From sequence record OZ035759.1: 64,000 nucleotides of DNA. The stretch is one strand, 5' to 3'. Both the position numbers and the translations under genes were made by a program. The DNA is from Mosigvirus mar005p1. The notes under the pieces were generated by a model, which was not told where the DNA came from, did not search any database, and saw only the letters and a list, made by a program, of their open reading frames with translations. Below, one piece after another: positions 1 through 64,000 of this stretch. Each line of letters opens with the position of its first letter. Positions within the stretch are counted from its first letter, which is position 1.

Positions 1-254
1 TCTTCAGACGGAGCCAAGTTTTTACGTGCTTCAGCCGATTGTTCTTTCCACCATTTCATAGTGGATTTAGCGAAAACTCGCTTCCCTTTCTGAGAAGCTA
101 AATTAAATTTAATTCGCTTACCTCGTTGAACAAGTTCTTCAAATGATTCAACAACTTCAGGGTCGGAATTATATGCAATAACCGCAAGGTCAATAACAGC
201 CGCTTTTGATGTATTGCCGAATGTTTCAAAATCTATAATAACATCAGTGCTCAT
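1..254 (-). CDS. dexA: Exonuclease A (DexA), N-terminal part; 3' end lies beyond window start
   Basis: Minus-strand ORF starting at ATG 252-254, translating MSTDVIIDFETFGNTSKAAVIDLAVIAYN...; DEDD-type exo I motif (IDFET); sits downstream of dda as in T4. Confidence 0.65.
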   Translation of the reverse strand, partial: MSTDVIIDFETFGNTSKAAVIDLAVIAYNSDPEVVESFEELVQRGKRIKFNLASQKGKRVFAKSTMKWWKEQSAEARKNLAPSE

Positions 255-263
255 AATTTTCTC

Positions 264-1577
264 TCAAATAAAATGGACGTCAAAACGACCACGAGTTGTG
301 CCGACATACAATAACTGTTTAGCTAATTCTGAATCGGCATAATGGATACACGGTGTATAAACAAAGGCCGTGTCAACAGACATACCCTGGGCCTTATGGA
401 AGGTTGATACTGGTAGTGCCTTCACCTTAGTGAACATACGTTTAGCATCCCAGAATTCGCTCCATGGAGCTTTACCACCTTTATTCCAGAATTTGTATGT
501 TTCTGCGGTCTTAGCCAAAAACAAATTGAATTTATAAAGCTCTTCTTCAGAAGAAATAACCTTTATATCTTCGCGGATGTATTCTTCATCATCGCCATAT
601 GTTTCTACTGTAAGATTCCAGTATCGTATCATATACTCGCCTGAAACACCACGTGCTTTAACGAATGTAGACGTTTCTACAGCATCTCGAATACGAACGA
701 ATTGCCCGTTATTGAAAAGCATTTCGGTCATATTTTTACCATCTAGCTTATATGTCTTAGTAAATGGCTCTTGTAGAACAATGACTTCATCTTTAATAAA
801 TGGTTTTTCTGTTTCAAGAAGTTTTCGGCGAATAATTGAATTTAACTTGTCCACCGACTTATTTGTGAATGCCATCATTCGATTTTCGAAAAGGTCTTCA
901 GGAGTTTTAACGACGTTAAAATAGTTCATCATATACGATTTAAGGTCTGTATATCCATGAACGCCGTGTCCATCAACTACTTTATCGTAAATCCATTTGC
1001 CATTACGAATATCAGTCGCAACGTCAATAATTGGTGCATTGCTACGTTTAACTTCTGTAAGGTTGCATTGCACGAAGTCTTTGTGAGTGAAGAAAGGACT
1101 TAGATACGCAGTTGATTCGCCTGGGTCTACCGGTCGAATCTGGCATCGGTCACCAATTCCAATTACTGTGCACCATTTAGGGATACTAGCTAACATTATT
1201 TTAAACAGAGAACGGTCGCACATTGATGCTTCATCAAATAACAGTACACGACACAAGGCTAAGTCGGGAACCTTTTTCTGTTCAAACAATACGTTTTCTT
1301 CGTATGTAGTTGGGTTGATTTTAAGAATGCTATGAATAGTCGATGCTTCTTGACCTGCAAGTTTGCTTAGAACCTTTTTAGCTGCATGTGTAGGGGCTGC
1401 TAAAATAATACCTGATTCTCCGGCAGAAATAAGAGCTTCAACAATAAATCTAGTAAGGGTTGTTTTACCTGTACCGGCAGGCCCATTAATAGTTACGTGA
1501 TGTTTCTTTTCTTTAATAGCTTTCATAACAACGTTGAAGGCGTTTTTCTGGCCGTCAGTCAAATCATCAAATGTCAT
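264..1577 (-). CDS. dda: Dda DNA helicase (SF1B)
   Basis: 437 aa; Walker A GPAGTGKT; near-colinear with T4 Dda as recalled. Confidence 0.93.
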   Translation of the reverse strand: MTFDDLTDGQKNAFNVVMKAIKEKKHHVTINGPAGTGKTTLTRFIVEALISAGESGIILAAPTHAAKKVLSKLAGQEASTIHSILKINPTTYEENVLFEQKKVPDLALCRVLLFDEASMCDRSLFKIMLASIPKWCTVIGIGDRCQIRPVDPGESTAYLSPFFTHKDFVQCNLTEVKRSNAPIIDVATDIRNGKWIYDKVVDGHGVHGYTDLKSYMMNYFNVVKTPEDLFENRMMAFTNKSVDKLNSIIRRKLLETEKPFIKDEVIVLQEPFTKTYKLDGKNMTEMLFNNGQFVRIRDAVETSTFVKARGVSGEYMIRYWNLTVETYGDDEEYIREDIKVISSEEELYKFNLFLAKTAETYKFWNKGGKAPWSEFWDAKRMFTKVKALPVSTFHKAQGMSVDTAFVYTPCIHYADSELAKQLLYVGTTRGRFDVHFI

Positions 1578-1885
1578 CGTAAAGTCCCTGCAATTGGAAT
1601 ACTAACAATACGGCCTGTGTCCAGGATTCGTTGATACAATCTTTGCGTCCCCGCATCTAGTTTAATGTGTTTCATTTCAAGCTTATTAAACCAGAACTTA
1701 CGCGGAGTTTCGACCATTCTTAGAACTCCCATTTTTAAATCTGTTTTATACTGGGTTTTCAAAGTATCGAAAACTTTATCTGCAATATCCTTTCTAAAAA
1801 ATACTGCAGGACGATGCTCATCAAGTGGAACCGGGACAGTAAATCCTTCCATATCTCGATAAACTATTGCATATACATAAACCAT
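1574..1885 (-). CDS. hypothetical protein (dda.1 position)
   Basis: 103-aa ORF; ATGA start/stop overlap with dda. Confidence 0.55.
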   Translation of the reverse strand: MVYVYAIVYRDMEGFTVPVPLDEHRPAVFFRKDIADKVFDTLKTQYKTDLKMGVLRMVETPRKFWFNKLEMKHIKLDAGTQRLYQRILDTGRIVSIPIAGTLR

Positions 1886-1887
1886 AA

Positions 1888-2634
1888 TTAACCTTTAATC
1901 AGTTGGAATAATGATGCGCTAAGTGGTAAGCCACGTTTCAATTTTAATTTACCAATGAAACCAATCTTTTCAAAACGTTGCAGACCTTGGATAACTTTAT
2001 CATATGTATCGAAAAGCGATTCAGCGTCAGTTAATTTAGTTTTAGTTTTCCAGTCAGAGCCTTTAAGAAGAACGTTGAGTTTAGTAAGTTCATGGCCTTC
2101 TGCTTGATGTGAGCCGTTAATGCGTGCTTTCAAAGCAACAATTCTAAGTTTAGATTCGTTAGATAAAGGTTGATTTTTCATCATGTTCGCCATATGCTTA
2201 ACACGATTTTCACGTTTTGCTCGGATTTTTAAAATAGTGCCATAAACATTTTTAATTTGGGCCCATTTCTTCTCGTCGAGATTAAGTTTCTCTACTTTAC
2301 GGGCAGAAGGATTAGCAATACGTCTTGCAACAGCGTCGCGTTTCTCAATAAGTTCTTCTAATGTTAAATCAGAACGAGCCGTGTTATATTTTTTCTTAAC
2401 TGGGATAACATTACCTTTAATGTAGCCTATATCATTATTAAAACGTTCTAAGGATAATTTCTCACCTTCAACAGAGTTATTGAAAGATTCACCTGAGTAA
2501 GCGCAGACCTTTTGATCAAGAATGTTTTTAAGGTAATTAAAGTCTAAGTTAAAATCCTTAGAGCGTCTCTTCGCAGAAGCTCTGGTGTGGTCAAGACGAC
2601 GATTGATTTTGTTAATTTTATTATTTGATAACAT
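1888..2634 (-). CDS. hypothetical basic protein at the T4 srd position (possible anti-sigma Srd-like)
   Basis: 248-aa ORF; identity inferred from position only; preceded by early promoter. Confidence 0.45.
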   Translation of the reverse strand: MLSNNKINKINRRLDHTRASAKRRSKDFNLDFNYLKNILDQKVCAYSGESFNNSVEGEKLSLERFNNDIGYIKGNVIPVKKKYNTARSDLTLEELIEKRDAVARRIANPSARKVEKLNLDEKKWAQIKNVYGTILKIRAKRENRVKHMANMMKNQPLSNESKLRIVALKARINGSHQAEGHELTKLNVLLKGSDWKTKTKLTDAESLFDTYDKVIQGLQRFEKIGFIGKLKLKRGLPLSASLFQLIKG

Positions 2635-2684
2635 AATATTTTCCTCTGTCTTACGGACGTTAAGGTCATTTAGCTGATAAGCTT

Positions 2685-2712
2685 ATAATATCATGCCCTC
2701 AGGTAGTGTACA
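2685..2712 (-). promoter_or_regulatory. T4-type early promoter (-35 TGTACA, -10 TATTAT)
   Basis: Minus strand reads GTGTACA-16 nt-TATTAT upstream of the 1888..2634 gene. Confidence 0.45.
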
Positions 2713-2787
2713 CTCTTTTTTCATAAAATGCTTTAATTTTTTATGTGTTATAATGGTTCTGAGTTCCATCCGGTTATTCCAATTCAG

Positions 2788-3396
2788 TCAGTAACTGACA
2801 ATAGACAGATTCCAGATTGTATAACGTCCATCCTGAATAATAGAATCTACACGCAGTGTAGTCCCTATAGGGAGCATAAATTCACATTCGTCAGATATAA
2901 GTCTAGCATTAGACCGTCTTGTCGCTTCAGGGAAAGCTCCATTGAACTCACAAGATGGCGCAGCCAGAATCATGTTAAGCATATGTTCACGGAAGTTGAA
3001 AGCAAATGGTGCATCTTTAATGCAGAACATATTAAATGTTCCGTAAAAATTATACGAAGCAAAGTTACGTGCTACACCGAACACTGGACTAAAGCTCATT
3101 ACTCTGTCAAATTTAATAATACTACCAACGCCTTTATCGTCGAGTGTGGCCATAGTTTTCTTAGAGATTCCACGATACATTGTCTCAGGAACTGAAGAAG
3201 ACCAATTTCTACGAACAATTGCACTTAAATCTTGTTGGATGCTATCAGGCTTGTTTTCCATACACTGCCACAGTACACTTTGTTCAATGTCGCTGAATTG
3301 CTCATCGATTTTGTACTGAAGCATATCTTGATAATCTGGACATTGGGCACGACGAACCATTTCTTCAATTTCACACTCGTTATACGGCATAAACAT
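2788..3396 (-). CDS. modA: ADP-ribosyltransferase ModA-like
   Basis: 202 aa; R-S-ExE ART signature elements (YRG, ECEF); position after srd slot as in T4. Confidence 0.65.
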   Translation of the reverse strand: MFMPYNECEIEEMVRRAQCPDYQDMLQYKIDEQFSDIEQSVLWQCMENKPDSIQQDLSAIVRRNWSSSVPETMYRGISKKTMATLDDKGVGSIIKFDRVMSFSPVFGVARNFASYNFYGTFNMFCIKDAPFAFNFREHMLNMILAAPSCEFNGAFPEATRRSNARLISDECEFMLPIGTTLRVDSIIQDGRYTIWNLSIVSY

Positions 3397-3424
3397 TTTG
3401 GTTTCTCCTCTGGGTGATAGATCT

Positions 3425-3453
3425 ATAATATCATCGTCTGTAGAGTTTGTACA
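3425..3453 (-). promoter_or_regulatory. T4-type early promoter upstream of modA
   Basis: Minus strand TGTACA-17 nt-TATTAT, followed by AGGAG SD and ATG. Confidence 0.45.
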
Positions 3454-4035
3454 CTAAAAATTCAACATTTTCAAATGAATGATTTTGTATAATCGAGATA
3501 AAGGGTCATATTCTAAGTCTTCAATTTCCACAATCTCAAATCTAGAGATACCTGAGACCATGTACTCTTGTTCAGATTCAATCATATCTAGGACGTCAAC
3601 ACGCGTTTCTTCCATAACATGCTTAGGGTTCTTTCCGGCGAGTACAATGTTAACCATGTTTTGGTAGTAATCAAAAATGAACGGAGCATTCCTGAGACTA
3701 AGAATAGTGTACGTCTGATATTCCCATCTCCCAGAGAATTGACGAGCTGTACTGAAATCAGTTGTGAACGATGTTACTCGTCCAGGAGACCAATGGCATC
3801 CAACAGAAAGAAGTGAAAGACGTTCTACTTCTTCTGGAGTTACACCGCGGTAGAGTTCTACTGGTACTGTAGAAGTCATATGCTTACGAACAAGATGGTC
3901 TAATTCATAGTGGAAATCCGGGTCTTCCTTAGAATCGGTGCAAGCCCAGAGAATGTTTTGTTCTTGGCGGGTGAATTTGCTATCAATCAGATTTGTTAGG
4001 TATTCGCGTTCTTGAAGTTCAGATTGACATGTCAT
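3454..4035 (-). CDS. modB: ADP-ribosyltransferase ModB-like
   Basis: 193 aa; YRG...STAR...ESEQE motifs; paralogue of adjacent modA. Confidence 0.65.
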   Translation of the reverse strand: MTCQSELQEREYLTNLIDSKFTRQEQNILWACTDSKEDPDFHYELDHLVRKHMTSTVPVELYRGVTPEEVERLSLLSVGCHWSPGRVTSFTTDFSTARQFSGRWEYQTYTILSLRNAPFIFDYYQNMVNIVLAGKNPKHVMEETRVDVLDMIESEQEYMVSGISRFEIVEIEDLEYDPLSRLYKIIHLKMLNF

Positions 4036-4062
4036 GATAGACCTCCATTTAAAGATAAGCCT

Positions 4063-4091
4063 ATCATAACACGAGAGGAGGGAATGTAAAC
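4063..4091 (-). promoter_or_regulatory. T4-type early promoter upstream of modB
   Basis: Minus strand GTTTACA-16 nt-TATGAT, then SD and ATG at 4035. Confidence 0.55.
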
Positions 4092-4255
4092 TATTTTTTA
4101 AGCTTTCCTACTAAAGGTCCATCAGGGCCAGGTTGTTCTAACATGAATAACGATGCTTTAAAAAGCAATGTCAACCCTTTCACCATTCGATACCATGTCT
4201 CAAAGTCTTTTTCCTTGATTTCTAGTAAGAATTTCTCTTTAAATTTCTCTTTCAT
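4091..4255 (-). CDS. small hypothetical protein (54 aa)
   Basis: ORF below the 60-aa track threshold; ATGA overlap with upstream ORF suggests translational coupling. Confidence 0.3.
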   Translation of the reverse strand: MKEKFKEKFLLEIKEKDFETWYRMVKGLTLLFKASLFMLEQPGPDGPLVGKLKK

Positions 4256-4440
4256 TTCCAAGGACTCCATGGTGGAGGGTCGTCATAATAAGACGCTAGG
4301 TCTTTCAGGACTTCTAACGGTAAACTAAAACCATGACGTTGTATAATATTACCAATTTCATTGACAAGTTCACCACGTTGTTCTTTAGGAGCCTCAACTT
4401 CGGACTCATCAAACATACTCATCAAGTCCATATTATTCAC
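4252..4440 (-). CDS. hypothetical protein
   Basis: 62-aa ORF, start overlaps stop of upstream gene. Confidence 0.45.
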   Translation of the reverse strand: MNNMDLMSMFDESEVEAPKEQRGELVNEIGNIIQRHGFSLPLEVLKDLASYYDDPPPWSPWK

Positions 4441-4897
4441 CGAGATAAAAACTAGCCGGTTCAGAGAATGTTTCTAGTGCTACACCTTTTGTCTTAAAAA
4501 ATTTCCAAATAGCTCGTTGCAAATGGATTAAATCTGCTAATGATGTAATAAAGTATTTTTTGGCAAAATACGTATGGTCTCGCTTTTCAAACAGGTCTAA
4601 ACGCTTTTCAGGATTCACATAAACGGCATTTTCTGTAGATTCATACCCTAAGTCCTTTATGCCTTCTTCAAGACTAAACGGAGAATTTTTAGAATGAGTA
4701 ATAGCTCCAACTCGCTCTACACGAATTTTGTAACCTTTAGGAATCTGCAATTTGCAGAATTCTTCTACGATATATTGCGGATTATTTAGACTTTTGTTAA
4801 TGAGAATAGCTATTTCTAGTGGAGTCTTATCTTCCACTGGTATATGTTTAAATGACTTGGCTTCAAGCAAATACATTTTAAATAGCATAGCATCCAT
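4433..4897 (-). CDS. hypothetical protein (T4 mrh-region position)
   Basis: 154-aa ORF in operon context. Confidence 0.55.
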   Translation of the reverse strand: MDAMLFKMYLLEAKSFKHIPVEDKTPLEIAILINKSLNNPQYIVEEFCKLQIPKGYKIRVERVGAITHSKNSPFSLEEGIKDLGYESTENAVYVNPEKRLDLFEKRDHTYFAKKYFITSLADLIHLQRAIWKFFKTKGVALETFSEPASFYLGE

Positions 4898-5076
4898 TAT
4901 AATTTCCTCGATGGTTCACCCATATAAAGTTTTACAATACGTTCGCCTTCATCTTCGACGAGCTTCTCTTCATGTTTCTGGAATTCTTTAGCCATATTCT
5001 CTTCAAGAACATCCAGCCAATCTTCTGGTCCGACACCATCATTCCAGCTTTTAAACCATTTTACTATTCTGTTCAT
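4897..5076 (-). CDS. small hypothetical protein (59 aa)
   Basis: ORF just below track threshold; ATGA overlap with upstream gene, TAATG overlap with downstream gene. Confidence 0.4.
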   Translation of the reverse strand: MNRIVKWFKSWNDGVGPEDWLDVLEENMAKEFQKHEEKLVEDEGERIVKLYMGEPSRKL

Positions 5077-5309
5077 TCGCAGCTCCCTGAGTCCGAACTA
5101 CAATCGGAATAACTTGAACCAGAATCTCCAGACCAGGATGATACGTAAGAATGATTATAACTTGAAGAGTTTGAAGCAGACTTAGGACGAATAACTTCTT
5201 CCATCATGCCGTCACCAATGTATTCCCAACTTTTTTCGTGTGTATCAGGAATAGGCATCATACCTTCGCCCGGTTTAGCAGCAAACAACTTCTTCAGCAT
5301 CGTAAGCAT
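5073..5309 (-). CDS. hypothetical protein with Ser-rich low-complexity C-terminus
   Basis: Track ORF 5073..5384 trimmed to internal ATG with AGGA SD; start uncertain. Confidence 0.4.
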   Translation of the reverse strand: MLTMLKKLFAAKPGEGMMPIPDTHEKSWEYIGDGMMEEVIRPKSASNSSSYNHSYVSSWSGDSGSSYSDCSSDSGSCE

Positions 5310-5502
5310 TAATTGTTCCTCGAACAAAACGAACACCACCATCATCCCAACGGATTTCGGCATTAAATTTGACGTCTTCACCATCCATCATGAATGAGTG
5401 TACGACTACGTCATCATAATATCCAAGACCGTATTTCAACGAAACTTCTTGTGCAATCAAAGCACCTAATGTGTTATTAGGTTTAATCCAACGATTTAAC
5501 AT
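5275..5502 (-). CDS. hypothetical protein
   Basis: Track ORF 5275..5571 trimmed to internal ATG preceded by GAGGAG; 5' extension overlaps promoter. Confidence 0.45.
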   Translation of the reverse strand: MLNRWIKPNNTLGALIAQEVSLKYGLGYYDDVVVHSFMMDGEDVKFNAEIRWDDGGVRFVRGTINAYDAEEVVCC

Positions 5503-5530
5503 ATTGTTCTCCTCTTGAGTAAGTAAAAAT

Positions 5531-5560
5531 ATCTTAACACAGTTTTTAGTGGTTGTAAAC
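5531..5560 (-). promoter_or_regulatory. T4-type early promoter
   Basis: Minus strand GTTTACA-~18 nt-TAAGAT. Confidence 0.4.
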
Positions 5561-5565
5561 TGTAG

Positions 5566-5594
5566 AAACAAAAAAGGAATCCCGAAGGATTCCT
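5566..5594 (-). terminator. Rho-independent terminator downstream of soc (UUCG tetraloop hairpin + U-run)
   Basis: Minus strand AGGAAUCC-UUCG-GGAUUCCU followed by UUUUUUGUUU. Confidence 0.7.
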
Positions 5595-5602
5595 TAAATT
5601 AT

Positions 5603-5839
5603 TTAACCACTTACTGGTGTAGGGGTAAACATTGCAGCATTCTTAGTTTTCCAGTCAGCTGCATCAGAAACTACAGTAGAATATGCTGCCTTTTCTGATG
5701 GAAAGATTTGGTAATGAGAATCCGCAATCCGATGTTCGTTTGAATAAATCTCAAACGGTACAGAAACTTCCATACCTTTAACTTCTTTGCCTTCACCAGC
5801 AGGATGCGTAAAGGTTTTGATATTAACGTAACCACCCAT
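5603..5839 (-). CDS. soc: Small outer capsid protein Soc
   Basis: 78 aa; GYVNIKTF...HYQ.FPSEKAAYSTV resembles T4 Soc as recalled. Confidence 0.8.
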   Translation of the reverse strand: MGGYVNIKTFTHPAGEGKEVKGMEVSVPFEIYSNEHRIADSHYQIFPSEKAAYSTVVSDAADWKTKNAAMFTPTPVSG

Positions 5840-5884
5840 AATTAACTCCTTTGTTGTTTAATTACAGGTGTATTTATAACTTAA

Positions 5885-6406
5885 TCAGTAACCATTATCC
5901 TGACGTTCAAAGTTGTGTTGGTTTTTCAAGTAGTAAAGTTTAAAGATTTCTTCTGCAGTGAGTCCAAGACCCTGGAACATATTCAGAACAAAGTGGAGGA
6001 TATCAATCATCTCGAATTTAATTTCAAGCTGGTCTTCAGGGGACAGTTCATCGATACGACGATTACGATATTCGGCATGTTGTGCTTTCCAAGGCTTCCA
6101 TACAGAGCTAGCGGCTTTTTCACCATTGCTCATACCACCAAGTGAAGTCAGCAGTTCACGGAATTCATCATCAATATAATCTTTCTGATTACGCAGCCAA
6201 TCAACAACATCACCAGCAGTAGCCAATTCATCAGGATGTTTGTTATGTTCAGGCTTGTCATTTGCCAGACGAACCTGTAAAGATTTCTGCATATCAAGCA
6301 TTACCTGCAGTGGGTCTTTATCTTCGTGAATCAGAGCATTAAAATAAGCTTCTTCTGCTTTATCAACACCAGAAATAAGTTGTGAACATTCGTTAAAGTG
6401 TGCCAT
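5885..6406 (-). CDS. 56: dCTP pyrophosphatase (gp56)
   Basis: 173 aa; colinear with T4 gp56 (MAHFNEC...LYYLKN...ARQDNGY). Confidence 0.88.
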   Translation of the reverse strand: MAHFNECSQLISGVDKAEEAYFNALIHEDKDPLQVMLDMQKSLQVRLANDKPEHNKHPDELATAGDVVDWLRNQKDYIDDEFRELLTSLGGMSNGEKAASSVWKPWKAQHAEYRNRRIDELSPEDQLEIKFEMIDILHFVLNMFQGLGLTAEEIFKLYYLKNQHNFERQDNGY

Positions 6407-6496
6407 TATTTTTTCCTTTCAATTCAGTATAAGAGAGTTAATTCTAACATTAATTTTATAAAGCGTAATAAATAATAAGGTAACTAAGGAGATATT

Positions 6497-6694
6497 ATGT
6501 TTAAACTTCCATCGTTAATCAACGCTATTAAAGGCAATAAAAAGAAAACTGCTATCGCTGCAATAGTTGTAGGTGGCATTATTTCATGGAACTTCGGGAT
6601 TGCACCATTGTTAGTTGCCCATGGTATTATAGTTCCTTCTGTTCCATTGGATACTGTAGTTGATTTGGCCTTTGCTATTGTAGGACTGGTTTAA
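6497..6694 (+). CDS. small hydrophobic membrane protein, plus strand
   Basis: 65-aa ORF preceded by canonical RBS TAAGGAGATATT-ATG; lies in the 56-61 gap. Confidence 0.5.
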   Translation: MFKLPSLINAIKGNKKKTAIAAIVVGGIISWNFGIAPLLVAHGIIVPSVPLDTVVDLAFAIVGLV

Positions 6695-7713
6695 ATCTTC
6701 GAATAACGAGATAATCTCATTTTAGCATGCAACCCACTCGAAATATTCTGTTTCATATATTCTAAAATTTCTTGTGGTGTTGCATTTTCTTTCATTACCA
6801 TATCATTCACATCCTTTGATCTCCATGGAGCTCGGTCCCAGAACATGACACGTTCGCCTGCATCAACTAATCGCTTCATGCGAGCTATAGTATCCGGATG
6901 CCTAGGTTCATTATCCATTACCCATACCCGACGTTCTTTAAATGGTACCACATCTAAATCTATTGAGCCGCCTGTAATAGCGATTGCATTGGGTATGAAT
7001 AAACTATCAATAGGGCCTTCCATTACCCAGACGTCTCCTTCCTTAACACGTTCAACACCATAAATTTTTGTTGCCGACTCAAACGCTTTAATAGTGATAT
7101 ATTTCTGAGGAGCATCTTTACGAAGTGCACGCCCTTGGAATGACTCGGCCTTCCCATCTTTATTAAAAATAGGAATCACTAAACGTGGTTCGGGAATCTC
7201 TTTCTTATACGTACCAGGTTGAATCTTGTTGACCAATTTGGGCCATTCTAATGTGAACCATAGTCTATTCCATGATTCTTTAGGAATGCATCTAGACTTA
7301 ACATATTTCACAATAGGATGCTCTTCAGGCAGCTTGTCCAGACGAGAACAAGACGGCAAAGAATTTATAGTCTTTTTCTCCGGTTCTGGTTTATGTTCAG
7401 GAACCTTTTCAATCTTTGGTTCCATTCTAGCTTTTTCTTTACGAACTTCCATTAGATATTCGCGATAAAGCTCTTCATCATACTCTTTTAAGTATCCGGA
7501 AATTGTATTGTGGTATTGACAGTTATAGCAATGTACATTACCAGGAGTACCGCCATAATACCATCCGCGAGCTTTCATTGCATCTGTCTGGGAGTCGCCA
7601 CAAACTGGACATCGAAATGTTAATTTAAATGTGCTTGAATTATTGATTTGTCTAAAACGAGGTAGGTGAGAAAACGCACGATAAGCAAATTCATTATCTA
7701 TCCATTCAGCCAT
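6691..7713 (-). CDS. 61: DNA primase (gp61)
   Basis: 340 aa; N-terminal zinc ribbon CPVCGDS...C..C; position between 56 and 41. Confidence 0.82.
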   Translation of the reverse strand: MAEWIDNEFAYRAFSHLPRFRQINNSSTFKLTFRCPVCGDSQTDAMKARGWYYGGTPGNVHCYNCQYHNTISGYLKEYDEELYREYLMEVRKEKARMEPKIEKVPEHKPEPEKKTINSLPSCSRLDKLPEEHPIVKYVKSRCIPKESWNRLWFTLEWPKLVNKIQPGTYKKEIPEPRLVIPIFNKDGKAESFQGRALRKDAPQKYITIKAFESATKIYGVERVKEGDVWVMEGPIDSLFIPNAIAITGGSIDLDVVPFKERRVWVMDNEPRHPDTIARMKRLVDAGERVMFWDRAPWRSKDVNDMVMKENATPQEILEYMKQNISSGLHAKMRLSRYSKI

Positions 7714-7752
7714 AGTATTCTCCAGAGGCCTTAAATTAATAAGGCCATCTTA

Positions 7753-8247
7753 TCACAACTTATTAATATTTACTTTAATTCGCTTTCTTTTCTTGGAAGG
7801 AATTTGTTCTGGACCTTTATTTACGACTGCACCTGTAGTTGTTCCTGATGCAATAGCTTGAGGACTGCCGCCTGAATCACCAGCAACCATATCCTCAAAT
7901 AAAGGGAGTTCTTTAAATATTTCTTTCTGTTGTTCTTCAGTAATGTTATAGCGTGAAGCTACAGCACTCCAGGCAGACATCATTGAGGCCATTCCATTAA
8001 GACCCGGAACAGTGCTCATCATTCGCTTCATTGAACGAACTGAAGCATGAAAAGGTGTATAAGCCGCTTTCTCTTCAGGAGTGGAAGGACGTTTAAGAAC
8101 ACTTCCACGTTCATCGATGATTTTGGCTTCATATGCTTTCCATTCGGTAAAAGGTTTTTGCATTAGTCGAATAAACTTATATGCGTAAACAGAATCTATT
8201 GTAGTGTTAATAATACCCATAGGTACCTCCTGAGTATATTTAATCAA
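7753..8247 (-). CDS. hypothetical protein (61.1 region)
   Basis: 164-aa ORF. Confidence 0.55.
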   Translation of the reverse strand: MIKYTQEVPMGIINTTIDSVYAYKFIRLMQKPFTEWKAYEAKIIDERGSVLKRPSTPEEKAAYTPFHASVRSMKRMMSTVPGLNGMASMMSAWSAVASRYNITEEQQKEIFKELPLFEDMVAGDSGGSPQAIASGTTTGAVVNKGPEQIPSKKRKRIKVNINKL

Positions 8248-8437
8248 TCACAAAGATCGCTTTATCACCGTTCGCATCTGTGACTTCATATGTAGTGCCT
8301 TCATACTGTGGAATATTCCAAATTACACCGTCATTAGCTTTTACGCTAATACGGCATTGGTGTTTTGAAACAACTTCATAATCTTCAAAACTTGTAAAAA
8401 CACTAATTTTAGAACCGGTGCAAATTGCAGTAGTCAT
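8240..8437 (-). CDS. hypothetical protein
   Basis: 65-aa ORF, overlapping stop/start with neighbours. Confidence 0.5.
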   Translation of the reverse strand: MTTAICTGSKISVFTSFEDYEVVSKHQCRISVKANDGVIWNIPQYEGTTYEVTDANGDKAIFVID

Positions 8438-8438
8438 T

Positions 8439-9098
8439 TTAACCTCGATTCATAAATGCATTAAATATTTGGTCATCAACAGAAATTTCTAATTCGACTT
8501 CAATTGCTTCGGCCTTTTCTTCAGGTGGTAATTCGTATCCACACACTACAATTTTTTCATCGATATCAAAATATACAGAAGCAATACGATTAATGTTACT
8601 TTCAGTTAAGTCTAAATCAACATCAACATCTTTTTGACCTACACTTAAAGGATAACTAATACGGGTTATTTTATTATCTTTAACAAAGAGTCCACCAACA
8701 TACTCTGTACTACGTTTAAAGTTTACACGTTTCCGAATTGAAAGATATGATGCATCTTTACCATGAGCTCGGCTCATAGGACATAATGAATAGCTAGAAT
8801 AAGAGATGTCAAATCCTACACCTTCAATATGAGCCAACGTGTCATGATTAAACCAATTATAATCATATGCCAAATCCATTATATTGTAATATGTGAAAGG
8901 CACAGGATTAACATCATATGTTGTACCTTTAAAATCTGCCCAGGCAACGATTTCATTATCTTTAACAATTACAAAAATTACACCAATATGATATCCGTTA
9001 TTATTTTCGTTCGGCGTTATATTATAACATTGTGCATTAGGAAATTTACCATATTTAAATGGTGCGTTTTTGTGCATATAATAAATCATATTATTCAC
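8439..9098 (-). CDS. hypothetical protein
   Basis: 219-aa ORF. Confidence 0.55.
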   Translation of the reverse strand: MNNMIYYMHKNAPFKYGKFPNAQCYNITPNENNNGYHIGVIFVIVKDNEIVAWADFKGTTYDVNPVPFTYYNIMDLAYDYNWFNHDTLAHIEGVGFDISYSSYSLCPMSRAHGKDASYLSIRKRVNFKRSTEYVGGLFVKDNKITRISYPLSVGQKDVDVDLDLTESNINRIASVYFDIDEKIVVCGYELPPEEKAEAIEVELEISVDDQIFNAFMNRG

Positions 9099-9384
9099 CT
9101 GTGATTTCGGTTACGATATCTTTGTTATCGAAATTAGGGTCACAATACAAAACATAGTTGTACTGCATGATACCACCAGACTTAAGTTGTTCAACAACTT
9201 TATTAACCATATTAGGACGGTCTCGTTTAGTGATGTTCATAATATCAGAGAAGATTTGTTGTTCAACATCTTCTTGATTTGCAGTCATTGACCACTCACA
9301 GAGGTCTTTATCATAACCTGCCGTAACTGGAGCCGGTGCACATGATACTGCAAGTAAGATTGCTGCCAATGATAACTTTTTCAT
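9091..9384 (-). CDS. sp: Spackle-like periplasmic protein (inhibitor of gp5 lysozyme)
   Basis: 97 aa with signal peptide MKKLSLAAILLAVSCAPA; size and position match T4 sp. Confidence 0.65.
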   Translation of the reverse strand: MKKLSLAAILLAVSCAPAPVTAGYDKDLCEWSMTANQEDVEQQIFSDIMNITKRDRPNMVNKVVEQLKSGGIMQYNYVLYCDPNFDNKDIVTEITGE

Positions 9385-9413
9385 TTTAACTCCTTAGTTG
9401 ATTTGATAGGACT

Positions 9414-9443
9414 ACTATACTATAGTCCATCTATAATGTAAAC
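9414..9443 (-). promoter_or_regulatory. T4-type early promoter upstream of sp
   Basis: Minus strand GTTTACA-~17 nt-TATAGT. Confidence 0.5.
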
Positions 9444-9447
9444 AAGT

Positions 9448-9696
9448 TTATTCTTTTTCGCGAATAATAATTACTTGTTGAGGCTGCTGAGCCGATTTCT
9501 TTTCGGCAACGATAGACCAAATTAAAGTTCCAATCCAACCAACCATCGTCCAGTTAAAGAGTAAAGATACAAAGAAGATTGCTGTTGTGCTTTTTGTGCC
9601 ACGAATAAGTGCGATTACCCAAGGCAACATGTAAATGATGATTGAACCAATACCTGCGATTAAAACTGCTACTGAACTAGCTACGAATAATTCCAT
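9448..9696 (-). CDS. small membrane protein (two predicted TM helices)
   Basis: 82-aa hydrophobic ORF. Confidence 0.55.
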   Translation of the reverse strand: MELFVASSVAVLIAGIGSIIIYMLPWVIALIRGTKSTTAIFFVSLLFNWTMVGWIGTLIWSIVAEKKSAQQPQQVIIIREKE

Positions 9697-9757
9697 GTTA
9701 ATTTCCTCTTGATTTGTTATGTTTATAATATCTTGTTTTAACTTTGGTGTAAACCAA

Positions 9758-10126
9758 TTAATTAAATTTGTTTAAACGTTCAATACACTGGACGTAGTTA
9801 TTCGCGATTTGTTTCTGGGTAGGCTCTTTACCAGTTGTTTCAACATAGCGAATGAATGCGATTTCAGTAGCCTGTAAGCAATGTTCTTTAACGCGTTGTT
9901 CTTTTGACAATGCTACAGTATCAGAGTCACGATAACGTTGAGCATGAGCATCAGCTTGAATCATTCGATTACCTACAGTAACCGGGTCTTCCACTTCAAC
10001 TTTAGGTTGGTCGTACTGTTTAACATTCGGATTGTAAATCAGTTGGCCAACATTATTAGGGATAAAGCCATGGGCACCACAACCGGTTAATCCAAATACC
10101 ATTGCTAAAGCGATTAATTTTTTCAT
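9758..10126 (-). CDS. putative lipoprotein
   Basis: Track ORF trimmed to internal start MKKLIALAMVFGLTGC (lipobox LTGC); 5' extension overlaps promoter. Confidence 0.55.
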   Translation of the reverse strand: MKKLIALAMVFGLTGCGAHGFIPNNVGQLIYNPNVKQYDQPKVEVEDPVTVGNRMIQADAHAQRYRDSDTVALSKEQRVKEHCLQATEIAFIRYVETTGKEPTQKQIANNYVQCIERLNKFN

Positions 10127-10149
10127 TTCAATTTCCTCTGTAGTTGATA

Positions 10150-10186
10150 GAAAGATAGTAACACAGTATTTGGTGCTTGTAAACAC
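10150..10186 (-). promoter_or_regulatory. T4-type early promoter upstream of lipoprotein gene
   Basis: Minus strand GTTTACA-17 nt-TTACTAT. Confidence 0.4.
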
Positions 10187-10399
10187 CTATTTTAAACTTT
10201 TGCGAAATTTGCGTTTTTCCTGACGAATCTGTCGTTTAGTCGGACGTACAGCAAATTTAACGAAGTCCACTTTACCATGTGGAAACTTTTCAGATGCTTC
10301 ACAGTCCATCATTAGTTCCCATCCTTCCAGAATAAGAGCTTTCCATTGTGTAGTTGATGCAAATTCGTATGTTGATGGTTTAAACACAGTTGAATACAT
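10187..10399 (-). CDS. hypothetical protein with C-terminal VRPTKRQ-R-basic motif
   Basis: Track ORF trimmed to ATG preceded by GAGGA SD; paralogue of 39362..39532. Confidence 0.45.
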   Translation of the reverse strand: MYSTVFKPSTYEFASTTQWKALILEGWELMMDCEASEKFPHGKVDFVKFAVRPTKRQIRQEKRKFRKSLK

Positions 10400-10400
10400 A

Positions 10401-10592
10401 TTATCCTCTGAAATCAGCTTCAAAAACTTTCTCGTCATTAACAAATGCTTTAACTAATGCGTTGTTCACTTCAGCAAGTTGTACCGCAACCCACTCGATT
10501 TCTTCGCGATCACCTGATAACATGATATCTTTAGTGAACATCTCACCGCTTTTAAACCAGCCAATAAAAGTAACTTTAGTTAATTTGCTCAT
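10401..10592 (-). CDS. dmd: Dmd-like (discriminator of mRNA degradation) small protein
   Basis: 63 aa from ATG with GAGGAAAT SD; FIGWFK...MFTKDI resembles T4 Dmd as recalled; position next to sp/41. Confidence 0.5.
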   Translation of the reverse strand: MSKLTKVTFIGWFKSGEMFTKDIMLSGDREEIEWVAVQLAEVNNALVKAFVNDEKVFEADFRG

Positions 10593-10906
10593 ATTTCCTC
10601 GCAAAAGGCCCATTCAGCATGATATACTGTAGCGCCTTTAGTATCATTTAAACAAACCACGTCTACCGGAGAAATTACTCGATAGAGACGTGGTTCACCT
10701 CCATAAGAGCGTGCCGCTCGTCCTGCATAAATCTTTGCTAAACCGATATCTTCAGTAAAGAATACACGATCCAAGTTTTTCTTACGTCCGGTTTCAGACA
10801 GAACTCCTGTTTCTTCAGGAGGACAAAGCATGTTTTCGATGTTAGCTGAACTACTTGAACCGTGATAAAAAATCTTAAATTCTGCTTTACAATCGATGGT
10901 TTTCAT
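10589..10906 (-). CDS. hypothetical protein
   Basis: 105-aa ORF, ATGA overlap with dmd. Confidence 0.55.
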   Translation of the reverse strand: MKTIDCKAEFKIFYHGSSSSANIENMLCPPEETGVLSETGRKKNLDRVFFTEDIGLAKIYAGRAARSYGGEPRLYRVISPVDVVCLNDTKGATVYHAEWAFCEEI

Positions 10907-10922
10907 TTTGTTCTCCAGTAGT

Positions 10923-10951
10923 TGATAGGTCTATAATAACACAACTACTGG
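10923..10951 (-). promoter_or_regulatory. T4-type early promoter
   Basis: Minus strand GTTTACTTCTCC...17 nt...TATTAT, then GGAGAA SD. Confidence 0.55.
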
Positions 10952-10961
10952 AGAAGTAAAC

Positions 10962-11336
10962 TTAAAAACGTAATTTAGATATATCTGCGTTGATTTCGTT
11001 TTGGTTTGCGTCGTATGCAATTAAACGAACCGCTTTAGATGGGTCATTCAATGCATAGAAATGATGGAACATTGCTCGAACGATATCACCATTTACGAGT
11101 TCTACCTGGATAGGAGAACCTTTTTCGAGTTGGAAATGTTCATAAGCTTTGATGGTTCGTAGATAATCAAGTTTTTGATTTCCGGCTCCAACGATTTGTA
11201 CGATACGTTTGCCCATGTTTTCCATACGAGATACAATAGTTTTAGGAGCAAGAATAACGTAGGTTGCCAGTGGAGAAACTACTTCAACAGTTGTGTTTTC
11301 GGTGATTGCAGTAAAAATTGCTTGAGACATATTCAT
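10962..11336 (-). CDS. hypothetical protein
   Basis: 124-aa ORF. Confidence 0.55.
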   Translation of the reverse strand: MNMSQAIFTAITENTTVEVVSPLATYVILAPKTIVSRMENMGKRIVQIVGAGNQKLDYLRTIKAYEHFQLEKGSPIQVELVNGDIVRAMFHHFYALNDPSKAVRLIAYDANQNEINADISKLRF

Positions 11337-11365
11337 AATGTTTTCCTCTTGGTTAGTGTAAGTAC

Positions 11366-11395
11366 ATCATATCATGCCTAGAGGAAGATGTAAAC
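11366..11395 (-). promoter_or_regulatory. T4-type early promoter
   Basis: Minus strand GTTTACA-18 nt-TATGAT. Confidence 0.45.
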
Positions 11396-11398
11396 CCC

Positions 11399-11424
11399 GA
11401 AAGGAGACCGAAGTCTCCTTTTTA
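11399..11424 (-). terminator. UUCG-tetraloop hairpin after gene 41 (possibly bidirectional terminator)
   Basis: GGAGAC-UUCG-GUCUCC; U-run weak on minus strand (UUUCGGGGUUU), strong T-run on plus strand. Confidence 0.5.
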
Positions 11425-12867
11425 TTAAAATTTTAACTCGTTGGCTAAGCTATCTAGGTCAGCACGTGTTGCTTTGGCTTTACCTACGCGTTCCGTACGA
11501 TTCACCTCTGCCTGACGCATCTGAGCACCTGCGTTTTCATTTACTGTGTTAGGTGTGTTCATGCCTTCTTGCTCAATCTCAATCCATTTCTGGTTGCCTT
11601 TACGTACACCCATCAGGAATTTATTCCACTTATTCTTATCGCCATATCGTGATTTGATTTGTTTGATAAGTTGTTGTTCAGCTTGTGCAAGTTCTTCGGT
11701 TTCAATTACAGCCAACATGAAATCTGCCGTTGCTGGTAAACCTGCTGATTCTGCAATATCACTCATGTTCATATCCGAAGCATCCCATGCTGCACGTCCT
11801 ACTTGAGCTGCAGTCCATAGAACTGTTTCAGATTCTACTGCTAATGCACGAAGTTCTTCTGCGATAGCTTTAACTAATGTGTAGCTATTTTCAGTGTAAA
11901 CTCTGATACGACAAGACCCACAAATACCTAAGTAATCAACCATGATTACAGATGGCACAAAGTTCTTCTTAAGTTTTAACTCATTAAGCAATGCACGAAA
12001 TGTATTAGCATTAGCTCCACCAGTAGGATACTGTTTAACTACTAAACGTCCTAATGTGGATTTTGAACGCCATTTTTCCATCTTGGCTTTATATTCAGCA
12101 TAAGATACGTTACCATCATCGATATCATCGAGCGATACATCAAGCATGTTTGCATCTATACGCTTAGCACAAACTTCTTCAGCCATTTCCATGGAAATAT
12201 AAAGAACATTATGACCTGTTTGAAGATAATCTGCAGCAAGTGAACAAAGGCCTAAAGATTTACCAACGTTAACACCGGCCATTAAAACATTCAGTGTACC
12301 GGTTTCAGCACCACCTTTAGTGATTTTATTCAGAATGTTTAATTTGAACGGGACCTTACGTGCTTTGTTCAGATAAGAAAGCCAGCGTGCTTCATAGTCT
12401 TCCATCCAGTCATGCCCAACATAACTATCAAACGAAATTGAAAGTGCTTGACGCATAATATCAGGAATAGCTCCTACGTCAGGCATTTTCTTGTTACGTT
12501 GTTCTGGAGGTAGTTCAGCATTAGACTGAATCTCAATGATTTTGGATGTAGCATTATACATCGCTTTTTGCTGGACATATTTCTCAGTTTCTTTAACCAA
12601 CCATTCATGGTCTTCAGGAGTATCAGCCAATTTTTCAATTAGGTCTGAAGTTCCTTTATATTCGGCTTCAGTTAAAGAACTGTTATCTAAAGCCACCTTT
12701 AATGCATTGATAGATGGCATTGCATTATATTCGTTAACGTGGCTCTTTATAATTTTAAAGACATTTTTTGCCGGTCCACGCTCAAAATACTCAGAATCCA
12801 TATAAGGCCAGACCTTAGAAAAATAAGCCTGGTCATATACTAGATGAGACAAAATAATTTCTACCAC
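11425..12867 (-). CDS. 41: Replicative DNA helicase gp41 (DnaB-like)
   Basis: 480 aa; Walker A GVNVGKS; size and position as T4 gp41. Confidence 0.9.
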   Translation of the reverse strand: MVEIILSHLVYDQAYFSKVWPYMDSEYFERGPAKNVFKIIKSHVNEYNAMPSINALKVALDNSSLTEAEYKGTSDLIEKLADTPEDHEWLVKETEKYVQQKAMYNATSKIIEIQSNAELPPEQRNKKMPDVGAIPDIMRQALSISFDSYVGHDWMEDYEARWLSYLNKARKVPFKLNILNKITKGGAETGTLNVLMAGVNVGKSLGLCSLAADYLQTGHNVLYISMEMAEEVCAKRIDANMLDVSLDDIDDGNVSYAEYKAKMEKWRSKSTLGRLVVKQYPTGGANANTFRALLNELKLKKNFVPSVIMVDYLGICGSCRIRVYTENSYTLVKAIAEELRALAVESETVLWTAAQVGRAAWDASDMNMSDIAESAGLPATADFMLAVIETEELAQAEQQLIKQIKSRYGDKNKWNKFLMGVRKGNQKWIEIEQEGMNTPNTVNENAGAQMRQAEVNRTERVGKAKATRADLDSLANELKF

Positions 12868-12876
12868 GATAACTCC

Positions 12877-13239
12877 TTAAAAGAATTTAAATTTTTTCTT
12901 GGTCCGTTCATTAAAAGCTTGTTGTACTTGCATTGTAACACATTTTTCAACATGTGGTGCAAGTTCTGCTTTTCTGTCCTGGTCAAGAACTGCAAAGTCC
13001 ATTACGATTTTACCATCAACCCAGTCTAGTTTTGTAATATAGACTATATGATGAGAACCGTCTTCAAGCGTAATCAGAATCTCTTGAATGACATTTTCCA
13101 TTGCCGAACGGATAATTTTAAGAGATTCATTAAACACTCGTTCTTTGCGAATGTCTTCCCCTTCCGAAGAAGGGGATTCATCAACGATTTCTAGATTTAA
13201 ATCATCGAGATTATTCATCGAAATCTTCCATTTCGTCAA
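12877..13239 (-). CDS. 40: hypothetical acidic protein at gene 40 position
   Basis: 120-aa ORF between 41 and uvsX; assignment positional. Confidence 0.45.
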   Translation of the reverse strand: MTKWKISMNNLDDLNLEIVDESPSSEGEDIRKERVFNESLKIIRSAMENVIQEILITLEDGSHHIVYITKLDWVDGKIVMDFAVLDQDRKAELAPHVEKCVTMQVQQAFNERTKKKFKFF

Positions 13240-14383
13240 GGTCGTTTTCTATATCTGCTGCAGACGGAGCATCAGAAGTTTTAACCGGAACTTTAGTTGT
13301 TGCTTTGCAATTAATAAGGTCATTAACAGCGTCATCAACTTCTTTAATAGAAGAGATAGCACCTAGTTTATATTTAGTTTCAATTGCATCTCGGAAAGGT
13401 TTGTGTTTAAACAACGGTCCCCAGAATTCTACACAATCAGTAGCTTTAGCACGCCATGATTTTTCTTCACGAATCATTTCGCCTGTTTCTTCGTCAAGGA
13501 ATTCGCGAGCATACCACCCGGCTTTAGGCTTAACTACAAATCCAATTTCAGTTGCCATTTCTAACAAGCCACTGAATGGGTCGATACCACCATCAAAATT
13601 AACCGTGATTGGGAAAGTAGATTTTTCTTTAACGGTACGAGATTTTTCCGCTTTCAACGTGAAGTCATAACCGGTCAATTCTGTACCTTCTTTAACCTGA
13701 CGTTTAGAGATAAAGAATACAGTGTTAGCAGAATAAAGAATACCTGTACCACCACCCATAATCTCTTTAGGATATAGTCCGCCGATTTCCATTGCGGTAT
13801 GGTTGATTGCAACACATGGAATATCTTTAATAGTCAGATAAGGAGTCACAATGCGGAACAGAGATTTAAGTGCCTTAGCACGAGACATATCACCTACGAC
13901 TTTCTCGTTCAATGCATCTTCGGTTTCTTTCTTAGATGCAGTATTACCGATTGAATCGATAAAGATAATAACTTTATCACCGCGTTCAATAGCGTCAAGC
14001 TGATTAGTCATATCAACTTTAAGTTGTTCGACGGACTGAATTGGTGTATGAACTACACGGTCTAAATCAACACCCATCGAACGAAAATAAGATTCTGAAG
14101 CACCGAATTCCGAATCATAGAACAAACAGATTGCATCTTTATATTTCTTCATATATGCTGCAACCATGGTCAGCCCAAACAATGTTTTAAAATGTTTAGA
14201 AGGAGCAGCAAAAATAGTTAAGCCTGATTGCAACCCAGCATTCAGTGCACCACCTAATGCAATATTCAACATCGGAATACGAGTAGGGACTTCATCACGA
14301 TTATTAAACAGCTTAGACTTAGTCAAGTCTGCAGTCATTTTAGAAGTAGAAGCTTTAATCAGACGAGATTTTAAATCAGACAT
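13211..14383 (-). CDS. uvsX: UvsX recombinase (RecA-like)
   Basis: 390 aa; RecA-fold P-loop region; size matches T4 UvsX (391 aa). Confidence 0.88.
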   Translation of the reverse strand: MSDLKSRLIKASTSKMTADLTKSKLFNNRDEVPTRIPMLNIALGGALNAGLQSGLTIFAAPSKHFKTLFGLTMVAAYMKKYKDAICLFYDSEFGASESYFRSMGVDLDRVVHTPIQSVEQLKVDMTNQLDAIERGDKVIIFIDSIGNTASKKETEDALNEKVVGDMSRAKALKSLFRIVTPYLTIKDIPCVAINHTAMEIGGLYPKEIMGGGTGILYSANTVFFISKRQVKEGTELTGYDFTLKAEKSRTVKEKSTFPITVNFDGGIDPFSGLLEMATEIGFVVKPKAGWYAREFLDEETGEMIREEKSWRAKATDCVEFWGPLFKHKPFRDAIETKYKLGAISSIKEVDDAVNDLINCKATTKVPVKTSDAPSAADIENDLDEMEDFDE

Positions 14384-14481
14384 TGTATTTTTCCATAGGC
14401 ATCATTATATTTTACTCATGTTTAAAAGATAAGACGATTATATACTAATGGTTATACAGCATTTAAAACTTTAAATGGCTC

Positions 14482-15030
14482 TTAACGAGCCCATTTGATA
14501 ATTTCTGTAATCAAATAATTACGTTCGCTTGCATTAAATCCTATAACTTTGTTAGCACCATCATGATTAAGTAATTGATACGTTTGGATTTCGTTATGAA
14601 TTGCAAACTCTTCAAAATGTGAAATGACTGTATTAAAACCGAATGAAGACAAAGTAATAAGGTCGTCTTCAAAACTTTCAGTCATTTCGTTACGTGTTAA
14701 AATAATTGTGAACACATCATGGTTTTGGCAAAGACGAATATAATCCTGTTCATAAACGTCAAGAACCGAGTCCGCATCTTGTCGAATACGTCCGTAAACC
14801 CAGTTACTAATATATCCACGGTCTAATAGATAAATCTTAGTAGGGTCTAAATAATTCAACATCGTTTCGAAACAGCCAACTTCGTTTCGAGACTTAACAT
14901 CGAAACGCCCATCAACTGTTCGTTTAGGGAAATCAATCTTTACATATCTTTCACTAATTTCCATTATGTCATTAATGAAAGTTGTTTTACCAGCATTATC
15001 CGGGCCATCTACTAAAATAATTTTAGCCAT
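14482..15030 (-). CDS. P-loop nucleotide/nucleoside kinase-like protein (thymidylate-kinase fold)
   Basis: 182 aa; P-loop VDGPDNAGKTT and DRG(Y) motif; not present at this locus in T4. Confidence 0.55.
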   Translation of the reverse strand: MAKIILVDGPDNAGKTTFINDIMEISERYVKIDFPKRTVDGRFDVKSRNEVGCFETMLNYLDPTKIYLLDRGYISNWVYGRIRQDADSVLDVYEQDYIRLCQNHDVFTIILTRNEMTESFEDDLITLSSFGFNTVISHFEEFAIHNEIQTYQLLNHDGANKVIGFNASERNYLITEIIKWAR

Positions 15031-15031
15031 T

Positions 15032-15931
15032 TTATTCCTCGATTACGACATCTTCGTATTTAGGTATATTATACGGCGAAGAAATTAAAGCATTAAAGTA
15101 GATGAACTCGCCAAGACCTGGATGGAATACTTCTTCAGGATTTTCGAAATATTGAATCTTCGGACGTCCTTTAAGAATTTGATAGTACTCAGTTTTAGTT
15201 GGTTTAAAAATTCGAATCAGCGCTTCTTCAGGATACTTATTTCTGTCGAAGCTATTATTTGGATCGGTTATATAAAGCGGTTGACCTAATTGAATTGCAC
15301 ATTCAACCACTTGTTCAAAACGATAACATGGGTCACTAATTCGAAATGGATGAAAAATACCATCTAGATGAATAGGAGCCAAATCACCTACAAGACGCTG
15401 CATGATGGAAGGACGTATAACTTTCTGGGTTATGATAATCTTATTACCATCGGCACCCGCGTTAACCAGCACTTCCTTTTGACGTTTATTCAACACAGTA
15501 GTTTGAAGTGAACGATTAACAGACAACATGTCGGTTTTTAAGAATTCGTCAATATAAAAACGTGGTTTATTAGGGTCTGCAGTGATATTGAAATTGAATT
15601 CTACATCAAAAGCGCCGTCATATCCAGTGATATCTGTGATTAGAAAATCACAATCATAATAAGCAATTAATGAATCAACCACAAATTCATTTTCAGACCA
15701 AAAATATTTACGAGTGTTATACGCGTTATCTTTATACCATAATGGAACAAACTTAAATTCCGGGAAAAGACGTTCACATTCTTTAATATCAGATGCATTA
15801 CGTGGATATGTAATCACATCACCCGGATTAGCACGGTGCAAATGAAGTTGGAAGTTGCCATCCTTAAGGATAGCATACTGTCCAGTTTCATAAGACCGCA
15901 TACTCAAGATTGGTACGCGGAAAATAGCCAT
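15032..15931 (-). CDS. hypothetical protein occupying the beta-glucosyltransferase slot (candidate DNA glycosyltransferase)
   Basis: 299-aa ORF between kinase and gene 42; no recognisable similarity to T4 Bgt; function inferred from context only. Confidence 0.45.
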   Translation of the reverse strand: MAIFRVPILSMRSYETGQYAILKDGNFQLHLHRANPGDVITYPRNASDIKECERLFPEFKFVPLWYKDNAYNTRKYFWSENEFVVDSLIAYYDCDFLITDITGYDGAFDVEFNFNITADPNKPRFYIDEFLKTDMLSVNRSLQTTVLNKRQKEVLVNAGADGNKIIITQKVIRPSIMQRLVGDLAPIHLDGIFHPFRISDPCYRFEQVVECAIQLGQPLYITDPNNSFDRNKYPEEALIRIFKPTKTEYYQILKGRPKIQYFENPEEVFHPGLGEFIYFNALISSPYNIPKYEDVVIEE

Positions 15932-16647
15932 TAGTCAAGGAATCCTTTAACATAATCAAAATCACGTTCAAACACATGGGCACTTACCATGGTATGAGTA
16001 TAATCACCAACTTCTACACCACATTCGTTAGCGATATAATGAAGTAATTTTCCTTGGAGATAAAAATCTAACTGCATAACAACAGCACAGTTCTGAGAAC
16101 GCATATGACAGTGGGTATAAAGCTTACCATCACGAATATAATAAGTCACTGAGTCAGTACATGGATATTCAAGCGTTTCGTCCGAATCAAGCAAAGCCTG
16201 ATCAGAACTTTCTAGAATTTGGAACACAACTCTTCGAGAGTTAGGCTTCTCTTTAAGTTCTTTTAGAAGAGCTGGTAATTGGGCCGCAATGCGAGGACCA
16301 TAGAAAGTGTTGAAGTTCGCCGGCAAAACATCTGATTTTGGTTTAGAAATAAATTTAGCGACATTAGGATATGCCTTAAACGCTTCTTCTGCGTTGGTAC
16401 CACCAGAAATCATAAACTTCCAGAAGTCTTCGGCATATTCATAAGAGATGCGGTTAATACGTGGGTCGGTCATTTTGAATGATGATGGAGTGTCAACAAC
16501 TACTGTCATAGACCCAATTTCATTACAACGTCCAATACGAGAATCAGTTACGAATTCCGGGTTTTCTAAAATTTCACGATTGACTGCTTTAAATGCGGCT
16601 TGAAAATCTGCGGCTTTGATATATTTCATTGTGTTATGTTTTCCCAT
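15931..16647 (-). CDS. 42: dCMP hydroxymethylase homologue (thymidylate-synthase fold)
   Basis: 238 aa; position after uvsX; ...CHMRSQNCAVVMQLDFY... resembles the T4 gp42 core as recalled. Confidence 0.7.
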   Translation of the reverse strand: MGKHNTMKYIKAADFQAAFKAVNREILENPEFVTDSRIGRCNEIGSMTVVVDTPSSFKMTDPRINRISYEYAEDFWKFMISGGTNAEEAFKAYPNVAKFISKPKSDVLPANFNTFYGPRIAAQLPALLKELKEKPNSRRVVFQILESSDQALLDSDETLEYPCTDSVTYYIRDGKLYTHCHMRSQNCAVVMQLDFYLQGKLLHYIANECGVEVGDYTHTMVSAHVFERDFDYVKGFLD

Positions 16648-16654
16648 GTTTACC

Positions 16655-16685
16655 TCAATACAATTTATTATATACTCAATTCGTA
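16655..16685 (-). promoter_or_regulatory. candidate MotA-dependent middle promoter upstream of gene 42
   Basis: Minus strand AGCTTTA (MotA-box-like) -11 nt- TATAAT. Confidence 0.35.
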
Positions 16686-16689
16686 AAGC

Positions 16690-16929
16690 TTATTTGAATT
16701 TCTTGGCAATGTTGATATAACGTAAAGCTTCAGCATCGATATTTCCAAGAACACTATGAAGAAATGCATCAGCATAGTATTCCAATTGAACAGGTTCTTT
16801 AATCACTTTAGCCGCTTTAGTTTCAAACAGGCCCATCAGGGCCTTTTTAAGAATTTGTTCGTTGCTGTTAATTTTAATAGTCAAAATCTCTTCATTAAGT
16901 TGGTGGTTAAAAGTTTTTCTAGAAATCAT
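16690..16929 (-). CDS. hypothetical protein
   Basis: 79-aa ORF. Confidence 0.5.
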   Translation of the reverse strand: MISRKTFNHQLNEEILTIKINSNEQILKKALMGLFETKAAKVIKEPVQLEYYADAFLHSVLGNIDAEALRYINIAKKFK

Positions 16930-18086
16930 TCCGGGTACCTCAAAGCGTCATCAGAGTTAGTTATATCAATAATAGATATAGAGTTTTCTGCTAACCCGTT
17001 TTTAGATAATTGACGTTTATAATATCTTTCACAATATGTACACGTCGTCCCGCAGATCTCATTAGCACAATCGAAATCTGGATGTCTGAACCACCTTTTT
17101 TCTAAAAAGCCATCTAACAAAGAGGTTTCAATATTTACTGTATGTGAAAACTCAGTTTCGTTTTCAAGAGTGAAAATAGTCTCTAAAGGCTTCCACAGTT
17201 CTAACAAATTACCTTCAAACTTTTCAGAAGCGTATGCTTCAAGAACTTTCAAAATGTAGTCTGTGCTACCTGTACGTCCTGAAACTTTGAATTGAGTGAT
17301 ACCAATATCATTATAAAGTTTCAAATCTTGAGGACGAACAAAACGAGTTCTCAACCAGTTAAATGGGTCTGTATCACGAGCTTTAATACAGTGTTGCATT
17401 GGATATCCGTTTAAGGATTTAGCATCATCAGCTGTAACATCAGTACTATGGAAAATATAGCAAGAGTCACGATAGCTACAATGTGTTGTATACCCTTTAC
17501 CAGCATTAGAACAGAACTCATTTACAAGAACTTCAAATATTATATTGTTCTTATTGCAAAACTCTGCTGCACGCTTCAGGAAAGAAACTGAACGGTTCTT
17601 ATGAATTCCACAGCAGACCTTTTTGATATTATATTGGTCATGCAAGTATTTGATTTGAGTTACAGCATCGACATGTAGAATTGTTGAAACTTCAATCTCA
17701 ATGTCTTTATTGACTTCACGAACAATTTCCATAACAACAGGGTTAGCGATAGTAATACGCCATACGCCTATTGACCAAAGATACTGAACATAATCCTGAA
17801 TAGCTTTCTTCTTCCACTCAACTAGTTCTCTTTTTGAACCAGGATTTATCGTGTTGAGTGTATAGTTAAAGCAAATACCTAATTCGTTACAACGTTTAAC
17901 GTAATCTTCTAACATCTTTTTGTCAACGTCAGGAAGCCTAAAATCAGGTCTGGCTGCTACAAAAGCCATTTCTCTTGTAGAGCCGTATACTTCATTTATC
18001 AAGCTATTAGGATAAGTTTTATTGAGCTCTACGATTTTATCAAGAAGAGCTAAATCAAAATTCGTTCCGATTTTAAAAGTATTCAT
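16926..18086 (-). CDS. hypothetical Cys-rich protein (possible metal/Fe-S binding), modification-cluster member
   Basis: 386 aa; C-terminal C-x4-C-x3-C-x2-C (CANEICGTTCTYC) plus several other Cys. Confidence 0.55.
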   Translation of the reverse strand: MNTFKIGTNFDLALLDKIVELNKTYPNSLINEVYGSTREMAFVAARPDFRLPDVDKKMLEDYVKRCNELGICFNYTLNTINPGSKRELVEWKKKAIQDYVQYLWSIGVWRITIANPVVMEIVREVNKDIEIEVSTILHVDAVTQIKYLHDQYNIKKVCCGIHKNRSVSFLKRAAEFCNKNNIIFEVLVNEFCSNAGKGYTTHCSYRDSCYIFHSTDVTADDAKSLNGYPMQHCIKARDTDPFNWLRTRFVRPQDLKLYNDIGITQFKVSGRTGSTDYILKVLEAYASEKFEGNLLELWKPLETIFTLENETEFSHTVNIETSLLDGFLEKRWFRHPDFDCANEICGTTCTYCERYYKRQLSKNGLAENSISIIDITNSDDALRYPE

Positions 18087-18147
18087 TTTTTTTTTTGCAT
18101 CCCACGTTAATTGATGCGATGGTTTTTTGCAGGTCTTACTTAAATTA

Positions 18148-18549
18148 TTATAGATTCGGTTTATACGATTTAAATGTTTCGAATTCGCCTTTATTCATAA
18201 GAGCTTTGAATTCGTCAGGACGCATAGCTTTGTCGTCGATAATCCAATCATATACTGGTTTATGTGTTAGCAAATTATGGTACTTCAATCCAATGTTTGC
18301 TAAGTTCTGAATCAGACTCGGGAGAATGTCAATTGCTATACGACCAGGACCTACTGACTTCATACCGCGAGCAGTGTAAAGCGTTATGGTATGCCCTGCA
18401 TCATACAGGGCATTAATGGCAGACACCATTTCGACGTCCGGCTTGAAGTTCACGTAATCACGATTGTTATTCCACTCTGTTATACAATCATCGACATCAA
18501 AACAAAGATTAAGCATGTTTTCTACACGGCGCATTAGATTCGTTCCCAT
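18148..18549 (-). CDS. HAD-superfamily phosphatase
   Basis: 133 aa; N-terminal DxDx(T) motif FDVDDCIT. Confidence 0.6.
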   Translation of the reverse strand: MGTNLMRRVENMLNLCFDVDDCITEWNNNRDYVNFKPDVEMVSAINALYDAGHTITLYTARGMKSVGPGRIAIDILPSLIQNLANIGLKYHNLLTHKPVYDWIIDDKAMRPDEFKALMNKGEFETFKSYKPNL

Positions 18550-20219
18550 TGATGAGTGATATCGCCACCGATTGGACGATAGGAAACACCAGTTTCTTTA
18601 TCAGTTAGTACCCATTTACCAGGATTTTTTGTAATAAGAGTAGCCGTTACAGGTTCTGCTACGTCATAACTAATAGAGCCGTCCTGAAGTACACGGCCCA
18701 TGTTACGTAATTGCTTAGTCAGAAGTTCCATACCTTTATAATATGCGGCTACCGCTTTAAGTGGATTATTCTTGAAATAACCACCTAATGCAATCCAGAT
18801 AATTGCCACTGCCAAATGATGATACTCGTTAAACGAACTCATCTTTCCATATTTGTAAACTAATGGATTGATGTTAATAGTCACATTACAAGTTGTTTCA
18901 TCAATAGTAAACTGTCCCCAGGTCGGATTAGCGTTGAATTCATCATAACCTGAAACAGCGTAAAGCACTTTAGCTTCATCATACAATTTTGGTCCGTAAA
19001 TCTTGGTTTCACCAAAATATCCACGAGGGTCGATAAACTTGACTTCGCCATTATCAGTAATCATAGTATTACTGAAGTTAGGGTCACCATGAATAACAGA
19101 GTACTGTCCCTGAGAACGGTTATGATAACGAATAAGGTGTTCTAAAGCTTGTTTCAGCATTGGCTTCAGACGTCCAATCTTAGTGTAGTTCACATGTGTG
19201 ATTTTACCAAATGAATCAATCAGCGGTTGAATGCTTTCACAACGATCAATAACTTTCGTATAGAATTCTTTAGTGAAATCACGACGGACAGTTTCAGGAC
19301 TTACAAAATAAGTGTCTGTGCTGAATTTCAGTGCATCTAAAATTGCATCAACAATTTGTGGACGAGCAAGACTTGATTTGGATTTAATATATTCAAATGC
19401 CGGCTTACCTTTAATGCGTTCCATTTCAAAGTTATTTTCATTAACAGAAACTAACTGAGGAACTGAATCTGATTTCACTTTAAGATACCACGAAATCTCA
19501 TCTTTCTGAAGAGCTCGACCCTGTTCGGTTAATGCGAATTTAGTTACAGTTTCTTCGCCAATTTCAACTGCATTAAAACTACGATTAAGTTCACGAACTT
19601 CATGAGCCTTTTCAAGTTTAGGCATATCACCTAAATCAATTAGATTCATAAGCTCTGATTTATTGAATGCGCCACTGTAAAGGAATTCTACGAAATCACG
19701 TCCTTTGCAGTATTCATGAATTTCCTCATCAGTAGAACCCATGTAGAATTCCCAGTCTTTGAACTGATAAATTCCTACAACATTACCGCCTGTTGCACCT
19801 ACATTAGTGATATTTTCACCGTCGAAATTATATCGACATTCGTCACCCTTAACATAGATTGCGTTAACATTCCAAGACCATGAACCAAAATCGGGAATAA
19901 TATCACACCAGTTAACAATTACGTTATGGCCGTCTAAATCTTTGTGTAATTTGGCAAGAGCATAAGCAGAACCATACGCTTCATCAACTGTACGAATAGT
20001 CACATTGAACCCTTCTTGCTCACAATAAGCTCGAACAGTTTCAGCAAATTTTGAATGAACTACTACAATAATTTCATCTGCGCCAAGGTCAGAATAAATT
20101 GTATACAAATTGCTCAGAATAGTGTCTTGTTTATAGTTAACAAGCACCTTAGGAATATGATGCGTTATTGGATACAAACGAGTTGCCAGCCCAGCACCAA
20201 GAATAACAGCTTTTTTCAT
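18534..20219 (-). CDS. bifunctional sugar-1-phosphate nucleotidyltransferase / kinase-like phosphotransferase
   Basis: 561 aa; N-terminal ILGAGLATRL...PK.L (RmlA/GlmU-type NTase); C-terminal VIHGDPNFSNTMI (APH/choline-kinase-like). Confidence 0.65.
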   Translation of the reverse strand: MKKAVILGAGLATRLYPITHHIPKVLVNYKQDTILSNLYTIYSDLGADEIIVVVHSKFAETVRAYCEQEGFNVTIRTVDEAYGSAYALAKLHKDLDGHNVIVNWCDIIPDFGSWSWNVNAIYVKGDECRYNFDGENITNVGATGGNVVGIYQFKDWEFYMGSTDEEIHEYCKGRDFVEFLYSGAFNKSELMNLIDLGDMPKLEKAHEVRELNRSFNAVEIGEETVTKFALTEQGRALQKDEISWYLKVKSDSVPQLVSVNENNFEMERIKGKPAFEYIKSKSSLARPQIVDAILDALKFSTDTYFVSPETVRRDFTKEFYTKVIDRCESIQPLIDSFGKITHVNYTKIGRLKPMLKQALEHLIRYHNRSQGQYSVIHGDPNFSNTMITDNGEVKFIDPRGYFGETKIYGPKLYDEAKVLYAVSGYDEFNANPTWGQFTIDETTCNVTININPLVYKYGKMSSFNEYHHLAVAIIWIALGGYFKNNPLKAVAAYYKGMELLTKQLRNMGRVLQDGSISYDVAEPVTATLITKNPGKWVLTDKETGVSYRPIGGDITHQWERI

Positions 20220-20260
20220 GTTGAAGTCCTCGTTGGTAAGTAGGAGTATTGTACACTATT

Positions 20261-20404
20261 CTAGTTAAAGCATTCATACTTTGCTTGTAGTCCAATCATA
20301 ATCCATCCAATTACAAGTGTTGGAATCATTACTGGAGCCGTTAAGCTCCAGTAGATAGTCATGACAAGCATCAATAGTAAAAGTCCTATTGTTATTGCTT
20401 TCAT
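20261..20404 (-). CDS. small hydrophobic peptide (47 aa)
   Basis: ORF below track threshold; ATGA overlap with SIS gene stop; two TM-like segments. Confidence 0.3.
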   Translation of the reverse strand: MKAITIGLLLLMLVMTIYWSLTAPVMIPTLVIGWIMIGLQAKYECFN

Positions 20405-21036
20405 TGTTCGCCTCGTAACATGGCACCTAGTGCACCGCCTGGATGGAACTTAAGGAAATCATTAGAGGTAAATCCACGTTCAGACGAAAGGTTGATAGCG
20501 AACGTATCGATAAGCGCTAACAACAATGTAGTAGACATTGTCGGAGCTAAAGAGTTCTCGTCAACTTCTACCGCGATACCGGTACAGAACGTATAATCAA
20601 AAAGAGCTTCGTATTCTTGTGGAATGTCAGGGTTACAATGTAACAGAATCTGTTTAACCTGAGGACGAATCATACGAAGATGCTTAGCAACACCTATCAT
20701 TTCTTCAGTCTTACCAGAACGACTGATGTGAACTAATACATCATTAGGTGCAATAAATCCTGCGTCGCCATGAGAATAATGCCCAGTGTTCAAGTACATA
20801 CTCGGGATACCGAGTGAAGCAAATGTCTCAGAAGCTTTAGTTGCGATATTAGCGTTCTTACCAACACCTGTAATAATTACACGACTTTCATAATTACTCA
20901 GTCCAGGGCGACGAAGAGTTTCAAGAATAGCATTATATCGGGCCGGGTTTTGACTAATTACTTTAGCCATAGTGGCAAGAGATGAAGCTTGTTTTACGAT
21001 TGCGTCAATAGCGATAGTGATTGGTGTAGTTTTCAT
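20401..21036 (-). CDS. SIS-domain sugar-phosphate isomerase (arabinose-5-P/phosphoheptose isomerase-like)
   Basis: 211 aa; SIS motifs GVGKNANIA...VHISRSGKTEE. Confidence 0.7.
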   Translation of the reverse strand: MKTTPITIAIDAIVKQASSLATMAKVISQNPARYNAILETLRRPGLSNYESRVIITGVGKNANIATKASETFASLGIPSMYLNTGHYSHGDAGFIAPNDVLVHISRSGKTEEMIGVAKHLRMIRPQVKQILLHCNPDIPQEYEALFDYTFCTGIAVEVDENSLAPTMSTTLLLALIDTFAINLSSERGFTSNDFLKFHPGGALGAMLRGEQ

Positions 21037-21076
21037 ATTTCTCTCATTTAATTAGTTGGCCGTCCTTGGCATTATA

Positions 21077-23788
21077 TCAAAAATCAAACATATCGAACAG
21101 AGATGCTTTCTTCTCGTAATCGAGTTTCGCTGCTGATGTGAATCCTTCAAGTGGTTTAATAAATGTCTTCTCAAGGAGAACAGTGTAGTCCATCCAATGA
21201 AGTACGTCGTCTTTAATTAAATCTGTGATTTCAGTACCAGAAGGCCATGCGATACATTTATCACCGAACGGGTTTCCATCACGTAAAGGCAGAACGTATA
21301 CCTTTTCGCCTTCTACAACTTGTGGAGCATCAATATTACCTTTGATAGCTCGGTTATATGTTAGAATTCCACGAATATGGAATGGGCATTTAGGTCCTGG
21401 ATATCCACCTACATCATATTTAGCAATGTTATTCGCAGAAGATACCGACGCGATGCTAATATAATTCAATTGACGGAATTCTTTTTCAAACTCTTTAAAA
21501 TATTCTTGTAATGATTCTTCACCTTCTTGAAGCATACGACGAATACATTCTTTAAGAGCTTTCTGTACTGCTTTAGGGGTCGAAGATTTCTGAGTCTCTA
21601 GACCCATGATTTTGAGTTTAGGCTCAGCGTAACGAGTACCTTCCATATCCCACACGTTTAATGCATAACGTTTCTTACCAGTCCAGAATCCACCAATACC
21701 TTTAGAACCGAGCGGAGGACCAGCGATAGCTTCTCGGTCCATGAACATTAAGTGTTGTTTATTGTTCATGTATTCACACATTTCACGGAAACCTCTATCA
21801 ATAGCAGGTTCCATACGTTCACGTGCAAACTTATCTAAGAAGTCTACCCAATGGTTGGTATCACGGAATTTAGATTCACCAACCTTATCGATAATTTTAT
21901 CGGCGGATACGTAAATAGAGTCTGTATCACCATAAAGAACGAAAGCTTCACCTTCTGTACCACAAACTTCATTCAGATATTCATTAACTTTACGTTCAAT
22001 CCACTGTAAAGCCATTTGCCCGAATGTTGTGATTGCAGTAGCATTACGCAAATCGTAATAACGGAACCATACGTTACCAAGTGCACCATAAAGTGAGTTG
22101 ATAAGCAATTTACGGTTAATTTGGGCAGTCATACCTGCAACTTCAGTACGTTGAGCTCTGAACAACATTTCATTAAGAGATTTAGCAGACAACTTTTTAA
22201 TCTTTTCTTTAATCTCATCACTGAAGTCGAAACGATAATCAACATCTAATGGTTCATCAACAGAAAGATTAGGATTATGCAATGCCTCTTTAATTATTTC
22301 ACCATTACGTTGAGCTGCAAGCATGTAACCTTTATGTTCTTTACGTTGATTAAAGACCTTAGTGATTTCAGTTGGAACTACACCATCACGGTCTTTATAA
22401 TACATCATGCCGTTAGGAGAGCAACTGTACACATCTGAAGGACGTTCAGCGATTGCGTTAATATAATCATGCAGTGGAGCTACTTTAAACGTTCCTGCTA
22501 TTGTTTCTGGGCTAATATTCACTTGGCGAATAATACTTGGATACAGAGATGTGAGGTCGAAGCTCATCACATATTTGTATCGATTTGGAATAGGTTCCTT
22601 AACAAAAGCGCCAGGATAAGGTTGAACCGGATGAGAACGACCTTGTGGAATCACCTTGTTCTGCTCTTTAAGGCTATTAAAAATAATAGCATCCCATGTT
22701 TTAATTGGGCTAAACACAGATTGAATCTGTATCTTAGCATAATAACCCATGTCCAAACTCAAGTTGATGAACTGACGCTTAGCATCAATTTGCAATACAC
22801 GATACACGTCGATAATGTTATAAGAAATATATCGTTGGTGATTGCTTTCACGAAGCTTAGAAATAGGGCCGTCATATTTCAGTTTACCGACGTTCAATTC
22901 AAATTCTGAAATGTAATCCAGAGAATACGACGGTTGATTGGTAAAAGAGAATTTTTTGTAAAGGTCAATGTAATCAAGAACAGAGATACCGAACAATGTA
23001 ATGATTTCACGAGAACCATACATGTTTTCGATAACTTTAACACGAGTTTTACGATGTGGTGATAAACGTTTCGCAGTTGATTCGCCAAAAATATTCTTGA
23101 TTCGGTTATACACATATGGAATATCAAATGACTCAACGTTCCATCCAGTCAAAATGACAGGAGTTTTCTGTTGCCAGAAGTTGAGATATTCCATCAACAA
23201 TTCTTTTTCGTTATCGAACGGCATATAAATGATTTTATCGATAATTTCAGATGGAACTTCATCACCGCCTTGTTCTTGAAGCTTAGCAGCGATTTCAATA
23301 GACCATTCTTCTACATTACCATATGGAGAATTCAATAGATCAAATACGTAGAACCTGTCGTCAATTGAGTCATAATGGGTGATAGCATCAATCGGATGTT
23401 TTGCTTGTGACGGCTCAGGGAACCCATCCGGGGATGTTACTTCGATGTCGAAGTTAGCCACACGAATTTTTGTATGGTCGTATTTGATTTCATAGTTATA
23501 AGTGTCAGACAAATACGCCAATTTGAAATCGTCCATACCTAATGCTTCAAGACCGATATCTTCCATGCGTTTAATCCATTGGGAAGCATCACGCATATTA
23601 GCGAACAACTTACGAGTACACGGCTTACCGTAGATATCGAAATATTTCGTAGCCTGACTTTCTGGACAATGAGCAAACAGTGATGGTTTATATTCTACTT
23701 CACGAGTACGTTCACGGCCATTAGAATCGATGTAACGTTCAAAAATTGAATCACCAATCTGTTCAACCGTTAAGTAAAATTCTTTCAT
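21077..23788 (-). CDS. 43: DNA polymerase gp43 (family B)
   Basis: 903 aa; exo motif FDIEV, pol motifs SLYPS and YGDTDS; sequence matches RB69 gp43 from memory. Confidence 0.97.
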   Translation of the reverse strand: MKEFYLTVEQIGDSIFERYIDSNGRERTREVEYKPSLFAHCPESQATKYFDIYGKPCTRKLFANMRDASQWIKRMEDIGLEALGMDDFKLAYLSDTYNYEIKYDHTKIRVANFDIEVTSPDGFPEPSQAKHPIDAITHYDSIDDRFYVFDLLNSPYGNVEEWSIEIAAKLQEQGGDEVPSEIIDKIIYMPFDNEKELLMEYLNFWQQKTPVILTGWNVESFDIPYVYNRIKNIFGESTAKRLSPHRKTRVKVIENMYGSREIITLFGISVLDYIDLYKKFSFTNQPSYSLDYISEFELNVGKLKYDGPISKLRESNHQRYISYNIIDVYRVLQIDAKRQFINLSLDMGYYAKIQIQSVFSPIKTWDAIIFNSLKEQNKVIPQGRSHPVQPYPGAFVKEPIPNRYKYVMSFDLTSLYPSIIRQVNISPETIAGTFKVAPLHDYINAIAERPSDVYSCSPNGMMYYKDRDGVVPTEITKVFNQRKEHKGYMLAAQRNGEIIKEALHNPNLSVDEPLDVDYRFDFSDEIKEKIKKLSAKSLNEMLFRAQRTEVAGMTAQINRKLLINSLYGALGNVWFRYYDLRNATAITTFGQMALQWIERKVNEYLNEVCGTEGEAFVLYGDTDSIYVSADKIIDKVGESKFRDTNHWVDFLDKFARERMEPAIDRGFREMCEYMNNKQHLMFMDREAIAGPPLGSKGIGGFWTGKKRYALNVWDMEGTRYAEPKLKIMGLETQKSSTPKAVQKALKECIRRMLQEGEESLQEYFKEFEKEFRQLNYISIASVSSANNIAKYDVGGYPGPKCPFHIRGILTYNRAIKGNIDAPQVVEGEKVYVLPLRDGNPFGDKCIAWPSGTEITDLIKDDVLHWMDYTVLLEKTFIKPLEGFTSAAKLDYEKKASLFDMFDF

Positions 23789-23846
23789 TTAATTTCCTTT
23801 AGACGAGTTATTGTCTTTTGTTTGTTGATGAACTTATTATACTCCA

Positions 23847-23866
23847 AATGGGACCGAAGTCCCATT
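23847..23866 (-). promoter_or_regulatory. UUCG-tetraloop RNA hairpin between regA and gene 43 (possible stability or translational-control element)
   Basis: Minus strand AAUGGGAC-UUCG-GUCCCAUU, no U-run; followed by UGGAGUAUAAU and the gene 43 leader. Confidence 0.4.
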
Positions 23867-23869
23867 GCT

Positions 23870-24238
23870 TTAATTACCAATTGTATATTTTGCTTTCAAA
23901 GTCCAGTCATCTTTCTGTTTAAAAGAGATAACACGGAAGTTATTAGTCAGGCCAAACAGATCTTCACGAGCAGAGTCTTCAATAACAATCAAGCCCCAGT
24001 CTTCAAGCAACTGAGCAATCGAATCACGACGCTGATAGTCTTCACCATCAATATCAACCTGACGTCCATCCATACGCAACATTTCTTTAAAGTGGACAAT
24101 ATAGTACTTACCTTGCTTTTGGAGGATATGACAGGACTGATAAAGAACTTTATCCTTGTTATTAGCGATGCCCATACGGGTTAGAGTCTCTTTGACTTTC
24201 AGAAAATCTTCAGGGTTCTTCAATTTAATTTCAATCAT
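23870..24238 (-). CDS. regA: Translational repressor RegA
   Basis: Track ORF trimmed to MIEIKLKNPEDFLKVKETLTRMGIANNKDKVLYQSCHILQK..., colinear with T4 RegA (122 aa). Confidence 0.85.
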   Translation of the reverse strand: MIEIKLKNPEDFLKVKETLTRMGIANNKDKVLYQSCHILQKQGKYYIVHFKEMLRMDGRQVDIDGEDYQRRDSIAQLLEDWGLIVIEDSAREDLFGLTNNFRVISFKQKDDWTLKAKYTIGN

Positions 24239-24240
24239 TT

Positions 24241-24804
24241 TTACCATTCCAATGCTAATTTTTTAAATTGTTTTTGTTCTTTCACGTTTTTGGTAACTTC
24301 TTTGAGAAATTCATCAGTGACCATGGCCTTCAGTTCTTTAAGGACTATTGGCAACTTGTTATTTTTTTCAAGGAGCCGCTTATACTCGGTAGCATCATTC
24401 ATGTTGATTGTGTAATGTTTCATCAACAGTTTGATAACTAGTAACTCTGAAGTGTCTTCGACTAGTTTAGCCCATTTAGAGAATCGTCGACCACGCGGAA
24501 TTGCTGCCATCATATAGTTGAAGTGCGCTTCATCACTTAATTCAGAGCCGACTAAGTTCATCATGTAAACGGCTGGCATACATTCTGGGAACTGGGATAA
24601 TGAGTTCTCAACCATAAATTTTGAGTAGTCGACCTGAGCAATTGACATAGATTTCTTTTCATTAATAGCATTAATGATTTTAAAGAATTCATTTTCAGGT
24701 TTTTCTTTAAACATATCAGCACATTTTTGAATCGCATCAGCGTCATTAGACTTCCATGCAATTTGGTGCTCGTTAAGCTGGACGTCATCATCGAATAAGT
24801 TCAT
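24241..24804 (-). CDS. 62: Clamp-loader subunit gp62
   Basis: 187 aa, same size and position as T4 gp62. Confidence 0.8.
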
Positions 24805-24805
24805 A

Positions 24806-25768
24806 TTATTTCCAAGTCAGTTCGCAGGTCAGTTGAAGAAGCATATACATAACATGTAATTCAATATTACTTGCTAGTCCATGAAACTTATTATTTTCGC
24901 CTGCAATTTCGTAAAGCGAAATAATACTTTTACCAGGTGCAACTTTGTCATAACACTCAGAAACTAATTTATCGATGAACCATGAATAATCAGCGGCGTA
25001 TTTTGGAGCTAATGCACGAAGCTGTTTGATATCTTTATTTTTCATTGCTTCTATGACATCATCTACCGTGCCACGATCATTGGTTACAATCGACAAAATA
25101 CCTGCATCAAGAACACCTTTAGACGAGTACTGGTCTAATTGACCAATTGTACGACGAAAGTCCGGGAAGTTCTTTTTAACAAGAGCTGCAACAACTTTCA
25201 TATCAGCGATTTCAATATTTTCGTTCTTACAGATTTCAACCATACGATGAATCATTTTCTTCATCATTGAGATTTTATCTTCTTCGGTTGGACGTCCGAA
25301 TTCGATAACTCGACAACGACTACGCAATGGTTCAATAATTCCATCGATGTTGTTGGCAGTAATAATAATAGAACAGTTACTAGAGAATTCTTCCATGAAT
25401 GTACGAAGGTGTCGTTGTGATTCAGCAAGGCCACTACGGTCAAATTCATCGATAACGATAACTTTCGGCCTGCCTTCCATTGAGACTGAACGAGCAAATG
25501 CAGTTAACGGGCCGCGTACAAAATCAATCTTACAATCAGAACCGTTGACAAACATCATTTCGGCATTGATATCATTACATAATGCTTTTGCTACGGTTGT
25601 TTTACCGGTACCAGGAGATGGAGAGTGTAAAATAATATGAGGAAGTTTTCCTTTAGATACTAAAGACTTGAATGTTTCATGGTCATACGCAGGCAGAATA
25701 CATTCGTCAATGGAAGAAGGACGATATTTCTGTTCTAGAATGTGTTCTTTGGAATTGATAGTAATCAT
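24806..25768 (-). CDS. 44: Clamp-loader ATPase gp44 (AAA+)
   Basis: 320 aa; Walker [11 protein letters not shown], Walker B VIVIDEFD. Confidence 0.9.
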
Positions 25769-25843
25769 GTAATTTTCCTCATTATCATTAAACTGGAGGA
25801 TTTCTCCTCCATAATCGTACTACATTAAACGTAAAGCTTTGAC

Positions 25844-26530
25844 TTAGAAGTCGTGAGTAGAATCGGCTTCCATCGCAATAACATAACTTACTTGAGAGCT
25901 TTCAAACTTGGCTGCAACTTTATCACCAGCTCCCCACAACATTACTTTATAGTTACCTGGCTGGATTTTCATATTAGCCATATTGATTACGAAGTTAAAG
26001 TTGTTAGAACCATCATAATCGGTAAGAGTCAAAGAATACTTAGGACGAGTTAGTCCAGAATCTTCAACTTTATTATAGCCATTGATAACAATTTTACCAT
26101 CTTTATTTGTAATAGCAATTGTATCAATCTGAAGACCACGTGAAACTCGAAGCAATTGTTGAAGGTCTTCGGCTTTAATTTCAGTAATCACAGAAGCCAC
26201 TGGAAATTGAATTGGCTTATTAGGAAAAACAATGGTGCTCTTGTCAGCGGCAGGCCAATAAACTGTGGAACGTGTATCTGCAATTTTAATATTGCCATCA
26301 GTGTGCATTGAAATTTCAGCATCATCAGACACTAGACTCAAAATGCTTAAGAAGCTATTCAAATCATAAAGTGCTACGTCAAAATCAATTTCATCAGAGA
26401 TATTTGCTTCCGCATAAGTGGTGCCATTAACTGCACGAGTCATAATAAATTTACCTTGACTCAGCAGAATGCCGGAGTTAATAGAGGCAAAGTTTTTCAG
26501 AATAGCGATAGTATCTTTAGACAGTTTCAT
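25844..26530 (-). CDS. 45: Sliding clamp gp45
   Basis: Track ORF trimmed to MKLSKDT...; 228 aa colinear with T4 gp45. Confidence 0.88.
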   Translation of the reverse strand: MKLSKDTIAILKNFASINSGILLSQGKFIMTRAVNGTTYAEANISDEIDFDVALYDLNSFLSILSLVSDDAEISMHTDGNIKIADTRSTVYWPAADKSTIVFPNKPIQFPVASVITEIKAEDLQQLLRVSRGLQIDTIAITNKDGKIVINGYNKVEDSGLTRPKYSLTLTDYDGSNNFNFVINMANMKIQPGNYKVMLWGAGDKVAAKFESSQVSYVIAMEADSTHDF

Positions 26531-26572
26531 TTTATTTCCTTTCAAGACAATTCAAAGTTTATAACAAATTTA

Positions 26573-26989
26573 TTATGCAGCAACCATCTGCTTTTTAATA
26601 GCTTCAGGCAGTGATTCAATATATTCTGGAATTTTAGAAGCAACAATTTCGCCAGCTGCAATTAGTTGTTCGTCGGCATCAACACAGTAGAAATCTTCCA
26701 GACGCTCAGAACCGTCTTTATCAAGAACGATTTTTCCGCCAGCTTCAATAGAATCTTTATAGTGCTTACGCATCAGATGAATCCACATATCAGATACATC
26801 GTTATCAATAAAACCATAAATCATAAAACGAGTTTCTTGTGGCAAAGATTGGAGTTTTTTAGCACTTGCGTCATCACAATGCAGGACCCATGCTTTACGA
26901 ACACGATTATGGTTATGTGGGTTAGAGTCAGTACGGATAGAAGTAACTTTCAGATCAGCAGCAGTGAAACCTTTAGCAGTAGTAAACAT
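26573..26989 (-). CDS. rpbA: RpbA-like RNA polymerase-binding protein
   Basis: 138-aa ORF directly downstream of 45, as in T4. Confidence 0.5.
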   Translation of the reverse strand: MFTTAKGFTAADLKVTSIRTDSNPHNHNRVRKAWVLHCDDASAKKLQSLPQETRFMIYGFIDNDVSDMWIHLMRKHYKDSIEAGGKIVLDKDGSERLEDFYCVDADEQLIAAGEIVASKIPEYIESLPEAIKKQMVAA

Positions 26990-27001
26990 ATTATTTCTCT
27001 C

Positions 27002-27193
27002 TTATTCGTAGAAGTCGGTAACTGTCCATGCGGAATTGCGATTAGACATTATTTTATTATACTCATCTTTAAAAGCAGATTTGAGCATTTGTTCAGTAAC
27101 AATATGTTCTTCACCTGAAAACGTATTGGTCAAAACATATTTTTTAATTTCAGGGACAACAAGAAGATGTTGTCCGGTTGAATACTCCGCCAT
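27002..27193 (-). CDS. hypothetical protein (45.2 position)
   Basis: 63-aa ORF. Confidence 0.45.
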   Translation of the reverse strand: MAEYSTGQHLLVVPEIKKYVLTNTFSGEEHIVTEQMLKSAFKDEYNKIMSNRNSAWTVTDFYE

Positions 27194-27239
27194 TATAAAT
27201 CTCCATGATTAAAGCAATATAAATAGGTTTATCAATTTA

Positions 27240-27990
27240 TCTGTTGCTGTATCAAATAAGGATTTAGTAAATGAATTATAACTCAATATACGAAAAGCTT
27301 ATCACCAATGCTAAATCAAGAAGTTTAGATGGTTACACAGAACGTCATCACATTATACCACAATGTTTAGGTGGAAGTGATGATGCTTCAAACTTAGTAG
27401 ACTTAACACCAGAAGAACATTATTTGGCACATCAACTGTTGGTAAAAATCTATCCAGATAATGCCTCTTTAATATACGCTGCTCGTATGATGACCATATC
27501 ATCTCCTAAAGCAGATAGAAGCAAAAACAAATTATTTGGATGGCTTCGTCGTAAGAATCAAGAAGTTCAAAAGAACAAAGAATTCACGGCTGAAACCCGT
27601 AAGAAAATGTCCGAGTCTGCAAAAAATAAACCAAAGATTACCTGTCCACATTGTGGTTTAACTGGAACTGAAGGAAACATGCGTCGTTGGCATTTTGATA
27701 ATTGTAAACAAGGTCCAACGCCTAAAATAGTAAAATTATCTGATGATGAAAAACAGAGGATAAGTTCTAAACTTAAAACAATAGAGTGGAAACTCCACAC
27801 ATGTGTACACTGTGGTCTAGAAGGAAAAGCTTGCAATATAGTTCCTCATGAGAAAAACTGCAAACTTAATCCTAATAGAATAAAACCTAATGTAACAATA
27901 GTGGAATGTCCATACTGCTCTAAAAGTGGTTCTATATCAAATATGAAAAGATGGCATTTCGATAATTGTAAATATAAGCCTCATTAAGAG
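27240..27990 (+). mobile_element. free-standing homing-endonuclease gene insertion between 45.2 and 46
   Basis: Only sizeable plus-strand gene in a minus-strand operon; HNH family typical of T-even mob/seg elements. Confidence 0.5.
27271..27987 (+). CDS. HNH homing endonuclease with three C-terminal Cys/His zinc-finger-like repeats
   Basis: 238 aa on opposite strand; HNH motif ERHHIIPQCLGGSDDASNLVDLTPEEH; repeats CPHCG...GNMRRWHFDNCK (x3); converges on gene 46. Confidence 0.8.
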   Translation: MNYNSIYEKLITNAKSRSLDGYTERHHIIPQCLGGSDDASNLVDLTPEEHYLAHQLLVKIYPDNASLIYAARMMTISSPKADRSKNKLFGWLRRKNQEVQKNKEFTAETRKKMSESAKNKPKITCPHCGLTGTEGNMRRWHFDNCKQGPTPKIVKLSDDEKQRISSKLKTIEWKLHTCVHCGLEGKACNIVPHEKNCKLNPNRIKPNVTIVECPYCSKSGSISNMKRWHFDNCKYKPH

Positions 27991-29672
27991 GCTTTCATCA
28001 CAGTAAATCGTCCAACTTTGCTCATTTGAAGATGTTGTCCATAAGCTTGTGGGTCATGGTCTCTGTGACTAATTATAAACACGTTTGCATCGGTTAGAGA
28101 GTTAAGAATTGTTGAAATAGCTTTAATACCTTCAGAATCAGTCGCGGAATCCATGACTTCGTCCATAATTAATGTATTGATTCTAACACCAGAGACCTTT
28201 TCAGCAATATCTCGCCATGTAAACAACAACGCGATATCGATACGTGCCTTTTCACCTTGACTAAATGAAGCATAACTAAAATCTTCACGACCACGTGATT
28301 TTATAGATTCATTGAATTCTTCATCAATAGAAAACACGTAATCAGCTTCCATGATTTTAAGATAATGGTTAATCTGCTTGTTGAACAGAGGCACGTATTT
28401 TTTAATGATAGCACCTTTAATACCAGAATCTTTTAACATATCTGTGATAATACCACGATGATATTTTTCAAGAACGATGTCTGATTTTGTTTTAATGATT
28501 TTATCAAGTTCTTTTTGAAGCAAAGCTATCTCATCGGCATGGTCGATAAACTCCGCCGAGGCTTGTTCTATTGCAGCTTTAACTTTCTTAGCTTTATCAA
28601 TAGTGGCAATCATTGCTTGTTTCTTGGTACGAATATCAGATGCAAGGTCCTGTTTAGTCTTAACATTAGCTCTATATTCGTCCACTAGGACACTCAGATT
28701 ATCTCTGTGACATGTAAGTTGCTCGAATGAGTGATTACATTCATGAAGCTTATCGGTAATCTTAGAGACAATAGGATCACCCTGGTGCAACTGTGATGCA
28801 CAAGTAGGACATGTGCCACCGTCATGATACATCTTAATAACTTTGTTATATGAGTCGATTTTAGATTTAATCAAGAATGCTTCTTGTCCGATCTTGTTGA
28901 ATGCCTCAGTAGGGTCTTCATCAAGAACGATATTAAGTAGTCGCTCATTAGCTTCTTCGATTTCTGCTTTTAATGAACGAGCTTCTTTGGCTAGGTCGTC
29001 ATACATATTCTGTAGACGCGCTACATTATCACCAGATAATTTCTTTTGACGTTCGATATTCTCGTTATAAATCTTAATTTGTTGGATAACACCATCTTTC
29101 TTGGCATCGAGAACTTGCCCTTGGGAATTAAGTTCTCGAACTTGAGACTTATTGATTTTATCCATTTCGGCGAGTGTGCCGACTTCTAAAAGGTCTTCGA
29201 CAAGTTTTCTACGAGCAGGGGTGCTAAGAGCCATGAAAGGGGTATACCCTGCCGTCCCAAGCACAACGATTTGTTTAAAAGACGCGTATGACATTCCGAT
29301 GCTACGTTCAAATTCTTCTTGGAAGTCACGACTGCTGGCAGATTCATCGAGACGAACACCGTCAACGGAGATTTCGAAAATATTGGGCTTTTGGCCACGT
29401 CTAATGAAGTATTTTTTATCATCGAATTCCATCCAAAGCTCAACTAAGAGCTCTTTCTTGTTCGTGCTATTAATGATTTGTCCTTTCTTAACATCACGAA
29501 ATGGTTTACCGAAAAGTCCGAAAGTAATGGCTTCTAACATCGTAGATTTACCACCGCCATTTTTACCAGTGATTAATGTCTTTTGGACTTTATCTAATTG
29601 GATATCAATAGGATTCCCACCTACCGACATGATGTTTTGATAACGAACACGATTTAATTTAAATGATTTCAT
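27984..29672 (-). CDS. 46: Recombination nuclease subunit gp46 (SbcC/Rad50-like ATPase)
   Basis: 562 aa; Walker A GKNGGGKST, coiled-coil middle, signature/Walker B region; T4 gp46 ~560 aa. Confidence 0.9.
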   Translation of the reverse strand: MKSFKLNRVRYQNIMSVGGNPIDIQLDKVQKTLITGKNGGGKSTMLEAITFGLFGKPFRDVKKGQIINSTNKKELLVELWMEFDDKKYFIRRGQKPNIFEISVDGVRLDESASSRDFQEEFERSIGMSYASFKQIVVLGTAGYTPFMALSTPARRKLVEDLLEVGTLAEMDKINKSQVRELNSQGQVLDAKKDGVIQQIKIYNENIERQKKLSGDNVARLQNMYDDLAKEARSLKAEIEEANERLLNIVLDEDPTEAFNKIGQEAFLIKSKIDSYNKVIKMYHDGGTCPTCASQLHQGDPIVSKITDKLHECNHSFEQLTCHRDNLSVLVDEYRANVKTKQDLASDIRTKKQAMIATIDKAKKVKAAIEQASAEFIDHADEIALLQKELDKIIKTKSDIVLEKYHRGIITDMLKDSGIKGAIIKKYVPLFNKQINHYLKIMEADYVFSIDEEFNESIKSRGREDFSYASFSQGEKARIDIALLFTWRDIAEKVSGVRINTLIMDEVMDSATDSEGIKAISTILNSLTDANVFIISHRDHDPQAYGQHLQMSKVGRFTVMKAS

Positions 29673-29923
29673 ATGTATTCTCTTCGAATGAAGTCCTCTA
29701 CATATTTTAACATGTCATCTCTATCAGCAAAATATTCATCTAGTTCTGCATACATAACAACACCTGGTGCGTACTCACAGGTAACATACATTGTTCCAAA
29801 GAAACGAGGAGTTGATTCCTCGTAATTCTCAGTCCATTCAACGATACCAATATAACCGTCACCAATACTAAATTCATGACGATGGATTTCATAATCAGTC
29901 TTCGTCATTATACGCATCCTCAA
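29669..29923 (-). CDS. hypothetical protein
   Basis: 84-aa ORF between 46 and 47. Confidence 0.5.
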   Translation of the reverse strand: MRMRIMTKTDYEIHRHEFSIGDGYIGIVEWTENYEESTPRFFGTMYVTCEYAPGVVMYAELDEYFADRDDMLKYVEDFIRREYI

Positions 29924-30152
29924 TACACGCTTCAGCCATTTTAAGAATAGAGCCAGGAGTATCGTTGTCCATTATATTAAAGCTAAATTCAATAGCCCAG
30001 TCGGTGCAGACATGAACTGCTTTAACTTCATTGCCTTCAACGCGTAATGGCTCAATCCAATACTTGATAGTGTTCTCGAATCCATCATCATCTTTAACAT
30101 CTATTTCAACTTCAAGCCCGAGCCCAGCATTGTTAAATTCATCTAAAGTCAT
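29895..30152 (-). CDS. hypothetical acidic protein
   Basis: 85-aa ORF. Confidence 0.5.
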   Translation of the reverse strand: MTLDEFNNAGLGLEVEIDVKDDDGFENTIKYWIEPLRVEGNEVKAVHVCTDWAIEFSFNIMDNDTPGSILKMAEACIEDAYNDED

Positions 30153-31168
30153 TGTGTTGCCTCAATATAAAGTTCGTTGGAATATTTGACCAGCGCTTCT
30201 CTGTCTTCGTCTGAGATATCTGGAATCGCGTCAATATATTCTTTAATGATATCTTGAAGTGATTTAATCTCGATTTCCTGGTCGTCATCAGATTCAACAC
30301 TGTTATCAACTTTAGAAACCATACGAAGAGAGTGAACTACTTTTTCAAGTTCAGATTCAAACTTAGTCAACTCTGAATCAATTTCTGATACTATAACACG
30401 TAAGGCTAGATTAGTATAATCAGAATAATTGATTTTGCCTTTAAACGGATAAGTGATTCGTCGATGCCATGTTGTTTCATTAGGAATAAATTCCATACGT
30501 TCAACATCAGTGTCAAATACCCAGAATCCGCGCGGGTCGTTCTCATCGCCTGCAGTAAGGGTCCATGGTGTCCCAATATATTTGACGTTAGCAGCTTCAG
30601 AGATTGTGTGGAAGTGGCCGGACCAGACTTGTTTATAGGTCTTTAAGAAATCAGGTTCAAGCCCATGAGACTTCATTCCTTTATAGAAATAAAAACCATT
30701 CAGTTCCCAGTGCCCAACACAATACGCAGCAGAAGAAGTCTTGATGTGCTCTAAGATTTCACCTGTATTTTCTTCACACATCCATGGAACGATATCAATC
30801 AGACATCCGTCAAAATCTACAGTAGTTGGATGCTCGTAAATAGTAAAGTTTTCAAATTGAGTTAACAATTCAGAAACAGTGTTAGGTGTTATGGTATTCT
30901 TAAACGCCATGTCATGATTTCCTATCGTGACATGAACGTGAATGCCTGCTTTAGAAATCATATCAACGATTTCACGATTGAATTCCATTGTACGATGTGT
31001 TATTGCTTTACGGACGTCAAACCAATCACCGTACTGAATCCAAGTTTTAATCCCGTGTTTCTTAGAGTATTCAATTGCTTGACGAATACCATCACGTTGA
31101 ATATCTTGAACCCATGGGTCGTCTTGTTTGACTCCGATATGGAAGTCGCCTAAGTGCAAAATTTTCAT
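30149..31168 (-). CDS. 47: Recombination nuclease subunit gp47 (SbcD/Mre11-like)
   Basis: 339 aa; phosphoesterase motifs LHLGDFH, GNHD; same length as T4 gp47. Confidence 0.9.
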   Translation of the reverse strand: MKILHLGDFHIGVKQDDPWVQDIQRDGIRQAIEYSKKHGIKTWIQYGDWFDVRKAITHRTMEFNREIVDMISKAGIHVHVTIGNHDMAFKNTITPNTVSELLTQFENFTIYEHPTTVDFDGCLIDIVPWMCEENTGEILEHIKTSSAAYCVGHWELNGFYFYKGMKSHGLEPDFLKTYKQVWSGHFHTISEAANVKYIGTPWTLTAGDENDPRGFWVFDTDVERMEFIPNETTWHRRITYPFKGKINYSDYTNLALRVIVSEIDSELTKFESELEKVVHSLRMVSKVDNSVESDDDQEIEIKSLQDIIKEYIDAIPDISDEDREALVKYSNELYIEATQ

Positions 31169-31210
31169 ATTATTTCCTCATTAGTTAATTCATTCTATCA
31201 TCCGTTTATA

Positions 31211-31239
31211 AAGCAAAAAAGGAACTCCGAAGAGTTCCT
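31211..31239 (-). terminator. Rho-independent terminator (UUCG tetraloop) upstream of gene 47
   Basis: Minus strand AGGAACUC-UUCG-GAGUUCCU followed by UUUUUUGCUUU. Confidence 0.7.
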
Positions 31240-31411
31240 ATCCACATAGTACACCGTACAGAGGCTCATTTGAACTTTTAAATCTAATGGGCTTGTATGT
31301 AATAGTTCCTTCGGCTTTAGCTTTATCATAAGACTCTTTAAAACGTCTCATTCTTTCTGCTTTGCCTTTACGGATTTTATCGAAATTTTCAGAAGTCGGG
31401 ATGTTCGTCAT
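31238..31411 (-). CDS. small hypothetical protein (57 aa)
   Basis: ORF below track threshold; stop codon lies inside the terminator hairpin. Confidence 0.3.
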   Translation of the reverse strand: MTNIPTSENFDKIRKGKAERMRRFKESYDKAKAEGTITYKPIRFKSSNEPLYGVLCG

Positions 31412-31449
31412 GCATAATCACCCCTCAGAAATACCTAAATCGATTTCTC

Positions 31450-31656
31450 TCATCGTTTCCACCATTTCTTAACTTGAAATGAATCAACCCACACGAGTTG
31501 TTTTGGGTCTGCCTTTACAATAGGCGGACAAATTTCTGTAATAGAACCGTCGTGATATTCCTTTTCAGAGATTTTAACACAAAGAGGACCTCCCAATTTA
31601 AGGGTGAACCCTGCGTTCAGCTTCAGACGTTTAAACTTTGTTTGAACTAGCGCCAT
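31450..31656 (-). CDS. hypothetical protein
   Basis: Track ORF 31450..31671, start uncertain. Confidence 0.4.
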   Translation of the reverse strand: MALVQTKFKRLKLNAGFTLKLGGPLCVKISEKEYHDGSITEICPPIVKADPKQLVWVDSFQVKKWWKR

Positions 31657-31954
31657 TAATGATGTCCTCAATAGCTTGACGAGTAGTAACCCACTGGATT
31701 TTAATTAACTTGTCATTATATGGTTGTCGTAGAATATCCCGAGATTTCTTAATAGCATATTCGTAAGCTTCGAAGTTGTTTTGAATTGCTGCTTCTTGAG
31801 CATGTGCATAAAGACGGTTTAGTTCAAAACGATTCTTTTTAAGAATCTTTTCGGATTTTTTACGTGCTTCAGCTTCATTTTTCTTTTGGATTTCTTGTAG
31901 CATTTTAGCTACTGCATCTTCTGCTTCTTTATTTTCAATAATCTCGGTAGTCAT
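31631..31954 (-). CDS. hypothetical protein
   Basis: 107-aa ORF in the slot where T4 carries alpha-glucosyltransferase. Confidence 0.5.
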   Translation of the reverse strand: MTTEIIENKEAEDAVAKMLQEIQKKNEAEARKKSEKILKKNRFELNRLYAHAQEAAIQNNFEAYEYAIKKSRDILRQPYNDKLIKIQWVTTRQAIEDIINGASSNKV

Positions 31955-31955
31955 A

Positions 31956-32171
31956 TTATCTCATTAAATTAAAATAAAAACGTCCATCCTCTTCAATACA
32001 GAACTCGTACTCAACTGGAGTTCCATTTATCGAAAATGACACGTCATGTGGGTTCAAAGGGTCGATGTCAAAATTAATTTTAAATTCTCGACCCAACAGT
32101 TTTACCAAATAAGGGATTGCTTCGTCAAAAGGTTCTTCTAAGTAGTTAGAGATGTCAATTGTCATCCTCAT
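31956..32171 (-). CDS. hypothetical protein
   Basis: Track ORF 31956..32249 trimmed to internal ATG just downstream of the gene 55 stop. Confidence 0.4.
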
Positions 32172-32712
32172 ATAAAAAATCCAAACTAGGCGAATCGCTA
32201 ACAACTTCCTTCTTTTCAGCCCCAGGAGCTTTATAAGCGGATTCTTCATAATGCGTCATTTTATCGTAGATGTCTTGAATAAACGTTTCATCTACCAACG
32301 CTACCATATCATCGTCATGACTGTCGTAGACATTATGAACGAAGTAACTATATTTCTTTGCAACTTCCTTACGTTCTTTTTTGATACGTTGGACAAAAGC
32401 ATTAAAACAAGCTCGAGTTATGTATGCATGTGGGTTATTGTACTTAGTTTCGTCGAAATTATGAAGTCCCTTAATAGAGGCTTCAATCCCATCTGCAATC
32501 ATCTCCTGCTTCCAAGACTGGGTATATCCTGAAAAGTTGAAACGTTTGGACAGGCCTTCGGCGATAAGCATAATTGCTAAACCGATGGTATCATTCTGAC
32601 GAATAATTTTGTTTGGGTCTTTATTATTTAAGAGCTCCTTTTTCCACTCGATTATAGCGGCGAGAAGCTCTTTATTATTCACATAGTTATTTTTAGGTTT
32701 TTGTTCAGTCAT
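32155..32712 (-). CDS. 55: Late-transcription sigma factor gp55
   Basis: 185 aa from ATG; near-colinear with T4 gp55 (NYVNNKELL...[25 protein letters not shown]...). Confidence 0.88.
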
Positions 32713-32784
32713 AAGTACCTCTTGGCTCAATTCATAGGTCTATTATATCATAATATTTAGAGACCTATCTTAAAGCACGAGATA

Positions 32785-33054
32785 CTATCGGAGCAAACAA
32801 TAAGCCTGAAACACTTTTTCCATTAAACGTTTGAACTCATGGATATCGATATAAAGCTCAGTAAGACCGGCATTATAAAGAAAATCTAAAAAGTTCTCAT
32901 GTGTTTCGTTATAGTCGCCTTCGTTTAATTGAGATACATGAGTTTCCCAAAAACCAACACCTTTAACGAATGGAAAATACGTGACTTTCATGTATTCGTC
33001 AACATAAAATTCGCCCAGCTTTTCTTCAGTTATACTGATTCGAGTTAATTTCAT
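32785..33054 (-). CDS. hypothetical protein
   Basis: 89-aa ORF. Confidence 0.5.
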   Translation of the reverse strand: MKLTRISITEEKLGEFYVDEYMKVTYFPFVKGVGFWETHVSQLNEGDYNETHENFLDFLYNAGLTELYIDIHEFKRLMEKVFQAYCLLR

Positions 33055-33278
33055 TCTAGTTCCTTTGCTGCTTCAAGAGCAGCATCCAGCGAATCAAATT
33101 GGTCAACGAAATCAATATTCAACGCATCGTCAACCGTAGCATATAACCACCATTGTTTGAATTCGTATTCTAGAATAAATCCAGGACCTTCAATCTGAGG
33201 AAGACCTAGGCTATTTGTACCAACTTCGTAACCAGCTAGACGCAGGTCATTAATCAAAGTTTCTGTTAATACGCTCAT
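33051..33278 (-). CDS. hypothetical acidic protein
   Basis: 75-aa ORF, overlapping start/stop. Confidence 0.5.
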   Translation of the reverse strand: MSVLTETLINDLRLAGYEVGTNSLGLPQIEGPGFILEYEFKQWWLYATVDDALNIDFVDQFDSLDAALEAAKELE

Positions 33279-33655
33279 TTTGCCGCCTTAACAATTTTCA
33301 GATCAACGAATTTTTTCTTACGTTGATTTTTCATACGACGGATAGTCTTTTCAGAGATTTCATGTTTCTGATAAGCTTTAGATTCAACACCAAATGCAGC
33401 AACGTCAAATTCAGAAAGAATATATTGTACTAGAATTTCACGAATAGAATTGCGTCCAATTTTCTGGTCGTGTTTTTGCATAATTTCATAAAGACGGAAT
33501 TCCCACGCGTCAAGAACTTGAGGAGTAACAATATTGCCAGATTCCAGAAGAGCAACAACTTTATCGAAAGCGAAAGAATTAACTACGTTTTTGATTTTAG
33601 TAGACATATTATTTTCCTCGGTTATTTTATTATCCAACGAGAGAATTATACTCAT
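33275..33655 (-). CDS. hypothetical protein
   Basis: 126-aa ORF. Confidence 0.5.
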   Translation of the reverse strand: MSIILSLDNKITEENNMSTKIKNVVNSFAFDKVVALLESGNIVTPQVLDAWEFRLYEIMQKHDQKIGRNSIREILVQYILSEFDVAAFGVESKAYQKHEISEKTIRRMKNQRKKKFVDLKIVKAAK

Positions 33656-33673
33656 CTCTCAAGAGTTTGTATA

Positions 33674-33913
33674 CTATTTTTTAAGCATGAAAAGTAAGTA
33701 ATTTGTATCACGTGGAGTAATATCAACACCCATATCAAAGATGCCTTTATAGATTGGGTATTTGTTTTCAGTTGTATCGAAGCTGAAACTATTTCCATCA
33801 CAACTAACAGTAATAGCATCTGTTAAAATGTCATACTCAATCCTAACAATTGAATCCCCAATTTTAACGTCGAGATGTTTTTTGAATTTGATAAAATCTA
33901 ATTCTTGGGCCAT
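33674..33913 (-). CDS. hypothetical protein
   Basis: 79-aa ORF. Confidence 0.5.
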   Translation of the reverse strand: MAQELDFIKFKKHLDVKIGDSIVRIEYDILTDAITVSCDGNSFSFDTTENKYPIYKGIFDMGVDITPRDTNYLLFMLKK

Positions 33914-33976
33914 GATATTTTCCTCATTTTAAGACGATAGGAAGATAATAACATGTCTTCCTATCGTTGTACATTA

Positions 33977-34177
33977 TTAACCGAACTTTTTGGCACCTTT
34001 CCAGCCTTCGTACATAACTGCACAAGTCAGTAGTACAGCGTGCTGGCATTCTTTGTATTTGTAAATCCAGAACCAGCGTAAGAAGTCTTCATCCTCAACA
34101 CCGTTGAGTTTCATATTGGCAAAGAATTCAGCACGTTCTTCACGAAGCTTTTGCGATAACATAGATTCAGGATTCAT
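33977..34177 (-). CDS. hypothetical protein
   Basis: Track ORF 33977..34189; start trimmed to second Met. Confidence 0.45.
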   Translation of the reverse strand: MNPESMLSQKLREERAEFFANMKLNGVEDEDFLRWFWIYKYKECQHAVLLTCAVMYEGWKGAKKFG

Positions 34178-34308
34178 TTTGTGTTCCACGCCCCATTTTC
34201 ATCGATGAACTTAATCCAGTCATTTACAGACCATTTAGTTGTATCACCCTTTGGATTAACATTTAAAGTATATAATCCCTGCTTAAAAAGCATTCGTTTG
34301 ATATTCAT
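34174..34308 (-). CDS. small hypothetical protein
   Basis: Track ORF 34174..34401 trimmed to internal Met to remove overlap; low confidence. Confidence 0.3.
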   Translation of the reverse strand: MNIKRMLFKQGLYTLNVNPKGDTTKWSVNDWIKFIDENGAWNTK

Positions 34309-34315
34309 AATTTCC

Positions 34316-34609
34316 TCAACTGTAACGATAACATTCGTTAGCTTTACGTTTGGCTTCAGTATGAGAAGTATTATAATCATACTCTTCTTTACTGTAAACA
34401 TCTTTTTTCAACTTACGAACTTCTTTGCGGAGTTGTCGATTCATTTCATTCTTGACTTCAGAATCAACGCCTTTCATACGTTTCCATTTATCTGAGCGGA
34501 AAATGTTTTCAACCATGTCTTTGTGGCTAACACCGTCAGGAGCTTTACGCTTACCAAAATAGTCGTAATCGCGAACTTTCAAATCTTTACGACGATATGT
34601 TTTACCCAT
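34316..34609 (-). CDS. hypothetical basic protein
   Basis: Track ORF 34316..34636 trimmed to Met after upstream stop. Confidence 0.45.
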   Translation of the reverse strand: MGKTYRRKDLKVRDYDYFGKRKAPDGVSHKDMVENIFRSDKWKRMKGVDSEVKNEMNRQLRKEVRKLKKDVYSKEEYDYNTSHTEAKRKANECYRYS

Positions 34610-34616
34610 AAGTACC

Positions 34617-34865
34617 TCAGAGGTTGATTGATACAATGCGTTTGATAAAATTCACTTCACTTACTGAAAGGTCTTTAAGACCGATTGATTCTAAACGCTG
34701 AGTAAGCGTCAACATCGGGATATAATCCCAATGGGTTTTATTTGCTTGATAAGTACGAACGCCATTAGCAATTTCAACATACAAATCGGAAATGGTAACG
34801 AATACCGGTCGCTCGTCATTAACTTTAAGGGTTAGAACAACCTTCTTTGAATCTAAACTAATCAT
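34617..34865 (-). CDS. hypothetical protein
   Basis: 82-aa ORF. Confidence 0.5.
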   Translation of the reverse strand: MISLDSKKVVLTLKVNDERPVFVTISDLYVEIANGVRTYQANKTHWDYIPMLTLTQRLESIGLKDLSVSEVNFIKRIVSINL

Positions 34866-35044
34866 AGCTTAATTTCCTTCGCAATTGAACAGAAGATACC
34901 ACGGTCACAAAGCATTTCGCCAATTTCTGGATATTTGATTGAACGATACCAAACATCCAGGCTTGAAACTCTGGTTATCTGTACTGCATTACCGTTGACA
35001 GAATAGTACTGATCAACCTTAATTTCTTTATCTTCAATTGTCAT
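34862..35044 (-). CDS. hypothetical protein
   Basis: Track ORF trimmed to ATG preceded by GAGGAAA SD. Confidence 0.4.
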   Translation of the reverse strand: MTIEDKEIKVDQYYSVNGNAVQITRVSSLDVWYRSIKYPEIGEMLCDRGIFCSIAKEIKL

Positions 35045-35174
35045 TTTATTTTCCTCTATAGTAGATGGTTTAATCTTAACACATCTATTGAGGATGTAAA
35101 CTGTTTTATGAAAATATTTTTGATTTGAGAGGGGCACAAGGAGATAGTGAAGTGAAGATTCCAATGGATTATAT

Positions 35175-35211
35175 TAGAAATGAGATAAAGAAGACCAGGC
35201 GGCACCTGGTC
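35175..35211 (-). terminator. Rho-independent terminator overlapping the nrdH-like stop
   Basis: Minus strand GACCAGG-UGCCG-CCUGGUC followed by U-rich UUCUUUAUCUCAUUUCU. Confidence 0.55.
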
Positions 35212-35533
35212 AATCTTCTATGATATCAGAGTCATATCCTAATGAAATCAATGACTTTTTAAACTCTGCAATATTCTTTTGTTTCTTATCATTTAAAAAT
35301 ATGACAGGATAACGAATATTAAGTGAAGTGAATCCTGCACGTTTAGCAAGAGATACGATTAAAGGACGGTCATATTCAATCTTACCATTATTAGTGAGGA
35401 CTTTATAAAATGTATAAGGAGCATTGAGCTCCTTTAAAAGTTTTGTAACAGTATAACATCCTGGACAACGTCCAACTTCTTCAGGGATGCCATAAATTTC
35501 AATCTTGTTCTTTAAGTTCGAGTTTTGTTCCAC
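35210..35533 (-). CDS. nrdH: glutaredoxin/thioredoxin-fold protein (NrdH-like)
   Basis: CPGC redox motif; proposed GTG start with AAGGA SD; N-terminal part of track ORF overlaps upstream gene. Confidence 0.5.
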   Translation of the reverse strand: MEQNSNLKNKIEIYGIPEEVGRCPGCYTVTKLLKELNAPYTFYKVLTNNGKIEYDRPLIVSLAKRAGFTSLNIRYPVIFLNDKKQKNIAEFKKSLISLGYDSDIIED

Positions 35534-35816
35534 GAGAAATAATTCCTTGGTAAGCCCAATAAGGAGGATTAACAGAATCCTCACCAGAGTTTTCTTCAGG
35601 AAAATAAACCTGGATAACGAAGCCGGATTCATCAAAGGTAAAATAAACCGTAGGCAGTTCACCTAACAAATCGGCATGAGCGTTGATTTCTTCGAGGTCT
35701 TGTTCACGTCCAGCCCAGAAGCTTGGGTTCAGACTACATTCATAGAAATAATAGTCATTACCGAACATATCAAAACCATTCCAACTCTCTACTACATACC
35801 GCTCAAAACTAATCAT
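35499..35816 (-). CDS. hypothetical protein
   Basis: 105-aa ORF. Confidence 0.5.
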   Translation of the reverse strand: MISFERYVVESWNGFDMFGNDYYFYECSLNPSFWAGREQDLEEINAHADLLGELPTVYFTFDESGFVIQVYFPEENSGEDSVNPPYWAYQGIISRGTKLELKEQD

Positions 35817-35818
35817 AA

Positions 35819-36034
35819 TTAAGCCTTTTTATCAAGAACAGAATTCAGTTTATTAGTAATTTTGTCCAAACGTTCATTGAATTCGTTGGAGGATAAACCC
35901 TTTTCTGGAGAAATTAAACTAATCACGAAAAATACACCAGTAAAAGGAATAAGAAAAATAGCTCCAACTGCCATAAACAAAAAGAACGTTACAGTTGTAA
36001 GAAAATCAGCTAAACCTTTACGAAATTTATACAT
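35819..36034 (-). CDS. small membrane protein
   Basis: 71-aa ORF with one long hydrophobic segment. Confidence 0.5.
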   Translation of the reverse strand: MYKFRKGLADFLTTVTFFLFMAVGAIFLIPFTGVFFVISLISPEKGLSSNEFNERLDKITNKLNSVLDKKA

Positions 36035-36144
36035 ATTTACCCTTAATTAACTAAGCATTGATAAGCATTAAACTATATTGCGAATAAAATTCTGGACCAA
36101 AATTAAAAATCATATCATTTATAGTATCCATAATGTAATTCAAT

Positions 36145-36615
36145 TTAATCATGTTTCCACACCCCATCGGTATTTGACCAAAGTCGCTGGTTATCTGATC
36201 CTCGCCACAGCTTTTTAGTCGGAAGATTTTTCTCATACTTCCCATCAATAATAACATCAACATATTTAAGCATTTCTAGTTGTTTAATATCTTCAAACTT
36301 ATATCCTGTCCACAACCAAATGCTTTTATTTGGATAAAGATTTTTTACTGTTTGAACAATGCAATGAATAACATCTCGGTTATCAGGATAGAGAGGGTCA
36401 CCTCCGGTTATAGTCAATCCTTCTATATAATCATTATTCAAACATTCAATTAATTGTTCTAGTGTCTCTCTAGTGAATGGAACACCATTTCTAGCATTCC
36501 ATGTTGATTTATTATAACACCCTTCGCATTTATGCAAACAACCCGTAACGAAAAGAACGACCCTGCATCCGGGGCCATTCACAAAATCGCAAGGATAAAA
36601 TCTATCATAATTCAT
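36145..36615 (-). CDS. nrdG: Anaerobic ribonucleotide reductase activating protein NrdG (radical SAM)
   Basis: 156 aa; Cys-rich radical-SAM region GCLHKCEGCYN; directly downstream of nrdD. Confidence 0.85.
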   Translation of the reverse strand: MNYDRFYPCDFVNGPGCRVVLFVTGCLHKCEGCYNKSTWNARNGVPFTRETLEQLIECLNNDYIEGLTITGGDPLYPDNRDVIHCIVQTVKNLYPNKSIWLWTGYKFEDIKQLEMLKYVDVIIDGKYEKNLPTKKLWRGSDNQRLWSNTDGVWKHD

Positions 36616-38429
36616 TGGTGTTTAACCCTATGCATGATTTCTTTATTTTTACCGAGATTAAATCCGCGTTCGTTCGGATTTCCCAAATAACCGCATGTTC
36701 TTCTTATGGTGTTCATCTTTTTAGGATCAGTTTCTCCGCAAACTGAACAAACAAATCCGTTTTCAGTAGGAGTCATTTCATGGGTACTTCCGCATGTAAA
36801 ACATTTATCTACTGGCATATTAACACCAAAATAATCTAAATGTTGTGCAGCATAATCCCATACAGCCTCAAGGCCCTTTAAGTTATTTTTCATATCAGGA
36901 AGTTCAACATAAGAAATGTGACCACCTGTCGCAATGAAATGATATGGCGCTTCACGAGAAATCTTTTCAAACGGAGTAATATTTTCTTCTACTGAAACAT
37001 GGAAACTGTTAGTGTACCAGCCTTTATCGGTAACATCCTTTACATTTCCGTATTTTTCTGTATCGAGTTTACAGAAGCGATAACAAAGGTTTTCAGCAGG
37101 AGTAGAATATAAACTAAAAGCAAATCCGGTTCTTTCAGTCCACTGTTTAAGATGAGCATTCATTTTAGTTAAAATTTCTTGTCCAATATCACGACCGACA
37201 AGAATATTCAATTCGTGAATACCAATGTATCCCAAAGACACTGAACTTCTACCATTTTTAAATAACTCAATTATGTCATCATCAGGTTTAAGACGAACCC
37301 CGAATGCACCTTCTTGGTAAAGAATAGGAGCAACAGTAGCTTTAACTCCTTTTAAGGAACTAATTCTACACATCAAGGCTTCAAAACACAGATCCATTCG
37401 TTCATTAAATAGCTCAACAAATTTCTGTTCATTGAACTGTGTTCCAATATAAGAATCTAATGCGATGCGAGGAAGATTCAGTGTTACAACGCCAAGATTA
37501 TTACGTCCATCAAGAATTTCATTACCAGTCGAATCTTTCCATACGCTCAAGAAACTACGGCAGCCCATTGGAGAAACTGGAACTGAAGAACCGGTAATAG
37601 CTTTATTATTCTTAACCGAAATAATGTCAGGATACATTCTTTTGCTTGCACATTCTAACGCAAGTTGTTTAATATCATAGTTCGGATCGTCTTTATAAAG
37701 ATTAACACCTTCTTCAACGAACATAACAAGCTTAGGGAAAATAGGAGTTATTCCATCACGACCAAGACCTTTAATGCGGTTTTTAAGAATTGCCTTCTGA
37801 ATCATTCGTTCAGTCCAATCGGTTCCCGTACCAAATGTAATTGTTACAAAAGGAGTTTGTCCGTTTGAACTAAAGAGAGTATTTACTTCATATTCATAAG
37901 CTTGGAATGCGTCATAGACATCTTTTTCTGTTTTAGATTGAGCATAATTCAGAATGTCTGGTATTTGCCATTTTTCTGCATCTTCAACATGTTTAGCGTA
38001 TGTGCGTTTAACATAAGGAGAAAGAACTTTATCTACATTAGCAAAAGTCGTTCCGCCGTATTGATGGGAAGCAACCTGTGCAGTAATTTGTGCCATAATT
38101 GCAGTAGCAACACCGATTGATTTAGGAGTTTCAATCTGTGCATTACCAAGCTTAAATCCATTCTCAAGCATCCCCTTTAAATCTACTAAACAGCAATTAG
38201 TAAAAGGAAGAGCAGGGGAATAATCAATATCGTGCACGTGAATAATTCCGCTTTCATGCGCTTTCATAATAAAAGACGGGACCATATTTTTGGCAATGTG
38301 TTTAGACACAATACCAGCCATAAGGTCCCGTTGAGTTGGAAAAACACGAGAATCTTTATTAGCATTCTCGTTTAAAAGGTCTTTATTAGTTTTATGAATT
38401 AATCCTTCAATTTCTTTTTCAATTGTCAT
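36612..38429 (-). CDS. nrdD: Anaerobic ribonucleoside-triphosphate reductase NrdD
   Basis: 605 aa; C-terminal glycyl-radical motif RRTCGYLG and Zn-ribbon CFTCGS...CSVCG. Confidence 0.92.
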   Translation of the reverse strand: MTIEKEIEGLIHKTNKDLLNENANKDSRVFPTQRDLMAGIVSKHIAKNMVPSFIMKAHESGIIHVHDIDYSPALPFTNCCLVDLKGMLENGFKLGNAQIETPKSIGVATAIMAQITAQVASHQYGGTTFANVDKVLSPYVKRTYAKHVEDAEKWQIPDILNYAQSKTEKDVYDAFQAYEYEVNTLFSSNGQTPFVTITFGTGTDWTERMIQKAILKNRIKGLGRDGITPIFPKLVMFVEEGVNLYKDDPNYDIKQLALECASKRMYPDIISVKNNKAITGSSVPVSPMGCRSFLSVWKDSTGNEILDGRNNLGVVTLNLPRIALDSYIGTQFNEQKFVELFNERMDLCFEALMCRISSLKGVKATVAPILYQEGAFGVRLKPDDDIIELFKNGRSSVSLGYIGIHELNILVGRDIGQEILTKMNAHLKQWTERTGFAFSLYSTPAENLCYRFCKLDTEKYGNVKDVTDKGWYTNSFHVSVEENITPFEKISREAPYHFIATGGHISYVELPDMKNNLKGLEAVWDYAAQHLDYFGVNMPVDKCFTCGSTHEMTPTENGFVCSVCGETDPKKMNTIRRTCGYLGNPNERGFNLGKNKEIMHRVKHQ

Positions 38430-38899
38430 TTTAAACTCTTTCTAAGCTGCTTCTTAAATGAAGCTATTAACTGTGTTTTGGTGTCAGATTCATTATATTC
38501 AAATCCTCTTTGAAGCATCTCGGCCATCATTTCCTCTTTTCCTAAACGAGAAAATTCCTTTGATTTATCTCCAACAAAATTAGGATGGATATTATTATCA
38601 GAATAATCTTGTTTCAAATAAGCAAGAAGAGCTTCAAGCCATTCGAGGTAGTCGACATCACGACCTTTAAGACCAGAACGGTTGAACTTATGCTTCATTT
38701 GACCTTCTGCTGCGTTGCACAGGTTACATAGTAAACCACGAACCTTACCAGCTTTTGGCCCGTTTAATTCATGGTCGTGGTCAAGATGGTTACCTTGAAC
38801 ATCAGGGTCTAATTCACGGTGGCAAATAGGACACTTACCGTTCTGTGCATCATAAAATTTTTGTTTTTCTTCTTTATATTTTGCGCCGGATAATAACAT
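38426..38899 (-). CDS. 49: Recombination endonuclease VII (gp49)
   Basis: 157 aa; near-identical to T4 endo VII as recalled (CPICHREL...HLDHDHELNGPKAGKVRGLLCNLCN). Confidence 0.93.
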   Translation of the reverse strand: MLLSGAKYKEEKQKFYDAQNGKCPICHRELDPDVQGNHLDHDHELNGPKAGKVRGLLCNLCNAAEGQMKHKFNRSGLKGRDVDYLEWLEALLAYLKQDYSDNNIHPNFVGDKSKEFSRLGKEEMMAEMLQRGFEYNESDTKTQLIASFKKQLRKSLK

Positions 38900-38934
38900 G
38901 ATAAACCCTTACCTTAAATAGATAAGGGTATTTA

Positions 38935-39360
38935 TTAACTTAAACGTCTTTCTAAATATTCAATGTATTCTGCGGCTGCTTGCATCAGGTTACCTTCATA
39001 GCCGTCGTTATTTTCTTGTCCGGCTAATTTAGCTAATGCATAAGAAATTCGTTCACCTTCGAATTCACCAAGTTTACTACCTAGCACATCCGCAATATCA
39101 GCCGAATCAATTTCTTCGAGTTCATCTATTGAATGTGATTCCCAGAAGCACCAAAGAGAAGTATCACGGTCATAGATGCAAAGTTTCTCACCAGTGTTCA
39201 ACATCACTTCAATAATGCCATGGTCGCCATAACCATCTTCGGTCGTAGTACCAATTACCTTGATGATTGTATCTTTCTTTAATTCAGGAAACTTGACTTG
39301 TAGTTCTTCATCTTCTTTAACAATCTTGAACCATTTACCGCGAGTTTCAGAAATATTCAT
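38935..39360 (-). CDS. hypothetical acidic protein (T4 pin-region position)
   Basis: Track ORF trimmed to MNISETRG...; start uncertain. Confidence 0.45.
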   Translation of the reverse strand: MNISETRGKWFKIVKEDEELQVKFPELKKDTIIKVIGTTTEDGYGDHGIIEVMLNTGEKLCIYDRDTSLWCFWESHSIDELEEIDSADIADVLGSKLGEFEGERISYALAKLAGQENNDGYEGNLMQAAAEYIEYLERRLS

Positions 39361-39361
39361 A

Positions 39362-39532
39362 TCAATATTCTCTATAAAAGTTACGATGAGAACGTTTAGC
39401 TTTGCGAAGCTGACGTTTAGTAGGACGAACTGTAAATGGTTGTCCAGAGAAAAAATTCGGATCGGTTTTAATAAGCAAATACCAATCATGTTTGCCATTT
39501 TTTAATAAACGGTACAATAATTTAACTTGCAT
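39362..39532 (-). CDS. hypothetical protein with C-terminal VRPTKRQ-R-basic motif
   Basis: Track ORF 39362..39559; paralogue of 10187..10399. Confidence 0.4.
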   Translation of the reverse strand: MQVKLLYRLLKNGKHDWYLLIKTDPNFFSGQPFTVRPTKRQLRKAKRSHRNFYREY

Positions 39533-39660
39533 AATAATCTCTTCCCATTTCCATATCAATTAATTCATTTATTGAAGGTTCATCATAACATGGTTCTTCG
39601 TCGTTGTAAACCGTTTCGACGTCTGGCTCGACAGTCTCCCATCGAGCAGAATACCACGGT

Positions 39661-40017
39661 TTAACCCCGGAGTTTATTGAGCTCTTCATAATCAATCCAG
39701 GATTCTAGCCCTGACGGCAGGTCACATTCAATGTTCCACAGAAGCTCTTCAATGGCTTGCAGGCGATTATATTCTTCAACGGTAATGGTAACCATTGGTG
39801 CAACCGGTTCTGCCTTTTTAACCATCATATCGTTCATCAGGACGTAAAGGTCATCACGAACGACAGTGTCGTTCCAACCCCATGATTTGGCTTCGTAAGC
39901 TAATGATGAAGGGAGCACATTTAAAACTTCAATAATAGTTGGAGCATCAGGACCAAGTTCATTGGCACAAACTTCGTATACATCTTGGAAATCTTTAAGA
40001 TTTAATGAATATGTCAT
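39661..40017 (-). CDS. hypothetical protein
   Basis: 118-aa ORF. Confidence 0.5.
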   Translation of the reverse strand: MTYSLNLKDFQDVYEVCANELGPDAPTIIEVLNVLPSSLAYEAKSWGWNDTVVRDDLYVLMNDMMVKKAEPVAPMVTITVEEYNRLQAIEELLWNIECDLPSGLESWIDYEELNKLRG

Positions 40018-40277
40018 TTAAAATATTCTCGCAGTTGATCAAATCCACCAATGTGACTTCCATCAGGAGCAAACACTTGAGGCATAGTCAATCCAACTTG
40101 TGATTCACGTCCAAGCTTAACAAGAAGCTCAGTAATTTTCTCATCGTCGAACACACCTTTTTCTGGCATAACATTAATGAATTCGAATGGCTGTTTCTTA
40201 ACAGTCAGCAATCGTTTCGCATTATCACAATAAATGCATTTATGAATAGTAGAGTCATACCCGTACACTTTAAACAT
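40014..40277 (-). CDS. nrdC: Thioredoxin/glutaredoxin NrdC
   Basis: 87 aa from MFKVYGYD; CIYC active site; near-colinear with T4 NrdC. Confidence 0.85.
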   Translation of the reverse strand: MFKVYGYDSTIHKCIYCDNAKRLLTVKKQPFEFINVMPEKGVFDDEKITELLVKLGRESQVGLTMPQVFAPDGSHIGGFDQLREYFK

Positions 40278-40683
40278 TATTTTTCCTTTCATCGATTAAA
40301 TATGCAACGCCAAATACAATACATGTAATAAAACCTGTGATACAGATAGAAACCAACAACACTGTACCAAAGAACCAAATCAAGTTATCTTTAGTAGTTT
40401 GTTTGATATCCATCTCACGAATTTCTATAGCTATCGTATCACCTTTATTCAGAAGCGTATAAAATGACGGTGATACACGCCTGTCAAAAACTCGTCCTTG
40501 CTCATCTTTATAGACTGCAATAAATTCTAATTTAGAATATTTTCCTGTAGATTGGCCTGAGATTAATTCCACTACCTCCACAGGAATTACTTTAGTTTCC
40601 ATGTAAGTATTCTGGCTGTTCCAAATGAATGGGATGATGGCAAAAACTAAAGCTGCAATAAAACAACGAAGGCTATATCTCAT
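40270..40683 (-). CDS. membrane protein
   Basis: 137-aa ORF with N- and C-terminal hydrophobic segments. Confidence 0.5.
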   Translation of the reverse strand: MRYSLRCFIAALVFAIIPFIWNSQNTYMETKVIPVEVVELISGQSTGKYSKLEFIAVYKDEQGRVFDRRVSPSFYTLLNKGDTIAIEIREMDIKQTTKDNLIWFFGTVLLVSICITGFITCIVFGVAYLIDERKNNV

Positions 40684-40988
40684 TATAATGTTCTCTCAAA
40701 TTTGTGGAAGCATTTACGGCATTTCAATTTCAAGTTATCAGTGGTCCAGTTAACCAGTTGGACTTGGATAGTTCCACATTCCGGACATGGATGTTTTGCT
40801 GCCGATTTGGCAGCATTTTCACGTCGTTCAACCATTTTCATAATTTCGTTCCATGCCGGAGGAACGAACTCTTCTTCACTATGAATTTTATCTCGTTGAA
40901 CAAATTCAATCTTTGAACTATCGTCAATAAACTTAACCAAGCGGTGATTAGTGTTCATATCAATATCTTCTAAAAGACGTAGTTTCAT
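40683..40988 (-). CDS. hypothetical zinc-ribbon protein
   Basis: 101 aa; CPECG...CRKC. Confidence 0.5.
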   Translation of the reverse strand: MKLRLLEDIDMNTNHRLVKFIDDSSKIEFVQRDKIHSEEEFVPPAWNEIMKMVERRENAAKSAAKHPCPECGTIQVQLVNWTTDNLKLKCRKCFHKFERTL

Positions 40989-41938
40989 TATAACACCTCA
41001 ATGGCATTTCGTAAACCGTCCGCTTTCGCATTCAGAGCTTTTAACGATTTAGTTTGTTCTTTAATCTGGGCTTCGACTTCTTTCAGACGAGATTTGAGGT
41101 ACTCACGTTCTTCGCTCAAGTTGTCAACTTTTTCTACTTTAGGTTCTTTAATAGTCTTAAGTTTATACTCGTTAGGGTTCTTCAACTTAATTCGGGTACG
41201 AGAACTATATAACATTGAACCGTTATCTTCGGATTCGTCGAACGTTTCAACAACATCCATAGTCTCTAACAATGTAATAAGTTTATAAGACAACGAACGA
41301 ATAGTTTTGTTGTGCTTATTAATTTCTTCGGCTTTCATGGTGCCGAGATTACGTGAGTAGTAATAAGGAACCTGGATATCAATTGATAATGATGCGTTAC
41401 CGTTACCAGTTGGTTTGAATACTGCAGTAACCCAATCTTTAACATGAACTTTATTTGTACGATCATCGCCGCCTGTGAATAATTTACGTGAATGTTTAAA
41501 AAGCATATTCACTTGGTTATTGAATTCACAAGCAAATTTATCAGCAAATTTAGTTTCAGGAATGATAGCTAACCAATCAGCCAAATGAGTCTTTTTAACA
41601 TCATTAACAATAGTGAATTCAACCAAATCGGTTTTAGTTGTCACAGATTTAATAAAGCTCGGCTTCATAAAGTTTTTAATGTTATCGCGAGCTACAGTAG
41701 AAGATAATAAACGAGAACGTTTGAACCATTGAAGCAACGTCCCTAACGAATGAGAATACGCATTTTGAGTATCTTTACAGATATGATTTTCTTGGCCTAT
41801 GTATGTACAAAAATCGCGAAGAATACCACTTACTACATCTCGGTGTGGAACATCAAATCCTAGTGCACCAACAGCGCGCTGGGCATGAACGTTAGCGATA
41901 AGACCGGCAAAGTATTCAATGTAATGTGAACGTGTCAT
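40988..41938 (-). CDS. hypothetical protein with C-terminal coiled coil
   Basis: 316-aa ORF. Confidence 0.55.
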   Translation of the reverse strand: MTRSHYIEYFAGLIANVHAQRAVGALGFDVPHRDVVSGILRDFCTYIGQENHICKDTQNAYSHSLGTLLQWFKRSRLLSSTVARDNIKNFMKPSFIKSVTTKTDLVEFTIVNDVKKTHLADWLAIIPETKFADKFACEFNNQVNMLFKHSRKLFTGGDDRTNKVHVKDWVTAVFKPTGNGNASLSIDIQVPYYYSRNLGTMKAEEINKHNKTIRSLSYKLITLLETMDVVETFDESEDNGSMLYSSRTRIKLKNPNEYKLKTIKEPKVEKVDNLSEEREYLKSRLKEVEAQIKEQTKSLKALNAKADGLRNAIEVL

Positions 41939-41966
41939 AATATTTTCCTCTCGTTAAGATAGATTC

Positions 41967-41996
41967 ATTATACTCCAACCATCCTTGGTTGTAAAC
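41967..41996 (-). promoter_or_regulatory. T4-type early promoter (palindromic spacer CCAAGGATGGTTGG)
   Basis: Minus strand GTTTACA-~18 nt-TATAAT; cassette repeated at ~42985-43015. Confidence 0.5.
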
Positions 41997-42000
41997 TATT

Positions 42001-42960
42001 TTATGATTTTAACGCATTCATTGCGTTAAAAAGTTTAGAATACTGCAACTGGAGATTCGTTACAACACTTTGAGCATCACGAAGCTTAGCTTGTGCTTTG
42101 TCAAGTTCAACGGACAGTTGGTCTACAGTAGCCTTGATTTGATTGTAATGGTAATCTTCGGCCGGAAGAAGGTCATTAGAAACATTTAGTTTTACTGCAG
42201 ACAGTTTGCACACATTTGGCAAACCTTTAAACATTGATTTACCCGAAGTAGAATAAGCACTTAGGACTTCGGCTTGTTCAATTGGGGTCCCAGTAAGCGA
42301 TGCTTCAAACAATGCATTTTCCTTTTTAAGATTTTGATAGTATTCAGAGTCTTTGTGCCACCATGGCGCAGGAACCTTTTTACCAATAGATACACGAGCC
42401 TGGATAGCGATATGGCCCTTATTCTTGATAATGTCAATAATATTAAGCTCACGAGAATAAATCGCTTTAATCTGGTGGATATTATCACCTAAAACTTCCA
42501 ACGCTTGGTGGAATACACGAGCAACGTTATCATTCTTAGGTTTATACGTAAGAGTGAACTCGTTCTCACTGATAACCATGATTTCTAACTTATCGTAAGT
42601 ATATTTCAAATGTTTCATGTTAATTGCTTGAGGACGAATACGAGAAGCAATGGCCATCAGATTGTTAAGGTTATTCCGGAACTGCTTAGCGAAATATTGT
42701 CCTTCACCACCAATACAAAAATTACGAAGTTTCTGTTTGGCTAATAAACGGCTGAACTCACCATTTTTAATGAACTCTTTAACGGGTGTGTTAGTAACGC
42801 ATTCAAATTGAGTAAACTTACGAGAAGTAATCCCATAATATGAACAGACTTCCTCAATCTCTTCAGGAGTCTTTACAGGCATACGGATAGGATTAGGTCC
42901 TGGAGTATATGCGTTCGAGGTAAATTCTTTGATAAGTTCTCTACGTGTAATAAAAGCCAT
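42001..42960 (-). CDS. hypothetical protein with C-terminal coiled coil
   Basis: 319-aa ORF. Confidence 0.55.
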   Translation of the reverse strand: MAFITRRELIKEFTSNAYTPGPNPIRMPVKTPEEIEEVCSYYGITSRKFTQFECVTNTPVKEFIKNGEFSRLLAKQKLRNFCIGGEGQYFAKQFRNNLNNLMAIASRIRPQAINMKHLKYTYDKLEIMVISENEFTLTYKPKNDNVARVFHQALEVLGDNIHQIKAIYSRELNIIDIIKNKGHIAIQARVSIGKKVPAPWWHKDSEYYQNLKKENALFEASLTGTPIEQAEVLSAYSTSGKSMFKGLPNVCKLSAVKLNVSNDLLPAEDYHYNQIKATVDQLSVELDKAQAKLRDAQSVVTNLQLQYSKLFNAMNALKS

Positions 42961-43015
42961 TTTATATTCCTCATGTTGAAAAATTTATTATACTCCAACC
43001 ATCCTTGGTTGTACA

Positions 43016-44011
43016 TCATTCCTTAAGAAGTTTTACTACTTGAATAAGATTAGCTCGTTCTGTTTTATTTTTACCGTTTAAGCCTGCTAATCGTGAGATT
43101 TCATCGTCAGTCTGTTGAATAGTTACATTAAGTTCGTTAATCAAAGCTTCAAAGTATTTGATTTGCTCAGCATGTTTTGATTCAAATTTCTGAACCGGAA
43201 TAACGTCTTGGTTTAGTTCGTCAATAAGGTCTTTAAGAGCATCTTCTTGGTTGATATCATATTCAACTTCTTTTATTTCTTCAACGAGCTCGTCTTTATA
43301 TCTAACGTCTTTTAGTCCTGGAGCTGGTCCTGAAATCTCTTCTTTAAGAGTACAAACATACCCAATACGGTATCCAATGCCGTCTCGCTTGATATCAACT
43401 TCGTCGATAAATCCACAATGTTTAAGACCAGAGCCGATTAGGTTAAAATATCCTTGACGTCGTCCTTCAAACGTTACACGAACTACTAAGACAGTTTTGC
43501 CACCGACCTTTTGAAGCTCACATTTATAAAAGTCAGTTGAACCTGAATAACGTGGATGAGTTTTAAAGTTCATCTGACGATCTAGGCCCATTTGTAAACG
43601 TGCTGCTACGGCCATAAAACGTGTTTGGTTCTCGTTAAGATGAGCAACAATCCATTTCAAAGGCATTTTACACTGTTCACGACCGAACAAATCAGTACGT
43701 CCTAGATTACGCAGGATGTTGTTAGAGTTAATCATCGACAGAACGTTAAGTTTATTCAGCGCGCTGAAGATTCCATCAGCCATTGATTTTCCATAACCTT
43801 TACACGCTTTAATAAGTGCTCGCGGCAGATTAGTATAGATTTCAGACGGCATATGAAAATCAAATTTACTAACCAGTAATTGATGAACTTGGATAGCAAT
43901 TTGTTCATAATTAAGTGCTCTGCGATCGTTATGGTCTTTAAACCACACTTTAATCTGTGAAGCACATAAACCGTTAATTTCATGTTTTACCGCATCAGAT
44001 GTAATGCTCAT
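43016..44011 (-). CDS. hypothetical protein with C-terminal coiled coil
   Basis: 331-aa ORF. Confidence 0.55.
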   Translation of the reverse strand: MSITSDAVKHEINGLCASQIKVWFKDHNDRRALNYEQIAIQVHQLLVSKFDFHMPSEIYTNLPRALIKACKGYGKSMADGIFSALNKLNVLSMINSNNILRNLGRTDLFGREQCKMPLKWIVAHLNENQTRFMAVAARLQMGLDRQMNFKTHPRYSGSTDFYKCELQKVGGKTVLVVRVTFEGRRQGYFNLIGSGLKHCGFIDEVDIKRDGIGYRIGYVCTLKEEISGPAPGLKDVRYKDELVEEIKEVEYDINQEDALKDLIDELNQDVIPVQKFESKHAEQIKYFEALINELNVTIQQTDDEISRLAGLNGKNKTERANLIQVVKLLKE

Positions 44012-44073
44012 AACTATTTCCTCAGATTGAATTGGAACTCAAAACCATTATAACCCGTCCTTGGGTAAAGCGT

Positions 44074-44601
44074 TTATGCGTGAACCGTCTTTAAACGTTC
44101 TTCAAATTTCCGAAGAGTACTAATACGTTCTGCTTTCTGTTTTGTATAGTTTGCAATACGTTCTGAAGTGAGAGCGTATCGTTCGTTTACTGTTTCTTTC
44201 ATGAAGTCAGGGATTTCACGAGAAGCTTTAATTTCATCAAACTTATCGAGTACTGCCTGGTCTTCAGCGATTAAATTTTCGTACATCTCGATATCTTTCT
44301 TGATAAACTCGATATCTTCCTGGGTTACTTTGGATAAACGAGATGCTTTATCCTTTTTGTACTGCTCGTTAGTTTCACGAGACCAGAATAATGTACGTTT
44401 TTTGTTAGTGTTTTTGTAGACTTCCACAATTCCAACTGAATCGATGATAACAATCCAATTCCAGCGAGATTTGAAAATCTGACCTCCGTCCACGGTAATC
44501 TCGTTACCATAAGCAACGTCATTAAAGAACTTGCTTTGTGCTTCAGATTTAAATTTACCGTCGTTATAATTTACCAGGTTGAAAATATCTTTAGCGTTCA
44601 T
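44074..44601 (-). CDS. hypothetical protein
   Basis: 175-aa ORF. Confidence 0.55.
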   Translation of the reverse strand: MNAKDIFNLVNYNDGKFKSEAQSKFFNDVAYGNEITVDGGQIFKSRWNWIVIIDSVGIVEVYKNTNKKRTLFWSRETNEQYKKDKASRLSKVTQEDIEFIKKDIEMYENLIAEDQAVLDKFDEIKASREIPDFMKETVNERYALTSERIANYTKQKAERISTLRKFEERLKTVHA

Positions 44602-44628
44602 GTTTTACCTCCAGTAGTTGATAGGTCT

Positions 44629-44657
44629 ATAATAACATAACCATAGACCTTGTAAAC
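44629..44657 (-). promoter_or_regulatory. T4-type early promoter
   Basis: Minus strand GTTTACA-17 nt-TATTAT. Confidence 0.55.
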
Positions 44658-44659
44658 AA

Positions 44660-44947
44660 CTAAAAGAAACTTTTTTCGGTATTTTTTCCACTGAACCAAA
44701 CAGACTTCGGGATTTTTTGTAATTTTTCAGATTTAAGTTTCTCTTCCTGTTCTTTCTTATATACACTCTTGTCGTACTGGAGCATCTCTATGGCATTCTT
44801 TTGCAAATGATCTAAGGTAATTAAGGCTTTAGTTTTTCCTTTCAAGGAAGAGTCCTGGCGAACCTCCTCGCTATATTGCATCGTAGAACTAACCATACGA
44901 TGAGCATAGAGTTCGACTGCGGCTTTAATTTTTTGCATAAAATCCAT
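44660..44947 (-). CDS. hypothetical protein
   Basis: 95-aa ORF. Confidence 0.5.
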   Translation of the reverse strand: MDFMQKIKAAVELYAHRMVSSTMQYSEEVRQDSSLKGKTKALITLDHLQKNAIEMLQYDKSVYKKEQEEKLKSEKLQKIPKSVWFSGKNTEKSFF

Positions 44948-45084
44948 AACATATCCTCTTTGATTTGTACATCATTATTTTAAATATTTCTATGCCCTCA
45001 GTAGGTTCCTGGTGTCCTTCTTTGAGGTAAGCCATATGATTATTCATCTTTATGGCTTTTGTTACCTCAGAACTTCCTATAAGC

Positions 45085-46086
45085 TTATTTCAGTAAAGTT
45101 ACTTCAGAGATTTCCTCCCAACCATCTTTATCAGTTGAAATAAAATCTGCTACATAAAGAGCCGTACGTAATGATACATTGCGAAGACGAGATACGTTAG
45201 CCTTCATCCAGGACAATGCTTTATACGTTTCTGCATCCGTCAGACCACGTTTCTGCATCATGTCAGTAGATAATATTACATCTTCAACTCGAACCATAAT
45301 CTCTTCATTAGAGTGTACTCCAAGGTCGAGATACACTGAACGAGATACTAAAGCTTGAAGGTGTGGAGCAAGTTTCGAACCCCGTTCTAACTCTTTATCG
45401 ATATCAACGTTTGTAATGAAAACGATAGTACCTTCAAACTCAAATTCTTTATCAATACCCTTATCATCGAGATAAGATGACGCAGTGCTCCAACAAACTT
45501 TGCGTTTATCTCCGGTATCTAATGCTGCTTTAAGAAGGTTCAAGATGTCCATATCTGAGAATACGTCAACGTCGTCGATTAAGAGAACGCTGTCTGCATC
45601 ACGGTTGAGCCAAAGTTGTTCGTAAAGGCCAATACCAGAGATTTTACCATTAATGCTTTTGTATTTGATGAAACCATTATCATTAGCATTATTAAGTGCT
45701 CTATCCAGAGAATACGTCTTACCAATACCGGCTGCACCTGAAATAATGAGTGAACGAATTTTGCCATCGATAATGCCATTCGTCATCATGTTCATTACTT
45801 TAAAGCGTTTGTTGATACGAGTTTTCATATCTTCAGTGCTTTCAACAACTGCAACTGGTGATGTCTCAACTCCTTCCATTACGATGTCTGATTTGAAGAC
45901 CCATACTCCACGTTCAGAACCATCAATCATAACGAAAATTTTACCGTCACCTAAGTGGGAGCATTCAGGATTAAGCTTTGCCGGGAACCAGGTCTTTGTG
46001 GCAACATAAGAACCAGAGATTTCGTTATTACGATAGATACCTTTTTTGATTTGAACGTTGAACATTTTATTCTCCAATTTACTCAT
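45085..46086 (-). CDS. P-loop AAA-type ATPase with N-terminal domain of unknown function
   Basis: 333 aa; Walker A GAAGIGKT, Walker B LLIDDVD. Confidence 0.6.
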   Translation of the reverse strand: MSKLENKMFNVQIKKGIYRNNEISGSYVATKTWFPAKLNPECSHLGDGKIFVMIDGSERGVWVFKSDIVMEGVETSPVAVVESTEDMKTRINKRFKVMNMMTNGIIDGKIRSLIISGAAGIGKTYSLDRALNNANDNGFIKYKSINGKISGIGLYEQLWLNRDADSVLLIDDVDVFSDMDILNLLKAALDTGDKRKVCWSTASSYLDDKGIDKEFEFEGTIVFITNVDIDKELERGSKLAPHLQALVSRSVYLDLGVHSNEEIMVRVEDVILSTDMMQKRGLTDAETYKALSWMKANVSRLRNVSLRTALYVADFISTDKDGWEEISEVTLLK

Positions 46087-46154
46087 TTCGTTTCGATAGG
46101 TCTATAATAACATATCCTAAAAGCATGTACACTACTTTTTAAAAATATTTTAAC

Positions 46155-46180
46155 CCCCTAAAGGGACCCGAAGGTCCCCA
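46155..46180 (-). terminator. hairpin (UUCG-type loop) downstream of the secreted-peptide gene
   Basis: Minus strand GGGACC-UUCG-GGUCCC followed by UUUAGGGGGUU; weak U-run. Confidence 0.4.
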
Positions 46181-46183
46181 CAT

Positions 46184-46465
46184 TTACTTATCGCACTTAG
46201 CAACATAATTAGGCATATCACAGAATACAGAGCGAGTAACTACTCGGCCCTTTGACCATGCTTCAGTTGCTTGTCCGGCCGTGCTATTAATATAGCTTGA
46301 TTTGATATTCTCAATACCCTGAGAATGTGATGCATTTACCGAACCATTGGAAGGCCCAGAAGACTGGTTACCACCAGCTCCTGCACTACCGCCGCCTGGA
46401 CCTGTGGTAGCACCAACAGAGAATGCCATCATTACTGCGAATAAACCAATTACTAATTTTTTCAT
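46184..46465 (-). CDS. small secreted Gly/Ser-rich protein with C-terminal Cys pair
   Basis: 93 aa; signal peptide MKKLVIGLFAVMMAFSVGA; Gly-rich linker; C-terminus CDMPNYVAKCDK. Confidence 0.5.
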   Translation of the reverse strand: MKKLVIGLFAVMMAFSVGATTGPGGGSAGAGGNQSSGPSNGSVNASHSQGIENIKSSYINSTAGQATEAWSKGRVVTRSVFCDMPNYVAKCDK

Positions 46466-46496
46466 ATTTACCTCAAGTTAAGGGTTATTTATCTAT

Positions 46497-47486
46497 TTAT
46501 TTATAGTAAGAATTATGATTTTCGAGATAGACTTGCTCAAGGAAATCATCCCAGAAACTCATATCTACTTTTTGTTGCATACCGTTCTTAGCGGCTTGTT
46601 CTGACGCATGTTCAACTTGGTCAACGATATCTTCTAGGAATTCTTGTACAGTTTTAAACGTATGTTTACCAAGCTTAACATCGAGAATAAATGGAGCATC
46701 CTGAAGTGGGTAAACCAGGTCGCCGGTTTTGTAAATTTCCAATAATTGAAGTCCACCACGACATGCATGACTCAATGCTTTCCAGTCAATACCTTCGTTA
46801 GCTTCTGCCTTACGAGCACGTTCACCGTAGTTCTCTTCCAGTTTAACCAGGATGGCATTGAACTCTTTATTGGTTAACGTGTCTTGGAATTTACGGTCTA
46901 ACAGATTATAGAATGTTTGCTTACCTGTTTTCTCGTTTTCGGTTTCAACCCACGAAGCAAATTCACCTACAGGCAGAACATTCTTCATATGTGATAAACG
47001 AATTACTGCACCATTATCAAAGTATTGTCCCCATTCATTAGAACGTTTAAGGGCTTGTCGAAGAACAGCCAGTCGAGAGCCCTTGACACCGTATTTGGAA
47101 GCTTGCTTACGGACATACCCTAAATAAGATTTCATGTTAGTGGTATAGAAACGAGACCTGTTATCTTGAATATACTTCCACACGACAGGCAAATCAGATT
47201 TAACTACTAGACTTGGTGGAGTGTGAAGCATATCTAATGCGACGGTTTCACCATCCGCAGCTAGTTTAAAGAAATATTTGAGACTATACAACTCATGGTC
47301 CACGTCGTCTTTTGTGTTCTTAGAAGATGTGTTATTCGTGTTCTTGCTCATGTGTTCTTTAACGTTACCGGTCAAGATATCACGAGCATGAGGGACATAA
47401 ATTTCTTTAAAATCGACGTCAGATTCAGGAGTAGACGTTCCATAAAGGTGGCTACCAAAGTAAGTTTTCACAATTGTTTTCATCAT
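46497..47486 (-). CDS. nucleotidyltransferase-fold protein (Pol-beta superfamily motif)
   Basis: 329 aa; N-terminal GSHLYGTSTPESDVDF (GS...DxD NTase signature). Confidence 0.5.
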   Translation of the reverse strand: MMKTIVKTYFGSHLYGTSTPESDVDFKEIYVPHARDILTGNVKEHMSKNTNNTSSKNTKDDVDHELYSLKYFFKLAADGETVALDMLHTPPSLVVKSDLPVVWKYIQDNRSRFYTTNMKSYLGYVRKQASKYGVKGSRLAVLRQALKRSNEWGQYFDNGAVIRLSHMKNVLPVGEFASWVETENEKTGKQTFYNLLDRKFQDTLTNKEFNAILVKLEENYGERARKAEANEGIDWKALSHACRGGLQLLEIYKTGDLVYPLQDAPFILDVKLGKHTFKTVQEFLEDIVDQVEHASEQAAKNGMQQKVDMSFWDDFLEQVYLENHNSYYK

Positions 47487-47956
47487 TTAGCCTTATATTC
47501 AAGAGTAGGACAGACTTTTTCTTTACGAGCTTTAAGGTATTCACCTATTAATGATTTCTTACGTTCAATAGGCTCAAGTCCATTTTTAATTCGTTCTTGG
47601 TTTTGTGCAATGAGCTCAACTTCTTTATAATACTTCCGCTCTCTGTATAAGTCGATTAGCCACGGTATGCCTAATACTAAAACTATAGAAATACCAACAC
47701 ATAATGCAATGAATAAAACACCTACACCAATTGAAGCCGGAACTAATGTCCATAAACTACTAAAAACAAAGAATTTAGTTAAAATTTCCTGGCCAATGAT
47801 TGTGACTGCTGCTAAAATCGCAAATCCAATAATTGAAACAGACAATACTGGGATTAACGTTTTCCAAAAATAAGCACACAACGTTTTCGGACGATTCCAT
47901 GTACTATTGAACGCGGCATAAATTTTAAAGTGCCAAGAGTTTTCATTGATAATCAT
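47483..47956 (-). CDS. membrane protein
   Basis: 157-aa ORF with multiple hydrophobic helices. Confidence 0.5.
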   Translation of the reverse strand: MIINENSWHFKIYAAFNSTWNRPKTLCAYFWKTLIPVLSVSIIGFAILAAVTIIGQEILTKFFVFSSLWTLVPASIGVGVLFIALCVGISIVLVLGIPWLIDLYRERKYYKEVELIAQNQERIKNGLEPIERKKSLIGEYLKARKEKVCPTLEYKAK

Positions 47957-47965
47957 AATAATTCC

Positions 47966-48496
47966 TTATTTCAAAGTCGGGATAATAGAATCGAGATAAG
48001 CTTTAAGAGCAACTGCTTCATCTTTGTCTAATGTAACGATATGTTGACGAAGGTCATCAATTTGACGAATAACTACGACATCACCGTCTTCATAAGAAGG
48101 ATTAACGCCTAGGACTGTTGTATAGTCAGGGCGGTCCTGATTTGTAATAAAAGCATTACGGCATTTAGCCCATTGAAGTTTGGCCTTTTTGGCTGTTTCA
48201 GATTCCATGAATTCTTTCACCTTAGTGACAAATGTTTTCCAATTATTAATAGAAAAACATTCATCTTCAGTTTCGATATTAACCCCACTATAAAGTCCGT
48301 GATAAAAACGAACTTGAAGGTCTTCATCAATGTTAATTACAGATGCATGTCCGGGTGGATTGAGTTTCAAAATCTTGTCCAGTTCCATAGGAAGAATAGT
48401 AGCAGCATCATCTTCTTGTGTCAGAACATACACATAACCACGTTTTTCGATACATAAATCACCAAACAACTCGGTTGTTTCAATTACAGTTTTCAT
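47966..48496 (-). CDS. hypothetical protein
   Basis: Track ORF trimmed to ATG with GGTGA SD. Confidence 0.5.
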   Translation of the reverse strand: MKTVIETTELFGDLCIEKRGYVYVLTQEDDAATILPMELDKILKLNPPGHASVINIDEDLQVRFYHGLYSGVNIETEDECFSINNWKTFVTKVKEFMESETAKKAKLQWAKCRNAFITNQDRPDYTTVLGVNPSYEDGDVVVIRQIDDLRQHIVTLDKDEAVALKAYLDSIIPTLK

Positions 48497-48508
48497 ATTA
48501 TTCACCAA

Positions 48509-48776
48509 TTAAAGTTTCAACAAAATTCACCAAATCATTCTTACGAGCATCAACCTGATTTCTATAAAAATTAAATAAGATCCATCAATTTATTAGCTTG
48601 TTCACGGGTCATTTTACCGTACTCGTTTCAATAAGATTCACTATGCCGTTTACCATGTTATAAGTAAACATCGGATAATTGTATTGTACTATAACATAAG
48701 CGATAAGCAAAAGTTTCATTTTGTTCTCCATTTGTTTTGGTAGGACTACTATAACATAGTCCTACCAAGATGTAAA
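48509..48776 (-). pseudogene. possible decayed gene remnant or cluster of tiny ORFs
   Basis: 268 bp without an ORF of 60 aa or more; three short consecutive minus-strand frames (36, 13, ~20 codons). Confidence 0.25.
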
Positions 48777-48777
48777 C
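48748..48777 (-). promoter_or_regulatory. T4-type early promoter
   Basis: Minus strand GTTTACA-~17 nt-TATAGT within the conserved GGACTACTATAACATAGTCC cassette. Confidence 0.5.
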
Positions 48778-49010
48778 TACCGATTGTGTTTTAAATGTTG
48801 ATAAAGTTCTTCAACTTGTTTAGGGTCCAAAACAATTAAGTCATTTTCTTGACGAAGATAAATCCATCCCTTATCCCCAGGGCCATTTTTACAAAACATC
48901 ACCACCATATCATCATCTTCAGCGCTTTCAGGTAAAAGTTCAAGTACACCGTCTTCAGATTTTCCAGTATAATCGTAAAGCATAATATCCTCACATAATC
49001 TCGTTAACAT
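48777..49010 (-). CDS. hypothetical protein
   Basis: 77-aa ORF. Confidence 0.5.
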   Translation of the reverse strand: MLTRLCEDIMLYDYTGKSEDGVLELLPESAEDDDMVVMFCKNGPGDKGWIYLRQENDLIVLDPKQVEELYQHLKHNR

Positions 49011-49170
49011 ACATTTGCAATTCGGTGTGGGCGTCAGCCATCTTTTTCATAGCTCTGTTAATGTCGATGTCTCCATCTTCGCAACCATGAGCATTTTCCC
49101 AATCAGATACCGCATTAGCGTACTCTTCAATCAAAAACATTAACTTAGAAATTTTTTCTTTACGTGACAT
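48991..49170 (-). CDS. hypothetical protein
   Basis: Track ORF 48991..49239 trimmed to ATG with GAGGAG SD. Confidence 0.45.
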   Translation of the reverse strand: MSRKEKISKLMFLIEEYANAVSDWENAHGCEDGDIDINRAMKKMADAHTELQMYVNEIM

Positions 49171-49197
49171 AACGTTCTCCTCTAGTAAGTAAGGTTT

Positions 49198-49226
49198 ACT
49201 ATAACACAACCTGAGGAGAAGTAAAC
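49198..49226 (-). promoter_or_regulatory. T4-type early promoter
   Basis: Minus strand GTTTACTTCTCC...17 nt...TATAGT. Confidence 0.55.
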
Positions 49227-49235
49227 TGATAGATG

Positions 49236-49265
49236 CCAAAAAGCCCCGACCTTTCGGAAGGGGCT
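49236..49265 (-). terminator. Rho-independent terminator
   Basis: Minus strand GC-rich hairpin AGCCCC...GGGGCU followed by UUUUUGG. Confidence 0.6.
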
Positions 49266-49271
49266 AGTAAA

Positions 49272-49574
49272 TTAGATAGATGTAGGCTCTAATTTTATTT
49301 TCATGAACTCGGCAAATTGTCTGGCAGTTTTTATGCCTTGTTCATGACATTCAAATGCATCATCACAGGGGCTATTTTTGTAATGCTTTGCCATATACTT
49401 ATAGAATTTTTCAGAATTCTCGACATTTTGAATTTCAAACAAAGTATATACGTTTTTAATCCCTGATTCCATAAAGTTATCAAAATATGGGTCGATATAT
49501 GCAGTACCAACGATAGGAGTTGTTGCTGCAAAAAACCCCAGCATCGCCATGACAGCTATCGCTCTTAAGGCCAT
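49272..49574 (-). CDS. secreted protein (signal peptide)
   Basis: 100 aa; N-terminal MALRAIAVMAMLGFFAATTPIVGTA. Confidence 0.5.
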   Translation of the reverse strand: MALRAIAVMAMLGFFAATTPIVGTAYIDPYFDNFMESGIKNVYTLFEIQNVENSEKFYKYMAKHYKNSPCDDAFECHEQGIKTARQFAEFMKIKLEPTSI

Positions 49575-49586
49575 ATAGGCCTCCTG

Positions 49587-49799
49587 TTAATTTTGGCCAG
49601 TATTTATTTTTCGCCTTTGGACGGCCTTAACATCTGTGAGGTATTTTTCCAGCTTGCGCTTGCGTGTATAATCAGCTTTAGAACCAGTTTGACGGATATC
49701 CTCGTTTAAATGAGAAATAGAATGTCCTAATTCTCTTCGGATTTCATCCAATTGGGTTACAGTAAGATTACGAAGTTGTCTTTCGTTTAATTGCTGCAT
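49587..49799 (-). CDS. hypothetical protein
   Basis: 70-aa ORF. Confidence 0.5.
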
Positions 49800-49826
49800 A
49801 TATACCTCTTGGTTAGATATTAGTAT

Positions 49827-50408
49827 TTATAACAACCCTGTCAAATCGTTCCAATGCTTCCGGCATAATGACACATATCTATCGGTATCACCAATTTCAA
49901 TTTGACTGCCATCTGTAATTGGAAGTCCATCTTCCGTGACTCTAGCTACCATTGTGGCCTTTTTACCGCAATGACAGACACCTTTAAGTTCAACAAGCTT
50001 ATCGGCAATAGCCATTAATGCTTGAGAACCTTCAAATAGATTACCTTTAAAATCTGTTCGTAGTCCATATGCCATTACCGGCACATTGTATACGTCAACA
50101 ATACGACTAAGTTGATACACCTTTTCAGTAGTTAAGAACTGAGCTTCATCAACAAATACACAGTGAATATCCTTTTGTGCTGCAGCCCATTTATAGAATT
50201 CAAAGATATCCATGTCTTTTGTAATTATATTGGCATCCTGACGAATACCAATACGAGAGACTATTTCACCTTTTGAATCGCGAGTATCAATAGCCGGTTT
50301 AAGAACTAATACACCCATGCCACGTTCTTTATAGTTATGTGCGGCAGTAAGTAATGAAGCGGACTTACCAGCGTTCATAGCGGCATAGGTAAAAATTAAA
50401 CTAGCCAT
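49827..50408 (-). CDS. tk: Thymidine kinase
   Basis: 193 aa; P-loop AAMNAGKS; C-terminal Zn motif CHCGKKA...C; T4 Tk is 193 aa. Confidence 0.88.
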   Translation of the reverse strand: MASLIFTYAAMNAGKSASLLTAAHNYKERGMGVLVLKPAIDTRDSKGEIVSRIGIRQDANIITKDMDIFEFYKWAAAQKDIHCVFVDEAQFLTTEKVYQLSRIVDVYNVPVMAYGLRTDFKGNLFEGSQALMAIADKLVELKGVCHCGKKATMVARVTEDGLPITDGSQIEIGDTDRYVSLCRKHWNDLTGLL

Positions 50409-50417
50409 AAGAGTCCT

Positions 50418-50600
50418 TTATAGTGAATTCACATAGTCAATGAGTTCTTGTTCTTTCCTGTCAAATGATTCCATCAATGCGTGATATTCTTCATCTGTTA
50501 AAGGAGCATATTCATCATACGCATTGGTGGCCGCTTGCTCATCCAATAGGTCGTGGATAAGTTCGAACAGTTTAGTTTTCTCTTCTTTAGTCAATTTCAT
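50418..50600 (-). CDS. hypothetical acidic protein
   Basis: 60-aa ORF. Confidence 0.45.
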   Translation of the reverse strand: MKLTKEEKTKLFELIHDLLDEQAATNAYDEYAPLTDEEYHALMESFDRKEQELIDYVNSL

Positions 50601-51091
50601 TTAGGTTCCCAATCAACAATCACAATTTCTAGTTTAGTGGAATACGTATCTAAAATCTCTTCGATGACATCCCAGTTTCCACCACCAATACCTGCACCAA
50701 TTCTTGGCATATAAATTACAGGCTTTGTTATCTTATTCTTTCCGAATTCATTTAATTCTATTATACAATTCATTAAAGCAGAGTACTCAAAATTAGGTCC
50801 CGGTTCAAACTGCGTATAAAGATTAAAGCAATAAGCTTTATGGGTCTTAAAATATTTTTCATAAACCGAATAAGTTCCGAGTTTAGACTCATCTCCGAAT
50901 TCGGTTTGAAGTTTATCGGCTTCCAGAATTTTTGGATAAGCCTTTGCTAATTGTCCTGCTACACCGGCGCCCATTGTATGAAAACAATTACACCCATGAG
51001 CAATATTATTACCTTTAGAAAACAGGGCGACAATATCGCCCTTGATATAGTTTTTAATCACTTGCTGCAAGTCCTCTATTATAAGAGTCAA
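50597..51091 (-). CDS. macro-domain protein (ADP-ribose binding/hydrolase family)
   Basis: 164 aa; GDIVALFSKGNNIAHGCNCFHTMGAGVAGQLAKAYP resembles macro-domain signature. Confidence 0.6.
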   Translation of the reverse strand: MTLIIEDLQQVIKNYIKGDIVALFSKGNNIAHGCNCFHTMGAGVAGQLAKAYPKILEADKLQTEFGDESKLGTYSVYEKYFKTHKAYCFNLYTQFEPGPNFEYSALMNCIIELNEFGKNKITKPVIYMPRIGAGIGGGNWDVIEEILDTYSTKLEIVIVDWEPK

Positions 51092-51401
51092 CTAGACGGT
51101 CCACCATAGAATTGCATGCTGCCTTATCTTTAGGTTCCGCCACCGAGCATTCTAATATTTGCCATTTTTTATAGTATCTTTTAATTAAGGTAGACGCCTT
51201 GAACCTACTAGACGCCCCATCTTTTTCTCCGTCTTTATATGCGTATAACAATTTTTGTGAAAAATCTACTTTACACTCTTGACTTTTACCACAATAATCA
51301 GACGCCGTTCTGTTTGTATACTCCGTTACATCAGTATATGTAGTATTAGCAAGAGCGTTAAATGAAACCAAGCCAACTATTAAAGCCAACATTTTGGTCA
51401 T
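51054..51401 (-). CDS. secreted protein (signal peptide)
   Basis: 115 aa; MTKMLALIVGLVSFNALA; overlaps macro gene start. Confidence 0.45.
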   Translation of the reverse strand: MTKMLALIVGLVSFNALANTTYTDVTEYTNRTASDYCGKSQECKVDFSQKLLYAYKDGEKDGASSRFKASTLIKRYYKKWQILECSVAEPKDKAACNSMVDRLVDSYNRGLAASD

Positions 51402-51940
51402 TCTTTTATTTCCAGTAGTTTATTTGATTTAAGGTAATTAGCCTTTTCTAGGACTTCAGAAGCATATTTACTTCCAGCACTTGTCTTCCATCCCGCATTA
51501 TATGAGGATATAGCTTTTCTTATATCCCCGTTATGTATATTTAACCAATAAGAAAATTCGATATAAGCCCATCTGGCTGAATTAGACCGCTTAGATAGCA
51601 TTTTCTTAATTTGGGCATCAGTCATATTATAACCAAGCTGGTTAATTCTTGCCCTCATTGTTGGTAGATAGTTTTGGAACATTCCATACGCATGGTGACC
51701 TTTCTTATCTTTAAGATTAACACCGGCAGATGATTCTTGCCATAGTATTGCGGCCATTATGTATCCAAGTCCTTTCTTATGCATATTTTCATGCGTTTTA
51801 AATTTTCCGTCCTTAGAAAACTGTTCCCCAAACTGATAAGCATAATTCAAGTTATCGAGTTGGACATTACTAAAAGTATGCTCGGAGCTATGTGCTGATA
51901 ATGAAAGAGCAAATAGACCAGCGAGTAGTGCTTTTCTCAT
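51398..51940 (-). CDS. periplasmic protein, lytic-transglycosylase-like
   Basis: 180 aa; signal peptide; ILWQESSAG / HAYGMFQ motifs reminiscent of SLT domain. Confidence 0.45.
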   Translation of the reverse strand: MRKALLAGLFALSLSAHSSEHTFSNVQLDNLNYAYQFGEQFSKDGKFKTHENMHKKGLGYIMAAILWQESSAGVNLKDKKGHHAYGMFQNYLPTMRARINQLGYNMTDAQIKKMLSKRSNSARWAYIEFSYWLNIHNGDIRKAISSYNAGWKTSAGSKYASEVLEKANYLKSNKLLEIKE

Positions 51941-51948
51941 GTTTACCT

Positions 51949-52407
51949 CTAGATTTTAATCACTGCTTTAGAAGCTTTTCCTGGTAGTCGTTTACTGTTA
52001 ATAATAGCCATTCTGCATTGAAGAGTCTTCATTTTGAATGCTGGATTTTCGCGACAAACTGTAAGTCCTAACCAAAGATTTCCATCAGTTATTTCTAAAC
52101 GGCCTGGGCGGTATTCGACACCTTCGACAAAATCTTCATCAACGTCTGGACGTGCCGGCATTGATAAAAATTCTGTAACTTCTTTAACATGATTTTTTAC
52201 TTTATGAAATAATTCAAAAACGTAATTCTCATCTATTTCTCTCTGGATGGCACGATCTAAGAGATGTTGAGAATACTTGATATGAAAGCCTGGTAGTCCA
52301 AGAGACTTTGCAGCATCTTTTATACCGGCATTTATTTTGCGGAACTCCGTTTCAAAGATTCGACGGAGTTTATTACGGCGGATAAAAACTTCCGAATTGA
52401 TAGTCAT
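51949..52407 (-). CDS. regB: Sequence-specific endoribonuclease RegB
   Basis: 152 aa; near-colinear with T4 RegB as recalled (YSQHLLDRAIQREIDE...LQCRMAIINS.RLPGKASKAVIK). Confidence 0.88.
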   Translation of the reverse strand: MTINSEVFIRRNKLRRIFETEFRKINAGIKDAAKSLGLPGFHIKYSQHLLDRAIQREIDENYVFELFHKVKNHVKEVTEFLSMPARPDVDEDFVEGVEYRPGRLEITDGNLWLGLTVCRENPAFKMKTLQCRMAIINSKRLPGKASKAVIKI

Positions 52408-52435
52408 TTTGATTTCTCCTCTAGTTGACAGATCT

Positions 52436-52464
52436 ATAGTAACACAACTAGAGGAGAAGTAAAC
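52436..52464 (-). promoter_or_regulatory. T4-type early promoter upstream of regB
   Basis: Minus strand GTTTACTTCTCC...17 nt...TACTAT, then GAGGAGAAAT SD. Confidence 0.55.
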
Positions 52465-52805
52465 TACTCTTTGAAAGGAATTAACTTTTTAACTGCTTTA
52501 GATACTTCGTCACGAACCTGGTGGAAGTTCTTGAGCTGTTCAAGGCGTTGTTCGTAATACGCAATCTCATCTTCTTCAAGACAATCGTCAGCGTCTTCTT
52601 TCAGATATGCCTTGTACTCATTAAAGAGGGCCCATAGGCGGTTCTCAAAGTCATCAAGGCTTTGAATTTTCTTGTGCTTCGGAACAAGGCCAAAAGGATT
52701 GCTTTCAGTTATGCGTCGAGATGCTTCATAATGAGTTCCAAAGCCTGATAGGATTTGAGCCATTAGTATTTTTCCTCTGGTTGAAATACCGCACGACAAG
52801 CCCAC
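52464..52805 (-). CDS. hypothetical protein
   Basis: 113-aa ORF. Confidence 0.5.
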
Positions 52806-53008
52806 ATACTAGCTTCCTTTAGGCGTTCTTTAGCACAGTTCAATTGGGACAAAGCTGTCAAAGCTTCAGGAGTATTCGCAGACAACGCTTCTTCCGCCAA
52901 GGCATCGAAAATAAGCCCTAATCGAACTTCTGCATCTTTAATAGCGTTCACTTTACCGATTTTATCATCGGTATGCGGCTTGTAGCCTTTGATGTCTTCA
53001 ATCGACAT
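52763..53008 (-). CDS. hypothetical protein
   Basis: Track ORF 52763..53176 trimmed to ATG with GAGGAAA SD. Confidence 0.4.
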
Positions 53009-53222
53009 AAGGAATTTCCTCATCGGTGGCAAGGTCATATTCGACCAATTGGATAGGCTCATTAATACCATATCCACGTACAGTGATATCAGTTGTCGGA
53101 TAGTTTCCAGTAATATCACCCATTCTAAATGCTTCAGTGAATGATTGCTCTCCAGAGCAACTAAACCAGGCGGCAAAACATTTTAAAACATCTTCAGACC
53201 CTTCTATAATCAATTTAGCCAT
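52998..53222 (-). CDS. hypothetical acidic protein
   Basis: 74-aa ORF. Confidence 0.45.
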   Translation of the reverse strand: MAKLIIEGSEDVLKCFAAWFSCSGEQSFTEAFRMGDITGNYPTTDITVRGYGINEPIQLVEYDLATDEEIPYVD

Positions 53223-53584
53223 TATAGACTCTCAGTAAAGGTACGAGCGATAACGTCGCGCTGCTGTTCCGGAGTCAGAGAGTTAAAGCGAACTGCATAA
53301 CCGGATACACGGATGGTCAGCTGCGGATATTTTTCCGGATGCTTAACTGCATCTTCTAGAGTTTCACGACGCAGAACGTTAACGTTCAGGTGTTGACCAC
53401 CTTCAATTTTAACTTTAGGTTGACGTTCAATTTCAATTTCACGGGCATGCAAACCGTAGAAAATTTCCGGGTCTACAATAGCGTCTTCTTTAAAAGTCTT
53501 AGAGACAATAATCCGGGCTTGAGTACCGTCTTCAAAATAAATAGTGCCTTTATGTGCACCTTCAAGAATTTGATATGCTTTCAT
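53222..53584 (-). CDS. grcA: autonomous glycyl-radical cofactor (GrcA/YfiD-like)
   Basis: 120 aa; C-terminal ~60 aa ([60 protein letters not shown]) essentially identical to enterobacterial GrcA/PflB glycyl-radical domain as recalled. Confidence 0.85.
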
Positions 53585-53590
53585 ATAACC

Positions 53591-53899
53591 TCAATTAGAA
53601 AATAAATTTATCCAAGTTTTTTCTTTAATCAAAAATGGGTCGGAATTAAACGCCATTAAACTTTGAGTGATTAATCCCTTAAATGGCCCATCAATAAATT
53701 CCATTTTGAAATGCGGAATACTAGTCATCAACCGTGCATTAGGAGCAGTACAAAGAACCTGCTGCCCTGCGAAAGGACCTTTAGTCAAACGGTATCGTTT
53801 AGGTTTAAAATGGTAAATCTCGTAATTTTCTACAAGGGCCCTTTTATTGCATACTAGGCTGTTATAACAATATTCAAAAACTTCAATAGTGGTCATCAT
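53591..53899 (-). CDS. hypothetical protein
   Basis: 102-aa ORF. Confidence 0.5.
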   Translation of the reverse strand: MMTTIEVFEYCYNSLVCNKRALVENYEIYHFKPKRYRLTKGPFAGQQVLCTAPNARLMTSIPHFKMEFIDGPFKGLITQSLMAFNSDPFLIKEKTWINLFSN

Positions 53900-54435
53900 T
53901 GCATTCCAATCACAAAAAATTGAGGACGAGCATTACCGCCGATGCAATATTTGCTTTTGCAACAGTGTTGGACTGTTTTAATATGGATGTCGTAAATCTT
54001 ATCCATATCAGGAGCTTTAATAGGCTCGTCAATTATATACAGAATACGAGAAAGCGTTAATCCACGGAATTTAGAACCTTCATTGCCAATAAAACTACGG
54101 ACAGAATCAGTAAATAAACGGAATCGAATATCGTCGCTAGAATAACGAGAAAATTCTTTTTCAATGTTGCCAGCAGAAATTTTAGCATAAGCTGAAGTAT
54201 TAGAAAGAACAATAACTGTTCCACCATCATACAGCCAATTAGCAGCAAAGTTAGTCACAGCAATTGATTTACCTGATTGTCTGCCACCGTCTAAACGAAG
54301 TGTACAGTACTGCTTGAGTACGTCTTCAAATGGTGGGACATAACCGTTCTTACAAATTTCTTCTACTCTAGCATCAGAATGGTGTGTAAAAGCATTCATC
54401 AGGGATAGATAAGGACCAGTTAAAAATGTTCTCAT
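53896..54435 (-). CDS. hypothetical P-loop-like protein
   Basis: Track ORF 53896..54504 trimmed to ATG with GAGAGAA SD; GGRQSGKS and ILYIIDEP motifs. Confidence 0.45.
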   Translation of the reverse strand: MRTFLTGPYLSLMNAFTHHSDARVEEICKNGYVPPFEDVLKQYCTLRLDGGRQSGKSIAVTNFAANWLYDGGTVIVLSNTSAYAKISAGNIEKEFSRYSSDDIRFRLFTDSVRSFIGNEGSKFRGLTLSRILYIIDEPIKAPDMDKIYDIHIKTVQHCCKSKYCIGGNARPQFFVIGMQ

Positions 54436-54606
54436 TTTATTCTCTCTAAATTTGGGCCATTCCATGGCGCATGTTAGGTCCTTCGACTCGCTATGTAAAC
54501 CCATTACCGCATTGCGCTCGACCTTATTACAGGTTGGAAAAGGTACATCACTCAGAGGACTCGACGTTCATGAGGAGAGGTTGCGTTTCCCTTTATTAGG
54601 CAAGAA

Positions 54607-54936
54607 TTATACTCTAGGCTTTTGAGCTTGTTTGGTATTGGATTCCCATGCGGCTTTGGTAATTTTGTTAGCGGCATAACCAAAGGCATTAGATAGAACA
54701 CCTTTAGAGTTGAATACATCCAATCCAATAAGTACACCGGCTGTGTTAAATTTAGGAGCAAAGTACGCATTAGTTTTAGAAAGAGCTTTTTTCAATTCAG
54801 GGTCTTGAACCAAGCCATCAAAAACGCCTTTACTATTTACTTTATATGTTACTTTGGGATTTTTACCTTCTTCGATAGCAGCTTTCTGTTCCGCAGATAA
54901 TGTAACTTCAGTGATAAACTCCTGATATGTTTTCAT
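54607..54936 (-). CDS. internal protein (capsid-targeted, CTS leader MKTYQEFITE)
   Basis: 109 aa; N-terminal MKTYQEF leader typical of T4 IPI/IPII/IPIII. Confidence 0.7.
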   Translation of the reverse strand: MKTYQEFITEVTLSAEQKAAIEEGKNPKVTYKVNSKGVFDGLVQDPELKKALSKTNAYFAPKFNTAGVLIGLDVFNSKGVLSNAFGYAANKITKAAWESNTKQAQKPRV

Positions 54937-54961
54937 TTTGTTCCTATTGATTTAATTTATG

Positions 54962-55276
54962 TTATTCTTTAGGGAAGTTTTTAGAGTATGCATCATAAAG
55001 TTTATTACCAATACGGCGGAAGACTTTAGCTGCAAAACGGTTTTCAGGGTTTTTAATCATAATTTGCATCATGTAAGTTCCTGCATCCGAAAGAGCTTCT
55101 TCATAGTACCCATTAATTTCTTTAAGAGTCCTACGTTTACCACCAGGACCATCAACAGTAATTTTCCATTTACCTGTAGAAGTGCGGCTCGGTGGCTCAA
55201 CTTGTTCAATCCAAATATAACCACCTTCAACGCGTTGGTTGGCGGATTCTGCAATAAATTCTTTATACGTTTTCAT
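54962..55276 (-). CDS. internal protein (CTS leader MKTYKEFIAE)
   Basis: 104 aa; same leader family. Confidence 0.7.
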   Translation of the reverse strand: MKTYKEFIAESANQRVEGGYIWIEQVEPPSRTSTGKWKITVDGPGGKRRTLKEINGYYEEALSDAGTYMMQIMIKNPENRFAAKVFRRIGNKLYDAYSKNFPKE

Positions 55277-55340
55277 TTTTTGTTTCCTTGTTTGTTTTGA
55301 TAGAGTAATTATACCATATTAATACTTAAGCGTAAACAAT

Positions 55341-55601
55341 TTAAGCTTTACCGCCAGAAATAATTCCGAAGTTGTTAAAATCATATCCAATATCGTCAAC
55401 ATCTACTTTAGGGCTTGCTACAACATAAGCAATTTCACTACGTTTTGCATAGGTGTTGATTTCTTTACCATCGCCACCTAAGAAAGAATACCCATTACGT
55501 TTTAATGAGCCAAAGTCTTCGGCATCACCAACGAAAGCTTTAACTTTAAATTTAGGACCTTTGGCAACTGCTTCAGCGATAAATTCTTGATACATTTTCA
55601 T
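55341..55601 (-). CDS. internal protein (CTS leader MKMYQEFIAE)
   Basis: Track ORF 55341..55667 trimmed to MKMYQEFIAEA. Confidence 0.6.
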   Translation of the reverse strand: MKMYQEFIAEAVAKGPKFKVKAFVGDAEDFGSLKRNGYSFLGGDGKEINTYAKRSEIAYVVASPKVDVDDIGYDFNNFGIISGGKA

Positions 55602-55608
55602 TTTTTCC

Positions 55609-56022
55609 TTAGTAAATTGATTTACCATAGTATTTGTACCAAGTCGGACGTTGAGCAATTTTTTCATCTAAGCGTGCTTGACTTATCGCAATAGACGCTT
55701 CAGACGGGACATAATTATTACGAAATTCGACAGGGATGTCGGAAATATCCTGGACTGACGTGTCCTTGATTTTGAAACCACGTTTCAAACATTCAGCGAT
55801 TAGCTCGATTTGTCGTAAACGTAAAAATTCGAGTTTGTCGTAAAAGAATGTTACGTGACCTGTGCCTAAGATAAATGTTGGAGAGATTTTAAAATCCTTT
55901 ACACGTTTACCGTTTTGAACATGTTTACGGACTGCACCAAATACGCGTGGTAATTCACGATACTCAGCCATAAGATGTTGGTCGGTCAGTTCAGAAACAA
56001 GTGTTAAATTGATACGAGTCAT
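55609..56022 (-). CDS. denV: Endonuclease V (pyrimidine-dimer DNA glycosylase DenV)
   Basis: Trimmed to [12 protein letters not shown]...; near-identical to T4 endo V as recalled. Confidence 0.92.
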
Positions 56023-56049
56023 AATTTCCTCCAAGTAGTTGATAGATGT

Positions 56050-56079
56050 ATAGTATCAAAGTCCTTGGAGGAAGTAAAC
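56050..56079 (-). promoter_or_regulatory. T4-type early promoter upstream of denV
   Basis: Minus strand GTTTACTTCCTCC...18 nt...TACTAT. Confidence 0.5.
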
Positions 56080-56080
56080 A

Positions 56081-56362
56081 CTATTTTTCTGAAGCGCCTG
56101 AAATATATTTTTCAAGACGTTGTTTCATCAGCGAGCCGTTCTTAGCGATTTCTTCCGGTTTATCGCACATACGTAACAAGGCTTCAAGCTTAGCGATATC
56201 GCTGGTACGTTCAAATTTGCGAGTATCTATCTTACTAGCAAGTTCAGAAATACGTGCTAGTAGACTTTCGGCTTCAACCAAAGCTGCACCTAGCTTAGTT
56301 GCAAATGTGTCAGTAGCTTCGTTAAGAATAGATTCTGATAAAAATTCACTATATGTTTTCAT
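56081..56362 (-). CDS. internal protein (CTS leader [10 protein letters not shown])
   Basis: Track ORF 56081..56377 trimmed to MKTYSEF. Confidence 0.6.
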
Positions 56363-56847
56363 ATATACGCTTTCCAAGTTCCTGTTTTAAATGTTGAGAT
56401 TACGCGTTTCGCGCGATTAGGTGTCTGACGATACCATTTAGATTGGGCGAGATTTACTGCCGCTTCATCCCAACGTTTCTGTTGAAGCATACGAAGAGAA
56501 TTAGTAAAACCGGCGACGCCTGATACACCCATTTGGAAGACCATATTGACCAATGCACATCGACGAACCGCATCTAAAGAATCATATACCGGTTTAAGTT
56601 TAGCATTACCCAAGATTCCGCGAACGGCTTTATCAACGTCTTCATTAAATAGCTTTTCAGCCTCATCAAGGGTAATTGTACCGTTGCATTTACGACCGAT
56701 CATTCTGTCAAGTTCAGCTTTAGCTACGGCTAAAGACGGGTTCTTTGTTACTAAATGGCCTATGCCAATCGTCCAAAAGCCTTCAGTGTCTTTGTATAAA
56801 GTCAGTCTAAGACCTTCGTCATTACGAAGCATTTCAAATATATTCAT
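56359..56847 (-). CDS. e: Endolysin (T4 lysozyme e)
   Basis: Trimmed to MNIFEMLR...; catalytic E11/D20/T26 context DEGLRL..YKDTEG..TIGIGH; colinear with T4 lysozyme. Confidence 0.93.
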
Positions 56848-56881
56848 AATACCTCCCACGTTTATAGGAGGTATTTATTAC

Positions 56882-57340
56882 TTATAGGAGGGTAGTGAGC
56901 ACCTTATATAATGATTTACCCATTACATATTCCCATTGAGAAGGTTTAATTAAAGCGAATGCATCAAATTCAGGAATCTGTCGTCCGTCTGGGAATGTAT
57001 GATAGGAATTACAAACACTGTTTCTGAATTGCTCGTGCTCTACAGGGATGGTATATAGGAACAGATGAATATTCTTATTATCTGAGTAATGATGTTCACC
57101 TAGGTCTTTCAGGAAGGCAGGGTCATATTGTGTAAACCCAGTTTCTTCTTCGCATTCACGAATAGCGGCTTCAATAGGAGATTCACCGGGCTCGACACGT
57201 CCTTTAGGAATATCCCACCGATGAGCTAAAGAACCTTTAGGACGAGAACCAGTTACACGCCCCATGAATAATTCTTTATCTTCGGTAAGGAAAATAATAC
57301 CGGCTGATAGTTCTTTCACTTTATTTTTCTTACTCATCAT
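56882..57340 (-). CDS. nudE: Nudix hydrolase NudE-like
   Basis: 152 aa; Nudix box GRVEPGESPIEAAIRECEEETG. Confidence 0.8.
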   Translation of the reverse strand: MMSKKNKVKELSAGIIFLTEDKELFMGRVTGSRPKGSLAHRWDIPKGRVEPGESPIEAAIRECEEETGFTQYDPAFLKDLGEHHYSDNKNIHLFLYTIPVEHEQFRNSVCNSYHTFPDGRQIPEFDAFALIKPSQWEYVMGKSLYKVLTTLL

Positions 57341-57581
57341 CTCGGCCCCATGATTTGGCCATTAATTCGGACATAAATTCTTCAATGCGCGTTTCTTTAG
57401 ATGGACTTTCACTATTAGAGACCGCAAGTTTGTAATCTGCAATAGGACAGAACATATCAAGGTCCATATTAAGATCGTCTTTGATTTTTTCTTCTGACAC
57501 ATCTTTATCGTATGTGTACAGATAACTATCACATGATTCTGATTTAATGTAAATTGCTATACTCATCTCAAATTCCTGCAT
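57330..57581 (-). CDS. hypothetical acidic protein
   Basis: 83-aa ORF. Confidence 0.5.
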   Translation of the reverse strand: MQEFEMSIAIYIKSESCDSYLYTYDKDVSEEKIKDDLNMDLDMFCPIADYKLAVSNSESPSKETRIEEFMSELMAKSWGRDDE

Positions 57582-58054
57582 TCGGTAATAAAACGTTCAA
57601 CTTCATTATTCTTGGCTTTTATCTTGTCTTTATGTTCTTGTAAACTACTTTTAACAAGATTAATAATGATGCCTACAGTACCTCCACCAATAATACCACC
57701 AACAACACTTATGATAATAGATGCTAATAAGATAGCAATAATATCAACAAAACCGAAAGAACTCACCTTAGTACTGAAAAACCATACCGACGGTACAAAT
57801 ATAATCCATCCTGTTATCCATTGGCACTTATTGAAAAACTTTTCAAGCTCAGCTTGAGTTGTTCGTATTACTTCATCGATAGGTTGATATCCATTAATGT
57901 ATCTGTTCACAATAATACCTGCTGGCTGGTCGATTTTAAATTCTTGGCAAATATGTTTCACTAAGTAGGATGGACATCCTGTCCAATCCACTGAATAGTA
58001 CGAAATACCTTCATTGCCGTCGTCTATATTAGACCAATATGTTTTGTTAATCAT
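57563..58054 (-). CDS. membrane protein, xFIxECR C-terminal-motif family
   Basis: 163 aa; TM helices; C-terminus ...ERFITECRNLR. Confidence 0.55.
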   Translation of the reverse strand: MINKTYWSNIDDGNEGISYYSVDWTGCPSYLVKHICQEFKIDQPAGIIVNRYINGYQPIDEVIRTTQAELEKFFNKCQWITGWIIFVPSVWFFSTKVSSFGFVDIIAILLASIIISVVGGIIGGGTVGIIINLVKSSLQEHKDKIKAKNNEVERFITECRNLR

Positions 58055-58740
58055 TACCAGCCTTCCATAGGGAATTCCAGATAAACTTGGGCATTGACAC
58101 GAATTTCATTGGTAATCTTTTTAACTCGGTCTGTATTACGAGATACACGTCCGAACCAACGCCATCCGTTACTAATTGCACGAGAACCAGTGTGCCATGT
58201 TTGCCAATCAAACTGAAGAAGAGTACGATCTGGAGCTTCCCATTTCTCTAGTTCACCTTTTTCAATTTTTTCGAGGACTTCTTTGTGCCACTGGCGATAG
58301 ATAAGTTCGCCATCAGGAATCTGACTGAACTCTGCAGTTCCTGTTGCAAAATGAGTAGGACACACGTCAGCGTTAACAAGACCAAGAATATGTTCAGAAT
58401 GGTAACGAGGGTTGTCATAGTCAGGTTGTCCTGCAGTAATAAAGTGTTGACCAACTGGAATATCAGGGCGTGGAACATCGTCATGGTGATATCCAGGAAT
58501 AGCAGGGTACCAGCCAGGCATCAGCATGTGGACTCGTGAATCAAATACTACATCCGAGTCTTTCCAATCGTCAGGAAGATTTTGGATAAAGCTACGAGTA
58601 ATTGGGCCGCCATTATCAAAAGCAAAATTCAAATCGCAGTTAAAGAACATAGGCTCGTTTTTAATCTGGTCGTTTTTAATCGCATGAGCAAAACCACCTA
58701 CTGCACGAGCTTGACTATTAAACACTTTAGAACTATTCAT
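58054..58740 (-). CDS. hypothetical protein (His/Asp-rich, possible metal-dependent enzyme)
   Basis: 228-aa ORF; no confident family assignment. Confidence 0.5.
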   Translation of the reverse strand: MNSSKVFNSQARAVGGFAHAIKNDQIKNEPMFFNCDLNFAFDNGGPITRSFIQNLPDDWKDSDVVFDSRVHMLMPGWYPAIPGYHHDDVPRPDIPVGQHFITAGQPDYDNPRYHSEHILGLVNADVCPTHFATGTAEFSQIPDGELIYRQWHKEVLEKIEKGELEKWEAPDRTLLQFDWQTWHTGSRAISNGWRWFGRVSRNTDRVKKITNEIRVNAQVYLEFPMEGW

Positions 58741-58741
58741 A

Positions 58742-59047
58742 TTATTTTCCTCGGCATTCTTTAATGAAATTTTCTAGATTGGTAGATTCAATAGCTTTTT
58801 TACGAGCTTCTGCGTGTTCTTCTTCGGACAATTTACGTTTATAATTGACCCAGACATTATGGTCGAAACCAGACGTGGCATATAATAACAAAGCTCCAAC
58901 GAATAGCAAAAATGGTGATAAAAATATACAACCAGGAACACCATCCATACTGTAAGCCTTTTGTAATACTGCAACAGAAAGAGTTGCGTAAAAAGGTGAT
59001 GCAAGTATTGTTAAAAGACCAATTCGATTGGTTTCTGTTAATTTCAT
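58742..59047 (-). CDS. membrane protein, xFIxECR C-terminal-motif family
   Basis: 101 aa; C-terminus ...ENFIKECRGK. Confidence 0.55.
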   Translation of the reverse strand: MKLTETNRIGLLTILASPFYATLSVAVLQKAYSMDGVPGCIFLSPFLLFVGALLLYATSGFDHNVWVNYKRKLSEEEHAEARKKAIESTNLENFIKECRGK

Positions 59048-59075
59048 AATATTCTCCTCATGTTTTAATAGGACT

Positions 59076-59105
59076 ACTATAACATAGTCCTATAATTGTG
59101 TAAAC
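59076..59105 (-). promoter_or_regulatory. T4-type early promoter
   Basis: Minus strand GTTTACA-~18 nt-TATAGT within GGACTACTATAACATAGTCC cassette. Confidence 0.5.
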
Positions 59106-59117
59106 AGTTTTGTGAAG

Positions 59118-60074
59118 TTATTTGAAAGGTTTTACCATATGGAAATTTTGTTTGAAACGTTTGACGTAATCATTTTTGCCGAGCTTATGATACATAGCCA
59201 CTACTTCATAATAGTTCTCGTATGCGTACTCACGGAACCAACCAGAGGTGATGCTTGTGCAGACTTTTTCTAATGCCATCATGAAACTGGCTTCAGGGTT
59301 AATTTTAAAGTCATTAGGAATCTGAGAACGTTCTAACGCTAGTACACATGATTCTTCGTATACGCCGGCCAATTTGACCATTTCTGGTAATGATTCGAAC
59401 TTCTCGCGTGAGGTCATGACTTCAGAACCATCTTTCATATAAAATGTATACGCTGGACGGTCTGTTAGTGCAATGGCTTCATGAATAGTATCATGGTCAT
59501 ATGTATAGATGTCATCTTTAAAGAACGCACTTTTAGAAGTGTCAAGAACTGGGTGAGCATAATTCAAGGTTTCTTTCTGGCGTTTCAGCATAATTTCAGT
59601 AAGTTCATCGTTCAGTGTAACACCTTTACCACGAAGATACTGAATATGGTTCATAGTCTTTAAAAAGAATGGATTATTTTTCTTGAAACGATGAGACATC
59701 TTAATTGCAAGACATATCTCGGGAGTTGCCCAGTAAAACCCGTTCAAACGGTCTTTAGTCAAATTTTTCTTGGCATATTTTAAAAGGTCATAAGAAGACG
59801 TGAAATCTTCAGGAGTGAGTTCACCAACTAATTCACGGACATTAGTGATTGCCGGAACAATATATGCTTCAAAATGAGTTTCGCGTCCATTATGGAAGCA
59901 TTTGAAAACTTGGACATCAGGGTTATCTTGGTGAACATATACACCCATCATTTGATTTTTGAATGCATTCCAAGAACATTGGTCCGCAATAAAGTCCCAA
60001 TCACTATTTTTGATAGCGCTAGAATCAATAAGACCGTGATAGTGAAGTGCACGAGAACCAATAACTAACAACAT
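59118..60074 (-). CDS. hypothetical protein
   Basis: 318-aa ORF. Confidence 0.55.
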   Translation of the reverse strand: MLLVIGSRALHYHGLIDSSAIKNSDWDFIADQCSWNAFKNQMMGVYVHQDNPDVQVFKCFHNGRETHFEAYIVPAITNVRELVGELTPEDFTSSYDLLKYAKKNLTKDRLNGFYWATPEICLAIKMSHRFKKNNPFFLKTMNHIQYLRGKGVTLNDELTEIMLKRQKETLNYAHPVLDTSKSAFFKDDIYTYDHDTIHEAIALTDRPAYTFYMKDGSEVMTSREKFESLPEMVKLAGVYEESCVLALERSQIPNDFKINPEASFMMALEKVCTSITSGWFREYAYENYYEVVAMYHKLGKNDYVKRFKQNFHMVKPFK

Positions 60075-60102
60075 AATATTTTCCTCGGATTAATTCATTA
60101 AC

Positions 60103-60354
60103 TTAAATTTCACGACATGCGATATTATATTCATCCCAGAGGTCATCATGTGAAGCCTCTACCAATGGAACGATTGTACCGTTTATGTCTTCATTATAAG
60201 GGCAAATTGTACAGTGCGCATCTTCGAATCGGATGCCTTTGTGTTCAGATTTTTTATAACGCATATCGAATATCTTTGCAAACTTTTCACGAGTAATGGT
60301 TTTACCAACCACTTTGGTTCCGATACTTTCGTAATAAATCATTGTGGACTCCAT
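60103..60354 (-). CDS. hypothetical protein
   Basis: 83-aa ORF. Confidence 0.5.
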   Translation of the reverse strand: MESTMIYYESIGTKVVGKTITREKFAKIFDMRYKKSEHKGIRFEDAHCTICPYNEDINGTIVPLVEASHDDLWDEYNIACREI

Positions 60355-60370
60355 TTGTTTTGATAGGACT

Positions 60371-60400
60371 ACTATAACATAGCCCTATCTTGTTGTAAAC
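60371..60400 (-). promoter_or_regulatory. T4-type early promoter
   Basis: Minus strand GTTTACA-~18 nt-TATAGT. Confidence 0.5.
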
Positions 60401-60404
60401 TGTT

Positions 60405-60602
60405 TTAGCAAGAATAACTAGATGATACCCAGCCTTGAACAGTGATACTATTGTGGGATAATGAGATCGCGTCCTGGAGATTCAGACCTGCGTTATCTTC
60501 AATCCATAATGTAACTTCTTCGCGTTCTTCTGTTGCAATTTGGAACAGGTTTTCCAGAGCAGCTACTGCCGTACGTACAGCACAATCTAATTCACGAGAC
60601 AT
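60405..60602 (-). CDS. small protein, WV(S/A)SSxxC C-terminal family (member 1)
   Basis: 65 aa; C-terminus QGWVSSSYSC. Confidence 0.5.
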   Translation of the reverse strand: MSRELDCAVRTAVAALENLFQIATEEREEVTLWIEDNAGLNLQDAISLSHNSITVQGWVSSSYSC

Positions 60603-60611
60603 ATTGTTTCC

Positions 60612-60884
60612 TTAGCAAGTGTGAGAAGATGCGACCCAACCACCAGTTTCGAGGCTCAGGTTGTAGTCGTATTGGTAAACGTCGGCCCATTCAGCATAGC
60701 CGTTTTTTGTACAACGTTCAAGATCGGCTTTAAGATGTCCGGGTGAATGATAGGTTCCACCCATACCATAAGCTGGATACAAGTCGAATGTTGTGTTTTG
60801 TTTATCAGCAATTTCTTTGGCAGCCTCAATAGCAGCATAGATTTTTGCTACAGCTTCAGCCAGTTCGGTTTGTTCTTTAGACAT
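60612..60884 (-). CDS. small protein, WV(S/A)SSxxC C-terminal family (member 2)
   Basis: 90 aa; C-terminus GGWVASSHTC. Confidence 0.5.
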   Translation of the reverse strand: MSKEQTELAEAVAKIYAAIEAAKEIADKQNTTFDLYPAYGMGGTYHSPGHLKADLERCTKNGYAEWADVYQYDYNLSLETGGWVASSHTC

Positions 60885-60893
60885 AATGATTCC

Positions 60894-61199
60894 TTAGCAC
60901 AACGCAGAAGACGAAACCCAAGCACCTTCAGTAATAACGTAACCATTACCTTCACGCTTAACATCGCCACCATTATTTTCAATTTCATCTTTCATCCACT
61001 GGGATACGATTTCACCCTTAGGATAATAAGTACGACCGCTACCATAATCACCTACAGAAAACGATACTGCATATTGGTCTGCGATCTTTGTTGCTTCTTC
61101 TTCGATACGTTCAGCTTGATTCAGAAGTTTATAAATTGCATCTGAAGCAGATTTGGCATCATTAAACTCTGGTACTTTAATTTCAATAATCTTACTCAT
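60894..61199 (-). CDS. small protein, WV(S/A)SSxxC C-terminal family (member 3)
   Basis: 101 aa; C-terminus GAWVSSSALC. Confidence 0.5.
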   Translation of the reverse strand: MSKIIEIKVPEFNDAKSASDAIYKLLNQAERIEEEATKIADQYAVSFSVGDYGSGRTYYPKGEIVSQWMKDEIENNGGDVKREGNGYVITEGAWVSSSALC

Positions 61200-61555
61200 T
61201 TTCTACATTCCTTAATAAAGTTTTCGATTGTTTCATTTTCACGTCTAGCTAGGAGTTCATTATAACTAATCATTTGAGAAGCGTAAACCTTTTTATTTTT
61301 CTTGTTATGGTTTATAAAATCATAGTAAAAATAGACTACAGTACAAAATGATGCGATGGATGCAAAGGCTTGGGTATACCGTAAGTCCTGCCATTGGTCT
61401 GTGAATCCGCCGGTATTCCCTATAAATCCTAACACAACTCCGTCAATAAGAAATCCAACTAATCCAAAGGCAAATCCCATGCCAATACCCATAATAAAAA
61501 TTAGAATGTTCTCACCAAGAGAAGGCCATACGGTTAAGAGTTGAGGCTTTTGCAT
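61196..61555 (-). CDS. membrane protein, xFIxECR C-terminal-motif family
   Basis: 119 aa; C-terminus ...ENFIKECRK. Confidence 0.55.
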   Translation of the reverse strand: MQKPQLLTVWPSLGENILIFIMGIGMGFAFGLVGFLIDGVVLGFIGNTGGFTDQWQDLRYTQAFASIASFCTVVYFYYDFINHNKKNKKVYASQMISYNELLARRENETIENFIKECRK

Positions 61556-61959
61556 CTTATTTCCTTAACGAATTCCATAGCTTCTTCATATTCATACTTT
61601 TTAACAGCTTCATCATACTGAGCTTGGGCTTTTGCGCACTGAACTTTCCATTCTCTTAATCGGGCTCTGTGATGACGGCCTTGGTGCCAATATCCCACCC
61701 AATTAATAGGCATTAATAAAAACGGTACAATAAGTGGTGCGACGAACATTAATGAAAATGCTGCATCAGACGATATAACTTTATTGGAATCTAAAACAGC
61801 TCCTATAATCATAAAGATTAAAAATGCTAAAGCTAAAATAGGGCCAAATAGTACTTCGTTTGGGATTAATTTACGTTTGTATTCGTATGCCCAGGGCTTA
61901 ATTGGCATGTACAGGGTTGGCTTTGACATATTCTCTACATTCCATAATAAATTGCTCAA
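61534..61959 (-). CDS. membrane protein, related C-terminal motif (EFVKEIRCK)
   Basis: 141-aa ORF with TM helices. Confidence 0.5.
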   Translation of the reverse strand: MSNLLWNVENMSKPTLYMPIKPWAYEYKRKLIPNEVLFGPILALAFLIFMIIGAVLDSNKVISSDAAFSLMFVAPLIVPFLLMPINWVGYWHQGRHHRARLREWKVQCAKAQAQYDEAVKKYEYEEAMEFVKEIRCKSLNS

Positions 61960-62515
61960 GGATTAAATTGTTAGTGAAATTAGGACTAACAACCATAGTT
62001 TCATAAAGCGCATCAATAGCACTTAAAGCATCAACTCTTTTAAGCAAAGGCTTGCCTTCATACATAGTTTCAGAATCGACGATTAAAGTGAAGTAGTATT
62101 TTTTATTATTGACCAGAACTTCTGTATCAATATAAAACATGTTAGACCTTAAAAGCTTGTCTCTAAAACCATAATAATCTTTAGAGCGTTCGCTGATATA
62201 TTCCCATTCAGTGTTTAAACAACAAACAGACCATGTAGGAGCAACGAAATCGGTGAATCTAATATCATGGTCTGCAACTAGTTTAGCAATAGCTCCGATA
62301 TCATGAATCATAATACCTGGGGCTAATAAAGATTTTCGGTTATTTGCATATTCAGTTGTCTCATAAGAAGACGACCAGTACCATTTACGTCCAGTTGCAA
62401 CATATCGTAATGAATCAACTAAAGACGTAGGTGGATTTACCTTATCTCGGAACTCTTCGAACATTGAGTCAATATCATTATTTTGGTTTCGCATGTTAAC
62501 TCCTTTATTATCCAA
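61898..62515 (-). CDS. hypothetical protein with C-terminal QFIMECR motif
   Basis: 205-aa ORF. Confidence 0.5.
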   Translation of the reverse strand: MDNKGVNMRNQNNDIDSMFEEFRDKVNPPTSLVDSLRYVATGRKWYWSSSYETTEYANNRKSLLAPGIMIHDIGAIAKLVADHDIRFTDFVAPTWSVCCLNTEWEYISERSKDYYGFRDKLLRSNMFYIDTEVLVNNKKYYFTLIVDSETMYEGKPLLKRVDALSAIDALYETMVVSPNFTNNLILEQFIMECREYVKANPVHAN

Positions 62516-62526
62516 AAGGAGGACCG
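62500..62526 (-). terminator. Rho-independent terminator
   Basis: Minus strand GGAGGAC-UCCG-GUCCUCC followed by UUUUGG. Confidence 0.6.
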
Positions 62527-62543
62527 GAGTCCTCCGTATTATT

Positions 62544-63152
62544 TTATTTCAAAGAGTTAATATATTCTTGTACATCAGCAGAAGTGGTTTCGACACCGGC
62601 TGGAGTGCCATTGAACGTTTCAACACGAGTTAGAGTGTCTTCGATATCAACCTTAGTCAGTGCAGCGATTTCAATTACATCATCGGCCGTAGAGATACCA
62701 AGGGCATTGGCTGCTCGAGTTTCACGAATGTATTCAAGTTTGATTGCCAGGTTCTGACGAGCATCATCAAGTTCAACCACCTTACGAGCAATTTCAATTC
62801 GCATAGCGGCATACCCGTCAGCTTTTGTATTAAGTTGTTCGGCAGTTCGACGATACAGAAGACCAAGCTTAGCATGCATAGTAACATCTTGTCCTTCGGC
62901 CAGGAGCTTACGAATTTCACGTTCCTTAGAAGCGGCTTGCTTGTTCTTTTCATTAACAAGTTCGCGAATACGTTTTTCTTCATTAATAGATTTAACAGAA
63001 GCCGTTTTTAGTTCTTTGATTTGGGTAATCAACTTATCTGCAGCTGCGTTATACTGTTCTTCGACAGTCAGATTTTTAGCCATAGCAGTACCCAGTTTAG
63101 TGCGGATGAATTCAACAAGTTTCTTCAGTGTGTTCATATTATTACCTTTCAA
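62544..63152 (-). CDS. coiled-coil protein (PspA/IM30-like?)
   Basis: 202 aa, predominantly helical heptad-rich sequence; family assignment tentative. Confidence 0.45.
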
Positions 63153-63207
63153 TTGGTGGTTTATTATCCAACGAGAGCATTATACTCTGCTCTCAAGAGT
63201 TTGTAAA

Positions 63208-63435
63208 TTATTTTTTAATCAAATTGACATAAAACTTGGCGTCTTCAGGGTGCATACCTTCGCAGTATTCTTCAACCATGAACTTCTTAACAGCTTCATA
63301 AGGACCACTCAGATTAAGCTCAGTTGTCCAGAACTTGGAATCTTGGACTGAATCGATACGAACTTCAGGGTGGCGGTTGCGAATAACTTCTTCGGTGTAT
63401 TCATAATCAACGACATCAATACTAACTTTAGCCAT
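63208..63435 (-). CDS. hypothetical acidic protein
   Basis: 75-aa ORF. Confidence 0.5.
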   Translation of the reverse strand: MAKVSIDVVDYEYTEEVIRNRHPEVRIDSVQDSKFWTTELNLSGPYEAVKKFMVEEYCEGMHPEDAKFYVNLIKK

Positions 63436-63481
63436 TTTGTTTTCCTCTTGATTTGATGTGATTACTATAACATAAACTTAC

Positions 63482-63646
63482 TTAGATGTAAATTATTTCA
63501 ACGTCACCTTTAGCTGCTTTATAACCTTCAGCCCAAGATACAACAGAGTTTTTATCTGAGGATTCAAATTCAGGCATTGGACTTTCACCAATATTCACAC
63601 AGTACGTTTCTTCATTTTCATCGAACCAAATAATTAAAGTAGTCAT
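63482..63646 (-). CDS. small hypothetical protein (54 aa)
   Basis: ORF below track threshold, flanked by early-promoter cassettes. Confidence 0.3.
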   Translation of the reverse strand: MTTLIIWFDENEETYCVNIGESPMPEFESSDKNSVVSWAEGYKAAKGDVEIIYI

Positions 63647-63714
63647 TTTGTTTACTCCTCTGTAGTTGATAAGTCTATAGTATCACCGTCCTTGGTGCTT
63701 GTACATCGTTATTT

Positions 63715-64000
63715 TTAATTTTTCCAACTTAACAACTTGTAGTGTCCTTCATTCATACGTGGTTTATCCCAAGAAATACTAATATATGATTCGCTGTCAA
63801 TAGAAGTCGCCGGGTTTTTCTCTACCGTAAGACCTTCACTTTCCAGCCATTCAATAGTATTTGCGCATAAATCGGAAGAACACCTCATCGGGAACCGGCA
63901 AGATTTTTCACCTTTAGCCGCAGTGTTATACATCTTTTCTAAAATACGCTTTTGCACGTTTTTAAAAATAGTTTCAGCAGATTCTTCAGATTTTTTATTC
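63715..64000 (-). CDS. hypothetical protein; reading frame stays open to the window end, so the true start may lie beyond it
   Basis: Track ORF 63715..63957 begins at GTG; in-frame codons continue without a stop to position 64000. Confidence 0.4.
   Translation of the reverse strand, partial: NKKSEESAETIFKNVQKRILEKMYNTAAKGEKSCRFPMRCSSDLCANTIEWLESEGLTVEKNPATSIDSESYISISWDKPRMNEGHYKLLSWKN

Follow-up and report, generated by a model that had tools for sequence, protein, structure and literature searches.

A probable free-standing homing endonuclease gene of the Mob family at the 46/45.2 junction of an RB69-like phage

Relationship to MobE and I-TevIII

Two endonucleases of T-even phages provide the closest described counterparts of the gene analyzed here. 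MobE of T4, encoded between nrdA and nrdB, was demonstrated to introduce a site-specific nick and to bring about its own preferential inheritance; its gene lacks a promoter and is transcribed together with nrdA, subject to limitation by an internal terminator (PMC2790892). I-TevIII is encoded in the nrdB group I intron of phage RB3, and its CX2CX12-13HX3C fingers each bind one zinc and are required for DNA binding, as established by a PAR assay and Cys-to-Ala mutants; the protein dimerises, the dimerisation determinant adjoins the fingers, and T4's own I-TevIII is a relic (PMC1865063). The free-standing endonuclease genes of T4 embed host promoters, and their retention is thereby favoured (Edgell et al., PMC2988022). 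In Table 5 of PMC2993671, no homing endonuclease genes are listed for RB69, and no paper was found on an endonuclease at the 45.2/46 locus.

The analyzed window is a stretch of 64,000 nucleotides of Mosigvirus mar005p1 (OZ035759.1). A preliminary description of its sequence had placed an opposite-strand gene within 27240-27990 and interpreted it as a free-standing mobile homing endonuclease inserted between genes 45.2 and 46. The ORF and both flanking genes, the latter identified by their phrog_1045 and phrog_77 matches, were confirmed (Table 1), and the proposed mobility is supported by genome comparison rather than by experiment. It is quite likely that the gene belongs to the T4 Mob (MobE-like HNH) family of free-standing homing endonuclease genes and is carried on an 806-bp cassette that invaded the 46/45.2 junction of an RB69-like phage.

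The encoded protein is collinear with T4 MobE over its full length (34% identity over 243 columns, E 3e-35, BLASTP), the alignment running from the N-terminal MNY...IY across the HNH core into the terminal CCHC finger, and MobE is the best of six matching places in the T4T genome. Both genes are free-standing and sporadic, and for both products the expected substrate is a neighbouring gene in its insert-free form. However, MobE possesses NUMOD3-type repeats where ZnF1 and ZnF2 are located in the present protein, and has one finger instead of three; it also resides at another locus with another target gene. In contrast to mobE, the gene described here is antisense to its neighbours and is preceded by its own late-promoter consensus. 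Members of the Mob family are recognized by full-length homology and by their occurrence as free-standing intergenic genes that are sporadic among close relatives, and at the sequence level both characteristics were found. In addition, the ORF matches the phrog_655 'homing endonuclease' family (E 3e-66) and has 3085 relatives, many of which carry NUMOD3.

The similarity to I-TevIII, for which the U5 copy was compared, is confined to a C-terminal block (44% identity over 90 residues, E 5e-15) composed of a NUMOD3-like helix, a finger, a CKLNPNRI linker and a second finger; nothing in the U5 copy aligned to query residues 1-118. ZnF2 and ZnF3 are homologous to the two I-TevIII fingers, ZnF2 having an 11-residue spacer here. 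I-TevIII differs in being intron-encoded and in having two fingers and a different, longer linker.

Table 1. Features of the 46/45.2 junction in the window
Feature	Position	Strand	Description
Cassette, putatively mobile	27189..27994		806 bp, in place of 67 bp in the RB69-type empty site (L001 2190-2256)
Gene 45.2	27002..27193	-	phrog_1045, E 1e-31; Pfam Gp45_2
Middle-promoter-like motif 1	27192..27215	-	TTGCTTTA (MotA-box-like), N14, TATAAT
T4-type late promoter consensus	27218..27225	+	TATAAATA; 45 nt upstream of ATG
Shine-Dalgarno AAGGA	27258..27262	+	8 nt before ATG; read from sequence
MobE-family HNH homing endonuclease ORF (probable)	27271..27987	+	238 aa, ATG start
Middle-promoter-like motif 2	27275..27298	-	Antisense in endonuclease codons 2-10; directed at 45.2/rpbA/45
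HNH catalytic core	27340..27432	+	Residues 24-54; H26, H27, N41, H50, H54; predicted beta-beta-alpha
NUMOD3-like helix 1	27583..27627	+	Residues 105-119, FTAETRKKMSESAKN; linker; aligns with MobE repeat region
Zinc finger 1 (ZnF1)	27643..27705	+	C125-x2-C128-x12-H141-x3-C145 (CX2CX12HX3C)
Recombinant patch	27735..27960	+	Residues ~157-227; differs from all Mosigvirus copies in the phage collection
NUMOD3-like helix 2	27736..27780	+	Residues 156-170, LSDDEKQRISSKLKT; aligns to I-TevIII LSEDHKKRTSAKTLE
Zinc finger 2 (ZnF2)	27802..27861	+	C178-x2-C181-x11-H193-x3-C197 (CX2CX11HX3C); homologous to first I-TevIII finger
Zinc finger 3 (ZnF3)	27907..27969	+	C213-x2-C216-x12-H229-x3-C233 (CX2CX12HX3C)
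Stem-loop	27976..27994		AAGCCTC-ATTAA-GAGGCTT; 7-bp stem, both stop codons in loop
Gene 46 (SbcC/Rad50-like)	27984..29672	-	phrog_77, E 3e-193

The cassette, its empty site and its distribution

Homology to RB69 stops at 27188 and restarts at 27995 (blastn, window against RB69), the empty site having CATGTTGTTCTCCATTTAATTTGATGTGGTCATTATAACCACATCGTGTTAAAGCGTTTATGAAACAGTCAT as the 67-bp segment that the cassette replaces. The boundaries are sharp and identical across eight insert-bearing Mosigvirus genomes, and all fixed differences between these and six insert-free Mosigvirus genomes are inside 27189-27994. The first two codons of 45.2 (M-A) come from the cassette, its product beginning M-A-E in the window and M-E in RB69, as do the three final codons and stop codon of gene 46, whose product ends in FTVMKAS compared with FTVMTVS in RB69. 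The 3' end of the ORF had been described as overlapping the gene 46 stop, and the two stop codons, at 27985-27987 and at 27984-27986 on the minus strand, indeed have TTAA in common. The Tequatrovirus junction exhibits the same logic, with 786 bp in RB32 in place of 72 bp in T4, a 45.2 start altered from ME to MAE and a rewritten gp46 C-terminus.

The insert was identified in 13 of about 156 Mosigvirus-like records (at least 90% identity), and 60 of about 503 Tequatrovirus-like records (about 12%) have a homologous cassette at this junction, RB32 among them but not T4. The 45.2/46 site is likewise filled in Dhakavirus, a metagenomic T4-like contig, and phages of Klebsiella and Cronobacter. Protein identity to the window copy is 81% within Mosigvirus, 66% in Dhakavirus, 59% in Tequatrovirus and 44-48% in the Klebsiella and Cronobacter phages. 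Orthologous uncharacterised cassettes at this junction include those of a20 (a20_170), F2 and NRG-P0074 in Mosigvirus, of RB32 (RB32ORF054w), RB33 and RB51 in Tequatrovirus, and of IME281 (KNT84_gp222) in Dhakavirus; they agree in locus, orientation, length (237-239 aa), three-finger architecture, late-promoter consensus, leader and junction logic, and their existing annotations read 'homing endonuclease', 'similar to mobB' or 'Mob-like HNH'. The comparison of the junction with insert-free relatives, which had been suggested as a check, thus yielded the pattern that a free-standing homing endonuclease gene would be expected to leave; rather than being conserved at the site in all relatives, the gene is lacking in RB69 and most Mosigvirus genomes.

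No co-conversion tract was seen in the flanks, where mismatches to RB69 are evenly spread and fixed differences are absent, implying either that the invasion was not recent or that the tract was erased by flank recombination. Flank polymorphisms are freely shared between insert-bearing and insert-free Mosigvirus genomes. A 13-nt exact direct repeat, GAAGATGTTGTCC, flanks the cassette at 27163 and 28028, and was rejected as a target duplication or recombination site because both copies are outside the cassette, are present in insert-free genomes and are polymorphic among phages. The repeat copies code for GQHL in gp45.2 and gp46. Within the 64-kb window, there were neither paralogs of the endonuclease gene nor matches to Rfam families. 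The preliminary view of this gene as the only substantial plus-strand gene applies to ORFs of at least 100 aa that are not embedded in minus-strand genes, but does not extend to a 65-aa plus-strand ORF (6497-6694), a probable further gene that matches phrog_2024 over its whole length (E 1.4e-27).

As judged from its sequence, the cassette appears to bring its own signals, namely a late promoter, two middle-promoter motifs, a hairpin and the terminal codons of its neighbours. The late-promoter consensus is the sole plus-strand copy of TATAAATA in the 64-kb window, a conserved copy also precedes the homologs in a20, RB32 and IME281, and the leader GCTGTATCAAA(T)AAGGAT around the Shine-Dalgarno sequence is conserved in four genera. 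A hairpin at the ribosome-binding site, as in mobE, was rejected, since the leader fold was no better than shuffles (z 0.05). Twelve occurrences of the pattern GCTT-N13-15-TATAAT were found in the window against 1.1 expected (11-fold enrichment), two of them within the cassette. Motif 1, also present in a20, is back to back with the late promoter, its -10 element overlapping the 45.2 start codon. Motif 2 is conserved in a20, IME281 and L005; as it overlaps the family-wide MNY...EKL codons and is absent in RB32, coding constraint may account for it in part. The RB69 empty site has a single middle-promoter motif (L001 2220-2243), annotated as a middle promoter in SA79RD, which the cassette removes. 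The arms of the terminal stem-loop code for K-P-H in the endonuclease and K-A-S in gp46, and its RNA fold has a z of -5.5 on both strands, with none of 200 shuffles being as stable; an equivalent inverted repeat is visible at the sequence level in IME281 and L005, and with a different sequence in RB32.

Architecture of the protein and its mosaic allele

HNH nucleases are characterized by a general-base His that ends the first strand, an Asn in the second strand and a metal-binding His in the following helix. The N-terminal HNH motif reported in the preliminary description is present as residues 24-54, which read ERHHIIPQCLGGSDDASNLVDLTPEEHYLAH; H26/H27, N41, H50 and H54 are invariant among 104 homologs and align with the McrA HNH motif YLEVHHVIPLSSGGADTTDNCVALCPNCH, so that the conserved His, Asn and metal His of the superfamily can all be assigned from the sequence. 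Every Pfam match of the endonuclease is under its curated threshold, including those to the HNH models PF01844 (15.3 bits, cut-off 21.4) and PF14279 (15.9, cut-off 27.5), the HNH match spanning only 22 residues; superfamily membership rests instead on motif, predicted fold and MobE homology. The AlphaFold2 model (mean pLDDT 93.7) predicts a beta-beta-alpha HNH core and three beta-beta-alpha fingers, ZnF1 for instance being formed by strands 122-124 and 131-133 and helix 134-144.

All 12 zinc-ligand residues are invariant among 20 homologs with identities down to 45%. ZnF3, which aligns to the single MobE finger and to the second I-TevIII finger, is the sole finger conserved across the whole MobE family, and its ligands are invariant in the 104 homologs. 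ZnF1 resembles ZnF3 (55% identity, E 7e-14) and, to a lesser degree, ZnF2 (E 3e-6), and no significant BLASTP similarity was found between ZnF2 and ZnF3. Of the consensus proposed earlier for the three repeats, CxxCG(L/S)...GN(M/I)(R/K)RWHFDNCK, ZnF1 is a full fit, but ZnF3 has S instead of G after CxxC, and ZnF2, which reads CVHCGLEGKACNIVPHEKNCK and lacks RWHFDNCK, does not conform. The I-TevIII-type spacing CX2CX12-13HX3C was found with X12 in ZnF1 and ZnF3, ZnF2 with X11 being one residue short. By analogy with the homologous I-TevIII fingers, the suggestion that these Cys/His repeats are DNA-binding zinc fingers appears well placed. Two further segments are predicted to be helical (residues 107-118 and 158-170 in the AlphaFold2 model); they are termed NUMOD3-like only, because Pfam NUMOD3 (PF07460), precomputed in many homologs, has no match in this protein at E up to 1 even though the segments align with repeat regions of MobE and I-TevIII.

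The cassette fits a class already known, and its sole oddity is that a different version has been swapped in for two of its three fingers. Relative to the Mosigvirus copies, with 81% overall identity, the window allele is nearly 100% identical in residues 1-155, where there are two differences, and only about 35-40% identical in residues ~157-227, as found against all 13 Mosigvirus copies in the collection. At the DNA level, identity to a20 is 93-100% on either side of the patch and 33-67% within it. The top match of the C-terminal 89 aa among 50,697 phage records is 52.5%, and the window-type C-terminal block occurs in no record of that collection. The window-type allele itself is known from separate assemblies as four slightly different, undisrupted sequences, and P0004 and P0121/P0122 are further mosaic alleles. 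The block comprising the second NUMOD3-like helix, ZnF2 and ZnF3 probably stems from another allele lineage of this locus. It is possible, albeit unlikely, that this swap (27735-27960) represents natural retargeting, in which DNA-binding modules were exchanged by recombination between 46/45.2 alleles. If so, the window-type protein would recognise a different sequence, or a target variant that resists the a20-type enzyme, and the locus would offer a natural series on the finger-by-finger change of specificity in HNH homing endonucleases.

The dN/dS ratio is 0.03-0.06 for codons 1-155, with dS up to 0.2 and dN of about 0.002 among a20-type alleles, which speaks for a maintained protein. Such very strong purifying selection is unlike that of a purely selfish, decaying element; frequent homing and a benefit to the host phage would fit it equally.

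Proposed mode of action and alternative explanations

A plausible mode of action starts with late transcription of the gene from its own TATAAATA promoter, against the surrounding early and middle genes. Homology and the structural model suggest a modular protein with an N-terminal HNH domain followed by a NUMOD3-like helix, ZnF1, a second NUMOD3-like helix, ZnF2 and ZnF3. In a mixed infection, the array would bind a co-infecting relative at its insert-free 46/45.2 junction, where the HNH domain would make a nick, as MobE does, or a cut, as does dimeric I-TevIII. The target would have to involve the replaced 67-bp segment or span a junction, since insert-bearing and insert-free genomes have no further fixed difference over some 700 bp on the left and 1 kb on the right. 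Recombination-dependent repair, as in the established T-even homing pathway, may then copy the cassette from the insert-bearing template. The host operon would be kept working by the parts that the cassette supplies, namely the three codons that end gene 46 together with its stop, the stem-loop, the first two codons of 45.2 and two middle-promoter motifs for the one that was deleted.

Among the alternatives, domestication survives best, although it appears improbable: a former homing endonuclease, immobile in Mosigvirus, would be retained either for a phage benefit, by excluding or cutting competing phage genomes or by serving as a DNA-binding regulator, or because it is undeletable, the cassette now holding the only promoters, start and stop codons for 45.2/rpbA/45 and gene 46. 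The very low dN/dS despite dS up to 0.2 among alleles, the middle-promoter motifs and terminal codons of both neighbours within the cassette, the lack of visible co-conversion tracts and the known tendency of embedded host promoters to favour retention (Edgell et al., PMC2988022) are all consistent with it. However, about 90% of close relatives are functional with an empty site, and so the gene is not required; its sporadic distribution with identical boundaries across genera is a prediction of mobility, and its catalytic residues are conserved.

It is still less probable that an ancestral T4-like gene was inherited vertically at this locus and deleted many times, even though the same locus and orientation recur in at least five genera and identity decreases roughly with phage distance. 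Many independent, identical and precise deletions would be needed, each restoring a functional intergenic region with a terminator and a middle promoter, along with another gp46 C-terminus and another 45.2 start; moreover, the free sharing of flank polymorphisms argues against such a history, and the module-mosaic alleles indicate exchange between lineages. Homing genes usually pass through invasion, fixation and decay, and an inactive relic with an intact frame but a lost nuclease or DNA-binding function would have parallels in the ESCO47 allele, with H27Y in its HH dyad, and in T4's I-TevIII (PMC1865063), while the swapped ZnF2/ZnF3 block might fail on the Mosigvirus target; yet this is the least credible alternative, as the HNH and zinc ligands of the window allele are all intact, dN/dS is far below 1, and the allele occurs as four slightly different undisrupted sequences in separate assemblies.

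Experiments on cleavage and marker exclusion can be designed directly, the empty and filled sites being base-exact in two genera. A three-finger CCHC array with naturally shuffled modules could also inform the design of monomeric HNH nickases or nucleases whose recognition is programmable in a zinc-finger-like manner. The cassette presents a compact case of how host gene expression can be preserved by an invading gene that is antisense to the operon, with terminal codons that appear to replace those of the neighbours, together with a stem-loop and middle-promoter motifs. The finding is largely a confirmation. It indicates that a MobE-type element present at the 46/45.2 junction in several other genera is also colonising this junction in the RB69 lineage, for which an absence of homing endonuclease genes had once been stated.

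Distribution of the cassette and its genomic setting

The source of the window is an RB69-like T-even phage of the genus Mosigvirus; the 2.5 kb surrounding the endonuclease gene are 97-98% identical to a20, NRG-P0074, F2 and others, and the flanks of the cassette are 98-99% identical to RB69. Homology to RB69 stops at position 27188 and starts again at 27995, so that an 806-bp segment takes the place of 67 bp in RB69, a phage that a 2010 survey listed without homing endonuclease genes (PMC2993671, Table 5). Eight insert-bearing Mosigvirus genomes (the window, a20, NRG-P0074, F2, ST0, ESCO47, 348Ecol098PP, FL31) were aligned with six insert-free ones (RB69, HX01, SQ17, WFL6982, ZQ3, SA79RD). 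All positions separating the two groups are inside 27189-27994, the cassette boundaries are the same in all eight carriers, and the flank polymorphisms are common to both groups. With the cassette, gp46 ends in ...FTVMKAS and gp45.2 begins with MAE..., as compared to ...FTVMTVS and ME... without it. The cassette was identified in 13 of ~156 Mosigvirus-like and 60 of ~503 Tequatrovirus records; in Tequatrovirus RB32 it measures 786 bp vs 72 bp in T4, with 45.2 likewise changed from ME to MAE and the C-terminus of gp46 rewritten. Homologs at the 45.2/46 junction were also found in Dhakavirus IME281, a metagenomic T4-like contig, and Klebsiella and Cronobacter phages. The preliminary description had proposed a free-standing HNH homing endonuclease inserted between 45.2 and 46, to be compared with insert-free relatives; the sporadic, site-specific pattern is as expected for such a gene and, together with homology to T4 MobE, supports the proposal. 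As the consistent differences between groups are confined to the replaced segment, the recognition site may involve the 67-bp segment or span a junction.

An exact 13-nt direct repeat, GAAGATGTTGTCC, lies on either side of the cassette (27163-27175 and 28028-28040) and encodes G-Q-H-L in both gp45.2 and gp46; it is probably coincidental, as two copies, polymorphic, occur in insert-free phages too. Phage F2 (MN864145.1) is recorded as Tequatrovirus, yet its region is 98% identical to the window and has the Mosigvirus-type cassette, and the label may be a taxonomic mislabel. An intact 238-aa endonuclease ORF in ST0 (MF044457.1 / NC_041990.1; 772-1488 of locus L011) is listed in neither annotation, which is an annotation gap.

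The 3' end of the endonuclease gene overlaps the gene 46 stop, as described previously, through a common palindrome TTAA at 27984-27987. Its earlier designation as the only substantial plus-strand gene holds for long ORFs not buried in minus-strand genes. A 65-aa, hydrophobic-looking ORF at 6497-6694 (+) hardly overlaps any minus-strand ORF, has a full-length match to phrog_2024 (unknown function, E 1.4e-27) and is likely a second plus-strand gene in an otherwise minus-strand window. A 150-aa ORF at 2743-3195 (+) is probably spurious, since family support is solely for the product of the antisense 202-aa ORF at 2788-3396 (-) (phrog_832, RNA polymerase ADP-ribosylase, E 2e-38).

Features of the endonuclease locus (window positions; zinc-finger modules as ligand residues of the protein)
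Feature	Position	Strand	Remarks
Gene 44	24806-25768	minus	
Gene 45	25844-26545	minus	
rpbA	26573-26989	minus	
Gene 45.2	27002-27193	minus	
Middle-promoter motif 1	27192-27215	minus	good MotA-box-like TTGCTTTA; back to back with the late promoter
Late-promoter consensus	27218-27225	plus	45 nt upstream of the endonuclease ATG
Endonuclease ORF	27271-27987	plus	ATG start, 238 aa, between 45.2 and 46
Middle-promoter motif 2	27275-27298	minus	antisense within endonuclease codons 2-10
Divergent block	27735-27960	plus	second helix, ZnF2, linker, most of ZnF3
Stem-loop	27976-27994	both	7-bp stem; two stop codons in loop; ends exactly at cassette boundary
Gene 46	27984-29672	minus	
Gene 47	30149-31168	minus	
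ZnF1	C125/C128/H141/C145		CX2CX12HX3C
ZnF2	C178/C181/H193/C197		CX2CX11HX3C
ZnF3	C213/C216/H229/C233		CX2CX12HX3C

HNH core and zinc-finger modules

The endonuclease was assigned to phrog_655 ('homing endonuclease', E 3e-66). Of the six places in the T4 genome that it matches, MobE is the strongest, and the alignment between the two runs over their full length (34% identity, E 3e-35); 3085 relatives were retrieved by database search, and NUMOD3 modules are found in many of them. The HNH motif ERHHIIPQCLGG...NLVDLTPEEH was found as described, at residues 24-50. Across 104 aligned relatives the HNH core (H26, H27, N41, H50, H54) and the last finger (C213, C216, H229, C233) are invariant, and a confident AlphaFold2 model built on this alignment (mean pLDDT 93.7) predicts a beta-beta-alpha fold for the HNH core and for every finger. 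Whole-model fold searches were uninformative, with weak zinc-finger-array matches and local HNH matches only; the best sequence match among solved structures was the McrA HNH motif (E 0.008), and matches to the Pfam HNH models fell under their cut-offs. Membership in the HNH superfamily is thus supported by the motif, the predicted fold and the MobE homology.

All three Cys/His modules noticed earlier are present, and all twelve finger ligands are invariant in the 20 nearest homologs, whose identity goes as low as 45%. The modules are true internal repeats. ZnF1 resembles ZnF3 (55% identity, E 7e-14) and, at E 3e-6, ZnF2; ZnF2 and ZnF3 have little in common except the ligands, so the single repeat consensus initially proposed suits fingers 1 and 3 and not finger 2. 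I-TevIII carries a CX2CX12-13HX3C motif, binds one zinc per finger and requires both fingers for DNA binding, and its dimerisation determinant adjoins the fingers (PMC1865063). The endonuclease matches this spacing, apart from the X11 of finger 2, and its residues 156-236 align with the I-TevIII finger domain, CKLNPNRI linker included (44% identity, E 5e-15). MobE, in contrast, has NUMOD3-type repeats at the positions of fingers 1 and 2, and the order in the endonuclease is therefore HNH, NUMOD3-like helix, ZnF1, NUMOD3-like helix, ZnF2, ZnF3.

Selection and mosaic structure of the window allele

Within codons 1-155, 8-21 synonymous and only 2-4 non-synonymous changes separate the window allele from the seven Mosigvirus alleles sequenced (dN/dS 0.03-0.06), and among alleles of the type seen in a20 and other Mosigvirus copies dS reaches 0.2 with dN ~0.002, which indicates strong purifying selection on the protein and argues against a decaying relic. 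In the ESCO47 ortholog (780-1496 of locus L012), H27Y (ERHYIIP) alters the HH dyad of the HNH motif and the rest is intact; this allele may be catalytically inactive and at the onset of decay.

Sequence comparisons indicate that the window allele is a mosaic. Relative to a20, residues 1-155 show two differences and the final 11 residues none, whereas residues ~157-227 share only ~35-40% identity, with DNA identity down to 33-67%. This divergent block was absent from all 50,697 phage records (best match 52.5%), in which 13 of 13 Mosigvirus copies are a20-type; its nearest relative, 71% identical in the block, is a protein from the same locus on the metagenomic T4-like contig. The exact window protein and three variants (99-100% identity) were identified in other assemblies, in E. 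coli and Shigella records labelled 'HNH endonuclease'. Two of the three variants join the window-type block to a20-type N-terminal polymorphisms, and another homolog (P0004) has an a20-like HNH domain (94%) and a ZnF1 region of only 65%, which points to module exchange among alleles at the 45.2/46 locus.

Candidate transcription signals of the cassette

Of four copies of the T4 late-promoter consensus TATAAATA in the 64-kb window, only one lies on the plus strand; the consensus, the leader and an AAGGA Shine-Dalgarno sequence are conserved ahead of the homologous genes of a20, RB32 and IME281. Part of the conserved leader directly 5' of the Shine-Dalgarno sequence (27243-27259) forms an inverted repeat of 17 nt, 82% complementary, with a coding segment 160 nt downstream (27420-27436), which could reflect long-range structure or chance. 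The middle-promoter pattern GCTT-N13-15-TATAAT was observed 12 times vs 1.1 expected, with 10 of 12 sites on the minus strand (5154, 15068, 16667, 27192, 27275, 38492, 44047, 54032, 55308, 61259) and the others on the plus strand (2730, 34353), which roughly charts the candidate MotA-dependent promoters across the window. Both motifs within the cassette are directed toward 45.2/rpbA/45, and the one inside the coding sequence is kept in a20, IME281 and the metagenomic contig and absent in RB32. The empty site of RB69 and SA79RD contains exactly one such motif, which the cassette removes; in SA79RD it is an annotated middle promoter adjoining a terminator. The arms of the terminal stem-loop encode the C-termini of the endonuclease and gp46, and the structure is far stabler than shuffled sequences (z -5.5 on both strands); visual inspection showed an equivalent inverted repeat at the corresponding site in the other genera. 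Free-standing T4 endonuclease genes have to be accommodated within host transcription, and host promoters are often embedded in them (PMC2988022); the candidate promoters and predicted hairpin of the cassette, as judged from sequence, are consistent with this principle.

Orthologs of the endonuclease are already annotated as homing endonucleases, and the comparisons support its placement as a new, uncharacterised member of the Mob/I-TevIII kind and a predicted homing endonuclease. It is modestly interesting for its three-finger array, the shuffled two-finger block of the window allele, and the self-sufficient antisense design of its cassette.

Follow-up and report, generated by a model that had tools for sequence, protein, structure and literature searches.

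Introduction

The closest described counterpart of the gene cluster considered here is the arabinosyl-5-hydroxycytosine system of phage RB69 and of Acinetobacter phage DLP3 (Lee et al., NAR 2026; Thomas et al. 2018; Mahler et al. 2025). In RB69 DNA, mono- and di-arabinosyl-5-hydroxycytosine have been found chemically (PMC13326640), sugar analysis has identified arabinose and not glucose (PMC6024577; PMC13326640), and the 5-hydroxy-dCMP synthase activity of RB69 gp48 has been proven experimentally (PMC13326640); like the phage described below, RB69 is devoid of glucosyltransferase genes (PMC2993671, PMC6024577), and a deletion of aat in the related phage Bas46 is mentioned in PMC13216743. That this group has no glucosyltransferase genes was pointed out in 2010; arabinose followed in 2018, and 5-hydroxycytosine together with its pathway in 2025-2026. 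The absence of glucosylation and the presence of a replacement system in this phage group are, in other words, already published and not new. A second concept relevant to the locus is that of the PeSL/PmSL cassettes of T4-type phages (PMC2839356 and PMC4122927).

In T4, the interval between genes 47 and 55 contains 47.1, a-gt (400 aa, the alpha-glucosyltransferase), mobB and then a-gt.2 to a-gt.5. Whether a T-even phage can be attacked by a given restriction system, DNA glycosylase or CRISPR system depends on the sugar carried by its cytosines, and so does its ability to recombine with relatives; telling the RB69 (arabinosylating) from the T4 (glucosylating) type by sequence is therefore practically useful, with applications in phage therapy, phage engineering and DNA handling.

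Phage Identity and Gene Layout of the 47–55 Interval

The window, that is, the whole 64-kb stretch of DNA that was analysed, is Mosigvirus DNA: phages moha and Bas46 match the region at 99.1% identity, 25 kb are 96.5-98% identical to several Mosigvirus genomes, and the source phage is an RB69-like (Mosigvirus) member of the T-even phages. Every gene of the 47–55 interval lies on the minus strand. The downstream boundary is gene 47 (30149-31168, minus strand), encoding an SbcD/Mre11-like nuclease subunit with 76% identity to T4 gp47 over all 339 aa and a Pfam Metallophos match, and the upstream boundary is gene 55 (32155-32712, minus strand), annotated as gp55, a late sigma factor with 91% identity to T4 gp55; between them the order, starting from 55, is a-gt.5, a-gt.4, a-gt.3, a-gt.2, and a hairpin followed by a MotA-type middle promoter. 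The first-pass annotation had described this interval as holding four small ORFs (57-107 aa) and a UUCG hairpin, with nothing the size of a glycosyltransferase, a description borne out by the ORF calls and by a terminator scan; indeed, the largest ORF between 47 and 55 measures 107 aa, and there is no room for an ORF of 300-400 aa.

In alignments against T4 and RB69, as proposed in the same annotation, the boundary genes and the four small genes prove orthologous, and the RB69 layout is identical. With respect to T4, the four small genes are alike in order and orientation; T4, however, has about 2.3 kb more (47.1, the alpha-glucosyltransferase gene and the homing endonuclease gene mobB) as well as a second hairpin/promoter module, neither of which is found in the window. 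Relative to T4 the interval lacks no genes other than 47.1, a-gt and mobB, and the block which these three form in T4 sits exactly at the a-gt.2/47 junction. RB69, Bas46/ChristianSchoenbein, moha and vB_Eco_mar005P1 share the gene order of the window, with proteins that are 95-100% identical; in RB69/Mosigvirus the spacer carrying the hairpin and promoter is alike almost base for base, and the interval differs by point changes only. Elsewhere, an extra mobB-like HNH gene (27271-27987) distinguishes the window from its RB69/Mosigvirus relatives, and single intact ORFs are present where the RB69 record splits some of them.

The Four Small Genes

The a-gt.2 orthologue (31238-31411, minus strand; 57 aa, DUF5486) is 76% identical to T4 a-gt.2 (E = 8e-28) and 95% to its RB69 counterpart, matches Pfam PF17588 at E = 4.5e-28 and has a dN/dS of 0.25 against T4. 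The a-gt.3 orthologue (31450-31656, minus strand; 68 aa, or 73 aa from an upstream TTG) belongs to phrog_1648 (PHROG E = 1.6e-34), with 71% identity to T4 a-gt.3 (E = 3e-33), 100% to RB69 and a dN/dS of 0.10. Upstream lie the a-gt.4 orthologue (31631-31954, minus strand; 107 aa, DUF2654), 58% identical to T4 a-gt.4 (E = 1e-36; Pfam PF10849, E = 1e-27), and the a-gt.5 orthologue (31956-32171, minus strand; 71 aa, or 69 aa from a start at 32165; DUF5491), whose start overlaps the end of gene 55 and which is 47% identical to T4 a-gt.5 (E = 6e-17) and 100% to RB69 (Pfam PF17595, E = 5.8e-13). Membership in the a-gt.2 to a-gt.5 families is supported by Pfam/PHROG E-values of about 1e-13 to 1e-37, by blastp against T4 (47-76% identity, E 6e-17 to 1e-36) and by a synteny alike in T4 and RB69. 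The profile search suggested in the first-pass annotation returned matches to DUF5486, phrog_1648, DUF2654 and DUF5491, and pN is far below pS for the four ORFs compared with their T4 orthologues (dN/dS 0.10-0.25 where computable); because of these family matches and substitution patterns, the four ORFs are real genes under purifying selection and not chance ORFs.

The idea that these ORFs are occupants which took over the a-gt slot does not stand, since T4 carries the same four genes in the same interval: a-gt.2 to a-gt.5 are ordinary conserved early/middle genes that T4 also has, with no demonstrable tie to DNA modification. Against Pfam and PHROGs the small ORFs matched only DUF or uncharacterised families, and against PADLOC and NCBIfam they had no match; the PHROG label "head maturation protease" attached to a-gt.2 was taken as a mislabel, the match spanning 34 aa of a 62-position profile. 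The most widespread of the four is a-gt.4, present in 1442 phage records, conserved throughout Straboviridae and, near-universal as it is, always located between gene 55 and the Mre11/Rad50-like genes 47/46. Its AF2 model (pLDDT 90.8) is all-alpha, with four helices; Foldseek against PDB gave no analogue (best E = 2.3), the search against BFVD returned its own family only, and the sequence compared with PDB produced only noise (E > 1).

The Hairpin and Promoter-like Module

Downstream of a-gt.2, on the minus strand, the RNA would form a hairpin (31220-31239), AGGAACUC-UUCG-GAGUUCCU, followed by a U-run (31215-31219); its 8-bp stem, UUCG loop and five to six U residues are by sequence those of an intrinsic terminator. 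The element was detected by terminator scan and folding, its 5' arm includes the a-gt.2 stop codon, and a near-identical GenBank record (MH243438) annotates the site as "terminator". The hairpin is the dominant fold of the 66-nt intergenic RNA, the whole 66-nt stretch folding only modestly better than its shuffles (z = -1.5); the sequence of the stem varies with pairing kept in six other phages, and the UUCG loop too is kept in T4, RB27, Mineola, CC31 and DLP3. An Rfam scan of positions 30000-33500 (E <= 1) gave no match, and a terminator-like match on the plus strand (31507-31529), antisense inside a-gt.3, was judged to be due to chance.

The hairpin is followed by a middle-promoter-like element (31192-31217, minus strand), composed of a MotA box, TTTGCTTTA (31217-31209), an 11-nt spacer and the -10 hexamer TAGAAT (31197-31192), with the gene 47 ribosome-binding site GAGGA at 31178-31174; TTTGCTTTA agrees with the T4 MotA-box consensus of the literature. 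The same layout of MotA box and -10 hexamer occurs upstream of 47 or 47.1 in RB69, T4, RB27, Mineola, CC31 and TG1. From this arrangement we infer a role of the module as terminator and middle promoter, which would end the a-gt.2 transcript and restart transcription for genes 47 and 46. The layout is that of the PmSL/PeSL elements, a stem-loop and then a MotA box of TGCTT type and a -10 hexamer, next to a set of genes that varies between phages; the module may be one of the short repeated cassettes at which T4-type phages gain or lose genes.

Genomes without a-gt have a single hairpin/MotA-box module, whereas in T4, RB27 and Mineola two modules flank a-gt. Apart from the UUCG loop, the left and right modules of T4 have only about 8 nt in common (GCTTTATA), and a repeat search around T4 a-gt/mobB found no long direct repeats at the module positions, so that a "flanking repeat" exists at the level of motifs only; with shared sequence this short, the flanking pattern could simply follow from the general build of early/middle units, each of which opens with a promoter and closes with a hairpin. 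A crossover in GCTTTATA would agree with what is seen at the junction, but the shared stretch, of only about 8 nt plus the loop, was not picked up by the repeat search.

Absence of Glucosyltransferases and the Arabinosylation Cluster

No glucosyltransferase homologue is detectable by sequence. With tblastn over the whole 64-kb window, the best E was 1.3 for T4 a-gt and 4.8 for T4 b-gt; in the rest of Bas46, the closest complete genome, the best match of T4 a-gt (E = 0.078 over 69 aa) is spurious. At a threshold of E < 0.1, b-gt and the T2-type ba-gt of RB27 had no match in either the window or the remainder of Bas46, and Mineola a-gt found nothing in the same sequences. The earlier claim that bgt is missing is thereby upheld by tblastn for both the window and the rest of Bas46, and a glucosyltransferase homologue outside the window, which the first-pass annotation had named as contrary evidence, was looked for in the rest of Bas46 and none was found. 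This way of putting the question is too blunt, because this genome type does encode transferases with the GT-B fold that a-gt and b-gt have, the first within the window and the second about 6 kb upstream of it. Likewise, an empty a-gt site alone is insufficient to conclude that there is no glucosylation, given that CC31 lacks a-gt at this site and is yet reported to carry b-gt and ba-gt (PMC2993671).

The replacement cluster is located between uvsX and gene 43. The slot between uvsX and 42, which is the b-gt/ba-gt site, holds a kinase gene and the gene for a 299-aa protein with no sequence kinship to b-gt or ba-gt. The former (14482-15030, minus strand), adjoining uvsX where T4 has segA and b-gt, encodes a nucleotide (thymidylate-type) kinase with 98.9% identity to RB69 gp45 (role as proposed in PMC13326640, Table 1); the latter (15032-15931, minus strand), in the T4 b-gt position and adjoining the gene 42 homologue, encodes a GT-B-fold glycosyltransferase, the putative first DNA arabinosyltransferase, with 98-99% identity to RB69 ORF047c plus ORF046c. 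The gene 42 position (15931-16647, minus strand) is taken by a predicted ThyA-like 5-hydroxy-dCMP synthase, not a hydroxymethylase (Pfam Thymidylat_synt), 98.7% identical to RB69 gp48 and only 25% to T4 gp42, and it is by this identity to gp48 that the synthase is recognised as standing in place of the dCMP hydroxymethylase. Further along, on the same strand, lie the genes for a putative sugar-phosphate phosphatase of the arabinose pathway (18148-18549; 98% identity to RB69 gp51; role as proposed in PMC13326640, Table 1), for a bifunctional nucleotidyltransferase and kinase proposed to make NDP-arabinose (18534-20219; Pfam NTP_transferase and weak kinase-family matches; 98-99.7% identity to RB69 ORF053c plus ORF052c, gp52:53) and for a SIS-domain arabinose-5-phosphate isomerase (20401-21036; Pfam SIS; 96.7% identity to RB69 gp55). 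The set expected to supply NDP-arabinose (arabinose-5-phosphate isomerase, phosphatase, kinase plus nucleotidyltransferase) is accordingly present, at about 97-99.7% identity to RB69.

By sequence, the 299-aa protein has no match in Pfam, NCBIfam or a phmmer search of PDB, its GT-B fold being revealed by structure prediction only: the AF2 model (pLDDT 95.2, pTM 0.90) gave 114 Foldseek matches against PDB at E <= 1e-3, all 50 of the matches listed belong to the GT-B superfamily, and the TM-score to MshA (3c4q) is 0.61. The model and the Foldseek matches identify a candidate DNA arabinosyltransferase of GT-B fold, the sugar itself not being readable from the fold. The second transferase, of RB69 ORF003c type, is not in the window; in Bas46 it lies at 72047-73147, about 6 kb upstream of the window start, and in this nearest complete genome it adjoins rIIA. 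The GT-B transferases of this genome type would be arabinosyltransferases, not glucosyltransferases, an assignment that is putative, and the modified base of this phage is probably not hmC.

Taken together, these data support, at the level of gene content, a phage that does not glucosylate its DNA and possesses another modification system. The corresponding claim of the first-pass annotation survives as regards the missing glucosyltransferase homologues and the presence of an arabinose cluster. The exchange is at the b-gt/42 locus; nothing was exchanged in the 47–55 interval.

Interpretation

The reading that we favour, with a probability of about 0.9, is that this Mosigvirus lacks both the a-gt block and glucosylation and arabinosylates instead, that the small genes are conserved and shared with T4, and that the module is a terminator followed by a promoter. 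What was observed here is the gene content and orthology, the motif layout, the GT-B fold and the fact that glucosyltransferase homologues are missing. In the proposed pathway, the ThyA-like enzyme encoded in the gene 42 position would make 5-hydroxy-dCMP, phage enzymes encoded between 42 and 43 would build the NDP-arabinose donor from ribulose-5-phosphate, and GT-B-fold transferases would then attach one or two arabinoses to 5-hydroxycytosine, one of them encoded in T4's b-gt position, in the window, and the other next to rIIA, just outside it in the nearest complete genome. The DNA chemistry and the 5-hydroxy-dCMP synthase activity are carried over by analogy from the literature on proteins that are 97-100% identical.

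That the cytosines might be free of sugar (plain C, hmC or 5-hydroxycytosine), there being no glucosyltransferases and nothing in their place, was left open for RB69 in 2010 (PMC2993671) and would agree with the lack of any Pfam/NCBIfam glycosyltransferase domain by sequence in the window; we consider it very improbable in view of the intact arabinose-nucleotide pathway, of the confidently modelled GT-B transferase and of proteins about 97-100% identical to those of RB69, whose DNA holds arabinosylated 5-hydroxycytosine (PMC13326640; PMC6024577). No more credence is due to a divergent glucosyltransferase at 15032-15931, with DNA that is still glucosylated: the 299-aa protein does share the GT-B fold of T4 a-gt and b-gt, its best structural matches use UDP-sugars and the fold does not reveal sugar specificity, but it has no sequence similarity to a-gt, b-gt or ba-gt, its cluster neighbours make arabinose-5-phosphate and an NDP-sugar, and the sugar of RB69 DNA is arabinose, not glucose (PMC6024577; PMC13326640). 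A functional substitution of a-gt by at least one of the small ORFs, in DNA modification or anti-restriction, has as its sole support their position in the "a-gt" interval and is given practically no weight: T4 has all four alongside a-gt, they are found in phages with glucosyl, arabinosyl and other DNA chemistries, 57-107 aa is too small for a nucleotide-sugar transferase fold (a-gt.4 being a four-helix protein), and no PADLOC, NCBIfam or PDB match exists for any of them.

The history of a-gt is a separate matter. Between 55 and 47, CC31, TG1, Matisse and DLP3 have no a-gt, a gene that is present at this site in Tequatrovirus and Jiaodavirus, with 66% identity; the a-gt-free interval is the common state across Straboviridae. 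A Mosigvirus ancestor may have had a-gt at the a-gt.2/47 junction and lost it, once arabinosylation had made it useless, by recombination between flanking modules. This would fit the two hairpin/MotA modules that bracket a-gt in T4, RB27 and Mineola, the sharing of a-gt at one site, at 66% identity, by two genera of Tevenvirinae (Tequatrovirus and Jiaodavirus), and the composition of the window module, whose 5' half resembles the left copy of T4 (GGATAG-hairpin-TGCTTTATAAA) and whose 3' half resembles the right one (CGGA...TGATA-AATGA), such chimeric halves being the pattern that a crossover within GCTTTATA would leave. An insertion of the cassette at the module in T4, however, should give the same pattern; since the module is single and a-gt missing at this site in CC31, TG1, Matisse and DLP3 alike, and the TG1 promoter region is nearly identical to that of the window, the a-gt-free state is more parsimonious as the ancestral one. 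We infer the direction from these comparisons, and regard loss as unlikely, if still worth keeping in mind. A more speculative proposal, which we hold to be doubtful, is that the a-gt.2/47 junction is a cassette-insertion site, a-gt with or without a homing endonuclease moving as a unit by recombination between module copies, and that, separately, a-gt.4 is an accessory factor, so far undescribed, that acts in late transcription or in the control of the recombination nuclease; if the former is true, T-even phages would exchange DNA-modification genes by means of the hairpin/MotA module.

Comparison with Known Systems

As in the PeSL/PmSL cassettes of T4-type phages (Arbiol et al. 2010; Comeau et al. 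2014), a stem-loop terminator stands in the window directly before a MotA-type middle promoter, at the edge of a gene block that some relatives carry and others lack; unlike in those papers, where the module of the a-gt locus is not described and a-gt is unmentioned, the copies share only short identity, and recombination at the module is presumed. With regard to DNA modification, the window represents a further member of a known group and introduces no new principle. Compared to the RB69 system, the ORF003c-type second transferase lies outside the window, and the chemistry, known for RB69, is read here from the genes; the whole uvsX-to-43 set of RB69, from the nucleotide kinase, the GT-B transferase and the 5-hydroxy-dCMP synthase to the U32-like protein, the phosphatase, the kinase/nucleotidyltransferase and the arabinose-5-phosphate isomerase, is found in the window at about 97-100% identity.

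Gene content of the interval between genes 47 and 55

The interval bounded downstream by gene 47 (an SbcD/Mre11-like nuclease subunit, 30149-31168) and upstream by gene 55 (the late sigma factor, 32155-32712), in a region where all genes lie on the minus strand, contains the orthologues of four small T4 genes, each of which matched a family in a profile search: a-gt.2 (31238-31411, 57 aa, DUF5486; 76% identity to T4, E = 8e-28, and 95% to RB69), a-gt.3 (31450-31656, 68 aa, phrog_1648; 71%, E = 3e-33, and 100%), a-gt.4 (31631-31954, 107 aa, DUF2654; 58%, E = 1e-36, and 100%) and a-gt.5 (31956-32171, 71 aa, DUF5491; 47%, E = 6e-17, and 100%). As reported in the first-pass annotation, the slot of the T4 alpha-glucosyltransferase gene (a-gt) is thus occupied by four ORFs of 57-107 aa only; on the ORF reading of the interval, none of glycosyltransferase size fits between genes 47 and 55. 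The layout is exactly that of RB69, the type member, where a-gt.2, a-gt.3, a-gt.4 and a-gt.5 are annotated between 47 and 55; the T4 record lists 47.1, a-gt, mobB, a-gt.2, a-gt.3, a-gt.4 and a-gt.5, so that the sole difference in gene content is the absence here of a block of about 2.3 kb comprising 47.1, a-gt and mobB. With Escherichia phages moha and ChristianSchoenbein (Bas46, the closest complete genome; its counterpart of the window spans about 78.9-142.2 kb) the interval region shares 99.1% identity, and with many further Mosigvirus genomes about 98.9%; a 25-kb stretch of the window shows 96.5-98% identity to the same group.

Compared with T4, pN is far below pS in the four ORFs, dN/dS being 0.10-0.25 where synonymous sites are unsaturated, a pattern similar to that of genes 47 and 55; these values indicate genuine genes under purifying selection. 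The most conserved is a-gt.4, which tblastn detected in 1442 phage records (Acinetobacter, Vibrio and Aeromonas phages among them) and which is located across Straboviridae always between genes 55 and 47; it is modelled with confidence as a four-helix protein (pLDDT 90.8), its invariant residues being E44, R47, L48, Y66, K70 and R72, and searches with the model gave family members alone in BFVD and no PDB structure analogous to it. PADLOC and NCBIfam searches gave no match for any of the four genes, nor did an Rfam scan of the interval region. Besides its own family, a-gt.2 matched phrog_17354 ("head maturation protease"); this match, covering 34 residues in a profile of 62 positions, was discarded as probably a mislabelled PHROG offering no functional clue. 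Since the four genes are found alongside cytosine chemistries of every kind, our best guess is that they encode small early or middle accessory proteins unrelated to DNA modification.

Elsewhere in the window, between 45.2 and gene 46, a 238-aa ORF (27271-27987) lies on the opposite, plus strand, its first 131 aa being 44% identical to the HNH homing endonuclease MobB of T4 (tblastn E = 3e-23); the 806-bp segment carrying it (about 27189-27994) has no counterpart in RB69 or in Bas46, the latter having 67 bp at this place, and looks like the insertion of a free-standing homing endonuclease.

Glucosyltransferases and the arabinosylation cluster

The first-pass annotation concluded that the phage does not glucosylate its DNA and has exchanged its modification system. 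The former conclusion holds: T4 a-gt and b-gt (the beta-glucosyltransferase gene) have no tblastn match in the 64-kb window, which contains an arabinosylation cluster, and a homologue elsewhere in the genome, sought in Bas46 outside the window equivalent with T4 a-gt, T4 b-gt, the T2-type ba-gt (beta-glucosyl-HMC-alpha-glucosyltransferase gene) of RB27 and a Klebsiella-phage a-gt, was not found, the sole alignment (E = 0.078) being judged spurious. RB69 likewise carries no glucosyltransferase genes (PMC2993671; PMC6024577). In the phage collection, 657 records contain a-gt homologues; among the matches listed, those of T4-like coliphages show at least 90% identity and those of Klebsiella/Raoultella phages about 66%, the one carrier inspected in the latter group, Mineola, being a Jiaodavirus. 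As to the exchange, the system has indeed been replaced, but at the b-gt/42 locus of the same window and not in the a-gt interval.

Between uvsX and gene 43, where T4 carries segA, b-gt, 42, imm and imm.1, the window (uvsX, 13211-14383; gene 43, 21077-23788) encodes a 182-aa kinase-like protein (14482-15030; without a Pfam domain, the assignment coming from its 98.9% identity to RB69 gp45, of thymidylate-kinase type), a 299-aa protein (15032-15931; no Pfam domain), a 238-aa thymidylate-synthase-like protein (15931-16647; Pfam), a 386-aa U32-peptidase-like protein (16926-18086; Pfam; 99.5% identical to RB69 gp50), a 133-aa protein (18148-18549; no Pfam domain), a 561-aa nucleotidyltransferase with weak kinase-family matches (18534-20219; Pfam) and a 211-aa SIS-domain isomerase (20401-21036; Pfam). 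Identity of the cluster proteins to RB69 gp45-gp55 is 97-100%. The published pathway firmly assigns no step to the U32-peptidase-like gene lying inside the cluster. The 299- and 561-aa proteins are single intact ORFs, each split in the RB69 record (ORF046c/047c and ORF052c/053c), in agreement with the published statement that the former split is a sequencing error and with the treatment of ORF52/53 in the literature as one protein.

RB69 DNA bears arabinose in place of glucose (Thomas et al. 2018, PMC6024577), the base being mono- and di-arabosylated 5-hydroxycytosine (Lee et al., NAR 2026, PMC13326640); in the latter work, the thymidylate-synthase homologue gp48 was shown in vivo, by 18O2 labelling, to form 5-hydroxy-dCMP, the remaining cluster genes were predicted to supply UDP-arabinose, and gp46:47 and gp3 were the predicted arabinosyltransferases. 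An arabinosyltransferase deletion in Bas46 is attributed to Mahler et al. 2025 by a paper citing it. The modified base in the present phage is probably arabinosyl-5-hydroxycytosine and not a variant of glucosyl-hmC.

The 299-aa protein has no match in sequence searches of Pfam, NCBIfam and the PDB; its AlphaFold2 model (78 aligned homologues; pLDDT 95.2, pTM 0.90) gave 114 PDB matches in Foldseek (E <= 1e-3), of which the 50 listed are all members of the GT-B superfamily, including MshA (TM 0.61), HepE, PimB' and UDP-GlcNAc 2-epimerases. The model thus points to a glycosyltransferase of the a-gt/b-gt fold class, not a sequence homologue, at the T4 b-gt position. A second transferase of the RB69 ORF003c type was not found in the window; in Bas46 it adjoins rIIA, about 6 kb before the window start.

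The hairpin and putative promoter module, and the history of a-gt

The UUCG hairpin noted earlier in the interval as a terminator was recovered by a terminator scan and coincides with a terminator annotated in a near-identical GenBank record. The 69-nt spacer from the 57-aa ORF to gene 47 reads, in the sense direction, (stop)-AGGAACUC-UUCG-GAGUUCCU-UUUUU-GCUUUA-UAAACGGAUGA-UAGAAU-...-GAGGA-...-AUG; the hairpin dominates the predicted fold, the whole 66-nt stretch having only a modestly more stable fold than shuffled sequences (z = -1.5). The hairpin with its U-run leads directly into a MotA box, TTTGCTTTA (31217-31209), and after an 11-nt spacer there is a -10 hexamer, TAGAAT (31197-31192), an arrangement which by consensus resembles a T4 middle promoter and would serve genes 47 and 46; the Bas46 annotation includes genes for MotA and AsiA. 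Just after the -10 hexamer, at the start position of T4 47.1 (46 aa), a sense ATG (31189-31191) opens a mini-ORF of two codons, with AAT TAA after the ATG; ATGAATTAA is shared with TG1, and 47.1 was either never present here or truncated.

The junction was compared across eight other phages. Upstream of gene 47 (or 47.1), RB69, T4, RB27 and CC31 share a UUCG hairpin with GCTTT(A/C) and a -10 hexamer after it. The layout recurs in Mineola, where the box reads GCTATT; TG1 shares the promoter and differs in the loop, DLP3 keeps the UUCG hairpin and has an early-type promoter, and Matisse has a GAAA-loop hairpin with no recognisable MotA box. The stems vary with pairing kept, which supports a functional RNA structure. 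Elsewhere on the minus (coding) strand, UUCG hairpins with 8-9-bp stems lie at 11400-11421, 5574-5595 and 23847-23866, the first two directly followed by early-promoter-like GTTTAC...TATGAT or TAAGAT (two PeSL-like modules in the window); if stems down to 5 bp are counted, the minus strand has eight, whereas about 3.4 would be expected for the two strands combined.

The interval from 55 to 47 lacks a-gt in CC31 (Karamvirus), TG1 (Tegunavirus), Matisse (Slopekvirus) and DLP3 (Lazarusvirus, of a different subfamily), so that the a-gt-free state is common and probably ancestral and a-gt itself probably a lineage-restricted insertion; its secondary loss in Mosigvirus is, against this distribution, rather unlikely. 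In all three a-gt carriers examined (T4, RB27 and Mineola) the gap between a-gt.2 and a-gt holds a second module copy, placed before mobB in T4, so that a-gt is bracketed by two copies. The 5' half of the single module in the window resembles the left T4 copy, and its 3' half the right one. Recombination at the a-gt.2/47 module is only inferred, because the sequence shared by the copies is short and was not reported by a repeat search. An empty a-gt site is in itself no proof of absent glucosylation, since CC31 has no a-gt there but reportedly carries both b-gt and ba-gt (PMC2993671); what makes the first-pass conclusion right is the further evidence from the uvsX-to-43 cluster.

Comparison with known systems

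The earlier interpretation is supported, with the refinements that the small ORFs are conserved T4-type neighbours, that the exchange lies at b-gt/42 and that the base is probably arabinosylated 5-hydroxycytosine. Publications on RB69 and Bas46-type phages already cover both gene content and modification chemistry; mildly new are only the unexplained ubiquity of a-gt.4 and the hairpin/MotA-promoter modules bracketing a-gt, whose layout at the junction matches the PeSL/PmSL concept of terminator-promoter cassettes mediating modular gene gain and loss (Arbiol et al. 2010, Comeau et al. 2014; PMC2839356, PMC4122927).

What the first reader, a model, noticed from the sequence alone, without database searches (positions are those of the whole stretch)
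50597..51091. Macro-domain protein in a genome that also encodes ModA/ModB ADP-ribosyltransferases
The 164-aa ORF has a macro-domain-like signature (GDIVALF...HGCNCFHTMGAGVAGQLAKAYP). Macro domains bind or hydrolyse ADP-ribose adducts. The same window encodes two ADP-ribosyltransferases (2788..4035). The macro protein could reverse or tune phage-driven ADP-ribosylation, or counter host ADP-ribosylating defences.
Basis: partly seen in the sequence, partly recalled or inferred. Interest (0 to 1): 0.5.

Follow-up and report, generated by a model that had tools for sequence, protein, structure and literature searches.

The report
T4 Tk.4/AdfM macrodomain orthologue
This gene is the counterpart in a T4-like coliphage of T4 tk.4 (adfM), a small ADP-ribose-binding macrodomain protein already annotated in many phage genomes and recently shown in T4 to protect the phage against the bacterial DarTG2 DNA-ADP-ribosylating defence, so the finding is real but already known.

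Summary
The ORF exists as described. Its real start is almost certainly the GTG at 51061, giving 154 aa rather than 164. It is a confident macrodomain: Pfam Macro scores above its cut-off, the AlphaFold model has pLDDT 96, and the best PDB fold matches are TARG1, Poa1p, BT1257, DarG and SCO6735. The window is a Mosigvirus-type T4-like phage, and the gene is the syntenic orthologue (83% identity) of T4 tk.4. Tk.4 was recognised as an A1pp/macro protein in 2006. A 2025 preprint renamed it AdfM because deleting it sensitises T4 to DarTG2. The first idea, tuning ModA/ModB, has no support: the genes lie 47 kb apart and this macro family is found in far more phages than Mod. One detail goes beyond the literature I read. 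The catalytic lysine of DarG (K80) and TARG1 (K84) is an invariant glutamine here (N-x-Y-T-Q). The same substitution occurs in Streptomyces SCO6735, which still cleaves thymidine-linked ADP-ribose. T4-type AdfM is thus a separate, lysine-less lineage from the DarG-like AdfM of jumbo phages. No biochemistry exists for it.

The parts
50597..51061 (-). Macrodomain gene, orthologue of T4 tk.4 / adfM. It encodes 154 aa from GTG 51061; the stop codon is at 50597-50599.
   Evidence: ORF. Pfam Macro. 99.4% identical to the phage moha 'macro domain protein', annotated as 154 aa. 83% identical to T4 Tk.4 with the same neighbours. AF2 model pLDDT 95.9. Foldseek top hits are TARG1, Poa1p, BT1257, DarG and SCO6735.
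51062..51091 (-).
   Evidence: It lies within the vs coding sequence. Homologues and annotations start at the GTG, which overlaps the vs stop as GTGATTAA.
50984..50998 (-). Codons for H22-G-C-N25-C, active-site loop 1. N25 is equivalent to DarG N22 and SCO6735 N27; H22 is equivalent to SCO6735 H24 and Poa1p H23.
   Evidence: Alignments. Near-invariant in 72 homologues. Residue roles from PMC9411070 and PMC13309987.
50810..50824 (-). Codons for N80-L-Y-T-Q84. Q84 occupies the position of the catalytic Lys of TARG1 (K84) and DarG (K80), and of the essential Gln85 of SCO6735.
   Evidence: Profile and MAFFT alignments. Q is invariant in 72 phage/metagenome homologues and 80 bacterial relatives.
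50690..50707 (-). Codons for P119-R-I-G-A-G124, diphosphate-binding loop 2. G124 is equivalent to SCO6735 G128. TARG1 D125 corresponds to G126 here.
51054..51401 (-). vs (valyl-tRNA synthetase modifier), immediately upstream. Its stop overlaps the macro start by 8 nt.
   Evidence: PHROG 1256; annotation in moha and T4; sequence.
50418..50600 (-). Small downstream ORF of 60 aa in the tk.1-tk.3 position. Its start overlaps the macro stop by 4 nt.
   Evidence: PHROG 653; moha_73.
49827..50408 (-). Thymidine kinase (tk), a synteny anchor.
2788..3396 (-). Mod-type ADP-ribosyltransferase in the modA position, next to srd.
   Evidence: PHROG 832 E=1.7e-38. tblastn with T4 ModA and ModB gives 34% and 32% identity. 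T4 gene order.
3454..4035 (-). Mod-type ADP-ribosyltransferase in the modB position.
   Evidence: PHROG 832 E=5.9e-38. 38% identical to T4 ModB.

Best explanation
The gene encodes a stand-alone 154-aa macrodomain, the orthologue of T4 Tk.4 (AdfM, 'anti-DarT factor macrodomain'). It is transcribed with the tk-vs-regB block of pre-replicative genes, and its start is translationally coupled to vs.

Its most likely job is to protect replicating phage DNA from the bacterial DarTG2 toxin-antitoxin defence. DarT2 attaches ADP-ribose to thymidines in single-stranded DNA and blocks replication. The macrodomain would bind the ADP-ribose and hydrolyse the thymine-ribose bond, restoring the DNA. It would act as an orphan antitoxin without DarG's C-terminal DarT-binding domain.

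The chemistry is probably not the lysine-based one of DarG and TARG1. The catalytic Lys position holds an invariant Gln (Q84), held next to the conserved Asn (N25) and His (H22). This is the constellation of Streptomyces SCO6735, where Gln85 and Asn27 are required for cleaving thymidine-linked ADP-ribose and a water-mediated mechanism has been proposed.

Shown here: macro fold, orthology, synteny and residue equivalences. Shown in the literature for the T4 orthologue only: the genetic anti-DarTG2 phenotype. Inferred: that this phage's copy does the same, that it acts by hydrolysis, and that Q84 plays the SCO6735-like role.
For: - **Fold and family.** Pfam Macro is above its gathering score. 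The AF2 model has pLDDT 95.9 and pTM 0.91. Foldseek PDB hits at probability 1.00 are TARG1 4J5R, Poa1p 6LFR, BT1257 2FG1, DarG 5M3E/5M3I and SCO6735 5E3B. The PADLOC DarG model matches the macro part at E=6e-9.
- **Orthology.** The protein is 83% identical to T4 Tk.4, and the gene order regB - vs.1 - vs - macro gene - small ORFs - tk is shared with T4.
- **Function of the orthologue.** tk.4 was the only significant hit on DarTG2, the clean knockout is DarTG2-sensitive, and the protein was named AdfM. T4 and T2 lacking AdfN stay DarTG2-resistant, which implied a second factor (PMC11825919).
- **Precedent that macrodomains do this in phages.** PhiKZ AdfM removes T-ADPr in vitro and protects against DarTG2 (PMC13309987).
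- **Residues.** N25 aligns with DarG N22. Q84 aligns with DarG K80, TARG1 K84 and SCO6735 Q85. H22 aligns with SCO6735 H24, and G124 with SCO6735 G128. Q84, N80, Y82, T83, G33, P119, G122 and G124 are invariant, and N25 and H22 near-invariant, in 72 homologues. Q84 is also invariant in 80 bacterial relatives, although YTQ was not part of the scan pattern.
- **A Gln-type enzyme is active.** In SCO6735, Q85A is dead and N27S nearly dead. The enzyme cleaves dT-ADPr on ssDNA and protects against DarT (PMC9411070). It also cleaves U-ADPr on RNA (PMC13036486).
- **Weak contextual support.** Three bacterial relatives have a NADAR gene immediately upstream, and about seven sit next to an Exo_endo_phos family gene.
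Against: - No experiment exists on this phage's protein, and none on the biochemistry of T4 Tk.4. The T4 evidence is a preprint with genetic data only.
- The canonical catalytic Lys is missing.
- The two lysines that SCO6735 uses to hold DNA (K34, K89) are not conserved here: A32, and no Lys in the Q84-F-E-P-G loop.
- The family profile scores BT1257, TARG1, SCO6735 and DarG about equally, at 47-67 bits. This is a clade of its own, not a clear SCO6735 subfamily member.
- Bacterial relatives are not linked to DarT, as far as the 25 commonest families that each scan lists can show; a single DarT neighbour would have gone unseen. An origin as a DarG-derived antitoxin is therefore unsupported.
- SCO6735 Q85A can also inhibit DarT without catalysis, so protection need not be enzymatic.
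Confidence: 0.68

Rival explanations
1. The macrodomain reverses or tunes the phage's own protein ADP-ribosylation by Alt, ModA and ModB, for example by removing ADP-ribose from RNA polymerase alpha, S1 or EF-Tu.
For: Two Mod-type transferases are encoded in the same window. Writer/eraser pairs are common in ADP-ribosylation biology. Arginine-specific macrodomains do exist: Legionella MavL is cited in the reference list of PMC13036486.
Against: - The genes are 47 kb apart and in different transcription units.
- The macro family is in about 2800 phage records across many host genera. Mod-like genes are in about 1000 records, and the ten commonest groups among them are enterobacteria-associated names.
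- The closest structural and sequence relatives (TARG1, DarG, SCO6735, Poa1p) act on base-linked, Glu/Asp-linked or small-molecule ADP-ribose. No MavL-type match appears among the top PDB hits.
- Alt, ModA and ModB modify arginine (PMC8120803).
- The T4 screen gave a specific DarTG2 phenotype for tk.4.
Confidence: 0.06
2. It is a metabolite-processing enzyme, as the database label 'phosphatase' implies. It would act as an ADP-ribose-1''-phosphate phosphatase or O-acetyl-ADP-ribose deacetylase, like yeast Poa1p, with no role in defence evasion.
For: PHROG 335 is annotated 'phosphatase'. JGI names homologues 'O-acetyl-ADP-ribose deacetylase'. Poa1p is among the best sequence and fold matches and shares the H-x-C-N-C loop. 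Bacterial relatives sit in housekeeping-looking neighbourhoods.
Against: - These labels are transferred from the founding A1pp family and were not tested.
- Poa1p has Ser where this family has the invariant Gln. F152, the site of the deposited Poa1p F152A mutant, aligns with G126 here.
- From general knowledge, T4 RNA repair (Pnk/Rnl) does not generate ADP-ribose-1''-phosphate.
- The T4 knockout has a specific DarTG2 phenotype.
- Such side activities are common in macrodomains and could coexist with the main role.
Confidence: 0.08
3. It protects without catalysis. It would either bind and block DarT2, as inactive SCO6735 and DarG macrodomains can, or sequester ADP-ribose-derived immune signals such as Thoeris cADPR isomers or His-ADPR.
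For: The canonical catalytic Lys is absent. SCO6735 Q85A inhibits DarT in vitro. Aravind and colleagues argued that most phage macrodomains target soluble ADPr signals (PMC9503650). ICP1 AdfB neutralises DarT by binding (PMC11481870).
Against: - Q84, N80, Y82 and T83 are invariant, and N25 and H22 near-invariant, across phages and bacteria. This is more typical of an active site than of a binding surface for one toxin.
- Bacterial relatives exist without DarT neighbours.
- The same Gln/Asn pair is catalytically required in SCO6735.
- There are no data linking tk.4 to Thoeris.
Confidence: 0.13

Closest known systems
T4 Tk.4 = AdfM (anti-DarT factor macrodomain; bioRxiv 10.1101/2025.11.20.689424)
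   Same: 83% identical, the same length, the same neighbours (vs upstream, small ORFs and tk downstream), and identical motif residues H22, N25, Q84 and G124.
   Different: It comes from a different genus of Tevenvirinae (Mosigvirus-like rather than Tequatrovirus). Only T4 was tested. There are minor substitutions, for example G127 here versus K in T4.
Streptomyces coelicolor SCO6735 (PDB 5E3B) and its homologue Bacteroides BT1257 (2FG1/2AFC)
   Same: Stand-alone macrodomains of about 150 aa in the ALC1-like/TARG1 class. They have Gln at the catalytic-Lys position, the conserved His-x-x-Asn loop, and a PRIG(A/C)G(L/I)(A/G)GG-x-W loop. SCO6735 cleaves T-ADPr DNA and counteracts DarT.
   Different: Identity is only about 25%. 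The motif is N-M-I-G-Q-H there versus N-L-Y-T-Q-F here. SCO6735's DNA-binding Lys34 and Lys89 and its longer mobile loop are not conserved. SCO6735 is a chromosomal, DNA-damage-regulated bacterial gene, not a phage gene.
DarG (DarTG2 antitoxin) macrodomain, PDB 5M3E / 5M3I
   Same: The same fold and class. The conserved Asn (N22) and both glycine-rich ADP-ribose loops are shared. The opposing target, DarT2 thymidine ADP-ribosylation, is the same.
   Different: Catalytic K80 is Gln here. There is no C-terminal DarT-binding domain (154 aa versus about 340). The NCBIfam DarG score is 32 bits against a cut-off of 250. It is not encoded next to a DarT.
Chimallivirus AdfM (PhiKZ gp104, PhiPA3 gp108; Cell Rep 2026, PMC13309987)
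   Same: A phage-encoded stand-alone macrodomain that counters DarTG2, with the same name.
   Different: It is DarG-like, with N23 plus K78 (a Lys-type active site), and is imported into the phage nucleus. It scores only 29 bits against the Tk.4-family profile. Lys-type phage macros form a separate set of about 290 records. The two 'AdfM' proteins look like independent recruitments.
Human TARG1/OARD1 (PDB 4J5R)
   Same: The top Foldseek hit. The overall alignment spans the whole domain, and TARG1 also removes thymine- and uracil-linked ADP-ribose.
   Different: The K84/D125 dyad is Q84/G126 here.
Yeast Poa1p (PDB 6LFQ-6LFU), ADP-ribose-1''-phosphate phosphatase
   Same: It shares the H-x-C-N-C loop and has a high fold-match TM-score of 0.80. 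It is the source of the 'phosphatase' and 'Poa1p-like' annotations.
   Different: It has Ser in place of Q84 and an insertion before loop 2, and its substrate is a tRNA-splicing by-product.

Membership tests
Macro domain (Pfam PF01661) | Profile match above the curated gathering score over most of the domain | tested here: met
   28.1 bits against a cut-off of 22, covering profile positions 2-117 of 118.
Macro domain (Pfam PF01661) | Three-layer alpha/beta macro fold | tested here: met
   AF2 model pLDDT 95.9. Foldseek gives probability 1.00 to many solved macrodomains.
Macro domain (Pfam PF01661) | Glycine-rich ADP-ribose-binding loops, N-terminal Asp for adenine and C-terminal aromatic residue | tested here: met
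   M-G-A-G (G31, G33), P-R-I-G-A-G (G122, G124), D9 and W151 are conserved across 72 homologues.
Macro domain (Pfam PF01661) | Binds ADP-ribose | not testable with these tools
   Needs ITC or a crystal soak.
T4 Tk.4 / AdfM orthologous group | High sequence identity over the full length | tested here: met
   83% identity over residues 1-153 of the 154-aa product. 207-212 bits against the family profile.
T4 Tk.4 / AdfM orthologous group | Conserved position between vs and tk | tested here: met
T4 Tk.4 / AdfM orthologous group | Required for plating on DarTG2-expressing hosts | not testable with these tools
   Shown only for T4.
DarG antitoxin (NCBIfam NF048014, PADLOC DarG) | Full-length match above the curated cut-off, including the C-terminal DarT-binding domain | tested here: not met
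   32.4 bits against a cut-off of 250. Only profile positions 4-148 of 338 are matched, and the protein is 154 aa.
DarG antitoxin (NCBIfam NF048014, PADLOC DarG) | Catalytic Lys80 in the F-P-T-K motif | tested here: not met
   It aligns to Q84 in N-L-Y-T-Q.
DarG antitoxin (NCBIfam NF048014, PADLOC DarG) | Conserved Asn22 | tested here: met
   N25.
DarG antitoxin (NCBIfam NF048014, PADLOC DarG) | Encoded next to a DarT toxin gene | tested here: not met
   The neighbours are vs and small ORFs. The 80 bacterial relatives show no DarT among their commonest neighbour families.
TARG1-type hydrolase | Lys84/Asp125 catalytic dyad | tested here: not met
   Q84 and G126 occupy the aligned positions.
SCO6735-type (Gln) thymidine-ADPr hydrolase | Gln at the catalytic-Lys position, positioned by the conserved Asn, plus His24 and Gly128 | tested here: met
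   Q84, N25, H22 and G124 align with Q85, N27, H24 and G128.
SCO6735-type (Gln) thymidine-ADPr hydrolase | DNA-binding Lys34 and Lys89 and an extended mobile loop | tested here: not met
   A32 sits at the Lys34 position. The loop after Q84 is F-E-P-G-P-N, with no Lys and no 5-residue extension.
SCO6735-type (Gln) thymidine-ADPr hydrolase | Cleaves thymidine-linked ADP-ribose from ssDNA | not testable with these tools
   Needs a gel-shift or AMP-Glo assay on a DarT-modified oligonucleotide.
Poa1p-like ADP-ribose-1''-phosphate phosphatase | Residues mutated in the deposited Poa1p structures (His23, Ser30, Phe152) | tested here: inconclusive
   H22 is present. Thr29 replaces Ser30 and Gly126 replaces Phe152. 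The functional importance of these Poa1p residues is inferred from the names of the PDB mutants, not from a paper I read.

The most novel reading that the evidence does not exclude
T4-type AdfM is a lysine-less, glutamine-type ADP-ribosyl-base hydrolase. It would form its own widespread clade (motifs H-G-C-N-C, N-x-Y-T-Q and P-x-I-G-x-G), present in about 2800 phage genomes and many bacteria. This clade is evolutionarily separate from DarG and from the DarG-like AdfM of jumbo phages. Phages would then have recruited two different macrodomain lineages against DarT2. The T4-type enzyme may use a water-mediated mechanism like SCO6735, and possibly also clears uracil-ADP-ribose from RNA.
Probability: 0.45. 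Interest if true: 0.4.

Novelty: already known. Interest (0 to 1): 0.2.

Why it matters
This adds little to what is known. The gene is annotated as a macro-domain protein in dozens of GenBank phage records. The domain was noted in tk.4 orthologues in 2006 (PMC1524935).

The residual value is mechanistic. The T4-type protein lacks the catalytic lysine assumed when it is called 'DarG-like', and it shares the Gln/Asn/His arrangement of SCO6735. That gives a concrete, cheap mutagenesis test (Q84A, Q84K, N25A). It also suggests that the name AdfM currently covers two unrelated macrodomain lineages.

The window also carries a homologue of the anti-DarTG1 factor AdfA (gp61.2). This shows that T-even phages stack several counter-measures against DNA ADP-ribosylation.

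Tried and rejected
- **TTG start at 51091 (164 aa).** Rejected in favour of GTG 51061, because the extension lies inside vs and no homologue has it.
- **Promoter and terminator scan of 49500..53300.** Promoter-like sites were no more frequent than in shuffles (11 versus 12.0 ± 3.4). No dedicated promoter can be claimed.
- **DarT next to bacterial relatives (antitoxin origin).** I scanned 133 flanking ORFs of 80 loci with Pfam and PADLOC. Among the 25 commonest families listed, DarT did not appear. Singletons beyond the 25 listed were not visible, so rare DarT linkage is not excluded.
- **Membership in DarG.** Rejected.
- **A MavL-like arginine-specific macrodomain.** No such structure appears among the top 50 Foldseek hits.
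- **Literature search for 'AdfM'.** It was swamped by journal DOIs containing 'adfm'. Only two relevant papers were found, through other searches.
- **Papers on AcrIF11 and on Migulavirinae/Thoeris.** They mention macrodomains but have nothing on Tk.4.
- **Recovering the SCO6735 sequence.** It took three indirect PDB searches. The first two gave only fragments or none.
Full report
**Observation.**
It matches Pfam Macro (PF01661) at E=2e-6, 28.1 bits against a gathering score of 22, over profile positions 2-117 of 118. It also matches PHROG 335 ('phosphatase') at E=9e-67.

The first ten codons lie inside the upstream gene vs. The annotated orthologue in phage moha is 154 aa. tblastn alignments to T4 and more distant phages begin at residue 11 (9 or 10 in a few), and only the near-identical closest relatives align from residue 1. 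The 72-sequence alignment starts there too. The GTG at 51061 overlaps the vs stop codon as GTGATTAA, the usual T4 style of translational coupling. I therefore take 50597..51061 as the gene.

Both match PHROG 832 at E about 1e-38 and sit beside an srd-like gene, as modA and modB do in T4. They are only 32-38% identical to the T4 proteins.

**What the window is.**
The 1.7 kb around the gene is 98-99% identical to many Escherichia phages of the T4 type, such as vB_EcoM-pEB20. Phage moha, the one record whose taxonomy I looked up, is classified in the genus Mosigvirus. Several of these GenBank records already label the gene 'macro domain protein', 'ADP-ribose binding module', 'Poa1p-like family protein' or 'phosphatase'.

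The gene order is regB - vs.1 - vs - macro gene - small ORFs - tk - rI. This is the order in T4, where the corresponding gene is tk.4, and the proteins are 83% identical. The macro (A1pp) domain of tk.4 orthologues was reported in 2006 (PMC1524935).

**What is known about the orthologue.**
A November 2025 preprint (10.1101/2025.11.20.689424) screened a T4 transposon library on E. coli expressing DarTG2. tk.4 was the single significant hit, and a clean deletion made T4 sensitive to DarTG2. The authors renamed the gene adfM and proposed, without biochemistry, that it removes ADP-ribose from DNA.

This closed a gap left by Johannesman et al. (PMC11825919). They showed that the NADAR protein AdfN (30.3) counters DarTG1 but not DarTG2, and that T2 and T4 lacking adfN remain DarTG2-resistant.

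Independently, a 2026 Cell Reports paper (PMC13309987) named a DarG-like macrodomain of PhiKZ-type jumbo phages AdfM. [quoted passage not shown]

**Structure and class.**
An AlphaFold2 model built on 72 homologues is very confident (pLDDT 95.9, pTM 0.91). Foldseek against the PDB returns TARG1, Poa1p, BT1257, DarG (T. aquaticus, M. tuberculosis, Thermosipho DarTG) and SCO6735, all at probability 1.00. These rank ahead of the viral and MacroD-type macrodomains. Sequence searches of the PDB give the same set.

The PADLOC DarG model matches at E=6e-9, but only over its macro half. The NCBIfam DarG equivalog scores 32 bits against a cut-off of 250. The protein is therefore a stand-alone macrodomain of the ALC1-like/TARG1/DarG class, and it is not a DarG.

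**Active site.**
I recovered the exact PDB sequences of M. tuberculosis and T. aquaticus DarG, TARG1, BT1257 and SCO6735 from search alignments. I aligned them with the window protein by MAFFT and against the family profile.

| Window residue | DarG | TARG1 | SCO6735 | Other |
|---|---|---|---|---|
| N25 | N22 | Ser | N27 | PhiKZ AdfM N23 (its homologue PhiPA3 gp108 has Asn in this column) |
| Q84 (in N-L-Y-T-Q) | K80 | K84 | Q85 | PhiPA3 gp108 Lys |
| G126 | – | D125 | – | – |
| H22 | – | – | H24 | Poa1p H23 |
| G124 | – | – | G128 | – |

Q84, N80, Y82, T83, G33, P119, G122 and G124 are invariant in the 72 phage and metagenome homologues. N25 and H22 are near-invariant, at 71 and 70 of 72. 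Q84 is also invariant in 80 bacterial relatives found with patterns that did not include this motif.

For SCO6735 there is direct evidence that this arrangement is catalytic. Q85A abolishes and N27S nearly abolishes cleavage of thymidine-linked ADP-ribose from DarT-modified DNA. The enzyme protects Streptomyces from DarT, and a water-mediated mechanism was proposed (PMC9411070). SCO6735 also cleaves uracil-linked ADP-ribose on RNA (PMC13036486).

The absence of the lysine therefore does not argue against hydrolase activity. It does mean the T4-type protein is not mechanistically 'DarG-like'. There are caveats. SCO6735's DNA-binding lysines (K34, K89) and its extended mobile loop are not conserved here. 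The family profile also scores BT1257, TARG1, SCO6735 and DarG similarly, at 47-67 bits. The N-x-Y-T-Q proteins are thus a clade of their own.

**Distribution and context.**
- tblastn finds the family in about 2800 phage records: Escherichia, Klebsiella, Salmonella, Pseudomonas, Vibrio, Acinetobacter, Aeromonas and others.
- DarG-like Lys-type macrodomains occur in a different set of about 290 records: chimalliviruses, Erwinia jumbo phages, coliphages of about 76 kb with Appr-1-p-type annotations, and Thermus phage phiMa.
- Mod-type transferases occur in about 1000 records, and the ten commonest groups among them are enterobacteria-associated names. The macro gene is thus much more widespread than Mod, and in this window it lies 47 kb away from it.
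- Bacterial relatives (35-45% identical; Ruegeria, Desulfobacter, Verrucomicrobia, Vibrio, Shewanella and others) are stand-alone proteins of about 150 aa in varied neighbourhoods. No DarT was seen among the commonest neighbour families.
- Three of these relatives have a NADAR gene immediately upstream. About seven Roseobacter-group loci show PALP - macro - Exo_endo_phos. This weakly fits a nucleic-acid ADP-ribose clean-up role and argues against a recent origin from a DarTG operon.

**Interpretation.**
The best-supported reading is that this is the Mosigvirus copy of AdfM, an orphan, antitoxin-like eraser expressed with the pre-replicative tk-vs-regB block. It would remove DarT2's thymidine ADP-ribosylation from phage ssDNA so that replication can proceed.

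- Orthology, fold and residue equivalence are shown here.
- The DarTG2 phenotype is shown only for T4, and only genetically.
- Hydrolysis and the role of Q84 are inferred from SCO6735.

I considered three rivals.
- Reversal of the phage's own Arg-ADP-ribosylation: no positive evidence, and the distribution and class fit poorly.
- A Poa1p-like metabolite phosphatase or deacetylase: this is the source of the database labels, but Poa1p lacks the Gln and the T4 phenotype is specific.
- Non-catalytic protection by DarT binding or signal sequestration: not excluded, since inactive SCO6735 also inhibits DarT in vitro. However, the invariant active-site residues across phages and bacteria favour catalysis.

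**Verdict.**
The feature is already known, both as an annotated domain and, for the T4 orthologue, as an anti-DarTG2 factor.

The one point I did not find in the papers read is the Lys-to-Gln active site, shared with SCO6735 and invariant in the clade. As a consequence, the two published 'AdfM' proteins appear to belong to different macrodomain lineages. This is a modest, testable refinement and does not amount to a discovery.

Noticed in passing
window 51024..51042 (-): An 8-bp GC-rich hairpin (AGGGCGATATTGTCGCCCT) followed by a T-run lies 20-37 nt inside the macro ORF, over the codons K-G-D-I-V-A-L. The same 30-nt stretch is identical in T4 tk.4, although the proteins are only 83% identical overall. 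It could be an RNA structure affecting translation or decay of the vs-tk.4 junction, or just codon conservation.
   Followed up: partly
window 8439..9089 (-): A homologue (66% identity) of T4 gp61.2, which is AdfA, the first described anti-DarTG1 factor of T-even phages according to PMC11825919. The window therefore carries two different anti-DarT candidates.
   Followed up: partly
window 2788..3396 and 3454..4035 (-): The two Mod-type ADP-ribosyltransferases are strongly diverged from T4 ModA/ModB (32-38% identity). Both resemble T4 ModB at least as much as ModA, so the ModA/ModB assignment by position may not reflect target specificity.
   Followed up: partly
loci L037, L047, L068 (about 3444-4008, just upstream of the macro gene at about 3989/3992): In three bacterial genomes (two Ruegeria arenilitoris strains and a Bacteroidales MAG) a NADAR-domain gene sits immediately upstream of the N-x-Y-T-Q macrodomain gene. 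This would pair a guanine-ADPr eraser with a putative thymine-ADPr eraser.
   Followed up: partly
loci L018, L026, L033, L045, L050, L052 (macro at about 3992-4460): There is a conserved same-strand arrangement in Roseobacter-group bacteria: a PLP-dependent enzyme (PALP), the macrodomain, then a roughly 400-aa Exo_endo_phos family protein. Separately, six neighbours among the 133 scanned hit PADLOC AbiLi / Pfam AAA_21. I did not identify which loci those are.
   Followed up: partly
phage collection: Two non-overlapping-looking populations of phage macrodomains exist. The Gln-type Tk.4 family is in about 2800 records. The DarG-like Lys-type is in about 290 records: chimalliviruses, Erwinia jumbo phages, coliphages of about 76 kb, and Thermus phage phiMa at 82% identity to T. 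aquaticus DarG. Both have been given the name AdfM in different papers.
   Followed up: partly
window 53222..53584 (-): A 120-aa ORF ends in a glycyl-radical motif (RVSGYAVRF), corresponding to T4 vs.6. In phage moha it is annotated as an 'autonomous glycyl radical cofactor', a spare-part protein for a damaged anaerobic ribonucleotide reductase or PFL.
   Followed up: no
window 51054..51401 (-): The HIDEN-SEQ preprint reports the upstream gene vs as the most strongly depleted T4 gene in minimal medium. Its stop codon overlaps the macro start, so polar effects between the two genes should be considered in knockouts.
   Followed up: no
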